Positions 1 through 48,041 of a stretch of 48,041 nucleotides of DNA are shown in pieces. This stretch comes from Chloroflexota bacterium. Its GTDB lineage: Bacteria > Chloroflexota > Dehalococcoidia > E44-bin15. The stretch is from NCBI GenBank assembly GCA_034189695.1, contig JAXHUA010000165.1, positions 1-48,041 on the forward strand, in the 5' to 3' direction. The translations under genes and the position numbers were made by a program. The stretch's first letter is position 1. The number at the start of each line of letters is the position of its first letter. The notes under the pieces were generated by a model. It did no database searches, was not told where the DNA came from, and saw only the letters and a list, made by a program, of their open reading frames with translations.

Positions 1-180
1 ACCGTCAACTGGAAACACTATGGGCCATGGCTGAGCATGCCCAAGGAAAGGAGGCTTCGGTAACCTCATTTATGAGGCAACCAACCACCGTTCGGTAACA
101 CTTTCTATTGACGCAACACGTCGACGGCGTGCGCGACCTTCCTCTGCGTCGACCGAGTTGCGCCGGGGTTCCGCGTCTTA

Positions 181-209
181 TTGACAGCCTGGAGGAGGGG
201 CACTACGAT
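181..209 (+). promoter_or_regulatory. sigma70-type promoter for the M16 peptidase gene
   Basis: TTGACA (181-186), 17 bp spacer, TACGAT (204-209). AGGAG RBS precedes ATG 236. Confidence 0.7.
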
Positions 210-235
210 TTCAGTAACGGGGGCAGGAGAGCAGC

Positions 236-1498
236 ATGTACCAGAAGAGCGTTCTTGACAGCGGATTGCGGATAGTGACCAGCACGATGCCGGGGACTCG
301 TTCGGTGGCGGTCATGGTATTCATCGGGGCGGGGTCGGTTTACGAGAGAGCGGAGCACGCCGGTACGTCGCATTTCGTGGAGCACGTGCTCTTCAAAGGG
401 ACGGAGCGTCGACGAACGTCCAAGGAAATCTCAGAGGCGATCGAGCGGGTGGGCGGAACACTGAACGGGGCCACCAGCAAGGAGGTTACCACCTACTGGT
501 GCAAGGTGGCGCGACCGCATTTCCCGCTCGCCCTGGACCTTCTGGTCGACATGCTCCTGCATTCCCGGTTCGACCCGAGTGACGTTGAGCGCGAACGTCA
601 GATCATCATCGAGGAACTGAACGAGAGCATGGACTCGCCGCAGCACCGCGTCAACATGCTCATAGATGACATAATCTGGATGGGTCAACCGCTGGGGAGA
701 GATGTCATCGGCACCAGGGACACGGTAGCAGCCATCGGGCGGGACACGCTTCTGGACTACAAACTGCGCCAGTATGTGCCGAACAACGCTGTGGTGACCG
801 TTGCCGGCGACATAGGGCATGATGAAGCCGTGTCATGCGTCGCCGAGGCATTCGCCGGCTGGGCTACGGGCAGTCCCGTGCCCCACTTCCCCACGGACGA
901 TGCGCAGGAGGAACCGAGGGTGAGGGTGGAACGACGGGAAGCCGAGCAGGCCCATCTCTGTGTAGCGGTGCGGGGTCTTCCGATACTGCATCCCGACCGG
1001 TTCCGCCTGGACATGCTCAACGTTATTCTGGGCGAGGGTATGAGCAGTCGGCTTTTCGTAGAGATCCGTGAGAGGCTGGGACTGAGCTACGACATATACT
1101 GCTACGTGCAGCACCTCTCCGACTCGGGGGCGCTGACCGTGTACGCTGGCGTTGATCCCAAGCGGGCCGAAGCTGCGGTGAAGGCCATCTTGGAGCAGGT
1201 GCGTCTTCTGAAGGAGGGGGTGACCGAGGCGGAGCTTACGCGGGCCAAGGAATACGCCAAGGGCAGACTGTTGCTGCGAATGGAGGACACCAGGAACGTC
1301 GCCGGTTGGCTCGGGGGTCAGGAGTCGCTCACCGGGCGCATCTACACCCCCGACGATGTGGTGTCAATAGTGGATGCGATGACGACGGAGGGCCTCAAGA
1401 GGGTGGCGAACCAGGTGCTCCTGCCGCAGACGCTCAATCTGGCCATTGTGGGCCCGGTGGACCACGAGGAGCGGTTTCGGGATATGCTCACGCTCTAG
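236..1498 (+). CDS. M16 family (pitrilysin/insulinase) zinc peptidase
   Basis: 420 aa. Inverted zinc motif HFVEH, GGTLNGATSKEVT, and C-domain GEGMSSRLFVEIRERLGLSY. Confidence 0.93.
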   Translation: MYQKSVLDSGLRIVTSTMPGTRSVAVMVFIGAGSVYERAEHAGTSHFVEHVLFKGTERRRTSKEISEAIERVGGTLNGATSKEVTTYWCKVARPHFPLALDLLVDMLLHSRFDPSDVERERQIIIEELNESMDSPQHRVNMLIDDIIWMGQPLGRDVIGTRDTVAAIGRDTLLDYKLRQYVPNNAVVTVAGDIGHDEAVSCVAEAFAGWATGSPVPHFPTDDAQEEPRVRVERREAEQAHLCVAVRGLPILHPDRFRLDMLNVILGEGMSSRLFVEIRERLGLSYDIYCYVQHLSDSGALTVYAGVDPKRAEAAVKAILEQVRLLKEGVTEAELTRAKEYAKGRLLLRMEDTRNVAGWLGGQESLTGRIYTPDDVVSIVDAMTTEGLKRVANQVLLPQTLNLAIVGPVDHEERFRDMLTL

Positions 1499-3690
1499 GG
1501 CGGAGGGATTACCACCTCGACGTCGGCCTCGTTCTTGGTTATGCGGAAACTGGTCTCTTCATCATGTCTGGCGAAGAAGAGGTCGACGGTGCCGCCGCCG
1601 ACGCGGAGACCGCTTACCGAAGCCTCGCGGAGCCAGGGAGGTAGCTTCGGGGTGACGTAGATCCTCCTGGAGTGGGCGTCGACCTGAAGGCCAAGCAGGG
1701 ACTGGAGCAGCAGGACGGTGCTGCCCGCGGCCCAGGCCTGAGGCGAGGGGCTCACCGGGTAGGAAGCGGGCGTGGAGAAGCCCTCACGGTCGCGGGTGAA
1801 CCCGCAGTAGAGCTGGGGCAGACGCCCGTAGGGGAAGAAGCGGCTGGCGTCGAAGAGCTGGGTCGCGATGTGCTCCACTTCCCAGGCATATCCATATCGC
1901 TTCATGCCGGCGACGATGATGGAGTTGTCATGGGGCCAGATGCTCCCGTTCTGGTAGCTCATGGGGTTGAACTTCGTCTCACGGTTGCTCACCGTTCTGA
2001 TGCCCCAACCGCTGGCCATCTCGGCGGAGGTCAGCCTGAGCACCAGGTATCTCGCCTTCTCTTCGTCCACGATGTCGCAGAAGAGGCAATGACCCGGGTT
2101 TGACGTGAGCACCTCCACTGGCTTCCTGTCGGCATCGAGTGCCTGGGCGAAGATACGCTTGTCCTCCAGCCAGAACTCCCGGTTGAACCTCTCCTTGAGC
2201 GCCGCCGCCTTCTTCTCCAATCTGGCCGGCAGGGCGGTTTCACCCTTGCGGCGCAGCAGGACGGCCATCTCCTTCATCGCCCTGTAGGCATAGCCCTGCA
2301 CCTCGACGGGGGACACCGGTGGCTCAACGGCTCGGCCATCGGCGTGGCTGAGCGCTCCCCGGCTGTCCTTCCAACCCTGGTCACGCATGCCTCCTGCGGA
2401 CCGGCAAAGGTAGCTCAGGTAGCCGTCGCCGCAGATGTCGCCGTGGTGCTCCATCCAGGCCAGGGCCTTCTTGGCCGTCGGCAGCAGCTCATGGTACAGG
2501 CTGTCGTCGTCGAGCCATCTCATGGTTTCGGCGAATGCAATGAGGAAGAGCGGGGTGGCGTCCAGACTGCCGTAGTAGCAGTCGTAGGGGACCTCACCCG
2601 CCCTGGTCATCTCACCTGTGCGGAAGACATGGAGGATCTTGCCGGGCTCCTCATCTCTCCACGGGTCAGCCTTGGTGCCCTGGTACTTCGCCAGGAACCG
2701 CAAAGTGGCGACCGCTATCTGCGGGTTGAGCATTAGTGTCTGTAGAGAGGTGATCAACGCATCGCGGGCGAAGACGACGGCGAACCACGGGATGCCTGCA
2801 GCTGGCACGCTGCCCTCCGGCGTGTCATTTCCGAGGAGGCGGAGGTCTCGAGAGCTCCTGTTGAGGAGTTGATTGAACAGCTCATTGTCGGTGCACAGCC
2901 AGGTGCAGTTGTCGTGCCAGTCATCGTACGATTGGCGCAGGCACTCCAGGCTCTCGCCATAGGGTTCCGGCTCGGCGACCTCGCCGTCCTCGGAGACGAG
3001 GACGTGGTAGGCGATGTCCTTGGATGCGCCGGGGGGCAGGCTGACTTCCCATGTCACCCTGGCACAGGCCGGGCGGAACAGGGTCATGATTGCCGGCTCC
3101 ACGGCGCCCGGGAGCCTGGTGCTGGGGCGAGTCAGAAGCGGCTCGGCGACGCACACGTCCGTTTCCACGTTCGACGGGTCCACTTCGAAGACGACCTCGG
3201 TGCGGCGCTCCACTTCGTCGAGGCCGACGTAGCTGAGGGTGAGGCGGGAGTCGGCGAACTGTGGCTGGCGGATATCGCCCCGTTTCTCCCTCCGCCAGCC
3301 GCGCACCTCGAGGATGTCGAGGAAGTCGCTGCCGAAGATGATGGCCAGGCTGAACGATGCCGGGAAGGGGTTGTAGTTGTAGAAGCTGATGCACTCGTGC
3401 AGGCCGTGTTTGAGGTAGCGGCTGCGCCTGATGCTAACGCTGCGAGCCAGCGCGACGGCGCCGTCGTGAAGCTCGATGGTGGGGTTGGCAATCTGGATGT
3501 CGCAGATGTAGTTCTCCTCGCTCGAGGAGGTGAGCAGTCGTGGTTCCAGCCCGCCGACGGTGGTCTCCAGGATGGAAAGGTGCCGTGTGTCCCGCCAGTA
3601 CAGCCCCAGCCTGCGCCTGCTGCGGGCCATGTCGCCCAACTCGTCCGACACCATGACCAGGTCGTTCTCCTTGAGGACGTGGCGCCTCAT
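1495..3690 (-). CDS. Amylo-alpha-1,6-glucosidase / glycogen-debranching-like (alpha/alpha)6 glycoside hydrolase, possibly catalytically altered
   Basis: 731 aa. N-terminal DTRHLS domain, then AGIPWF..FARD, EEPGKILH, YYGSLDATPLF, QGWKDS, NGSIWPHDN and PQAWAAG. GGAGGT RBS. Confidence 0.88.
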   Translation of the reverse strand: MRRHVLKENDLVMVSDELGDMARSRRRLGLYWRDTRHLSILETTVGGLEPRLLTSSSEENYICDIQIANPTIELHDGAVALARSVSIRRSRYLKHGLHECISFYNYNPFPASFSLAIIFGSDFLDILEVRGWRREKRGDIRQPQFADSRLTLSYVGLDEVERRTEVVFEVDPSNVETDVCVAEPLLTRPSTRLPGAVEPAIMTLFRPACARVTWEVSLPPGASKDIAYHVLVSEDGEVAEPEPYGESLECLRQSYDDWHDNCTWLCTDNELFNQLLNRSSRDLRLLGNDTPEGSVPAAGIPWFAVVFARDALITSLQTLMLNPQIAVATLRFLAKYQGTKADPWRDEEPGKILHVFRTGEMTRAGEVPYDCYYGSLDATPLFLIAFAETMRWLDDDSLYHELLPTAKKALAWMEHHGDICGDGYLSYLCRSAGGMRDQGWKDSRGALSHADGRAVEPPVSPVEVQGYAYRAMKEMAVLLRRKGETALPARLEKKAAALKERFNREFWLEDKRIFAQALDADRKPVEVLTSNPGHCLFCDIVDEEKARYLVLRLTSAEMASGWGIRTVSNRETKFNPMSYQNGSIWPHDNSIIVAGMKRYGYAWEVEHIATQLFDASRFFPYGRLPQLYCGFTRDREGFSTPASYPVSPSPQAWAAGSTVLLLQSLLGLQVDAHSRRIYVTPKLPPWLREASVSGLRVGGGTVDLFFARHDEETSFRITKNEADVEVVIPPP

Positions 3691-3718
3691 GTGTCACCTC
3701 CCGCATCTCGCCTTATGC

Positions 3719-3758
3719 ATAACGGTAGCCGCAGCCAGTGGGCTGCGGCTATCGTTAT
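3719..3758 (-). terminator. Long stem-loop downstream of groEL (terminator or mRNA 3' stabiliser)
   Basis: ATAACGGTAGCCGCAGCC-agtg-GGCTGCGGCTATCGTTAT, 18-bp arms with one mismatch. No U-tract. Confidence 0.55.
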
Positions 3759-3786
3759 CATTCAGAGTTCGGGATTCAGTTATTCG

Positions 3787-5699
<1,913 letters not shown>

Positions 5700-5723
5700 T
5701 TTTGCCCTCCCTGCATATTGTGT

Positions 5724-5750
5724 TTAGCACTCTCGCGAGCAGACTGCTAA
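5724..5750. promoter_or_regulatory. CIRCE operator (HrcA binding site) for groESL
   Basis: TTAGCACTC-N9-GACTGCTAA, one mismatch to the CIRCE consensus TTAGCACTC-N9-GAGTGCTAA, just upstream of the groS RBS. Confidence 0.93.
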
Positions 5751-5889
5751 ATATCTTAGCTGAGATTGCAGAGGCCTGCAAGCGAGTACAGAGGGATTGG
5801 TGAAAATTTGCAGTCATTGATGGTCATTTGCATGACGAGTGCATGCCTCATTCTTCTTTGGACCTTTTGCTTTCCCGCATGAGCTATCT

Positions 5890-5918
5890 TTGACATGAAA
5901 CACGGAAACGTGTAGCAT
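5890..5918 (+). promoter_or_regulatory. sigma70 promoter of the XRE gene with an overlapping palindromic operator
   Basis: TTGACA (5890-5895), 17 bp, TAGCAT (5913-5918). The spacer and -10 contain AAACACGGAAACGTGTAG (5898-5915). Confidence 0.7.
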
Positions 5919-5924
5919 GTTTGT

Positions 5925-6164
5925 GTGAGAGCACGAGGCAAGAAAAGGGGGGTGGAGTGGGATGGCGTCAGCGTTCGCGCCTTGAGGCGGCATCTGGGCC
6001 TGAGTCAGCAGGGTATGGCGGATGAGCTTGGGACGCGACAGCAGACCATCAGCGAGTGGGAAAGGGACGTATATCGACCTCGTGGCGCCTCGGCCAGGCT
6101 GTTGACGATCATCGCGGAGCGAGCCGGCTTTGAGTACCGGACACAGCAAGATGAGGTGTCGTAG
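5925..6164 (+). CDS. Small XRE/HTH_3 family transcriptional regulator, probably leaderless
   Basis: 79 aa. VRALRRHLGLSQQGMADELGTRQQTISEWE is a cro/C1-type HTH. The GTG lies 7 nt after the -10 box. Confidence 0.85.
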   Translation: MRARGKKRGVEWDGVSVRALRRHLGLSQQGMADELGTRQQTISEWERDVYRPRGASARLLTIIAERAGFEYRTQQDEVS

Positions 6165-6417
6165 AAGGGTTGACACCGTGAGTGCGTGTGCTGTTGGCAC
6201 GAAGCTCGGAGGTTGGGGAAACGATGAAGAGCGGTGGCTGACGTTGTCGTCACGTTGGGAACGAGCAACCGTGCTGCGGAGGAGGGGGGCGTGGCTCGAG
6301 GGAGAAACAAACGGGTCAGTGATGTGAGGTTCTCGCCGGTGGGCGAACGCCGGGGGGCCAAGCTGTATACGCGACGTGGGGGACAGAGGGCGGTGGAGGA
6401 ACGGGGGCGGGGCGCAT

Positions 6418-6447
6418 TTGACTCTTGAGGCTGATGGAGGTTAAGAT
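6418..6447 (+). promoter_or_regulatory. Candidate promoter of the kor-hdr operon
   Basis: TTGACT (6418-6423), 18 bp, TAAGAT (6442-6447) in an AT-richer patch. Confidence 0.5.
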
Positions 6448-6625
6448 AGTACTTAGGTGACATCTACTCGATGATGGTGCGCAATCCTCGCGGCCAGATG
6501 GGCCGTATGATTCCCGAGACGCCGAGACCGCGCTGCAGGCGTTAGCGCGGTGGGGGCGGCTTGGCCCGGTACAATTCCCGACCGCAGTGGTACCACCCCG
6601 CGAATCCAAGCTTAAGGGAACGTGT

Positions 6626-6880
6626 ATGAAACTATGGAGAACGCCTTTCGACCAGGCGGACAAGACTGGCAAGCCGAGCAGTGTGCTGATCGACAGGGTG
6701 AGGTGCAAGGGGTGCGGCTACTGTGTTGAGTTCTGCCCGCGGGACGTGCTGGAGATGGGTGATGAGCTGAGTCCGAAGGGCTACACGCTTCCCGTGATTG
6801 CCGACGAGGCCAGGTGTGTGGGGTGCGGCCTGTGCGAGGCGCTGTGCCCAGAATTCGCCATCCGGGTAGAGGCGAACTAG
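6626..6880 (+). CDS. korD: 2-oxoacid:ferredoxin oxidoreductase delta subunit (2x[4Fe-4S] ferredoxin)
   Basis: CKGCGYCVEFCP and CVGCGLCEALCPEFAI. First gene of the kor cluster. Start placed at ATG 6626. Confidence 0.88.
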   Translation: MKLWRTPFDQADKTGKPSSVLIDRVRCKGCGYCVEFCPRDVLEMGDELSPKGYTLPVIADEARCVGCGLCEALCPEFAIRVEAN

Positions 6881-6903
6881 GACGAGGCTAGCGAGAACAG
6901 TGT

Positions 6904-8055
6904 ATGTCTGAAGACAGAGTGCTCTGCGGGACCTTCTTCATGAACGGTGATGAGGCCTGTGCTGAGGGGGCCATAAGCGCGGGGTGTCGGTTCTTCGCCG
7001 GCTATCCCATCACTCCCGCCACGGAAGTGGCGGAGACGATGAGCCGTCGAATGCCGCGGGTGGGTGGGGTATACATTCAGATGGAGGACGAACTGGCATC
7101 GATGAACGCCGTGCTTGGGGCGTCGTGGGCTGGGGTGAAGGCGATGACGGCCACGTCGGGCCCGGGGTTCAGTCTGATGATGGAGAATCTTGGCCTGGGG
7201 GTGATGCTGGAGACGCCGTGCGTGTTGGTGAATATCCAGAGGGCCGGCCCGTCGACGGGCCTGCCGACGTTGACCGCGCAGGGCGACATGATGCAAGCGC
7301 GATGGGGCTCGCACGGGAGCTACGAGATCATCGCTCTGGTGCCGAGCTCTCCGCAGGAGATCTTCGATCTGACAGTGGCCGCCTTCAATCTTTCGGAGAA
7401 GTACCGCGTGCCGGTTCTGGTGATGTCGGACGAGGCGGTGGGACACATGAGTGAGAAGGTGGTGATACCGCGGATAGCCCCGGAGGAGCTTGTCGCTCGA
7501 AGGCAGCCCAATGAGCGGCCGGACGAATACCAGCCGTTCAAGGCGGACGGGGAACTCGTGCCGCCGATGGCTATAGCCGGGCAGGGCTACCGTTTTCATG
7601 TGACCGGCCTTACCCACGATGAGAAGGGGTACCCGGTGATGACCGCTGAAGCGCAGGACGGCCTGGTGCGCCGACTGGTGGACAAGATCAGGCTGAACCG
7701 GAAGGACATCGTTCGCTATGAGGAGGTCGATGTGGAGGATGCCGAGGTCGTCGTGTGTGCCTACGGGATAACGTCGCGCATAGCCCGGCTGGCGGTGCGG
7801 CAGGTGCGAGAGGAGGGCATCCGCGCCGGCCTGTTGCGACTGATAACGGTATGGCCCTTCGCGGAGGACCGCGTCAGGGAGATTGCGGAAAGGGTGAAGG
7901 CGCTCGTCGTTCCGGAGATAAACTACGGCCAGATCGTACTCGAGGTTGAGAGGTGCGCGGCGGGCAAGGCGAGAACGTCGCTCGTGCCGCATATGGGAGG
8001 CAGCGTACACCGTCCCGAGACCATCGTCAGGGCGATAAAGGAAGCGGTGCAATGA
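6904..8055 (+). CDS. korA: 2-oxoacid:ferredoxin oxidoreductase alpha subunit
   Basis: 383 aa. FAGYPITPATE, QMEDELAS, TATSGPGFSLM, QRAGPSTGLPT. Confidence 0.95.
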   Translation: MSEDRVLCGTFFMNGDEACAEGAISAGCRFFAGYPITPATEVAETMSRRMPRVGGVYIQMEDELASMNAVLGASWAGVKAMTATSGPGFSLMMENLGLGVMLETPCVLVNIQRAGPSTGLPTLTAQGDMMQARWGSHGSYEIIALVPSSPQEIFDLTVAAFNLSEKYRVPVLVMSDEAVGHMSEKVVIPRIAPEELVARRQPNERPDEYQPFKADGELVPPMAIAGQGYRFHVTGLTHDEKGYPVMTAEAQDGLVRRLVDKIRLNRKDIVRYEEVDVEDAEVVVCAYGITSRIARLAVRQVREEGIRAGLLRLITVWPFAEDRVREIAERVKALVVPEINYGQIVLEVERCAAGKARTSLVPHMGGSVHRPETIVRAIKEAVQ

Positions 8056-8918
8056 CGGAAGCAGTACAGGCGGCAAAGGGCGCGATAGACTCGTTCTTGA
8101 GACTGGACCGGATGCCTCACATCTGGTGCCCGGGGTGCGGTATTGGTCCGGCGGTGGGGTGTTTCATCAAGGCCGTCCATCGGACCGAGCTTGACCCCGA
8201 CGAAGTGATGCTCATATCGGGGATCGGGTGCGCTGGTCGGGCGGCCGGGTACGTAAGGCTGGACTCATTTCACACCACCCACGGGCGGGCCCTCCCGTTC
8301 GCCACCGGCCTCAAGCTGGGAAACCCGAAGCTGAACGTGGTGGTCTTCTCTGGCGACGGCGACCTGGTGGCGATAGGGGGCAACCATCTGGTTCACGCGG
8401 CTCGCCGGAACATGGACCTGACGGTCATCTGCATCAACAACTTCAACTACGGCATGACCGGTGGGCAGGTGGGGCCCACCACGCCGGTTGATGCCCGCAG
8501 CACCACCTCGCCGTATGGCAACTTCGAGGACCCCTTCAACATACCCTATCTGGTCGCGGCCAGCGGGGCGACGTACGTGGCGCGTTGGACGGTGCTGCAC
8601 GCTCGTCAACTGGAGAGGTCCATAGCGGAGGCGATGCTGAAGCCGGGCTTCAGCTTCATCGAGGTGATAAGCCCGTGCCCGGCCCTGTACGGGCGTCTCA
8701 ACAAGCAGCCGAACGGCCTGGATACTCTTCATTCGTACCAGGGGAGGAGCGTGGTGCGCGATGGGAGCGACCCGAAGGAGGCGGCCATCACCTTGGATGG
8801 GCCCATAGTAGTGGGCAAGTTCGTTGACGTGGAGCGTCCCACCTTCTGGGACCACTGCGAGGAGTTGTTCGACAAGGTCGGCTGGAAGAGGGGCGAGCAA
8901 GCGGCAGACGCGGAGTGA
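8052..8918 (+). CDS. korB: 2-oxoacid:ferredoxin oxidoreductase beta subunit (TPP binding)
   Basis: WCPGCG, SGIGC, HTTHGRA, GDGD...NNFNYGMTGGQ. ATGA overlap with korA. Confidence 0.95.
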   Translation: MTEAVQAAKGAIDSFLRLDRMPHIWCPGCGIGPAVGCFIKAVHRTELDPDEVMLISGIGCAGRAAGYVRLDSFHTTHGRALPFATGLKLGNPKLNVVVFSGDGDLVAIGGNHLVHAARRNMDLTVICINNFNYGMTGGQVGPTTPVDARSTTSPYGNFEDPFNIPYLVAASGATYVARWTVLHARQLERSIAEAMLKPGFSFIEVISPCPALYGRLNKQPNGLDTLHSYQGRSVVRDGSDPKEAAITLDGPIVVGKFVDVERPTFWDHCEELFDKVGWKRGEQAADAE

Positions 8919-8946
8919 ACGGCAACGCGTGGATGGAGTGAGAAGC

Positions 8947-9507
8947 TTGGCGACAAAGGAGATCAGAATAGCGGGGTTTGGCGGGCAGGGGGTGGTTCTG
9001 TCGGGGCACATTCTGGGTCAGGCTGCGTCGATATACGAGGAAGGCTTCGCCACACTGACGCAGAGCTACGGGCCGGAGGCGCGCGGTGGCTCGTGTATGT
9101 CCGAGGTTATCATCTCCGATGCGCCCATCGGCTACCCGTACGTGCGCAACCCGGGTGTGGTGATAATGCTATCTCAGGAGGCATACGACAAGCACAGCAA
9201 CAGCCTTTCCGGGGGAGCGCTCATGATCGTCGACCCCGACCTGGTGAAGGTGGACCCGTCGCGGGAGCCGCCCCTGAGCATACCGGCGACGCGCATGGCG
9301 CGGGAGATGGGGCGGGTGGTGGTGGCCAATATCATCATGCTGGGCTATCTGGCGGCGGTGAGCGACATCGTATCGGTCGACTCGCTCAAGCAGTCGGTGC
9401 TTGCGTCCGTGCCCAAGGGAACGGAGGAATTCAATACCCGTGCCTTTGAGGCGGGGTATGAGTATGGTCGGGAGCATAGCCAGGGAAGCGAGGTGGGGCG
9501 TGTCTAG
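8947..9507 (+). CDS. korC: 2-oxoacid:ferredoxin oxidoreductase gamma subunit
   Basis: IRIAGFGGQGVV, QSYGPEARGG, ANIIMLG. Start placed at TTG 8947 after GGAG; the exact start is uncertain. Confidence 0.92.
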   Translation: MATKEIRIAGFGGQGVVLSGHILGQAASIYEEGFATLTQSYGPEARGGSCMSEVIISDAPIGYPYVRNPGVVIMLSQEAYDKHSNSLSGGALMIVDPDLVKVDPSREPPLSIPATRMAREMGRVVVANIIMLGYLAAVSDIVSVDSLKQSVLASVPKGTEEFNTRAFEAGYEYGREHSQGSEVGRV

Positions 9508-12500
9508 GGGTGTTGCAGTGATTGGGGGCGGCGTGTCTGCGGCCCAGGCGGCGCTGACCCTGGCCGAGATGGGGGTGGAGGTCAAGGTGGTGACGTCGTC
9601 GGCGACCCTGGGCTGGGGCGACGGGTGTGGCGGTGCCTCGCTCGTATCACCTGAGGAAAGGCTGGTGGTCTGGCCCCTGTTGCTGCGCGCGGCGACGCAT
9701 CCGCTGGTGACCCTCTACACCAACGCAGAGGTCACCGCCGTCGCCGGCAAACGGGGCAGATTGACGGTGCGGGCCACCAGGCGGCCGAGGTACGTGCGGG
9801 AGAATGCGTGCGTTGGCTGTGGCCGCTGCGAGGCCGCGTGCTCGGTCCAGGTGCCGGTGGTGGTCGACGGTCAAAGGGTACTGCGGAGCGCCATCCGGGC
9901 GCCGGTTGTCCACTGCAAAACGGCTCCCTCCGCCTACTTCATAGAGAAGGATGGGGTTGCGCCGTGCCGGGCGTCATGTCCTCTGGGCATAAACGTCCAG
10001 GGGTTCGTTTCCCTGCTGTCGAAGGGAAAGGTCGATGAGGCGCTCACCCTGATACACGAGGCAGCGCCGCTGGCTGGCGTGCTGGGGCGCGTCTGCACAC
10101 ACCCATGCGAGGACTCGTGCAAGCGAGTCGAGGTAGACGACCCGGTGTATATACAGGGGCTGCACCGCTACGCTGCGGACAATGCGTCGAGTGATGTCGT
10201 GTACGGGCGAAAGGTGCCTGTCGGGACAAAGCGGGAGAAGGTAGCCATTGTTGGGAGCGGCCCGGCGGGGCTGGCCGCTGGTTGGGAGCTGGCGCGCCGT
10301 GGCTACCGGCCGACCATCTTCGAGCAGCACGCCGTGGTTGGCGGCATGCTGGCCACCGGAATCCCGAGGTTCCGTTTGCCATGGGAGGTGCGGTACAAGG
10401 AAGTCGAGATGATCAGGGCGCTGGGGGTGGACATCAAGACCGGCGTCACGGTGGGACGTGACGTAACCATATCGGATCTGAGAGAGAGGAAGTACCGGGC
10501 CTTCTTCCTGGGTATCGGTGCGCATGAGAACTACCGCCTGGGCATCGGCGGTGAGCATCTCGAAGGCGTGGTGGACGCCATGTCGCTGCTCTTTGCGCTC
10601 AACCTGAGGGTGGGGGCCTCGGTCGGGTCGAGTGTGGTGGTCATCGGCGGTGGCAACAGCGCTGTCGACGCCGCCAGAATCGCTAACAGGCGAAGCAAGG
10701 GCAGGGTGCGTGTGCTCTGCATCTGGAAGGAGATGACCGCGGTCAAGGAGGATGTCGAGGACGCCATCAAGGAGGGCGTCCAGATAGATTACGAGACGGC
10801 GCCGGTGGAGATCCTCGGCGACGGCGGCAAGGTCACCGGGGTGCGCTGCCAGCGCACGGTGGGGGGCGACATGTCGCCCGAGAATTTCCGGCTGCCGCGG
10901 CCGATACCGGGGACCGATTTCGTGATAGATGCCGACCAGGTGGTAGTGGCGATCGGGCAGCGGCCCAACACGACAGTGCTCAATATGAAATGGCTCGATG
11001 TCGATGGCGACAGCGCCATCATCAGGGTGGACCCGCTCACGCTGGAGACGAACACGCCGGGCGTGTTCGCCGGGGGCGACTGCATCACCGGGTCGAACAA
11101 CGTGGTCTCAGCGGTGGCGGCCGGCCTGCGGGCGGCGGATTCGATAGACAGGTACCTGAGAGGCCGCGATATGAGAAAGGGCCGCAGCCTGGAGAAACCT
11201 GCGGCGGTGGATATCGATGTGAGGAACCGGGACGTGCTGTACTACAAGCGGGCCCGGATGCCGGGTATCCCCATCTCCAAGAGGAGGGGCAACTACGAGG
11301 AGACCGCCCTGGGGCTGCCGGCGGACGCCGCGGAGCGGGAAGCGAAGCGGTGTCTCAACTGTGCCACCTGCAGTGAGTGCATGGAGTGCGAGCGCGTGTG
11401 TGAGCTGGGGGCTGTGTTCCACGGAGACTGGATGCAGCAGGTGGACGTGCCGGCCGAGATCGTCATAGACTGTGCCGAGACCGGGGAAAGGGGCTGGGCT
11501 GGAGGAGCGGGTGGCGAGGTGCAGCAGGGCGACCTGCCGCAGACGGCCGCCTCGGGCATCTACAGGCTGCAGATTGCCGATGACCTCGATGTCGGTGGGC
11601 GGCTGGCGCGCGCTTCCGCCATTGCCTTCGAGGTTGCGGGCGAGCTCACGGTGAAGGAGGGACCGCAATTGCCCGGGGCCGATTTCAGCGTTGCTCCTGC
11701 GGCGTCTTCGCGACGGTCGAGCTCTGACGGCCCCACGGCGAAGGTGGGGGGAACGCGCGTCGGCGTTGTGCTGTGCCAGTGCGGTGGCAGCGTGTCCTCC
11801 GTGGTGGACTTCGAGCGCGTCACCGCAGAAGTGGAGCGGCTTCCAACCGTGTGCGTGGTGGAGACGCTGTCGCAGGCGTGCTCCGAGGATGGGGCGCACG
11901 CGGTCGGGGCCCTCATGGACGAGTGGAACCTGGAGCGCGTGGTGCTCGCCGCCTGTCGATGCTGTGGTCTGGAGCAGATGTGCTATAGCTGTGCTGACAG
12001 GCGGGTGCTGTGCTATCAGAACCTGAGCCGTGTCCTGGGTGAGGAGGGCGCTGGTGCGGTGGAGTTCGCCAATATCCGTGAGCAGTGTGCCTGGGTTCAC
12101 CAGGACGATGTGGAGGGTGCCACGGTCGCCGCGACGGGCATAGTCACGGCGGGGGTGGCGCGGGCAGGGAGGGCGTGTACGCCGGTGACGGCGGAGCGCC
12201 CGGTGGTGGCGAATGTGGTGGTGCTGGGCGCCGGGCTCTGCGGGCTGGCGGCGGCGCGGAGCCTGGTGATGCGGGGCTGTTCGGTTGAGGTGGTTGATGG
12301 CCCGCGGTCAGCCCGGGACGAGATGGGCGATAGCAATGGCTACCTGGCGAAGAGAGATGACCTGCTGAGGGAACTCGGGGAGCGCGGCGTGCTGGTGAGG
12401 CCGTGGCCGGGCCGACTGGAACTGGGCGGGTCATGTGGCAGCCATGAGGTGGTTCTGGAGAATGGAAGAGACAGCGTGTGCCTCACCGCCGGGGCCGTCA

Positions 12501-13039
12501 TGGTCGACCTGGGCAACCGGGTGGGGCAAATCGATCCCGAGGACGGCAGCGCCGCGCCTGGGGGCCTGCTTGGGCGCGTGCTTGCGTCGAAGAATGCCCA
12601 GGGCCTGGATGATGGGGATGGGTGTGCTGTGGTGAGGAGCGTAGCCATGAAGGAGACGGCGGGCATCTTCATCATGACCGGCGATGCCGAGGGTCTGGTA
12701 GAGGAGCAACTGGTGAACGGAGTGGCCGCCGCGGCCAGGGCACTGGCCTACGTTGGCCGGGGTGTGGTGAGTCCGCGGACCAGCGCGGTAACCATTGACA
12801 GCAAGCTTTGCCGCGGGTGCGGCGATTGCGCCGCAATATGTCCGTATATCGAAATGAAGGAGCGTGGTAACGGTCTGTTCTATGCCTGCGTAGACCCGGG
12901 GTTGTGTCTCGGATGTGGGGCGTGCGTCGGGCGCTGTCCCACCGGGGCGATTCATCAGTCGGTCGAGAGCAACGAGCAGATAGTGGCTACCCTGAAAGGG
13001 CTGATGTTGGAGAGTCCAGAGCCGGTTGTGGCGACATGA
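9500..13039 (+). CDS. HdrL-like protein: degenerate HdrA modules around an intact GltD/NfnB-type NAD(P)H flavoprotein domain, plus ferredoxin domains
   Basis: N-terminal VIGGG and CVGCGRCEAAC. GltD-like APCRASCP..GRVCTHPCE, VGSGPAG, GIPRFRLP, VIGGGNSAVDAAR, FAGGD, EAKRCLNC. Then HdrA-N-like LCQCG..ANIREQCAWVH and a C-terminal 2x[4Fe-4S]. GTG 9500 with GAGGT RBS. Confidence 0.8.
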   Translation: MSRGVAVIGGGVSAAQAALTLAEMGVEVKVVTSSATLGWGDGCGGASLVSPEERLVVWPLLLRAATHPLVTLYTNAEVTAVAGKRGRLTVRATRRPRYVRENACVGCGRCEAACSVQVPVVVDGQRVLRSAIRAPVVHCKTAPSAYFIEKDGVAPCRASCPLGINVQGFVSLLSKGKVDEALTLIHEAAPLAGVLGRVCTHPCEDSCKRVEVDDPVYIQGLHRYAADNASSDVVYGRKVPVGTKREKVAIVGSGPAGLAAGWELARRGYRPTIFEQHAVVGGMLATGIPRFRLPWEVRYKEVEMIRALGVDIKTGVTVGRDVTISDLRERKYRAFFLGIGAHENYRLGIGGEHLEGVVDAMSLLFALNLRVGASVGSSVVVIGGGNSAVDAARIANRRSKGRVRVLCIWKEMTAVKEDVEDAIKEGVQIDYETAPVEILGDGGKVTGVRCQRTVGGDMSPENFRLPRPIPGTDFVIDADQVVVAIGQRPNTTVLNMKWLDVDGDSAIIRVDPLTLETNTPGVFAGGDCITGSNNVVSAVAAGLRAADSIDRYLRGRDMRKGRSLEKPAAVDIDVRNRDVLYYKRARMPGIPISKRRGNYEETALGLPADAAEREAKRCLNCATCSECMECERVCELGAVFHGDWMQQVDVPAEIVIDCAETGERGWAGGAGGEVQQGDLPQTAASGIYRLQIADDLDVGGRLARASAIAFEVAGELTVKEGPQLPGADFSVAPAASSRRSSSDGPTAKVGGTRVGVVLCQCGGSVSSVVDFERVTAEVERLPTVCVVETLSQACSEDGAHAVGALMDEWNLERVVLAACRCCGLEQMCYSCADRRVLCYQNLSRVLGEEGAGAVEFANIREQCAWVHQDDVEGATVAATGIVTAGVARAGRACTPVTAERPVVANVVVLGAGLCGLAAARSLVMRGCSVEVVDGPRSARDEMGDSNGYLAKRDDLLRELGERGVLVRPWPGRLELGGSCGSHEVVLENGRDSVCLTAGAVMVDLGNRVGQIDPEDGSAAPGGLLGRVLASKNAQGLDDGDGCAVVRSVAMKETAGIFIMTGDAEGLVEEQLVNGVAAAARALAYVGRGVVSPRTSAVTIDSKLCRGCGDCAAICPYIEMKERGNGLFYACVDPGLCLGCGACVGRCPTGAIHQSVESNEQIVATLKGLMLESPEPVVAT

Positions 13040-13449
13040 ATGGTCGAATGGGACAGGTGATCGTATTCGCCTGCAACTGGGACGGCCTGAGCTGTGTCGA
13101 GGCGGCGGCGGTCGCTGGCCTGAGCTATCCAGCTTCGGTCAAGGTGGTGCGGGTGAGCTGCCTGTCGCGACTGGACCAGGGGCTGATCCTGAAGGCTTTC
13201 GAGCTGGGGGCAGATGGAGTGATGCTCGTGGGATGTGAAGCGGGGGAGTGCCACTTCGATACCGATCCCGAGCTGGTTGACCGGGAGTATGAGAAAGTGC
13301 GGCAGGTGTTGCGGCTTCTGGGATTGGGGGCGGACAGGCTGGCTCTGGTGCGCCTGCCGCGGGGCCACGGCGAGGAGTTTGCCACGCGTGTAACCGAGTT
13401 CGCGATTGAGGTCGAGCGGATGCAGCCCGCACTGGTGCGGGGGCAGTAG
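13036..13449 (+). CDS. mvhD: MvhD/FlpD-like [2Fe-2S] subunit
   Basis: FACNWDGLSC, VRVSCLSR, AFELGADGV..GC...ECH. ATGA overlap with the upstream gene. Confidence 0.85.
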   Translation: MNGRMGQVIVFACNWDGLSCVEAAAVAGLSYPASVKVVRVSCLSRLDQGLILKAFELGADGVMLVGCEAGECHFDTDPELVDREYEKVRQVLRLLGLGADRLALVRLPRGHGEEFATRVTEFAIEVERMQPALVRGQ

Positions 13450-13518
13450 AGCGGTCACAGGCGTGACTGGTGGCGATGTCATTGCCGGGACGTTTGAGAG
13501 AAGAGAAGGGGCGACACC

Positions 13519-14655
13519 TTGTCTAGCATAGAGCAGGAGATACGGGATACCAGGGCAAGCCTGTGCCTGGACTGCGGCAAGTGCACCGTGGTGTGCCCGG
13601 TGGCCCAGTTCGATTCGAGTTTCAATCCCCGTCTCATCGTGCAGAGAAGGCTCGGGCCTGACGGCAGCGCGGGCGACGACGATTCCGTCTGGTCGTGCGT
13701 GAGCTGCTATATGTGTACTGAGCGGTGCAACTACCACGTGCGATTCCCGGAGTTCATACAGGCGATGAGGTCGGAGGCGCTGGAGAACGGGGCAGAGTTG
13801 CAGTGTGCGCACGGGGGAACGATGCAGGCACTGATGCACATGATGGCCGATGGGAACGTGCAACAGGACCGACTCGGCTGGCTGCCGCAGGATGTGGAGG
13901 TGGCGAGCGGGTGTGGCACCGTGTTCTTCGTGGGCTGCGCCCCGTATTTCGATGTAGTGTTCAGCGACCTGGGGGTCAACACGCTGGAAGGGGTGAAGGG
14001 CGCGCTGAGGCTGTTGAATCGGGCCGGGATACCCTTTGATCTTCTGGCCAACGAGCGGTGCTGTGGCCGGGACCTGTTGCTGCAGGGCGACAGGGAGGGG
14101 TTCGCCGCCCTGGCGCGGGCAAACATGGAGGAGTTCTCCCGCCAGGGGGTGAAGAGGGTGATCACCGGCTGTCCCGAGGGCTGTCATACGATGAGGGTGG
14201 ACTATCCGCGGGTGCTGGGCGCAGTGGGTGTGGAAGTGCTGCATGTAACTGAGGTGATAGCGCCGCTGGTGGAGAGCGGCGAGCTGCGTCTGGGCGGCAT
14301 GGAGAAGAAGGTCACCTACCACGACCCGTGTACGCTGGGCAGATGCCTGAGGGTTTTCGACCAGCCGCGGCAGGTCCTCGAAGGAATCGCTGGCGTGGAA
14401 GTGGTGGAGATGGAGCAGAGCCGGGAGAAGGCGCTGTGCTGCGGTTCCAGTCCGTGGGCGTTCTGTGGGGTGGTGAACCGCCAGATACAGGAGCAGCGTC
14501 TAGCCCAGGCGGGGGCTACAGGGGCTGAGGTCCTGGTGACCGCCTGCCCCAAGTGTCAGATACATCTCAAGTGCGCTCAGAGGAGCGGGGACGGCGAAGG
14601 GACGGGGATGGAGATACAGGATCTGGCGTCGCTCGCAGCCGGCTCGCTAGACTAG
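13519..14655 (+). CDS. HdrD/GlpC-like Fe-S oxidoreductase (2x[4Fe-4S] plus two CCG domains)
   Basis: CLDCGKCTVVCP, CVSCYMCTERC, ERCCG, YHDPCTLGR, LCCG, TACPKC. Confidence 0.88.
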   Translation: MSSIEQEIRDTRASLCLDCGKCTVVCPVAQFDSSFNPRLIVQRRLGPDGSAGDDDSVWSCVSCYMCTERCNYHVRFPEFIQAMRSEALENGAELQCAHGGTMQALMHMMADGNVQQDRLGWLPQDVEVASGCGTVFFVGCAPYFDVVFSDLGVNTLEGVKGALRLLNRAGIPFDLLANERCCGRDLLLQGDREGFAALARANMEEFSRQGVKRVITGCPEGCHTMRVDYPRVLGAVGVEVLHVTEVIAPLVESGELRLGGMEKKVTYHDPCTLGRCLRVFDQPRQVLEGIAGVEVVEMEQSREKALCCGSSPWAFCGVVNRQIQEQRLAQAGATGAEVLVTACPKCQIHLKCAQRSGDGEGTGMEIQDLASLAAGSLD

Positions 14656-14667
14656 GAGGTTAGTCGG

Positions 14668-17133
14668 TTGGTTGAAGAGGAATTGAGAATCGGAGTGTTC
14701 GTCTGCGACTGCGGACTGAACATAGCGGGGTCGGTCGACACTGAGGAGGTGCGCGGTTTCGCCGAGGGGCTGCCCGGCGTGGTGGTGGCGGTGCGGAACA
14801 AGTACACCTGCGCTGACCCAGGTCAGGAGGAGATCAAGAAGCACGTCAGGGAGCACCGGCTGAATCGCGTGGTGGTGGCGTCCTGCACGCCGAGACTCCA
14901 CGAGAGCACCTTCCGCAACTGTGTGGCCGAGGCGGGACTGAACCCGTACCTGATGGAGATGGTCAGCATCAGGGAGCAGTGCAGCTGGGTGCATCTTCAC
15001 GACCGGGAGACGGCCACCGAGAAGGCCAAGGACATCATCAAGGTGGCCGTGGCCCGCGCCCGCCTGCTGGAGCCGCAGCAGGAGATGGAGATACCGGTCA
15101 CCGATGCCGCCCTGGTGATCGGTGGCGGGGTGGCTGGAATCCAGACCGCCCTCGACCTGGCTGATGGCGGGCACCAGGTGTATCTGGTGGAAAAGGAGCC
15201 GTCCATCGGGGGGATAATGGCCCAGATAGACAAGACTTTCCCTACCATGGACTGTTCCATCTGCGTGCTCGGCCCCAAGATGATGGACGCGGGCCGGCAC
15301 CCGCTCATCACGCTGTATGCCTACAGCGAGGTCGAGGAGGTTTCGGGGTACGTGGGCAACTTCAAGGTGAAAGTGCGCCGCAAGGCGCGATACATCGACG
15401 AGACGGAGTGCACGGCCTGCGGCGACTGCGCCTCGGTGTGCCCGGTCATCATACCCGACGAGTTCCAGGGGGGCTTCTCGTCACGGAAAGCGGCGTACAT
15501 TCCTTTTCCCCAGGCCGTGCCGTCGGCATACCTCATCGACATGGGGCATTGCCTGGGCAACAACCCGATAGCGTGCGACAAGTGCGTGGACGCCTGCGAG
15601 AAGCAGTGCATCAATCTCAATATGGAGGACGAGGTCGTCGAGCTCGATGTGGGGACCATCGTGGTGGCCACGGGCATGGGGATATACGACCCGACCGCCC
15701 TCGACGAGTACGGGTATACGCGATTCGAGAATGTCGTCACCAGCATCGAGTTCGAGAGGCTGATATGCGGCGGCGGGCCGACCGACGGGCACCTGGTGCG
15801 GCCGTCGGACCGCAAGACGCCGAAGCGTATCGGCTTCATACAGTGCGTCGGCTCGCGCACGGAGAACCGGGGCAACCCCTACTGCTCCAACGTGTGCTGC
15901 ATGAACACCATCAAGGACAGCCTGCTTATCAAAGAGCACCACCCGGATGCGGAGATCTATGTCTTCTACATGGACATCCGTGCCTTCGGGAAGGGATTCG
16001 AGGACCTGTTCCGTCGCTCCAAGGAGAGCGGCGTGCACTACATTCGCGGCCTGCCGGGCGATGTCAGCGAGGACCCGGACACCAGGAACCTGCTGGTGAA
16101 GGTGGAGAACACCACGGCGCTGCGCATCGAGGAGTACGACCTGGACATGGTGGTCCTGTCCGTGGGTCTGCAGGCGAACGATGACCTGAGACAGTTGACC
16201 CAGATGCTCAATATCAGCCAGACCGGCGACGGCTTCGTGATGGAGGCCCATCCCAAGCTGAGGCCGGTCGACGCGCCCACGCCGGGGATATTCTTCGCTG
16301 GCTCGGTCGAGGCGCCCAAGGACATCAAGGACAGCGTTACCCAGGCGGGGGCGGCCGCCGCTCGCAGCTCGATCATTCTTAACTCGGGCGTGCTGAGGAT
16401 GGAGGCGATCAAGGCGGTGGTGGACCTGGACAGGTGCACGTCGTGCGGCGTGTGCGCTCGTGTATGTCCCTTCGGGGCGATCACCGTGGATGTCAAGGGG
16501 AAGGGTGGGGCGCAAGTCGTGGCCGCGGCGTGCGCCGGCTGCGGCGCCTGTGCCGCCGAGTGCCGCTTCGACGCCATACGCATGCAGCACTTCAGCGACG
16601 AGCAGATAGAGGCCCAGGTGGACGCGGCCTTGGAGGAGAAGCCGGAGAGCAAGATCGTCAGCTTCCTGTGCAACTGGTGCAGCTATGCTGGAGGCGATCT
16701 GGCCGGCGTATCGAGGCTGCAGTATCCGCCCAACAACCGCTTCATCCGGGTGATGTGCAGCGGCCGGGTGGGCGAGAAGTTCATCCTTCGCGCCTTCGAA
16801 GAGGGGGCGGCGGTGGTGCTGCTGTCGGGCTGCCACATCAACGATTGTCATTACATATCGGCCAACCACTGGACGAAGCGCCGCGCCGAGCGGCTGTGGC
16901 GGCTCATGGAGAGGCTGGGCATCCGTGCGGAGCGGCTCCGGCTGGAGTGGATCAGCGCTGCGGAGGGGGCACGCTTCGCCGAGATCATGCGCGAGCTGGA
17001 AGAGCTGCGGAAGACGGTCACTGCGGAGGAGATCGAGCACACGAAGAGGGTGCTCGAGGAGCGGAGGCGGGCGAAGGAGGCACAGGTACGAGACGGCGAG
17101 GAGCCGGTATCGGCTGAGGTTGAGAGCGCCTGA
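14668..17133 (+). CDS. hdrA: Heterodisulfide reductase subunit A fused to a C-terminal MvhD domain
   Basis: 821 aa. FVCDCGLNIAG, SIREQCSWVH, IGGGVAG, DKTFPTMDC, IQCVGSR..YCSNVCC, HPKLRPV, then MvhD FLCNWCSY..RVMCSGR..GCHINDCHY. Confidence 0.95.
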   Translation: MVEEELRIGVFVCDCGLNIAGSVDTEEVRGFAEGLPGVVVAVRNKYTCADPGQEEIKKHVREHRLNRVVVASCTPRLHESTFRNCVAEAGLNPYLMEMVSIREQCSWVHLHDRETATEKAKDIIKVAVARARLLEPQQEMEIPVTDAALVIGGGVAGIQTALDLADGGHQVYLVEKEPSIGGIMAQIDKTFPTMDCSICVLGPKMMDAGRHPLITLYAYSEVEEVSGYVGNFKVKVRRKARYIDETECTACGDCASVCPVIIPDEFQGGFSSRKAAYIPFPQAVPSAYLIDMGHCLGNNPIACDKCVDACEKQCINLNMEDEVVELDVGTIVVATGMGIYDPTALDEYGYTRFENVVTSIEFERLICGGGPTDGHLVRPSDRKTPKRIGFIQCVGSRTENRGNPYCSNVCCMNTIKDSLLIKEHHPDAEIYVFYMDIRAFGKGFEDLFRRSKESGVHYIRGLPGDVSEDPDTRNLLVKVENTTALRIEEYDLDMVVLSVGLQANDDLRQLTQMLNISQTGDGFVMEAHPKLRPVDAPTPGIFFAGSVEAPKDIKDSVTQAGAAAARSSIILNSGVLRMEAIKAVVDLDRCTSCGVCARVCPFGAITVDVKGKGGAQVVAAACAGCGACAAECRFDAIRMQHFSDEQIEAQVDAALEEKPESKIVSFLCNWCSYAGGDLAGVSRLQYPPNNRFIRVMCSGRVGEKFILRAFEEGAAVVLLSGCHINDCHYISANHWTKRRAERLWRLMERLGIRAERLRLEWISAAEGARFAEIMRELEELRKTVTAEEIEHTKRVLEERRRAKEAQVRDGEEPVSAEVESA

Positions 17134-17158
17134 CCCGGATATGCGTCTTGGTGGGGGG

Positions 17159-17241
17159 TGAAGCCTTGCGAGATGTGGCAGGGGCGGGTCTCGCCTGGTT
17201 TCAAGTGTGACCGGTCGCTGAGTGCCTCCTCTCTTTTTTTT
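17159..17241 (+). terminator. Possible terminator region after the hdr operon
   Basis: Imperfect stem TGAAGCC..GCGAGAT / GTCTCGC..GGTTTCA (17159-17203) and a T8 run (17234-17241). The two are not directly adjacent. Confidence 0.3.
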
Positions 17242-17249
17242 GGGTGTAG

Positions 17250-17267
17250 CTACACGTAAACGTGTAG
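17250..17267. promoter_or_regulatory. Palindrome with perfect 8-bp arms, candidate operator
   Basis: CTACACGT-AA-ACGTGTAG immediately upstream of the DUF2851 gene. Related copies at 5898 and 24461. Confidence 0.65.
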
Positions 17268-17279
17268 GTGGTGTTGTGT

Positions 17280-18455
17280 ATGGAGGGGATAACGGAGAGC
17301 ATGGTGTGCCGCGTCTGGCAGGGCCGCGCGCTGCGGGGGAGGTGGCTGGTGATGGCGGACGGGCGATGGGTGCGTGTTGTGCATCCGGGCCGGCCGAATC
17401 CCGTTGCCGGTCCCGACTTCCACCACGCCATCGTGGCGACGGCTGGGGGCGAGGCCCGTGGTGACGTGGAGGTCCACGTGCGCTCAAGCTCGTGGCGGCA
17501 CCACGGGCATCATCGCGACCCGCAGTACAACGGGGTGATCCTCCACGTAGTGATGTGGGACGACGCGCCGGGGCGCACCGTGCGCGCCGACGGCGCCAGC
17601 GTGCCGGTGGTGGCGCTGCATCCGTACGTGGAGGTGACGGGCGCCGCGGCGATGGTGGCGGCGAGGGAGCGCTGCTGGAACGCGGCGAGATGGCTGGGTG
17701 TGGAGGGGATGGGACGGGTGCTCGACCGGGCCGGCGATGAGCGGTTTCGGGCGAAGGCAGGTCGTTTCGGCGACAGGCTGAAGGCGTGTGGGGCGGACCA
17801 GGCGGTGTACGAGGGGTTGATGCGGGCCCTGGGGTACGGGGGAAACGGTCGGGCCTTCGAGGCGCTGGCCAGGCGGGTGCCGTTGCAGGTGCTGGAGGAG
17901 TGCGCCGTGGCCGGCGGGTCGAGCGCAGTGGAAAGGGAGCTTGGGCGAGCGCTGGATGCCGGGGCTGGTGGACTGCCGTGGCGACGGTGCGGCATAAGGC
18001 CGGCCAACATGCCGTCGCGGCGCATCGCCGCCGCTGCGCCTCTGCTGGCGCGGTACGTGGGACGGGGTGGGCTGGGCCAGGGGCTGGCGTCGCTGGTGCG
18101 ACAGGCGGACGTGACGCGCGGGTATCGGGGGATTGAGGACGCTGTGATGGTGAGAGAGCCCGGGTCCGGCGCGTCGATTGGGAGGGGCAGGGCCCGCGAG
18201 ATGGTGGTGAACGTGCTGCTGCCGTTCTCATTTGCCCGGGAGGGGGCCGGCGCGCCGGGGGCATGGCATGCTCTGGAGCTGTACTGGAGCTATCCCCGGC
18301 TGGGGGAGAACCACATCACGCGGCACATGATGGAGCAGATAAACGTGGGGTCGTGGCTGGTGGGGTCGGCGAGACGCCAGCAGGGGCTGCTCCACCTGTA
18401 CCACAACCATTGTCTTGAGGGGGGCTGCGCCGCATGTCCGCTCACGCCAGCCTGA
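17280..18455 (+). CDS. DUF2851 family protein
   Basis: [56 protein letters not shown]...C..GGC..CP. Confidence 0.88.
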
Positions 18456-19422
18456 GGTTGGGGAGAACGTCGAGGTCCCAGCCGGAGACCTCGCCTGCCC
18501 TGAGACGGAAGCAGGCGCAGGCGGCGGTCATGGCGGCATTGTCGGTACACAGGATGGGGCTGGGGATGCTCAGCGGCAGCGGTGAGCGCTGTGCTACGGC
18601 CTGGCGAAGGGCCTGATTGGAGGCCACGCCGCCGCAGAGAAGGATGTGACGCGCGTCCGTCCTGAGGGCGGCATCCATGGTCTTGGTGGCCAGGACATCG
18701 ACCACCGACTCCTGAAAGCTGGCGGCGACATCGCTGGCGGATATGCCGTCCGTCTCCTGAACGAGGTGGAGCGTCGCCGTCTTCAGGCCGCTGAAGCTGA
18801 AGTCGTCGGTGCCCTTGAGCCAGGCTCGGGGCAGAGGGTAGCGTGCCGCGTCGCCGTGGCGGGCCGCCTGCTCAATGGCCGGACCGCCGGGGTAGCCGAG
18901 GCCGAGGATGCGGGCTACCTTGTCGAACGCCTCGCCCGCGGCATCGTCCCTGGTCCGGCCCAAGGGCTGATAGTCCCCATGCCCCTTCATCAGCAGCAGG
19001 TCGGTGTGTCCGCCGGAGACAATGAGGCACAGAGCGGGGAACTGCGGCTCGGGGCCCTCGAGCCAGTTGGCGTAGATGTGGGCCTCCAGGTGGTTCACGC
19101 CGATGATGGGCAGGTGCTGCGCCATGGCGACGGCCTTGGCCAGGTTCGCCCCCACCAGGAGGGAGCCGGCCAGGCCGGGCCCCACGGTGACGGCAATCGC
19201 ATCCAGGCCGCTCCACGTCGCTCCAGCCTGCGACATGGCGCTCTGAAGGATGGGGATGATGGCCAGCAGGTGCTGGCGAGACGCCACCTCGGGGACCACC
19301 CCTCCGTAGCGGGAGTGGATGTCGACCTGCGACGCGATAACGTTGGACAGGATGTGCGTGCCGTTCTCAACCACTGCGGCGGCCGTCTCGTCGCACGAGG
19401 TCTCGATGCCCAGAACCCTCAT
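18442..19422 (-). CDS. tsaD: tRNA N6-adenosine threonylcarbamoyltransferase TsaD
   Basis: [59 protein letters not shown]. Confidence 0.98.
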
Positions 19423-19445
19423 CCGTAGTTCCCCCTCTGGTGAGC

Positions 19446-19474
19446 ACTATAGCAAATGGGCGTCAGGGTGTAAA
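19446..19474 (-). promoter_or_regulatory. sigma70 promoter of tsaD
   Basis: Minus strand TTTACA, 17 bp, TATAGT with a TG extension. Confidence 0.65.
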
Positions 19475-19507
19475 ACGGGGCTGCGGTTCCAGGGGGAGGG
19501 GGTGTGG

Positions 19508-19717
19508 CTACCGGCCCGGGCCGTAACTGGGCGTGGGGAAGATGCGGCGGTACATGCGGCAGCGCTCGTTGGCGCAGGACCAACCGACGGTCCTGGAGAA
19601 GAGGAACAGCCTCCTGGCGCGCCTGGGATACACGTTCGGCGAGCCACAGTAGGGGCACAGGGGGCGGCCCCGTGGCTGCCTCCGTGCGGCGGCGTATTCC
19701 TCCTCCCTCTTGGGCAT
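19508..19717 (-). CDS. Small basic zinc-ribbon protein
   Basis: 69 aa with CPYCGS and WSCANERC. AAGGTGA RBS and its own TTGACG-17-TATGCT promoter. Confidence 0.65.
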   Translation of the reverse strand: MPKREEEYAAARRQPRGRPLCPYCGSPNVYPRRARRLFLFSRTVGWSCANERCRMYRRIFPTPSYGPGR

Positions 19718-19752
19718 CTCTTGTCACCTTCACGGGCCGCGGGCTCACCGGC

Positions 19753-19842
19753 AGCATACCCGGGGTGGGGCGTGGCGTCAACGTCATCCTCGGTTGCCGG
19801 GCCCCCACCGGCGTTGACGGCGGCGGGCGCGACCGGTACAGT
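19753..19842. promoter_or_regulatory. Back-to-back divergent sigma70 promoters
   Basis: Minus strand TTGACG (19781-19776), 17 bp, TATGCT (19758-19753). Plus strand TTGACG (19814-19819), 17 bp, TACAGT (19837-19842). Confidence 0.65.
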
Positions 19843-19886
19843 GGCGTCGACCAATCACGGACGCTCTGGTGGCTGGAGGTGACCCG

Positions 19887-20237
19887 GTGACACGCGAGGA
19901 GTTCCGCGAGTACTGCCTGTCCAAGAAGGGTGTGACCGAGGAGTTCCCCTTCGACATGGCGGTTGCGGTGTTCAAGGTGATGGGGAGGATGTTCGCCCTG
20001 GCGGACGTGGGCTTTACCCGCGTCAACCTCAAGTGCGAGCCACAGAGAGCCATGGAGCTGCGGGAGGCCTACGCCAGCGTTACGCCCGGGTACCACATGA
20101 ACAAGCGGCACTGGAACTCGGTCGCGGTGGACGGCTCAATAGAGGACCGATTGCTGCGTGCCTGGATAGACGATTCGTATGGACTGGTGGTGGGCAAACT
20201 CACCCGGGCGCAGCGGGAGCGCCTCGAGGCTTTGTAG
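19887..20237 (+). CDS. MmcQ/YjbR family DNA-binding protein
   Basis: EEFPF..VFKVMGRMFAL, VNLKCEP, PGYHMNKRHWNSV, IDDSY. GTG after GGAGGT. Confidence 0.93.
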   Translation: MTREEFREYCLSKKGVTEEFPFDMAVAVFKVMGRMFALADVGFTRVNLKCEPQRAMELREAYASVTPGYHMNKRHWNSVAVDGSIEDRLLRAWIDDSYGLVVGKLTRAQRERLEAL

Positions 20238-20352
20238 ACGGTCAGGCATCGAGTGGCTTGGTCCGCCTCGGCGATTCGAGCTTTGTCAGCGTCTAGGGCG
20301 GATACGGCGCCGGTCCGCCGACCGGGCCTTCGGGCCGTGCGGCGACGGTCGA

Positions 20353-20381
20353 TTGACAAGGCAGCTGGAAGTGCCCACAAT
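20353..20381 (+). promoter_or_regulatory. sigma70 promoter for the small Cys-rich gene
   Basis: TTGACA (20353-20358), 17 bp, CACAAT (20376-20381). Confidence 0.6.
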
Positions 20382-20413
20382 GGAGCACGACCGCTGCGCA
20401 AAGGGAGGAGACA

Positions 20414-20680
20414 ATGCCGAGGAGAAGAAGCCATGAGGGTCTGGGGGTCGAGGGCCTGATGGCGGCCAGCGAGGACCAGAAGATGTGTGGTGGCTGCTGC
20501 CGCTTCTCGGCGGCATCCGGGCTGGGGGTGTGCGAGACACTGAAGAGGGGCTCCGACATAGCCGGCACGCCGCCGGTTTTCGTGCTTGAGGGGCTGGCTA
20601 GGTTCGAGACCGACGCCGGCGCCGACGCCAGCAAGTGCCGGTACTTCGAGGGGAAGTCAGAGCTCAGCTTCTCGTGCTGA
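20414..20680 (+). CDS. Small Cys-rich putative Fe-S protein (BssB/BssC/HpdC-like cysteine pattern)
   Basis: 88 aa. CGGCCRF..GLGVC...ASKCRYF. GGAGG RBS and an upstream promoter. Confidence 0.6.
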   Translation: MPRRRSHEGLGVEGLMAASEDQKMCGGCCRFSAASGLGVCETLKRGSDIAGTPPVFVLEGLARFETDAGADASKCRYFEGKSELSFSC

Positions 20681-20891
20681 GCGCTGGTGCTCACCCGGGC
20701 GTGGGCTTGCTGAGTGCCGCGTTTGCCGGTCGGTGCGACTGATGTGAAGGTGAGACCGTGGAGCCGCGCCACGGGAGGGAAAGGCGTCCCTGCACGGGGG
20801 TAGCCGCTGGCTTCGTCTCGAACCGGTGACTGCGGCGCGGCTCTCGAGGGCCGTAGTCACCGCTGTCCGTCCATGCGCTGCTGTCATCGTA

Positions 20892-20970
20892 TTGATTCAG
20901 TCGGCGCTCGAATTTAGAATGATCCTCAACGGGGAGGGCTGAGGTCGGTCAGGCGGCCGTCTCAGCCCTC
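20892..20970 (+). promoter_or_regulatory. Promoter and 5' leader hairpin of the CoA-transferase gene
   Basis: TTGATT, 17 bp, TAGAAT (20892-20920). Perfect 10-bp stem GAGGGCTGAG/CTCAGCCCTC (20934-20970). Confidence 0.6.
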
Positions 20971-21007
20971 GTTCGACAGGATGACGATTGAAAGGAGAGA
21001 AAGGCAG

Positions 21008-22210
21008 GTGACATTGCCTCTTGCTGGCATCAAGGTGCTTGACATGACTCAGCATGCCTTTGGCCCGCGCGCGTCAGCATCGCTGGCCGAGATGGGGGCC
21101 GAGGTGATCAAGATCGAGAACGCTGCGGGCGGCGATCCGACCCGGGGTCTGGAGGACCTGAGGGGGGTGCCGGTTGGCAGCTTCAATCCCTATTACGAGC
21201 AGAACAACCGTGGAAAGAGGAGCATCGCCCTGAACCTGCGCGCCGACCGGGCGCGGGAGGTGGCGCACAAGCTGGTGGAGGGCTCCGACGTCTTCGTGAC
21301 CAACATACGCCTGGCCGCCCTGGAGCGGCTGGGAATGGACTACGAGACGCTGTCCAGGATCAATCCCGGGCTCATCTACACCGTCGGCACCGGCTGGGGG
21401 CTGAGGGGGCCGGCGCGGGACCGGGGCGCCTTCGAGGCCGCGGGTTTCACCGGCTCGGCGTTTGCCTCCAGCTTCGCCGAACCTGGCTCCCGTCCTCCAC
21501 TGTGTCCCCCGGCCGCGGGTGACTACATGGGATCGATGTTCCTGGCGTATGGCACCATGCTGGCGCTGTTTCACCGCCAGCGCACGGGTGAGGGACAGAT
21601 GGTGCACGCGTCTCTATTCGGCAGCTTCATATCGCTGGCGGCGTGTTGCGTGGACGTGTCGCTGGCGGCGGGGGAGGACATCTTCCTCGTGCCTCACGAG
21701 GAAGATGGTGCGTTCTACAGTATCTACAAGACCAGGGACGGCCGATGGATACAGCTCGCGCTGGTGCGGGACGAGCGTAGCTGGGCCGAGCTGTGTGAGG
21801 TCATGGAAATGCCTCACCTGATGGGCGACCGCAGGTTCGAGTCGGCGGAGGCGCGGGCGGAGAACAACGAAGCCGTGATGGCGATATTGGACGAGGCATT
21901 CCTGACCAGGGACCAGAGGGAATGGATCGCCCGCCTCGAGCGCTACAACTTCCCGTGGGCGCCGGTGCGGCACTTCACCGAGCTGGCCGAGGATCCGCAG
22001 GCGCTGGAGAATGGCTACATCGTGACGGTGGACGACGCGCAGGTCGGCGAGGTCAAGGTGGCTGGGCTTGCGGTCGAATTGAGCAGGACGCCCGGCAGGC
22101 TGGGGGCGAAGGCCCCCGAGCTGGGACAGCACACCGAGGACATCCTCCTCGAGCTGGGCTATAGCTGGGAGGACATAGCCGGGATGAAAGAGGAAGGCGC
22201 GATACTGTGA
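21008..22210 (+). CDS. CaiB/BaiF family (class III) CoA-transferase
   Basis: PLAGIKVLD, LAEMGAEVIKIE..GGDP.R, NRGKRSIALNL, catalytic-type GD in AAGDY, TGEGQMV, APELGQHT. Alternative start at 20981. Confidence 0.93.
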   Translation: MTLPLAGIKVLDMTQHAFGPRASASLAEMGAEVIKIENAAGGDPTRGLEDLRGVPVGSFNPYYEQNNRGKRSIALNLRADRAREVAHKLVEGSDVFVTNIRLAALERLGMDYETLSRINPGLIYTVGTGWGLRGPARDRGAFEAAGFTGSAFASSFAEPGSRPPLCPPAAGDYMGSMFLAYGTMLALFHRQRTGEGQMVHASLFGSFISLAACCVDVSLAAGEDIFLVPHEEDGAFYSIYKTRDGRWIQLALVRDERSWAELCEVMEMPHLMGDRRFESAEARAENNEAVMAILDEAFLTRDQREWIARLERYNFPWAPVRHFTELAEDPQALENGYIVTVDDAQVGEVKVAGLAVELSRTPGRLGAKAPELGQHTEDILLELGYSWEDIAGMKEEGAIL

Positions 22211-22247
22211 CCGTGATGGAACGCCAGAGGGAGAGGGGGAACGCGTC

Positions 22248-22541
22248 ATGACGCAGCAGGGGGATAGCGGCAAGAAGACGCCGGCGCAGAGCTTTGGTGA
22301 GATGTTCGAGGCGCTGGGGAACGCCATCGGGGAGATATTCAGAGACCCGGAGCTCCAGGAGAAGGCGAGGGGGTTTGGCAAGAGCGCCCGGGAGTCGGCG
22401 GAGTCGTTCGCCGGGAGGTTCAAGGACGAGGAGGTCAGGGAGAGGTTCCGGGAGGTGGGGAAGGCGGCGGAGGACTTCGGTCGCAGCGTAGCCGACCTGT
22501 TTGGCGAGGACAGAGAGAAGAAGGGTAAGGGCGAGTCCTAG
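22248..22541 (+). CDS. Hypothetical amphipathic helical protein
   Basis: 97 aa, purine-rich RBS. Internally repeated helix pattern (FRDPELQEKARGFGKSA / FKDEEVRERFREVGKAA). Confidence 0.65.
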   Translation: MTQQGDSGKKTPAQSFGEMFEALGNAIGEIFRDPELQEKARGFGKSARESAESFAGRFKDEEVRERFREVGKAAEDFGRSVADLFGEDREKKGKGES

Positions 22542-22602
22542 CGGCCTGCTGCAACGGCACGCCCGTGCCGGGGCAGCGGCCAGGGCCGCAACCCGATGTG
22601 GT

Positions 22603-23016
22603 TCAGACGGAGAAACCCAGGTAGGTCTTCCTGTCATCGCCGTCACCGCGCTCGATGAACTGCACGGTGAGAGGAATCCCGACCTCGATCGACTCCGGCT
22701 TACTGGCGTCAAGGCCCACGATGCGGGCGCTTATCTTGGGTCCCTCCTCGAGTTGAACGATGCCGGTGCAGTACGGATTGTCCCGGCCGTACCCCTCCTC
22801 AAGCATGGGCGTTGGCGCCACGGCTATGGTGGTGAAGGCGGCCAGCGTTCCGTTGCCCTTCATCTGCACCCACTCCATGCGATCGTTGTGGCAGGCAATG
22901 CAGATAGGCCGGGGCGGAAGGTACAGCGCGCCGCACTGCGTGCACCGCGACGCCATGAGCCTCCTCTCATTGAGGAACTGGTAGAAGGAAGCGCTGGTGA
23001 ACTCGCGATCCGGCAT
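22603..23016 (-). CDS. DUF35-type Zn-ribbon/OB-fold acyl-CoA-binding protein
   Basis: RCTQCGALYLPPRPICIAC and PYCTGIVQLEEGPKI. Directly downstream of the thiolase. Confidence 0.92.
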   Translation of the reverse strand: MPDREFTSASFYQFLNERRLMASRCTQCGALYLPPRPICIACHNDRMEWVQMKGNGTLAAFTTIAVAPTPMLEEGYGRDNPYCTGIVQLEEGPKISARIVGLDASKPESIEVGIPLTVQFIERGDGDDRKTYLGFSV

Positions 23017-23020
23017 CGAC

Positions 23021-24292
23021 CTACCGCCTTTCGAAGATGTGCACCACGCAGGTGCCGCCGGTGGCGCCCAGGTTGTGGGTCAGCGCCACGCGTATGTCCT
23101 TCCCCGGTACCTGGCGCGGTCCGGCGGTGCCGCGCATCTGGTGCCATATCTCCATCACCTGGCCGGCGCCCGAGGCGCCGACGGGGTGTCCCTTGGACTT
23201 CAGTCCTCCCGACGTGTTGACCGGTTTGGGCCCGTCACGGGCGGTCAGCCCCTGCTCGACCGCCCTCGGGCCTTCGCCAGGCGCGAAGAAGCCCAGGTCC
23301 TCGGTGGCCACGATCTCGGCGATGGTGAAGCAGTCGTGGACCTCGGCTATCTGAATGTCCTCGGCGGCGACGCCGGCCATGTCGTAGGCCTGGCGGGCGG
23401 CTATCCTGGTGGCCTCGATTGAGGTAAGGTCGTGGCGCTCGTGCAGGGCGTGGTCGCTTGCCTGACCGCTGCCGGCAATGTGGATCGGGGCGTCGGTGAA
23501 GCGCGGTGCCACGTCGTCTGCCGCCAGCAGGAGACACACCGCCCCGTCGGTGATGGGGGAGCAGTCGAACAGCCTCATGGGCCAGGCGACCACGGGGTTG
23601 GCCTGCGGGTCGTGGAGGAAGTCCATCTCGTCCCGCCACGCCGGCACCGGCTGACCGCGCTCCTGAGCCCGCTTGATGCGGGCGTTCATGATATCCCTGA
23701 GGCTGCTGTTGAACTGCGCCTTGGGGTTGAGCGCTCCATTGGCATGGTTCTTCAGCGCCACCTGCATGAAATGCTCCGTGGTCGTCCCGTAGCGGTGCAT
23801 GTGGGCGGTGGCGATGGCGGCATAGAAGCCGGGGAAGGTGAAGCCGGCGGGCGCTTCGTAAATCACGTCGCTGGCGGCGGCCAGGGTGTCGGTCACCCTC
23901 TCGGTGGGCAGATTGGTCATCTTCTCCACGCCGCCGACGAGGACGACATCGTACAGGCCGGAGGCCACGGCGATGATGCCCTCTCTGAGGGCGACGCCGC
24001 TTGAGGCGCAGGCGTCCTCCAGTCTGGTGGCTGGCCGGGGCACCAGGCCGACCCAGTCGGCCATGATGGGGGCGGTGTGGGCCTGTCCCTCGAACAGGTC
24101 GCTCGACAGGTTGCCCAGGTAGAGCGCCTCAATCGTCTCGGTGTGGATGCCCCGGTCGACCGAGCCCTTCATCTCCTTGAAGGCTTCGACGAAGAGGTCA
24201 CGGCTCGACTTGTCCCTGAAGGCGCCGAACCTGGACATCCCCGCGCCGACGAGGGTGACGCCTCGTGCCAGCCTGCGTTGTCGTTCGATCAT
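23021..24292 (-). CDS. SCP2-type thiolase (thiolase domain protein)
   Basis: EDACASSG, GGVEKM, DCSPITDGA, EVHDCFT, NTSGGLKSKGHPVGASG. Real start placed at ATG 24292, not 25021. Confidence 0.93.
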   Translation of the reverse strand: MIERQRRLARGVTLVGAGMSRFGAFRDKSSRDLFVEAFKEMKGSVDRGIHTETIEALYLGNLSSDLFEGQAHTAPIMADWVGLVPRPATRLEDACASSGVALREGIIAVASGLYDVVLVGGVEKMTNLPTERVTDTLAAASDVIYEAPAGFTFPGFYAAIATAHMHRYGTTTEHFMQVALKNHANGALNPKAQFNSSLRDIMNARIKRAQERGQPVPAWRDEMDFLHDPQANPVVAWPMRLFDCSPITDGAVCLLLAADDVAPRFTDAPIHIAGSGQASDHALHERHDLTSIEATRIAARQAYDMAGVAAEDIQIAEVHDCFTIAEIVATEDLGFFAPGEGPRAVEQGLTARDGPKPVNTSGGLKSKGHPVGASGAGQVMEIWHQMRGTAGPRQVPGKDIRVALTHNLGATGGTCVVHIFERR

Positions 24293-24316
24293 CAGATCCT
24301 GTGAACCTGCGGAATC

Positions 24317-24375
24317 GTGTCGGGGACGCGTGTCCCCGACACATCGATTGTAGCAGCGCCCGGTGCGCGCGTCAA
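24317..24375 (-). promoter_or_regulatory. Thiolase promoter and 5' inverted repeat
   Basis: Minus strand TTGACG, 17 bp, TG-extended TACAAT (24375-24347). Perfect 11-bp inverted repeat GTGTCGGGGAC-gcgt-GTCCCCGACAC (24317-24342). Confidence 0.7.
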
Positions 24376-24430
24376 AGGGCCTTTTGCACAGCGGCGTGCC
24401 GCCATTGCGAGTCAATGGGTGGAGCGTCGC

Positions 24431-24478
24431 TTGACATACGACTATCGTGCATGTATAGTGGTGCACGTTTACGCGTAC
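24431..24478 (+). promoter_or_regulatory. Near-consensus sigma70 promoter with a downstream palindromic operator
   Basis: TTGACA (24431-24436), 17 bp, TATAGT (24454-24459), followed by GTGCACGTTTACGCGTAC (24461-24478). Confidence 0.75.
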
Positions 24479-24493
24479 AGGAGGGTGCTCGCA

Positions 24494-25048
24494 ATGAGGG
24501 TTAGGCTGACGATCGCGGTGCTTGTCGGCGCAGTGGCCGTGTCCCTGTGGCTCTCGGGGGTTGCCAGTGCGGAGGAGACGGAGACGGTGAAGCCGGTGGT
24601 GTACGTGGTGGCAGAGTACGCGGGCAGCCTGGGTATGGATGGCGACATCGATGAGCAGGGCGTGATGGAGCTGGGCTTCGTGACGCCGGGGGGCGAGGCG
24701 GCGACGAAGACGCTGAACCTGAACGTGGGCGCCAATGCCGACTGGCGCCTCATGGTGACCACCACCCAGGACCTCACGGTCGGCGGGGGAGGGGTAAGCA
24801 TTCCCGCGGACGCATTCACGTTCACTTCGAGCGGTTGTGACGGCGCGACCTACGTGGAATCGGACACGCCTTTCCGTACGTCGGGCGACTCCGCTGGGGA
24901 GCAGGTTACCGTCGACGTGGTCACCGGCGGGCCCCAGACCGACGGCTGCGGCGTGGACGTGGTATACCGCCTGGAGGTGCCGGCGGCGCAGCCCGAGGGC
25001 TACTACTCGGCCGGCGACCACGTGTACACCCTGGTTGTGGGGGACTAG
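24494..25048 (+). CDS. Secreted WxL-like beta-sandwich surface protein
   Basis: 184 aa. Sec signal peptide ending in ASA, DWRL motif, C-terminal PEGYYS...VYTL. Confidence 0.6.
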   Translation: MRVRLTIAVLVGAVAVSLWLSGVASAEETETVKPVVYVVAEYAGSLGMDGDIDEQGVMELGFVTPGGEAATKTLNLNVGANADWRLMVTTTQDLTVGGGGVSIPADAFTFTSSGCDGATYVESDTPFRTSGDSAGEQVTVDVVTGGPQTDGCGVDVVYRLEVPAAQPEGYYSAGDHVYTLVVGD

Positions 25049-25073
25049 TCCCAGTCATAGGCAGCCAAAGGAA

Positions 25074-25102
25074 GAGGGCAGTCCCGCAGGGCCACTGCCC
25101 TC
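25074..25102 (+). terminator. Intergenic stem-loop between the two surface-protein genes
   Basis: 9-bp stem GAGGGCAGT/ACTGCCCTC. Confidence 0.45.
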
Positions 25103-25124
25103 CGTCTGTAAGTGGGGCAAGAGC

Positions 25125-26057
25125 GTGAACGGGGCGCGACGTTGCGGGTGGGTGCTGGTCCTGGCGGCGACGGTGGCCGTATTCGCCTTCGCCGGCGCGG
25201 CGCATGCCCAGGGAGGTATCCAGGTATCGCCGACACGGGTGGACATCACCGTCGACCAGGGCGGGCGGGCCAGCACGAATGTCACCGTCTGCAATCGCAG
25301 CGGCCAGGCGATGGGCGTTGTCGCGTACGTGATGGACTTCGACGCGGACTACGCGTTCTTCGAGCCCGGCGATGAGAGCTACTCGGCCGCCAGGTGGTTC
25401 GGCGTCAACGGGACGGACTGCGAACTCGGCCAGGGCGAGTGCCGGCGGATAGAGGTGGTCATAACCCCGCCAGCGCACGTGGAGCCGGGCGGTCACTACG
25501 CCGCCCTCTTCTTCCAGACGGCTGCCGCTGAAAGCGATGGTGGACTCTCTGTATCGGCACGCATCCCGGCGCTGTTCTACATCACGGTGCCGGGCGCGAC
25601 GGAGGCGGACGTCGTTGCCGATGCCGAGATAGCTTCCCTGATTCTGCCCGGCACTGTTGGCGGAAGGCCGGTGGAAGTGGGCGCGGTAGTGCGCAACACG
25701 GGCAACGTCCATCTGGGGGTGGCGGCCAGGGCGTATTTCGTTGACCTGTTGAACCGGCGCAGCGAGCTCGACCTGGGCCAGGCGCTGGTGCTTCCGGGGG
25801 GCGAGGCGCAGCTCAAAGGAACGTGGCCAGGAACACCATTCATAGGCCGGGTCAAGACCAGCGTCGTGATCGGGTTCGCCGACGAATCCGGGGCGCTGGT
25901 GAACAAGGCGCGGCGGGGTGGGTTCTGGGTGATTCCGTGGGTGCCCCTTGTCGCCGCAGGCGTGCCGCTGGTTGCGGTCGTGGCACTGGCCGTGGTGATG
26001 CGCAGGAGGTACCGTGTGAGGCTGGAGCGGCGCCCGGAACGGGAGACGCCTTCTTGA
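25125..26057 (+). CDS. DUF916-like (WxL-partner/PapD-like) membrane-anchored surface protein
   Basis: Signal peptide ending in AHA, VSPTRVDI, PGGHYAALFF, NTGNVH, C-terminal TM helix and basic tail. Confidence 0.7.
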   Translation: MNGARRCGWVLVLAATVAVFAFAGAAHAQGGIQVSPTRVDITVDQGGRASTNVTVCNRSGQAMGVVAYVMDFDADYAFFEPGDESYSAARWFGVNGTDCELGQGECRRIEVVITPPAHVEPGGHYAALFFQTAAAESDGGLSVSARIPALFYITVPGATEADVVADAEIASLILPGTVGGRPVEVGAVVRNTGNVHLGVAARAYFVDLLNRRSELDLGQALVLPGGEAQLKGTWPGTPFIGRVKTSVVIGFADESGALVNKARRGGFWVIPWVPLVAAGVPLVAVVALAVVMRRRYRVRLERRPERETPS

Positions 26058-26083
26058 CAGCCACAGGAGGTCTGTGGTAGATT
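26054..26083 (+). promoter_or_regulatory. Promoter upstream of the SARP regulator, implying a long leader
   Basis: TTGACA (26054-26059), 18 bp, TG-extended TAGATT (26078-26083). Confidence 0.6.
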
Positions 26084-26432
26084 CGCGCCAACCAGTTGGC
26101 GTCAGGCCATCCCGTCAGTCACCGGCACACCCAATGCTGGAGGATGGCACCCGCGCTACCGAGACACGTCCCTCGCGAGAGGGGAGCTCGCACCGCAGGT
26201 CATCTGAAGTGGAAACCGGCTAGATGATTGATGCCTCTCGCTGCAACCTGATTGGGCGTTCACTCCCGCACGCCGCAGCAACCTGGCCCCACTTCGTACT
26301 CATCTTCGACCATCGCTTCTGACGGATAAACAGGCGTGTTGGCGCGTCTTTTCGAAGGCATGGCGCAGTGGCGCCACCGCACCGGGGGCAGGGTCTCAAC
26401 GCATCTGGCCCGTGACCGAAAGGAGGGCGGCG

Positions 26433-27533
26433 ATGGAGGGTGCACGCGGAGTACATGGCTGGCCCGATGACGATTCGGGCAACCCGTGGCACCAGCTTGA
26501 GCTGAGCGTTCAGCTCCTGCGGCTGATGCAGAGCGACTATCAGCAGGCCAGGAGACACCTGGAGGATATCTGCAGCGCCTTCGGCGATAGGGAGCACATG
26601 ACCAGGCAGTACCTGCACACCGCGGTGGCGCTGGCCACACCGGCGGGAGTCCCCTCAGTCGGCCCGACCACCGTGTTGCCTTTCGTGCTCGGCGTTCCGT
26701 GCCGTCCTGCGCCTGTCATCGCTGCGCCGCAGATGGGGGCCGCCACCAGCCTGGGGCCGATGCAGGTCCGCTGCCTTGGCCGGTTCGAGGTCCGTCTTGG
26801 CTGGACCAAGGTGGAAACGTGGCGGAGCAGAAAGGCCAAGACGCTGTTGAAGTACCTCGTGGCCCAGGGCGGGCGACCGATACCCAAGGACGTGCTTATG
26901 GAGACCCTGTGGCCCGAAGCCGCCCCGCAGGCGGCCAACAATAGCCTCAAGGCGGCGGTGCATGCCCTGCGGCAGACGCTTGACCTGAGCGGCAGGGACA
27001 GCGCTGCTGGAGACGCCGCTTCCTACGTCCTGTTCGTCGAAGGCAACTACCTTCTCAATCCCGAGGTCGAGGTATGGATCGACGTGGATGAGTTTGAGCG
27101 CCAGTGGGCAGAGGGGCGCCGCCTGGACAGGGAGGGCCAGGTGTCCGAGGCGACAGCGTTGTATGCAGCCGCCGAACGGCTGTACATCGGAGACTTCCTC
27201 GAGGATGACCTCTACGAAGACTGGACGTTGCTGCGACGTGAAGCGCTCAAGGATACCTACCTGGCCGTACTGAGCAAGCTCAGTGACCGGGCGATGCGGG
27301 ACGACGATTGCGAAAGCTGCATAGTGTACTGCCAGAAGACCCTGGCCAAGGACCCCTGCCGCGAGGACGCATACCGCAGCCTGATGCAGTCCCACAGCAG
27401 GCTGGGACATCGCAGCCGGGCGCTGAACTGGTACGGGATATGCACGAAGACGTTGAACCTGGAGCTGGATACCGCCCCTGACGCGGAGACGGCTGCCCTC
27501 TATCAGCGCTTGCTCAAAGGCGAGGTCATCTAG
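26433..27533 (+). CDS. SARP/AfsR-family transcriptional activator (wHTH plus BTAD, no NB-ARC domain)
   Basis: VRCLGRFEV, KAKTLLKYL, LMETLWPE, LKAAVHALRQ, IDVDEF, LYIGDFL..WTL..RE, DPCREDAYRSLM. AAGGAGG RBS. Confidence 0.92.
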   Translation: MEGARGVHGWPDDDSGNPWHQLELSVQLLRLMQSDYQQARRHLEDICSAFGDREHMTRQYLHTAVALATPAGVPSVGPTTVLPFVLGVPCRPAPVIAAPQMGAATSLGPMQVRCLGRFEVRLGWTKVETWRSRKAKTLLKYLVAQGGRPIPKDVLMETLWPEAAPQAANNSLKAAVHALRQTLDLSGRDSAAGDAASYVLFVEGNYLLNPEVEVWIDVDEFERQWAEGRRLDREGQVSEATALYAAAERLYIGDFLEDDLYEDWTLLRREALKDTYLAVLSKLSDRAMRDDDCESCIVYCQKTLAKDPCREDAYRSLMQSHSRLGHRSRALNWYGICTKTLNLELDTAPDAETAALYQRLLKGEVI

Positions 27534-27629
27534 GCTTCGGCACGCCGCCCGGAGGTGGGCGCCGCCGGGCTCTTCCCCAGCTACACCAGCGATCCCCAGT
27601 CCTTCCATGCCCGTCGAATACGGGTGCGC

Positions 27630-27684
27630 ATTAACCCCGGATTAACCTCCCATTCACCCCTCTTTCACCGCTCGCTGCTAGCCT
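27630..27684 (+). promoter_or_regulatory. Putative SARP-activated promoter of the CIS operon
   Basis: ATTAACC, ATTAACC, ATTCACC and TTTCACC at 27630, 27641, 27652 and 27663 (11-bp period), then TGcTAGCCT extended -10 (27676-27684). No -35 box. Confidence 0.75.
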
Positions 27685-27775
27685 GCTTCTGGCTCATTGC
27701 AGCGAGCGACATGCCGAACCCTGGGCCGCTCGCCCTCATACTGTCTGTACGGGGTTCACACAGGAGACGATAGGC

Positions 27776-27994
27776 GTGGGATACTACAACTCCTTCGTGG
27801 TCAAGATCTGGTCTGAAGAGCCGGGAGGGAGAGTGAGAGGGCACATACAACACGTGAGCAGCCAGGAGAGCTGTAATTTCCTGGACCTGGACAAGATAGT
27901 GGAGTTCATCACGGCGCATCTGGGCCCGCCGTCGCCAGCCGGGGAACGGGAAGAGCTGGGTGACGCCATCCATGAGAACAGGAACGAGCGTTGA
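27776..27994 (+). CDS. Small hypothetical protein, first gene of the CIS operon
   Basis: 72 aa, SFVVKIW..RGHIQHV..F.DL...EFI. AGGAG RBS and TTGA overlap with the ATPase gene. Confidence 0.75.
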   Translation: MGYYNSFVVKIWSEEPGGRVRGHIQHVSSQESCNFLDLDKIVEFITAHLGPPSPAGEREELGDAIHENRNER

Positions 27995-30201
27995 CGGGCT
28001 TGATTGAAGAGAAGACGGCGACCGGATTCGGCACCAGCCTGGAGCACCTGCTGGCCGAGCTGGGCCGGATTGACCTGATGATCCGCCTCAGGCTGCATCA
28101 GGCGCGTCTGAGGGACCCGGGCACCGTCGAGGACGAGTTCCGCGGGCTGTACATCTCGGAGGGTGAGGTGGAGGCATTCCTCGCGGGCGCCACTCCGCTA
28201 TTCGGCGACGACGCCTGGAGCTGCGCGGGTGATGCCGGCGTGGTAGCCATTGAGGATGCGCTGGAGCAACGGCGACGGGAGATCGCTCGCAGGAAGGCGG
28301 TGGCCCTGAGCAACGGTGTGGAAATGCGTCTGCACCGGCTGAGCCAGCTGTTCGGCCTGAGCGCCTTCGATATCGATGCCCTCCTGGTATGCATGCTGCC
28401 TGAGGTCGACCTGAGGTACGAGAGGCTCTACGCCTATCTGCACGACGACGTCACCAGGAAGAGGCCGAGCATCGACCTCGTGCTGCGGTTGCTGTGTCCC
28501 GCGCTCGAAGAACGGCTGGCGGCGAGAGAGGCCTTCTGCAACGATGCTCCGTTGCTGAAGGGCGGCGTCCTCCAGGTTGAAAGTGACCAACATGGGCGAG
28601 CGGCGTCGTTCCTGAGCCAGGTCCTCAGTATCGATCAGCGGGTGGTGGGCTATCTGCTGGGGTCGGACCAGCTCGATGCGCGCGTAGCGCTCTTTGCCGA
28701 ACTGGTCGAGCCTGGGGTGGGGTGGCCGGAGTTGATACTCCCCGAGGACGTGAAGGACCGGCTGCGCGGACTGCCGCATCGCGACCGGGATGGGCTGGTG
28801 TGCTATCTGCACGGGCCCTACGGCGTGGGACGGCGAACGGCGGCCGAGGCCATGTGCCGGGAGGCGGGCGTCCAGCTTCTGGTGGTCGATGTGGGTCGGC
28901 TGGGGTGGGCCGAGGTCTCCGTTGAGGCGGCGGCCGACCTGGCGATGCGAGAGGCGAGCCTGCGGGGCGGGATGATGTACTGGCACGGCTTCGAGGCCGT
29001 GCCAGCCGAGGGGGAAGCTATGCTTGGCCGTGTGGCGGCCAGGCTGGCGGGCTGGTCAGGCGTGACGCTGCTCGGCGGCGAGGCCCCGTGGGTGCCGCAG
29101 GGCTGGCATGAGCAATGTCATTTCGTATCCATCGAGATGCCGTTCCCGACGCATGCGCTGCGAAGGCGCCTGTGGCAGGCGCACCTCGACGGACAGTGCC
29201 CGGGGGACGATGAGGTGAGTGCTCTGGCCGACAGGTTCCATTTCACTGCAGGACAGATCCGGGACGCGGTGGGCACGGCTGAGAGCCTGGCTCTGGCCGA
29301 GGGACGGCCGGACGACGGCATCGGTCTCGGCGACCTGTATCGGGCGTGCCGCATGCAGTCGAATCAGACCCTCTCCAGCCTGGCGAAGAAGATAGAGCCA
29401 CGGTATGACTGGGACGACATCGTGCTGCCCCCCGACCAGGCGGCGCAACTGCGTGAGATATGCGAGTACGTCCAGCAGCGCCACGTGGTGTACGGCGAGT
29501 GGGGGTTCGGCGGCAAGCTGGCCACAGGTGGCGGCCTCAACGCGCTCTTTGCCGGGCCATCCGGGACAGGCAAGACCATGGCCAGCGAGATTATCGCCAG
29601 TGAGCTGCTGCTCGACCTGTACAAGATCGACCTCTCGGGTGTCGTCAGCAAGTACATCGGGGAGACGGAGAAGAACCTGGACAGGGTCTTTCGTGAGGGC
29701 CGGGACTCGAACGCCATCCTCCTGTTTGACGAGGCTGACGCTCTCTTCGGCAAGCGCTCCGAGGTGCGCGACTCGCACGACCGCTACGCCAACATCGAGG
29801 TGGCCTATCTGTTGCAGAAGATGGAGGAGTACGAAGGCATCGTAATCATGGCCACCAATCTGCGCAAGAACGTGGACGAGGCCTTCGCCCGCCGCATGCA
29901 TTTCGCCGTCGAGTTCCCCTTCCCCGAGGAGCACTACCGGCATGAGATCTGGAAGCGTGTCTTCCCGCTGGAGGCGCCGCTGGCTGAGGACGTGGACCTG
30001 GCGTTCCTGGCGCGTCAACTGAAGGTTACCGGCGGCAACATAAAGAACATCGCTCTGGCAGCGGCCTTTCTGGCCGCAGCGGACTCATCGGCGATCGCCA
30101 TGGGGCATGTCATAAAAGGTGCGAAGAGAGAGTATCAGAAGATCGGGAAGCTCTGCACCGAGGCTGATTTCGGCCGGTATTTCGACGTGGTGAAAGGCTA
30201 G
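27991..30201 (+). CDS. CIS AAA+ ATPase (Afp15/Pvc15-like)
   Basis: 736 aa. YAYLHDDVTRKRPS N-domain, degenerate first P-loop GPYGVGRRT, intact GPSGTGKT, VVSKYIGETEKNL, LLFDEADALFGKRSEV.DSHDRYAN. Confidence 0.95.
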   Translation: MTGLIEEKTATGFGTSLEHLLAELGRIDLMIRLRLHQARLRDPGTVEDEFRGLYISEGEVEAFLAGATPLFGDDAWSCAGDAGVVAIEDALEQRRREIARRKAVALSNGVEMRLHRLSQLFGLSAFDIDALLVCMLPEVDLRYERLYAYLHDDVTRKRPSIDLVLRLLCPALEERLAAREAFCNDAPLLKGGVLQVESDQHGRAASFLSQVLSIDQRVVGYLLGSDQLDARVALFAELVEPGVGWPELILPEDVKDRLRGLPHRDRDGLVCYLHGPYGVGRRTAAEAMCREAGVQLLVVDVGRLGWAEVSVEAAADLAMREASLRGGMMYWHGFEAVPAEGEAMLGRVAARLAGWSGVTLLGGEAPWVPQGWHEQCHFVSIEMPFPTHALRRRLWQAHLDGQCPGDDEVSALADRFHFTAGQIRDAVGTAESLALAEGRPDDGIGLGDLYRACRMQSNQTLSSLAKKIEPRYDWDDIVLPPDQAAQLREICEYVQQRHVVYGEWGFGGKLATGGGLNALFAGPSGTGKTMASEIIASELLLDLYKIDLSGVVSKYIGETEKNLDRVFREGRDSNAILLFDEADALFGKRSEVRDSHDRYANIEVAYLLQKMEEYEGIVIMATNLRKNVDEAFARRMHFAVEFPFPEEHYRHEIWKRVFPLEAPLAEDVDLAFLARQLKVTGGNIKNIALAAAFLAAADSSAIAMGHVIKGAKREYQKIGKLCTEADFGRYFDVVKG

Positions 30202-30214
30202 AGGGCGGACTGAT

Positions 30215-31705
30215 ATGGCAAGAGGCAAGGGAAAGAGGCCGGGCGGTGGCCGCCCGGCGGCCCGCACGAGCCGCAAGGGCAGCGTGCGCTCGCCGGGGGC
30301 CGGCAAGCCGGCCAGGCACGGCAGCCATGTGCGTGTGCCGTCGCCGGTCTCGGAGAGGACGCCGGACGAGGTCGCCGAGCACAAGCGCCTCGCCATGCTG
30401 GGCGACGGCCGGCTGTCTCATACGGCGAACGCCGCGCAGAAGGCAGACGTGCTGAACATGCTTCAGCAGGGTTACGGCAACGCCTATGTGCAGCGGGTCG
30501 TGGACCGCATCCGGGCCAGAAGGGACGATGGGCTGTCATCGCGGGACAGCTCTGCCGGCATTGAGCGGGGCATCGCCGGCGAGAGGGGTGCGGGCCGGCC
30601 TCTGGAGCCGAGGGTCAGCTCCGAGATGGGGGAACGTTTTGGCCGCGGTCTGGACGACGTGCGGGTACACGACGATGCCGCCGCAGACGGGCTGGCGAAG
30701 GGACTGGGTGCGCGGGCGTTCACCGTCGGTGGTGACGTCTTCTTCCGCCACGGCAGCTACGCCCCGGATTCAGTCGAAGGACAGAGGCTGCTGGCCCACG
30801 AGCTGACCCACGTGGTGCAGCAGACGGGTGGCAAAGGCGGCGGCCAGGCCCCGGTACAGTTCATGCCCGACGTTGCACCGGACGTTGACATGGCCATACG
30901 GAAGTGGCTCAGCGCTGAACCAGCCGCCTCCATTCTGAAGCCCGAGGCGCTCGCGGCGCGGGTACGGAGCGCGATACCCGAGGCAAGCGGTCTGTCGGAT
31001 GACGACGTCCAGGCGGTGTACCACCGCTGGAAGCTGTCGCGCAGCCTGACAAAGCCCTTGCTGCCAATGGGCCCCGCACCGACACCACCGGCCAAGGAGC
31101 CTGTGGGCGGTTCGGCGCTGGCCGACACAGTCAAGAAGGTCACCGACGCCTTCAAGAGCATACCGACCCAGGTCAAGGTCAGCGTGAAAGGCGGTTCGGT
31201 CGTTGTCGACGCCAGCGGGGCCACGAGCAAGCTCAAGGTGGACAAGGCGACGCTCACGGCGGCCGCCGGATGGAATGGCAACTTCAAGATAGGAGCAAGC
31301 TATCGCGGCTCGGGGTCGCTCGCCGCCGGCCAGATGGTCAATCTGTCGGCGAGCGTGAACGCCAAGAAGTACTCCATAAGCCTGCGCATCGGCCCCAGTG
31401 TCACCGCGATCGACAAGCTGCCTGACATCGTCGAGAAGGCCGAGGAGGGACTGGGAGACCTGCTGTCGGACATAGGCTCACTGAACCTGGAGAGCCTGGA
31501 CGATGTGAAAGCGAGTGCCGGACGGATCGCCGACCACGTGAAGTCGATAAAGACGGCAGTCGATGCCTGCTCCAAGCTCGAAGGGGCGAGAACGGGGGGG
31601 GTGCCACCCATATTCCTGAGCTTGAAGGCGCAGTTCCCCACAGCCAAGGGAAAAGAGGAAGGCGTGCCCACGAGTGTCATGGGCATGATAACGATACCGT
31701 TCTAG
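30215..31705 (+). CDS. DUF4157 (eCIS core) domain cargo/effector protein 1
   Basis: GRPL...VRVHDD..A..LGARAFTVG.DVFF..LLAHELTHVVQQ. C-terminal domain not recognised. Confidence 0.88.
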   Translation: MARGKGKRPGGGRPAARTSRKGSVRSPGAGKPARHGSHVRVPSPVSERTPDEVAEHKRLAMLGDGRLSHTANAAQKADVLNMLQQGYGNAYVQRVVDRIRARRDDGLSSRDSSAGIERGIAGERGAGRPLEPRVSSEMGERFGRGLDDVRVHDDAAADGLAKGLGARAFTVGGDVFFRHGSYAPDSVEGQRLLAHELTHVVQQTGGKGGGQAPVQFMPDVAPDVDMAIRKWLSAEPAASILKPEALAARVRSAIPEASGLSDDDVQAVYHRWKLSRSLTKPLLPMGPAPTPPAKEPVGGSALADTVKKVTDAFKSIPTQVKVSVKGGSVVVDASGATSKLKVDKATLTAAAGWNGNFKIGASYRGSGSLAAGQMVNLSASVNAKKYSISLRIGPSVTAIDKLPDIVEKAEEGLGDLLSDIGSLNLESLDDVKASAGRIADHVKSIKTAVDACSKLEGARTGGVPPIFLSLKAQFPTAKGKEEGVPTSVMGMITIPF

Positions 31706-31747
31706 CCGTCGTATGGCTGTACGTCGGGGGAACGGCTGGAGGTCGAG

Positions 31748-33571
31748 ATGCCGGAGCGTGCACACAGAGAGGGTGACGAGCAGAGAGCCCAGCGCAGGCA
31801 GAAGGCGGGGCAGTCAGAGGCCGGGCATCTCAAGGCGCGGGACGAGTCGCCCGAGGCGACGGCAGACGTGTCGCCGCTGGAAGGCCAAGCCGCCATCCTC
31901 AGCGACGGGCGCTTCTCCCACCCGGCCAACGCGGGGCAGAAGGCGCAGGTGGCAAGCCATCTCCAGCGAAGCCATGGGAACGCTTACGTGCAGCGCCTGC
32001 TCGATTCGAAAACGGTCCAGGCGAAGCTCACCGTGAACCCGCCCGACGACCAGTACGAGCGGGAAGCCGACAGGGTGGCCGAGGCCGTGTCGCGGGCTCC
32101 AGATACCGGCGTCCAGCGCCAGGAGGAGGAAGAGGAGGAGGAGGGGGAGGCAGCGGTGCAGGCCAAACCGGCCGCTGGCCACAACCTCCAGGGGCTGCAG
32201 CGACAGGTCGAAGAGGGAGGGGAAGAAGAGGAGGTGGAGGAGGAAGCGGTGCAGACAAAACCGGCCGTCAGTCAGAGCGTCCATACGCTGCAGCGACAGG
32301 TTGAAGAAGGAGAGGAGCAAGAGGAGGAAGAGGAAGCGACAGCACAGACCAAACCAGTGGCAGCACGGCCCCCCAAGGTATCCAGGGGGCTGGAGAGGCG
32401 CATCGACGCCGCGCGTGGCGGCGGCCGGCCGCTGGGCGATTCCGTGCGGGCCCCGCTTGAGAACCAGTTCGAGCGCGACCTCAGCCAGGTGCACGTCCAC
32501 ACCGACCATGAGGCGGACAGGCTGAGTCGTGAACTCCAGGCCAGCGCCTTCACCTCAGGGCGGGATGTGTTCTTCCGCCAGGGAGCATACGACCCCCATT
32601 CCCAGGCTGGCATGGGTCTCTTGGGCCATGAGGTGACTCACGTGGTGCAGCAGGGCGCAGCCGGACCGGACAGGTCCCAACCCGTCACTGGGAGTCCACC
32701 GGTACAGGCTTCGCCTCTTCCTGAGGCCGCGGCCATCCAGCGCCAGGGTGCAGCACGCGAAGAAGAGGAAGAGCCGTGGTGGCTGAAGAAGGGGATCACG
32801 GCGAAGCGTGGCGTTGGCATTGACAAGAAGGCGGCGGCTGAGAAGCTGGGGAGCGTTAACAACACGGCGAGAGTCAACGCCGTGTCATTCTCCGATGAGG
32901 TGGGCAAAGCGTGCGATCATTTCGAGGTCTATGCCAAACCGAGGATATCGGCTCTGAAGGGTGAGCTCACAGCGGGCGAACTGGTGAGTTCCCTGCTGAG
33001 CGCGGCCCTGGGGCCTCTTCGCCAGCAATTCACCGAGCGCGTCGCGACCGTGCTCGGAGAGAAAGTGACGGCAGCGGTGACCGGCAAGTTTGACACGGCG
33101 GTGAAGGACGCCGCCAAGAAGGTTGTGGCAAACGAGTCGGATGTGAAGGCCCTCGAGGACGCTGTGGCCAAGGCGTGCGCCGGTGCAAAGGACGCCGCCA
33201 CCAGACTCAAGGACGCGGTGGGGGAGAACCTCACGCCTGCCATTGACGCCACGCAGAGGCGACTGTACGAGGACCTGCCGCTGACCGAGGCGCAGGACGA
33301 GATGGTGGGCATGTTCTACGAGGCGCCGGTGCGGAACGTTGACGACTACCTTGAGAGGTTCTACGGCGTCCCCAGCAAGGCCAAAGCCAGGGCACTCCAG
33401 GTCCAGGTGTACTACCACCTGGTGCGGCGCTTCGAGGAGAAGGTCATTGAGGCCGAGTGGCCGATGGACTTCGAGGAAAGGCTGCGCAAGAGAGCGCTGA
33501 AGGGACACATCGCCAGTGAGCGGGCACTCAGGGCGGCCGAGGAGCGCAGGAAAGCGCTCGAAGGAGAGTAG
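31748..33571 (+). CDS. DUF4157 (eCIS core) domain cargo/effector protein 2
   Basis: VQAKLTVNPPDDQYEREADRVA, acidic QRQ-E(n)-QxKP repeats, VHVHTD..AFTSGRDVFF..LLGHEVTHVVQQ. Helical C-terminus. Confidence 0.9.
   Translation: MPERAHREGDEQRAQRRQKAGQSEAGHLKARDESPEATADVSPLEGQAAILSDGRFSHPANAGQKAQVASHLQRSHGNAYVQRLLDSKTVQAKLTVNPPDDQYEREADRVAEAVSRAPDTGVQRQEEEEEEEGEAAVQAKPAAGHNLQGLQRQVEEGGEEEEVEEEAVQTKPAVSQSVHTLQRQVEEGEEQEEEEEATAQTKPVAARPPKVSRGLERRIDAARGGGRPLGDSVRAPLENQFERDLSQVHVHTDHEADRLSRELQASAFTSGRDVFFRQGAYDPHSQAGMGLLGHEVTHVVQQGAAGPDRSQPVTGSPPVQASPLPEAAAIQRQGAAREEEEEPWWLKKGITAKRGVGIDKKAAAEKLGSVNNTARVNAVSFSDEVGKACDHFEVYAKPRISALKGELTAGELVSSLLSAALGPLRQQFTERVATVLGEKVTAAVTGKFDTAVKDAAKKVVANESDVKALEDAVAKACAGAKDAATRLKDAVGENLTPAIDATQRRLYEDLPLTEAQDEMVGMFYEAPVRNVDDYLERFYGVPSKAKARALQVQVYYHLVRRFEEKVIEAEWPMDFEERLRKRALKGHIASERALRAAEERRKALEGE
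32111..32356 (+). repeat. Three imperfect intragenic repeats (VQRQ/LQRQ, poly-Glu, QAKP/QTKP)
   Basis: CTGCAGCGACAGGT and CAGACxAAACC recur at DNA level, with GAG/GAA runs between them. Confidence 0.8.
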
Positions 33572-33665
33572 GCGGAGAGGGCCTGATGCAGATGTCAACG
33601 CGGAAAGTGGCTCTGGAGACTGCGGTGGCTGATACGTGCCGTCAGTCCAGAGGGCGGGCATAGAG

Positions 33666-35189
33666 ATGGCGGATAGACACACGAAGACAGAGACGCGGAG
33701 TCGCGAGCCCGAGAAGGCCCGTGAGGGGCAAAGGCCTCGCGACGCAGCCCCGCAGCCTATGAACGAGCTCGGCGGCGACGCTGCGGTATTCGAGAGCCTC
33801 CTCGCCACACCGGCGATGGGACTGCCGGTGGAGCGCCACGCGGCCACTCTGAACGATGCCCGGTTCAGCCATCGGGCGAACGCTGGCCAGAAGGCGCGCA
33901 TGGTGAGCCAGCTCCAGCGGCACTACGGCAACGGTCATGTGCAGCGGGTGCTGGACTCCGTGACGGCGCAGGCGCCTGACTCGATCGTCCAGCGCCAAAC
34001 AGAGGACGACGGCGCGCGTGCACTCCACACAGAGCCCCTATCCGAAACGGCTGAAGGGGTGCCCGGCAACATGGGGACACGTATCTCGACCCCGGCGAGC
34101 GGCCGCCCGGTTGTCACACAGCAGGCTATGAGTCCGGTGATCGCCCGCTCGCCGGGTGAGCCCGGCACCACCACCACCGAGGAAGAGGAGATGGAGGAGC
34201 TGATGGAGGGGGCGGCCCCCGGCGAGCTGGACTTGGAGGAACTGGCCGCGGCCTACAGCGAAGGAACGCCGCTGGAGGAGGCCGAGTCCCGCGCCGGGAC
34301 TCCCAGTGAGGAATGGCCCGAACTGGAGCCGGGTCAGCGTACCGCGATCAGGGGTCTCATCAGCAGTGGGCAGCGCCAGGGAGCGGTCGACCGATTGTGG
34401 GACCTCCTGGCCCTGCCTCAGCGGAGTCGGGTCTCCCCGACCCCCCAGGTGACCACGGAGCTGGGGATAGTCGACGGTGTTCCCGTGTCGAGAGGGGGGG
34501 CACTGACCTCCGGGCTGTGCATCCCGTATGTCGTTGCCACCACGGCCTGCGCCGGCTGCCCCGAATCGGAGCACTGGCAGCGACACAACAACGACGAGCT
34601 GCGCGCCGTTATCCAGATACACAACCGCGTATTTGAGCGCTCGCCGGCCGAGGCGGTGGGCCAGCTCCTCAGCACCGTAATGCACGAGTACACCCACGTG
34701 CGACAGATGCTCGATGAGGGTATCCACGAGGGAATCTCTTTCGCCACCTATCCGCCAGGCTCCCGCGCCGCAGTCGGGGAGAGGGAGTTCGTTGCTTCCG
34801 CAGCCAGCGTGTCCCCGGCCGAGCGGCGACGCATGGAAGCGCTTCAGGAGGTGGACGCCGTCTGTTCTGAGTTAGAGAACCTCGACAGGACCGGCCTCAC
34901 CGGGCTGGGACTCCAGGGGGTAATCAACTATCTGTGGGACAACTACAGGCAGTACGTCTCCAGCCTCGGAGGCGACCCCGCAGACCCGGCGGTGGAAGAG
35001 CGCACGTATCAGAGCCTGCGTCGCGGCAGACAGCGGTTCGTCGCCTATCTCCCACATTCACCGTACCCGCCACGCCATAGGCAGTACCTCCTCGAGCGCT
35101 GCCCTGAGGACTATGACCCCAGCCTCATGAGTGGCAGGGAGCTGACCGGCCCCGCGGCCGGCGAACACACGGAGGCGGAATCGGAGTGA
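33666..35189 (+). CDS. CIS cargo/effector protein 3, putative gluzincin metallopeptidase without the DUF4157 core
   Basis: Shares the N-terminal motif with cargo 1 and 2. HEYTH plus downstream EVDA. Alternative start at 33636. Confidence 0.75.
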   Translation: MADRHTKTETRSREPEKAREGQRPRDAAPQPMNELGGDAAVFESLLATPAMGLPVERHAATLNDARFSHRANAGQKARMVSQLQRHYGNGHVQRVLDSVTAQAPDSIVQRQTEDDGARALHTEPLSETAEGVPGNMGTRISTPASGRPVVTQQAMSPVIARSPGEPGTTTTEEEEMEELMEGAAPGELDLEELAAAYSEGTPLEEAESRAGTPSEEWPELEPGQRTAIRGLISSGQRQGAVDRLWDLLALPQRSRVSPTPQVTTELGIVDGVPVSRGGALTSGLCIPYVVATTACAGCPESEHWQRHNNDELRAVIQIHNRVFERSPAEAVGQLLSTVMHEYTHVRQMLDEGIHEGISFATYPPGSRAAVGEREFVASAASVSPAERRRMEALQEVDAVCSELENLDRTGLTGLGLQGVINYLWDNYRQYVSSLGGDPADPAVEERTYQSLRRGRQRFVAYLPHSPYPPRHRQYLLERCPEDYDPSLMSGRELTGPAAGEHTEAESE

Positions 35190-35216
35190 ACGGAAAGAGC
35201 CTGAGAGAGGGTAGCC

Positions 35217-36035
35217 ATGATCGCAGACCTTGACGAGACCATCAAGCAACTGCTGATGCAGAAGGGCTCTCTGGACTCAACCGAGGTGGACATCTGTTTC
35301 GACATGCCGGGACAGGAGTGGTCGGCGGGCATCACCAAGCCCACGATCAACCTCTACCTCTATGACATCAGAGAGAACCACGACCTGCGGCTCTACGACT
35401 GGGAGACCGAGCGTAACGAGGACAAGACCGCCACCAAGAGGAGGATGCCGGTCCGGGTCGACCTGACGTATCTCATCACCGTGTGGACGAGCAATGTCGA
35501 CGACGAGCACCGGCTGCTCTGGTATGTACTCGCTGCCCTATTTCGCTATCCTTTGATCCCCACGGACGTGTACCAGGGCGAACTGGCGGGCACGGATATG
35601 CTTATCTCCACCCTCGTCGCTCAACCAGACGGCCCGTTGCGGAACCCGGCCGATTTCTGGGCGTCGCTCGATAATCGCTTGAAGGCCTCAATCAACTACG
35701 TAGTCACCGTGCCTCTAGACCTTGACGTGCACGTCTCCGCTCCCGTCGTGAGCACCAGGGTCCTTGGCGTGCGCGGCATAGACCAGGCGGACAGCGAGGA
35801 GCGACTCCAGGTGAAGGGAGTGCTGCACGAGAAAGGCAAACCGCACCAGGTGATTCCGCAGGCCACCCTGTTCATCAAGGAGGCGGGCAGGACCGCGACG
35901 ACGGACGAGCAGGGGCGCTGGGCTTTCAGCAAGCTGTCGCGAGGCGAGTACACCGTCAGGGTTAGAGCGCCGGACCGCAAGGAGAAAGAGATGGTGCTGA
36001 GCGTACCGAGTCTCAGCTATGACATCGAGGTCTAG
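35217..36035 (+). CDS. CIS cap/terminator (Afp16/Pvc16, DUF4255) with a C-terminal carboxypeptidase-regulatory-like domain
   Basis: MIADLDETIKQLL, ICFDMP..W, PTINLYLYDIREN, DLTYLITVW...DEHRLL, and C-terminal TTDEQGRWAF..L..GEYTV. Confidence 0.9.
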   Translation: MIADLDETIKQLLMQKGSLDSTEVDICFDMPGQEWSAGITKPTINLYLYDIRENHDLRLYDWETERNEDKTATKRRMPVRVDLTYLITVWTSNVDDEHRLLWYVLAALFRYPLIPTDVYQGELAGTDMLISTLVAQPDGPLRNPADFWASLDNRLKASINYVVTVPLDLDVHVSAPVVSTRVLGVRGIDQADSEERLQVKGVLHEKGKPHQVIPQATLFIKEAGRTATTDEQGRWAFSKLSRGEYTVRVRAPDRKEKEMVLSVPSLSYDIEV

Positions 36036-36132
36036 GTGAACAAGACCATTCATTCAGGAGGCAAGGAGGGAGGAGAGATGTAGGCGATCACCGCACACAA
36101 GTAGCGATAGAACGAAGGAAGGAGGGAACACT

Positions 36133-37683
36133 ATGGCACCGCAATATCTTTCCCCTGGTGTCTACGTTGAAGAGGTGGACAAGGGCGCCAGACCCATTGA
36201 GGGCGTTGGAACGGCGGTGGCTGCCTTTCTCGGCTTCGCCGAGGATGGGCCGGTGAACCAGGCCACGCTGATTGCCAACTGGACGCAGTTCCTCAACGTG
36301 TTCGGCGGGTTCATCTCGGGCTCATACCTGGCCCACTCTGTGTACGGGTACTTCAACAACGGCGGCGGCAGCTGCTACGTCACCCGCCTGCCCGACGTCG
36401 AAGGCGTGGGAGAGCCGAAGGCTCCGCAGGCGCAGGCTTCCCTGCCCGCCCGCGGCAAGGCCTCGCTGGAGAGCCTGAGCGTTACGGCGCTGGAGCCCGG
36501 CGAGGTCACGGTTGAAGTGGCCGCCCCCGGCGAGGAGGCTGCCGAGGACGAGTTCAACCTTGTCGTGCGCAGGGGCGGTACCGAGGAGGTCTTCGAGAGC
36601 GTCACGCTGAGGAAGGGCAGGGGAGTGCGCAATGTGGTGGAGGTGGTCAACAAGGAGTCGAAGCTGGTACGCGTGGCGGAGCGCGAGTCGAGCCTGAGCC
36701 TGCCGGAGCGGGTTCCAGCGGCCGGGACGTATGCTCTCACCGTATCGGAGTCCAAGGCGGTGGCGGCCAAGCAGGTGGGCACCGATCTCATTATGGGCGA
36801 TGCCGCCGAGCGGACCGGCCTGGCCGGTTTTGAGGCCGCCGACGACGTGACCATGGTGTGTGTGCCGGAGCTTATGGGGCTGTACCAGCGCGGGGCGCTG
36901 TCGCTGGAAGGGGTCAAGGCGGTACAGCAGGCCATGCTCGACCACTGCGCCAACATGAAGGACCGGTTCGCCATCCTGGACAGCCCGCCGGGCATGAGCC
37001 CGCAGCAGATCAGGGACTGGCGGCTGAACGAGGCTGGCTACGACTCCAAGTATGGCGCGGTGTACTACCCCTGGATCAAGGTAGCCAACCCCCTGGGCAA
37101 CGGCGAGGCAGTGCTCGTCCCGCCCAGCGGCCACATGGCTGGCATCTACGCCCGCAGCGATACGGAGCGCGGCGTACACAAGGCGCCGGCGAACGAGATC
37201 GTGCGAGGAGCACTGGGGCTGGAGGCACAGATCACCAAGAGTGAGCAGGACTCCCTCAACCCTGAGGGCATCAACTGCATCCGCACCTTCCCCGGGCGGG
37301 GTATCCGCGTCTGGGGCGCCCGCACACTCTCGAGCGATGCCCAGTGGCGCTACATCAATGTGCGACGCCTGTTCAACTTCGTTGAGGAATCGATCGAGGC
37401 GGGCACCCAGTGGATCGTCTTCGAACCCAACGACATGGACCTGTGGGCGCGCATCAGACGGGACGCAAGCGCCTTCCTGACCCGGGTGTGGCGTGACGGG
37501 GCGCTCTTCGGCGCCACGCCGAGCGACGCCTTCTACGTCAAGTGTGACGAGGAGCTCAACACGGTGGAGGTGCGCGACGCCGGCCAGGTGATAATCGAGA
37601 TAGGCATGGCGCCGGTGAAACCGGCTGAGTTTGTCATCTTTCGCATCAGCCAGTGGGCCGGTGGCGCTGCTGTAGCAGAATAG
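36133..37683 (+). CDS. Contractile tail sheath protein
   Basis: YLSPGVYVEEV, YFNNGG, YYPWI, PPSG..AGIYARSD..RGVHKAPAN, GIRVWGARTL, WRYINVRRL, PVKPAEFVIFRI. Confidence 0.97.
   Translation: MAPQYLSPGVYVEEVDKGARPIEGVGTAVAAFLGFAEDGPVNQATLIANWTQFLNVFGGFISGSYLAHSVYGYFNNGGGSCYVTRLPDVEGVGEPKAPQAQASLPARGKASLESLSVTALEPGEVTVEVAAPGEEAAEDEFNLVVRRGGTEEVFESVTLRKGRGVRNVVEVVNKESKLVRVAERESSLSLPERVPAAGTYALTVSESKAVAAKQVGTDLIMGDAAERTGLAGFEAADDVTMVCVPELMGLYQRGALSLEGVKAVQQAMLDHCANMKDRFAILDSPPGMSPQQIRDWRLNEAGYDSKYGAVYYPWIKVANPLGNGEAVLVPPSGHMAGIYARSDTERGVHKAPANEIVRGALGLEAQITKSEQDSLNPEGINCIRTFPGRGIRVWGARTLSSDAQWRYINVRRLFNFVEESIEAGTQWIVFEPNDMDLWARIRRDASAFLTRVWRDGALFGATPSDAFYVKCDEELNTVEVRDAGQVIIEIGMAPVKPAEFVIFRISQWAGGAAVAE

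Positions 37684-48041: not shown

Follow-up and report, generated by a model that had tools for sequence, protein, structure and literature searches.

The SARP gene, the repeats and the eCIS operon

The window, i.e. the whole stretch of DNA analysed here (48,041 nucleotides), carries a gene for a SARP-type activator, an array of four heptamer repeats and an eCIS operon. All features listed below are on the forward strand; negative positions are counted from the predicted transcription start site (TSS), with the -10 placed at -12 to -7.

26054..26083, forward strand: promoter-like site of the SARP gene, -35/18 nt/extended -10, 10 of 12 matches, TG present
26433..27533, forward strand: SARP-type activator gene, Trans_reg_C + BTAD; N-terminal long helix, linker, OmpR-type wHTH, BTAD
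27547..27570, forward strand: GC-rich inverted repeat just past the SARP stop codon, 9-nt arms and 6-nt loop, possible weak terminator
27630..27636, forward strand: heptamer 1, ATTAACC, about -61 to -55
27641..27647, forward strand: heptamer 2, ATTAACC, about -50 to -44
27652..27658, forward strand: heptamer 3, ATTCACC, about -39 to -33, occupying the -35 position
27663..27669, forward strand: heptamer 4, TTTCACC, about -28 to -22
27676..27684, forward strand: predicted extended -10, TGc + TAGCCT, from the sequence and its conservation in aligned rows
27776..27994, forward strand: small72, first gene of the operon, 72 aa, beta-beta-beta-alpha core; overlaps the start of the ATPase gene
27991..30201, forward strand: WHD + AAA ATPase (Pfam)
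30215..48041, forward strand: rest of the eCIS operon (Pfam), continuing past the end of the window

The open reading frame of the SARP gene opens at GTG 26412 and encodes 373 residues; the start codon common to the orthologues is ATG 26433. In Pfam searches, the protein contains one OmpR-like wHTH (Trans_reg_C, E 3.3e-07; 30.7 bits, cut-off 26.2), directly followed by one BTAD domain, which is matched over its full length (1–146 of 146, E 1.8e-23). Using phmmer, EmbR was aligned to residues 109–370 of 373 (E 1.2e-06), whereas AfsR was not matched by the sequence search at an E-value of 0.01. The AF2 model was built from 13 orthologues and has a pLDDT of 76.8; it contains a helix (residues 18–68), a disordered segment (69–104) and the SARP domain (110–361), in which residues 110–216 form a strand-helix wHTH. 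The best solved folds identified by Foldseek are 8k60_J (E 5.9e-10), 8hvr_I (1.1e-09) and 2fez (3.8e-08), aligned over about 256–264 columns. 8k60 and 8hvr are AfsR SARP domains in transcription initiation complexes, and EmbR comes next. The sequence-only reading had named the regulator a SARP, and the Pfam domains, the EmbR match and the two fold matches all agree; the protein encoded by 26433–27533 has a genuine, non-actinobacterial SARP domain.

The N-terminal helix and linker are conserved in the SARP orthologues. Used alone as query, the N-terminal 110 residues identified three proteins, all of which are full-length orthologues. In its passages on domain composition, one study distinguished 'small' SARPs from 'large' SARPs with C-terminal additions (PMC10936776); unlike both, the window SARP has its addition at the N-terminus. 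The helix may help self-association. In the source genome (G000), BTAD has one strong match, the SARP gene itself, and one weak match on contig C182 (E 4.5e-4). A further seven regulators with an OmpR-type wHTH are encoded in this genome.

Upstream of the SARP gene, the promoter hexamers and the TG are kept in all four aligned orthologous upstream regions. The leader of the gene is about 350 nt in length, and conserved blocks were observed in 4/4 orthologues (26054–26432). A matrix scan found no repeat array at the promoter of the SARP gene, and Rfam gave no match at E 1 within 25800–28000. The covariation term for a leader structure was -0.81, calculated from four sequences only. The leader could be the place where an input signal acts. 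Past the SARP stop codon, the inverted repeat at 27547–27570 was not called by the terminator scan; its form makes a weak terminator possible.

Downstream of the array, the sequence-only reading had expected the first CIS gene. The SARP and eCIS context was confirmed, but the first gene of the operon encodes a 72-aa protein, small72, which is no CIS part. Y3, Y4, F7, V8, W12, G22, Q25, H26, V27 and F35 are invariant in small72. No Pfam family and no named Atlas cluster was found for it; in the Atlas it falls in Chloroflexota-only clusters, one of which has 2277 members. The listed core appears in its AF2 model (pLDDT 75.6), which matched no known fold in the structural search (best Z 3.9), and no relative was found in viral_contigs. 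The following WHD + AAA ATPase may resemble the eCIS ATPase Afp15. The remaining genes encode three eCIS_core proteins, Pvc16_N, sheath, tube, spike/hub, baseplate J and Tail_P2_I (Pfam). Structural genes, Pvc16_N, eCIS_core and AAA ATPase all run in one direction from 27776 to 48041, and the window ends inside this operon. The DNA datasets that contain this stretch are labelled as marine or marine-sediment metagenomes.

The repeat array and its conservation

The start-to-start period of the four heptamers is exactly 11 bp. Between heptamer 4 and TAGCCT (27679–27684) are 9 nt (27670–27678), whose last letters are TGC; the gap is 9 nt in the heptamer register used here, and moving the register by one position makes it 8. 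A consensus promoter scan of 26000–28200 found no sigma-70-type -35/-10 pair at the array, and its single match is the site upstream of the SARP gene. Repeats, phase, gap, TG and missing -35 thus agree exactly with the sequence-only reading. We infer the -10 from its conservation, and the TSS is predicted near 27691–27692, about 7 nt past TAGCCT. According to its passages on SARP operators, one study gives the rule that direct repeats are spaced 11 or 22 bp apart, with 8 bp between the 3′ repeat and the -10 (PMC10936776). The 27630–27684 segment follows this rule, as had been proposed: its direct repeats are spaced 11 bp apart, and the 3′ repeat lies about 8 bp from the predicted -10, with the array replacing the -35.

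The array had also been called AT-rich, which holds only modestly; the GC content of 27600–27699 is 0.57, compared to about 0.60–0.70 around it. WTTMACC-N4-WTTMACC pairs occur three times in the window, all at the array, and in none of 100 shuffles. With three units, the pattern is unique to the array in the 2,342,759-base genome, and the reversed control gave zero. On a position matrix from 80 orthologous units the array scores 44.8 bits, and the genome runner-up (29.8 bits) is a different motif. No variants were found within 27534–27775 in the reads of three DNA runs and one RNA run; the RNA run gave no coverage, and no RNA dataset containing the locus was listed. The 5′ UTR fold of the window (z -0.45) is not notable; that of the orthologous locus L004 has a z of -2.24.

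Two other places in the source genome were dismissed as targets. G000 C49:1728 lies across the start of a small ORF on the minus strand, presumably that of ribosomal protein L28 (read by eye), and lies upstream of a fakA-like gene; C137:4862 belongs to a different, TTCTCC-type repeat. The latter array (C137:4851–4901; L122, about 1852–1902) is also 11-bp-phased, scores 29.8 bits on the eCIS matrix and lies by ORFs without Pfam families.

Orthologous loci were collected through the proteins. The order SARP, small gene, ATPase is kept in L004 (G008, SARP identity 69%), L014 (67%) and L016 (47%), and in each of them four heptamers with the 11-bp period are followed, after 9 nt, by TAnnnT. When the four intergenic regions are aligned, heptamers and -10 stand out as a conserved island, and the 4-nt spacers differ. 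L015, whose SARP is 49% identical, has no array and no eCIS on its 6-kb contig. In L014:3914–5106 the SARP frame is split into two ORFs (3914–4522 and 4624–5106) by a frameshift or an assembly error; its array and operon are intact.

A metagenome scan with small72 gave 27 loci, of which 23 are true homologues and four (L117–L120) were rejected as small72 genes, being partial matches (E 1e-7 to 5e-4) with no array. Together with the window, L004, L014 and L016, the 23 metagenome homologues (L094–L116) make up an examined set of 27 loci. All 27 have an array of four or five units with an 11-bp period; the set represents about 15 distinct lineages, estimated from near-identical rows, and since many loci are kin or near-duplicates the counts overstate independence. 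The periodicity was scored without any consensus, as identity among four 7-mers. At period 11, the self-similarity was reached by at most one of 200 shuffles in 24/27 loci, and periods 8–10 and 12–14 were at background. L100, L102 and L103, which are of one lineage, failed this score. In these three and in one L112 array, one unit is degenerate (one of five in L100, L102 and L103) and a good -10 lies 21 nt, i.e. two turns, past the last unit. L112:1–4314 contains tandem modules, in which a SARP gene, two arrays and a small gene are followed by a second SARP gene, which overlaps the small gene at its end, two arrays and a second small gene; this arrangement suggests a positive feedback or relay design.

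The unit profile was derived from 80 units in 20 aligned rows. Position 1 is A in 52, T in 15, G in 10 and C in 3 units; positions 2 and 3 are T in 77 and 79, A, C and T are similarly frequent at position 4 (27, 27 and 25), positions 5 and 6 are A in 70 and C in 78, and position 7 is C in 56 and T in 23. The WTTMACC consensus proposed earlier is too narrow at position 1 (A > T > G), position 4 (A, C or T) and position 7 (C > T). TAnnnT lies 9 nt past the last unit in 19/20 aligned rows. The TGn of an extended -10 precedes it in just 10 of the 20. In all 22 loci with enough upstream DNA, the array is preceded by a SARP gene; the other five contigs are too short.

The array is conserved down to about 40% SARP identity, with spacers diverging. 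In 624 kb of other SARP-homologue loci, scores of at least 18 bits occur only at two eCIS-linked ones. The phased repeats are thus kept at homologous loci, where their absence would have spoken against the original proposal. From these alignments, the array is a conserved cis-element.

We also scanned 401 genomes of the class. The degenerate four-unit pattern was found in 15 of them, compared to one for the reversed control. Six genomes have SARP-array-small72 loci (tblastn), all with the 9-nt gap and TAnnnT; two have the order PhoR-array-pstS, and in a further two the arrays adjoin kinase fragments, with CTTAAC-type units in all four; several remaining arrays have no -10 grammar. The SARP protein matched 25 places in 23 of the same genomes. 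Ten of the 25 have small72 and/or the ATPase downstream, with eight clear arrays and two irregular or degenerate ones (G225 and G042). At the G388 locus an array lies directly before a cargo-like ORF, with no small72; 13 places are paralogue loci with neither small72 nor array, and one is cut by a contig end. The motif-only and protein-first scans recovered the same loci. Full-grammar arrays whose units start with A or T number eight in 6/401 genomes, and these are only the genomes that carry the SARP-small72 module.

Two further full-grammar arrays were found on other contigs of G204 and G258 (L164:1501–2812 and L159:1501–3037), and both genomes carry the SARP cassette. The ORFs downstream of them have no Pfam family. 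They share an N-terminal motif with the window eCIS_core protein, and one also has an HExxH stretch; the link to eCIS_core is weak (E 0.006 and 8e-4, single comparisons). To judge by this motif, they are possible unlinked eCIS cargo genes of the same regulon.

Proteins that may bind the array

Given the adjacent gene and the conserved geometry, we consider it likely that the SARP attaches to the array and brings RNA polymerase to the promoter that has no -35 element; by the same token, it is probably the cognate binder of these repeats. The array would be the operator of the SARP encoded immediately upstream. Each 11-bp turn would hold one SARP protomer on its heptamer, so that all four line up along the same face of the helix. 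Heptamers 3 and 4, next to the promoter (about -39 to -33 and -28 to -22), would replace the missing -35 element; the SARP there would touch the polymerase core and sigma region 4 in the way of AfsR at afsS, and cooperative binding would come from heptamers 1 and 2. Transcription from near 27691 would then run into the 72-aa gene, the AAA ATPase gene and the eCIS structural genes. Binding, activation, TSS and a stoichiometry of four protomers are what we infer for this promoter.

Further support comes from one Anaerolineales MAG (L017), which encodes a SARP paralogue of 42% identity. The recognition helix of the paralogue is altered, and the N-terminal extension is also present. Directly 3′ of its gene, at L017:4806–4860, four units of a different heptamer are followed by about 9–10 nt and TATATT; the genes downstream have no Pfam family. 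The changed helix together with the different heptamer supports the idea that arrays follow their SARP. The irregular arrays of the two distant loci, G225 and G042, were counted against binding by the SARP, as were the degenerate unit and remote -10 of the L100, L102, L103 and L112 arrays, the kinship of many loci and the presence of the seven further OmpR-type regulators in the source genome. In addition, the same grammar fits PhoB/OmpR-type activators, and therefore the geometry alone cannot tell a SARP from those.

One alternative is that the array is a Pho-box-like site, bound by a PhoP-type OmpR-family regulator instead of the SARP, or in cooperation or competition with it. We regard this as unlikely, although it is the best of the alternatives. 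PhoP acting instead of the SARP would tie particle production to phosphate starvation. The source genome has a candidate Pho box at C91:8448–8490 (L124:1449–1520), with four CTTAAC-type units at 11 bp. It lies after genes for an OmpR-type regulator and a PhoR-like HAMP-PAS-HisKA kinase and before MGS-pstS-pstC-pstA. Like arrays precede pstS in six relatives (G010, G009, G005, G008, G243 and G404), and in G243 the last unit also lies 9 nt from a TAnnnT hexamer. Compared to the eCIS units, the pst-linked units are alike at 6/7 positions; mainly position 1 differs (C instead of A). A parallel exists in Streptomyces, where AfsR and PhoP bind overlapping sequences, according to the part of the AfsR study that deals with them (PMC10936776).

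That difference at position 1 is, however, consistent. C occurs there in just 3/80 eCIS units, whereas it is the rule in the pst arrays, and the pst array scores only 19.3 bits on the eCIS matrix, compared to 44.8 for the eCIS array. Full-grammar arrays that start with A or T were found only in SARP-small72 genomes, whereas Pho-type arrays lie before pstS also where no SARP was found. The window array is not upstream of phosphate-regulon genes: small72, the ATPase and the eCIS genes lie downstream, and the pst locus is on another contig with its own array. PhoP acting alone would also leave the adjacent SARP with no visible target.

It is more improbable still that the repeats act otherwise, as a repressor operator, a small72 feedback site or a curvature or UP-like element that aids an extended -10 promoter with constitutive activity. 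Being fairly rich in A/T and in phase with the helix, the repeats can bend DNA; the conservation is nevertheless base-specific, with T2, T3, A5 and C6 in 70–79 of 80 units, beyond mere A/T content. In the window, a perfect 10-nt inverted repeat brackets the -10 (27669–27678 and 27699–27708; its core CGCTCGC occurs again at 27726–27733), but this repeat was not seen on inspection of three aligned orthologues. Heptamers in direct repeat with 4-bp spacers, abutting a -10 that has no -35, are the classic arrangement of an activator, as the operator descriptions in two studies have it (PMC10936776, PMC5930380). Feedback by small72 would fit its constant place as first gene of the SARP-array-small72 loci; the structural search, however, showed no recognisable DNA-binding fold in its model (best Z again 3.9). 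That the array is a functionless tandem repeat, neutral or arisen by chance, is virtually dismissed by the shuffle and reversed-pattern controls and by conservation that extends to about 40% SARP identity in spite of diverging spacers; nothing but the general frequency of short intergenic repeats speaks for it.

The SARP-array-small72 module and known systems

The array had been described as a switch for the CIS operon, which fits the window; the SARP-array-small gene module also lies before non-CIS loci. Among distant relatives, it precedes a Pvc16_N gene, i.e. eCIS, in G076. In G056 (L193) it precedes a radical-SAM/SPASM/methyltransferase cluster, in G298 (L194) the gene of a 2128-aa RHS-repeat protein, and in G042 (L195) genes of unassigned function and a multicopper oxidase. 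The SARP-array-small72 module is not CIS-specific.

Tentatively, and with less than even confidence, we suggest that the SARP, the four-unit operator and the 72-aa gene form a portable Chloroflexota cassette, a counterpart of AfsR-AfsS outside the actinomycetes, which is plugged before varied 'weapon' loci, with small72 as a needed second step of the switch, and which is possibly cross-wired with PhoP. 'Weapon' loci here comprise eCIS operons, unlinked eCIS cargo-like genes, the RHS toxin gene and the radical-SAM/SPASM cluster. Within such a cassette small72 would be, e.g., a co-activator or processivity factor and no part of the particle. Since a single base in each unit separates the operator from the organism's candidate Pho box, the cassette may be cross-wired to phosphate starvation via PhoP. 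AfsR and PhoP compete in Streptomyces, which makes cross-talk a reasonable idea.

To our knowledge, little has been established about the switching on of eCIS particles. The base-by-base profile from about 80 units and the concrete candidate operator and promoter make eCIS switching testable for one widespread lineage. The array matrix also offers a simple way to find regulon members, and the cargo-like genes on other contigs were found in this way. For uncultured Dehalococcoidia, the regulator-promoter pair could be used to induce silent loci in a heterologous host. The SARP operator grammar, known from Streptomyces, is extended to another phylum and to targets other than antibiotics. A full-text literature search found neither the array operator nor any SARP from Chloroflexi described, and no account of an eCIS promoter with a SARP site. 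The BTAD-eCIS neighbourhood and the SARP operator grammar are already known; variant features here are the number of units (four or five), the additional helix at the N-terminus and an obligatory small first gene.

AfsR-afsS of Streptomyces coelicolor is among the closest known systems: the target promoter lies directly 3′ of the regulator gene and the first product is a small protein, as in the window. Like the window SARP, AfsR (8hvr/8k60) contains an OmpR-type wHTH and BTAD (fold match E 6e-10, TMt 0.75), with about 21% identity over the aligned fold. According to the passages on its operator, the afs box spans -40 to -19 and overlaps the -35, and the first 8 bp of each 11-bp repeat are contacted; it likewise consists of 11-bp direct repeats, with two proximal units at about -40 to -22 that replace a poor -35, and a weak -10 (PMC10936776). 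The afs box has two units, whereas the window array has four (relatives sometimes five) of a different heptamer. Different from AfsR, the window SARP carries a helix and linker at its N-terminus and lacks the C-terminal NOD/TPR; it is from Chloroflexota, and its target operon encodes eCIS.

ActII-ORF4 and DnrI are cluster-situated SARPs with similar operators. Cluster-situated SARPs target antibiotic clusters, whereas the array here precedes the genes of an injection particle, and the arrays of relatives precede an RHS toxin gene or a radical-SAM cluster. The PimR operator, as described in part of its study, likewise contains heptamers with 4-bp spacers in the promoter of an adjacent target, and cooperative binding of monomers was proposed; it is made up of three units and stays clear of the -35, whereas the window array has four and lies at the -35 position (PMC5930380). 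The Pho boxes of PhoB/PhoP are likewise composed of 11-bp direct repeat units that abut a -10 with no -35, and Streptomyces PhoP was described to bind 11-nt direct repeat units in the relevant part of one report (PMC2275107). Compared to these boxes, the window array is not before phosphate genes, is linked to a SARP instead of a two-component pair, and has A or T rather than C at position 1.

With regard to eCIS, adjacent RfaH, GerE or BTAD genes were named as regulators in published surveys, in passages that give no sites (PMC8213781). BTAD (PF03704) is among the eCIS shell domains, and adjacent BTAD genes were drawn as regulators, in the corresponding sections of Geller et al. 2021 (PMC8213781); the BTAD-eCIS neighbourhood was repeated in PMC12961389. 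In those sections of Geller et al., the BTAD-eCIS association comes with no binding site, promoter or mechanism, whereas here a candidate operator and promoter are proposed for one lineage.

Follow-up and report, generated by a model that had tools for sequence, protein, structure and literature searches.

How eCIS cargo is chosen is, to our knowledge, an open question in the field, and eCIS particles are under development as programmable protein-delivery devices. The question is raised in concrete form by a 48,041-nucleotide stretch of Chloroflexota DNA (the window, meaning the whole stretch analysed), in which three tandem cargo genes encode proteins that share an N-terminal motif. Is the address label of such cargo this motif or the DUF4157 domain, and is it read by the adjacent ATPase, as the original prediction proposed?

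Pfam annotation places a complete eCIS locus on the + strand (27991–47396), with all expected parts in one operon: sheath, gp19-type tube, Pvc16-type cap, VgrG/gp5-like spike and PAAR, gp25, Baseplate_J wedge and an AAA+ ATPase. No capsid family was found among the 19 ORFs scanned with Pfam, a scan that covers the window beyond its first 26 kb. The genes of cargo 1–3 lie in tandem between the AAA+ ATPase gene, directly upstream, and the cap gene. The surroundings of the cargo genes are as follows.

26412–27533, + strand: transcriptional activator of the BTAD/Trans_reg_C type, ahead of the eCIS operon (Pfam BTAD E 1.8e-23, Trans_reg_C E 3.3e-7)
27991–30201, + strand: Pvc15/Alg15-like AAA+ ATPase (winged-helix domain PF22977, E 2.2e-58, residues 7–234; AAA domain PF00004, E 4.1e-30, residues 519–643)
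35217–36035, + strand: Pvc16-like cap/terminator (Pvc16_N E 2.1e-31)
36133–38152, + strand: sheath (36133–37683; Phage_sheath_1 E 5.8e-25, Phage_sheath_1C E 9.6e-21) and tube (37700–38152; Phage_T4_gp19 E 8.7e-35)
38719–39393, + strand: small DUF4157-only protein amid the tube genes (eCIS_core E 9.9e-23)
39409–48041, + strand: remaining structural operon (Pfam: second tube, CIS_tube, VgrG-like spike, PAAR, gp25, Baseplate_J, Tail_P2_I)
39856–41535, + strand: tape-measure-like ORF within the remaining structural operon, with no Pfam match
up to 48041, + strand: further ORF of the structural operon after Tail_P2_I, cut by the end of the window

The ATPase is predicted from its Pfam matches to comprise an N-terminal winged-helix domain, a degenerate first AAA region and an active C-terminal AAA domain; residues 270–303 additionally give a weak AAA_33 match. 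It has 2365 homologues at E ≤ 1e-20, and PF22977 and PF00004 are present in all among the matches listed. Of 37 related loci, 7 have a BTAD homologue ahead of the ATPase. Between the ATPase and the cap, the cargo genes are organised as follows.

30215–31705, + strand: cargo 1 (496 aa), consisting of leader, motif, DUF4157 core (eCIS_core at residues 129–206) and an unannotated C-terminal domain
30215–30391, + strand: disordered basic leader of cargo 1 (59 aa, with 15 K/R and 4 D/E by composition; pLDDT <50 at residues 1–47)
30392–30514, + strand: motif copy 1 in its 41-column form (profile E 2.7e-27), with the 36-residue segment at 30398–30505
30599–30832, + strand: DUF4157/eCIS_core of cargo 1 (PF13699 genome scan, E 9e-31)
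31748–33571, + strand: cargo 2 (607 aa), whose translation consists of leader, motif, EREAD motif, acidic QRQ repeats, DUF4157 core (eCIS_core at residues 228–304) and an unannotated C-terminal domain
31892–32014, + strand: motif copy 2 (profile E 8.4e-28), with the 36-residue segment at 31898–32005
32122–32334, + strand: 93-bp tandem repeat in 2.3 copies (Tandem Repeats Finder score 270, 79% matches), coding for the acidic linker that joins motif and DUF4157 in cargo 2
32429–32659, + strand: DUF4157/eCIS_core of cargo 2 (PF13699 genome scan, E 9.5e-29)
33666–35189, + strand: cargo 3 (507 aa), consisting of leader, motif, acidic linker and a C-terminal domain with CxxC and HEYTH, with no DUF4157 core and no Pfam family
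33843–33965, + strand: motif copy 3 (profile E 1.1e-27), with the 36-residue segment at 33849–33956
34683–34697, + strand: HEYTH (HExxH) in the C-terminal domain of cargo 3, conserved without exception in the 13 family members

The start of cargo 3 was placed at ATG 33666 rather than at GTG 33636, the start of the open frame, a choice backed by 12 homologues (n = 13 in all, 63–100% identity). With this start, the leaders ahead of the 41-column motif measure 59, 48 and 59 residues in cargo 1, 2 and 3, in agreement with the charged leader of about 50–60 residues predicted for each copy; their composition is 32% charged and 18.5% hydrophobic residues. The C-terminal parts, which had been described as unrelated, indeed show no significant pairwise similarity (best BLASTP E 0.64). 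Searches of the predicted models against the PDB returned only generic helical matches for cargo 3 (residues ~382–506, best Z 8.3, in the commonplace range) and only coiled-coil-like matches for cargo 1 (residues ~394–462, best Z 7.9, with hairpin and core uncovered).

What the three proteins do share is the motif. The 36-residue segments put forward in the original prediction are exact translations of the coordinates listed above, and 19 of their 36 positions are invariant, as stated there, with pairwise identities of 21–24 of 36. When the three copies, extended to 41 columns, were used as a profile against the genome itself (2.34 Mb in 186 contigs, 97.5% complete), only the three cargo places matched (E 8e-28 to 3e-27) out of 22 candidates that were scored. 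Among 1.84 billion, 424 cluster representatives belong to the motif family at E ≤ 1e-3, and 83 still do at E ≤ 1e-10. The consensus reads A-L-L-G-D-P-R-F-S-H-P-A-N-A-x-Q-K-A-R-I-V-x-x-L-Q-R-x-Y-G-N-A-Y-V-Q-R-L-V, and in the 155 aligned copies from the best 150 of the 424 representatives conservation is highest around the GN pair and the VQR triplet (G29 0.99, N30 1.00, V33 0.97, Q34 0.97, R35 0.89) and is similarly high at D5 (0.93), R7 (0.89), N13 (0.94) and Q25 (0.94). These conserved residues are mostly polar, as would be expected for an interaction surface rather than a core. The position of the motif is also constrained: in the best 150 representatives it starts at a median residue of 59 (interquartile range 51–60), and in 129 of them between residues 40 and 69.

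AlphaFold2 models of cargo 1 and cargo 3 present the motif as a helix-turn-helix preceded by a disordered leader. For cargo 1 (61-row alignment), residues 1–47 have pLDDT <50, the block means rise to 81–94 over residues 51–100 and to 96–98 in the core, and helices are predicted at residues 50–62, 65–68, 70–87 and 89–107. In the model of cargo 3 (13-row alignment), the motif helices reach block-mean pLDDT values of 57–71 with disorder on both sides, pLDDT being <50 for residues 1–63 in the numbering from the GTG. The motif is a family of its own, unannotated in Pfam and NCBIfam: the three N-terminal pieces (101–112 residues) gave no Pfam family at E ≤ 10, apart from a chance match to an Axin motif (E 0.058), and no NCBIfam model covers the motif in the three cargo proteins. 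A search of PDB sequences with a 19-row motif profile produced two chance matches (E 0.25 and 0.45). The motif strings were absent from a full-text literature search, and a search for conserved N-terminal cargo motifs of contractile injection systems found the motif in no title or abstract, the scope of both being literature other than subscription-only papers. As a separate lead, the nearest protein-atlas clusters to residues 45–112 of cargo 1 are small unnamed proteins (score 0.93, 118–136 shared features).

Two of the three cargo proteins also contain DUF4157. PF13699 (eCIS_core, formerly DUF4157) is a 79-position profile that includes the HExxH helix and has a 22-bit cut-off; it scores 103.3 bits in cargo 1, 95.4 bits in cargo 2 and 80.6 bits in the 38719–39393 protein (residues 43–119), and a whole-genome scan at E ≤ 1 returned these three proteins only. 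The two dissociated cases singled out in the original prediction hold: cargo 3 carries the motif with no PF13699 match at E ≤ 0.01 (Pfam) or E ≤ 1 (genome scan), and the 38719–39393 protein, whose first ATG is at 38746, carries the core with no motif match. A cryptic DUF4157 in cargo 3 was considered and rejected at the profile level; the MHEYTHVRQM of cargo 3 aligns with the HExxHVxQ helix of DUF4157 over 11 columns (hhalign probability 42%, cargo-3 family against 83 cores), which leaves a distant zincin relationship as a residual possibility.

The separation extends well beyond this locus. An eCIS_core is present in 80 of the best 150 of the 424 motif representatives and absent from 70, as it is from 26 of the 66 motif ORFs in 37 public loci. 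Many coreless representatives are metagenomic fragments, and 28 of the 70 are under 300 residues; the other 42 are at least 300 residues long, and 33 of these contain no HExxH at all. Some coreless representatives have Peptidase_C70 or DUF922 straight behind the module. Residues 1–108 of cargo 3 share 51–52% identity with the N-terminal ends of two proteins, one of 875 and one of 442 residues, and the likeness ends right after the motif, so that a related N-terminus stands on unrelated C-termini. Naturally occurring modules without a core would speak for the N-terminal module and DUF4157 being independent of each other.

We next consider the distribution of the motif, taking a Pvc16_N match as the marker of an eCIS-positive genome. 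In a phylum sample of 401 genomes (76 eCIS-positive and 325 with no Pvc16_N match), all nine genomes with the motif carry Pvc16_N, and none of the 325 has the motif; one of the nine (G283) is unpublished. Among 61 relatives, strong matches occur only in three (G000, G008 and G032), all with Pvc16_N. A weak match in another relative, G024 (E 1.5e-3), was set aside as chance, since it lies in a 2379-aa ORF, covers profile positions 3–30 only and has no GN..VQR. A scan with nine closer motif rows gave 37 public motif loci, of which 36 lie in eCIS-positive genomes; the exception, L041, is in a genome (G452, completeness not given) with no Pvc16_N match. The motif is therefore rare in eCIS-free genomes, where a broader profile found two weak partial matches (E 1e-4 and 3e-4). 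Genes for eCIS lie within 10 kb in 28 of the 37 loci, the motif starts ≤230 nt past the end of the ATPase gene in 15 of the 20 loci where that gene is present, and 18 of the 37 loci have tandem arrays of 2 to 6 motif genes. The motif-bearing lineages include Chloroflexota, Acidobacteriota and at least one actinomycete. Among ten motif matches looked up, the named cluster is a Chloroflexota MAG DUF4157 protein.

Two of the broader proposals stood in part. The extended form D.R.SH.ANA.QKA...LQ...GN..VQR is broadly kept in its LQ...GN..VQR half, which more distant eCIS loci retain alone, whereas the D.R.SH.ANA.QKA half is confined to a close clade. As a means of finding orphan effectors, the motif succeeds elsewhere (8 of the 9 off-locus loci are in genomes with Pvc16_N at another place) but finds no orphan copy in this genome. 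Since a copy is detectable in only 20 of the 76 eCIS-positive genomes of the phylum sample, the motif is no general eCIS signal. Overall, the module is N-terminal at a fixed distance, modular, under purifying selection, and restricted to eCIS genomes and loci.

What, then, might the module do? The motif hairpin (~40 residues) and the disordered charged leader (~50–60 residues) would together form a portable N-terminal cargo module of ~100 residues that marks the payloads of one eCIS lineage, fused either to DUF4157 followed by C-termini of various kinds or straight to a different effector domain. [quoted passage not shown] That the module is the loading sequence of the cargo appears to be the best explanation as a whole, and a fairly probable one.

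This assessment leans on two described systems. In PVC, an N-terminal disordered, hydrophilic stretch of ~50 residues is reported to send payloads into the tube and to need the three-domain AAA+ ATPase Pvc15 (PMC9054023, PMC10097599, PMC11495950), with signal peptides that fall into sequence groups. The leaders found here match such a signal in form, going by its description, in being hydrophilic and of low pLDDT (residues 1–47 of cargo 1). Unlike here, PVC effectors are described as being without DUF4157 (preprint 10.64898/2026.05.27.728243), and the PVC signal as the first 50 residues, compared with residues 60–100 for the motif. In AlgoCIS, the NTD is reported to be required for loading, DUF4157 to be dispensable and the AAA+ protein Alg15 to be essential, so that the NTD rather than DUF4157 as cargo loader is a concept already known and in print (preprint 10.64898/2026.05.27.728243). 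Judged from the genes alone, cargo 1 and 2 follow the AlgoCIS-type plan (disordered NTD, central DUF4157 and variable CTD, in an eCIS cluster), and cargo 3 lacks its DUF4157 element; Cgo1 and Cgo2 of Algoriphagus machipongonensis (PMC8894135) likewise combine NTD, DUF4157 and a variable C-terminal domain and are encoded in tandem. In contrast to the AlgoCIS NTD, which is described as disordered, system-specific and lacking a conserved motif, a description on which this distinction depends, the proteins studied here have a conserved, confidently predicted helical hairpin that recurs across phyla behind the disordered leader, and in cargo 3 a natural module devoid of DUF4157. By analogy with both systems, the module probably drives loading, and the ATPase may be its reader, a step to which we give slightly less than even weight.

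The hydrophilic, disordered first 50 residues are also the basis of the eCIS signal peptide score of Danov et al. 2024, reported to correlate with the presence of DUF4157 and to be strong in 61% of DUF4157 proteins (PMC11297309), and the leaders here fit it by their charged and hydrophobic content. Unlike the motif, that score measures physico-chemical composition, and the phrases 'sequence motif' and 'no conserved' are absent from its main text (PMC11297309). The loading sequences in the literature are described as disordered and as showing no conservation from one system to another (preprint 10.64898/2026.05.27.728243). As the motif lies just beyond the first 50 residues and is predicted to be folded, it may be an element other than the published loading signal. 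Conserved N-terminal markers on diverse toxin domains are known from the T6SS as MIX and FIX. RIX is a further N-terminal marker domain, described for T6SS polymorphic effectors (PMC10435454). The motif resembles these three in concept, as a conserved N-terminal marker of diverse toxin domains that finds effectors encoded away from the machine, but goes with another machine and falls far short of the length of a domain.

The alternative that survives best, though we think it unlikely, is that the hairpin is an element for docking onto DUF4157, onto the core in cis in cargo 1 and 2 and onto the 38719–39393 protein in trans for cargo 3. The DUF4157 protein would then tether the cargo to the spike/baseplate inside the tube, and the reader of the address would be a structural adaptor in place of the ATPase. 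A precedent is Sle1/Sle2 of the Streptomyces lividans CIS, where the cluster encodes a small DUF4157 protein that is reported to bind both the N-terminal region of a DUF4157-less cargo and the spike complex (PMC13277306); in S. davawensis, a DUF4157 effector is reported to co-purify with baseplate proteins (PMC11126660). The present locus holds a comparable and complementary pair, cargo 3 with a hairpin and no core and the small DUF4157-only protein with a core and no hairpin. Unlike this hairpin of 40 residues after a leader, the N-terminus of Sle1 is described as a coiled coil of 440 residues with kinship to tape measure proteins. Docking in cis would suit the short linkers of 16–25 residues in 28 of 81 motif-plus-core proteins, but motif-to-core linkers range from 3 to 531 residues (median 77) and are often of low complexity. 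Similarly, the motif is predicted with more confidence where a core follows 20–30 residues on (cargo 1) than where there is none (cargo 3), but this difference is confounded by alignment depth (61 versus 13 rows).

It is less probable still, and in our view quite improbable, that the module acts outside loading, by keeping toxins inactive or soluble in the producer or through refolding after injection, membrane translocation or target binding. For the N-terminal regions of eCIS toxins and for DUF4157, roles in producer immunity, chaperoning or refolding have been raised (PMC8213781, PMC11297309, preprint 10.64898/2026.05.27.728243), and the ORF list contains no evident immunity gene between the three cargo genes. 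However, because a single invariant element precedes unrelated C-terminal domains, a shared machine-side partner fits better than many target-side functions, and the fixed N-terminal distance and the adjacency to the ATPase gene indicate handling in the producer.

Mere inheritance from tandem duplication, with no function of its own for the motif, would suit three tandem paralogues of which two also share the DUF4157 core, but is disfavoured to the point of being very improbable: low nucleotide identity between the motif copies (70–76 of 108, or 65–70%) and many different codons at identical residues (14 of 23, 6 of 21 and 13 of 24 positions in the pairwise comparisons) argue against the copies having arisen lately by duplication or through gene conversion, the motif persists in 150 representatives and in several phyla even though the leader and linker beside it have diverged, the invariant columns of the cargo-3 family are concentrated in the motif with none in the linker after it, and the module recombines with unrelated C-termini.

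Returning to the module as the loading sequence of the cargo, its most specific version is tentative and, in our estimate, rather doubtful: the helix-GN-helix hairpin would be the zip code of a large eCIS lineage, docking on the winged-helix N-domain of the ATPase while the leader enters the AAA+ pore. Pup with Mpa, which has a tag-plus-initiation-region design, offers an analogue for such a pairing of hairpin and leader. If that version were true, the stretch from residue 1 to ~110 would serve as a transferable loading tag, and a single HMM would suffice to list what these systems carry, even where the payload genes lie far from the locus. A short conserved element that is predicted to fold and sits at a constant position within the loading region would offer a handle for a search for its receptor by mutagenesis and binding, and the motif profile would give a payload list for the eCIS of uncultured Chloroflexota and Acidobacteriota that includes off-locus and DUF4157-less genes.

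Pfam annotation placed a complete locus for an extracellular contractile injection system (eCIS) on the + strand, spanning 26.4 kb to the end of the window, with the following features:

26412–27533, + strand: BTAD regulator, first gene of the locus (Pfam)
27991–30201, + strand: AAA+ ATPase in three parts, the N-terminal one a winged-helix domain (Pfam)
30215–31705, + strand: cargo 1, first of three tandem genes after the ATPase
31748–33571, + strand: cargo 2, second tandem gene
33636/33666–35189, + strand: cargo 3, third tandem gene
3' of cargo 3, + strand: Pvc16-type cap, sheath and tube, in this order (Pfam)
38172–38537, + strand: 121-aa ORF, flanked by the tube gene and the gene of the small DUF4157 protein
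38719–39393, + strand: small DUF4157-only protein, eCIS_core (Pfam)
3' of 38719–39393, + strand: second tube, then a tape-measure-like ORF (locus order)
last listed genes, + strand: CIS_tube, VgrG-like spike, PAAR, gp25, Baseplate_J and Tail_P2_I, in this order (Pfam)

The 121-aa ORF, which matched no Pfam or NCBIfam family, has a C-terminal zinc-ribbon-like stretch, C-P-E-C...E-V-E. The small DUF4157-only protein and the tape-measure-like ORF end in similar tails (39298–39393 and 41446–41535; 9 of 23 residues identical, 16 of 23 similar, pairwise E 0.002), and both may dock at a common place on the spike or baseplate. The 5' 26 kb of the window (1–26000) holds long ORFs such as 9401–13039 (1212 aa) and 15481–18264 (927 aa, minus strand).

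The N-termini of the three cargo proteins share a segment of about 40 residues (the motif, or hairpin; the module when taken with its leader). The three 36-aa segments quoted in the original prediction translate exactly, and 19 of 36 positions are indeed invariant. At the DNA level the copies are just 65–70% identical pairwise and use different codons at 6–14 same-residue positions, which rules out recent copying; judged from the sequences, the pattern is one of old divergence with selection at the protein level. The C-terminal parts are unrelated, as had been proposed (best E-value 0.64). The eCIS_core domain (PF13699, formerly DUF4157) is present in cargo 1, cargo 2 and the small 38719 protein, while cargo 3, predicted to carry the motif without this core, gave no PF13699 match even at E ≤ 1. 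Profile-profile comparison of the cargo 3 family with 83 DUF4157 cores aligned 11 columns around HExxHVxQ at a probability of 42%, so none of the tests run identifies a DUF4157 core in cargo 3; its invariant HEYTH may still reflect a distant zincin link. The C-terminal domain of cargo 3 (34300–35189; 13 homologues) is conserved and unannotated, with invariant C-x-G-C and HEYTH, and D-E-G-x-H-E-G further downstream. Cargo 2 contains a 93-bp tandem repeat (32122–32334, 2.3 copies) encoding a glutamate-rich linker punctuated by LQRQ, and similar acidic QRQ linkers were seen in many relatives' sequences. When the 2.34-Mb, 97.5%-complete genome was searched with A2, a 41-column profile of the three copies, only the three cargo places matched; this genome therefore has no orphan copies, and the 38719–39393 protein has the core without the motif, as anticipated. 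The idea that the motif would find orphan effectors thus failed here and held in other eCIS genomes, where off-locus copies occur.

Searching 1.84 billion cluster representatives, A2 retrieved 424 proteins at E ≤ 1e-3, 83 of them at E ≤ 1e-10. Among the best 150 of the 424, the median start of the motif is residue 59 (interquartile range 51–60; within residues 40–69 in 129), and the preceding leaders are charged, as described for the window (32% K/R/D/E, only 18.5% hydrophobic). In the same set G29 and N30 show almost no variation, D5, N13, Q25, V33 and Q34 are conserved in 93–97% of copies, and R7, L24 and R35 in 89%. Five of these proteins (P0004, P0005, P0007, P0009 and P0018) carry a second, internal copy, for example at residues 54–92 and 316–352, and may either derive from adjacent cargo genes that fused or genuinely bear two tags. 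The module is not matched by any model in Pfam-A or NCBIfam, and a PDB sequence search with the motif profile found no solved structure containing it.

The claim that the motif is separable from DUF4157 extends well beyond the window: eCIS_core is present in 80 and absent from 70 of the best 150 representatives. Although 28 of the 70 core-less proteins are shorter than 300 aa and possibly fragments, 42 are at least 300 aa long and 33 of these lack any HExxH; in some, Peptidase_C70 or DUF922 directly follows the module. Where motif and core occur together, the linker from one to the other spans 3–531 aa (median 77). Residues 1–108 of cargo 3 share 51–52% identity with the N-terminal ends of two proteins, one of 875 aa and one of 442 aa with DUF4157 + YkuD, and the likeness stops directly past the motif; on sequence comparison, this is how a portable N-terminal module joined by recombination to different payloads would look. 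Cargo 2 has a second short motif, P-P-D-D-Q-Y-E-R-E-A-D-R-V-A, between hairpin and DUF4157 (~32030–32090, residues ~95–115). Among the best 150 representatives, 52 show an E-R-E-A-D-type pattern, which tracks DUF4157 (42 of the 80 core-bearing proteins, 10 of the 70 core-less ones).

The predicted co-occurrence with CIS was seen across 401 genomes of the phylum, 76 of them positive for the cap domain Pvc16_N: A2 (E ≤ 1e-3) matched nine, including the unpublished G283, all Pvc16_N-positive, and 0 of the 325 without Pvc16_N. A broader 19-row profile, A6, matched 22 genomes, 20 of them Pvc16_N-positive, adding 13 to the nine (11 Pvc16_N-positive); since A6 was partly built from genomes of this sample, matches in its source genomes arise by construction. 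The two A6-matched genomes without Pvc16_N, one of them the unpublished G229, gave weak partial matches (E 1e-4 and 3e-4). Because kin are not independent, these counts do not constitute a statistical test. Among the 61 closest genomes, five carry Pvc16_N, and the strong motif matches fall in three of the carriers, G000, G008 (three tandem copies) and G032 (two). With a copy detectable in only 20 of the 76 eCIS-positive genomes of the phylum sample, the motif is a feature of some eCIS lineages only.

A scan of public species genomes yielded 37 motif loci, mainly from Dehalococcoidia and other Chloroflexota, together with six from Pyrinomonadaceae (Acidobacteriota) bearing the full-length motif and one from Streptosporangiaceae bearing its C-terminal half only. 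By tblastn with the window's eCIS proteins, eCIS genes lie within 10 kb at 28 of the 37; of the other nine, eight are in genomes with Pvc16_N elsewhere and one (L041, genome G452) in a genome without any. The ATPase is present at 20 loci (tblastn), and at 15 of these the motif starts no more than 230 nt past the end of its gene. The loci hold 66 motif ORFs, 40 with a DUF4157 core, arranged in tandems of two to six at 18 loci; the largest array, L051 (Dehalococcoidia MAG contig, 1895–10500), has six after the ATPase, one with the core. The Pyrinomonadaceae MAG loci (L033–L036, L039 and L040) run sheath, tubes, cap, ATPase, cargo, unlike the window, and despite this changed order a motif gene still lies directly 3' of the ATPase. 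The extended D.R.SH.ANA.QKA half, proposed as part of the label, persists in the close clade and among Pyrinomonadaceae but not in more distant Chloroflexota loci, where only L-Q-x-x-x-G-N-x-x-V-Q-R is conserved.

AlphaFold2 models show a disordered leader, a short helix, a turn at D-x-R-F-S-H-P, a long helix, a G-N break and a second helix, followed by disordered linkers. From where it sits in the protein, its modular behaviour, its specificity for eCIS and its closeness to the ATPase gene, together with published experiments, we consider the module probably a cargo loading sequence in which unstructured leader and folded recognition hairpin would act together; more tentatively, we infer that the ATPase could read the hairpin. 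The main rival, which we regard as unlikely, is that the hairpin docks on a DUF4157 domain, either in its own protein or in the small protein of this locus that has the core alone, and that this DUF4157 partner would link cargo to the spike. Model confidence for the motif is higher beside a core, as that proposal would favour (pLDDT block means of 81–94 in cargo 1 and 57–71 in cargo 3), but alignment depth differs too (61 versus 13 rows).

A loading sequence agrees with AlgoCIS of Algoriphagus, for which a preprint reports that loading depends on the NTD upstream of DUF4157 and on the AAA+ protein Alg15 but needs neither DUF4157 nor the CTD (10.64898/2026.05.27.728243); its cargo Cgo1 and Cgo2 have a matching architecture of similar disordered NTDs, a central DUF4157 and different CTDs (PMC8894135). 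In published work, eCIS loading signals are described as disordered, hydrophilic and not conserved (10.64898/2026.05.27.728243; PMC11297309), those of PVC-type lineage I as forming alignable groups (PMC11495950), and DUF4157 as already in use as an effector marker (PMC8213781, PMC11297309). Full-text searches for motif strings, and a topic search judged on titles and abstracts, found no description of the motif; the preprint's supplements and Extended Data NTD alignment may bear on a related element in Cgo NTDs. The original interpretation is supported in part, in that the motif is separable from DUF4157 and linked to eCIS, with loading and ATPase recognition as its putative remainder; the concept of NTD loading is already published, and what appears to be new is a conserved, putatively folded and profile-searchable element inside the loading region.
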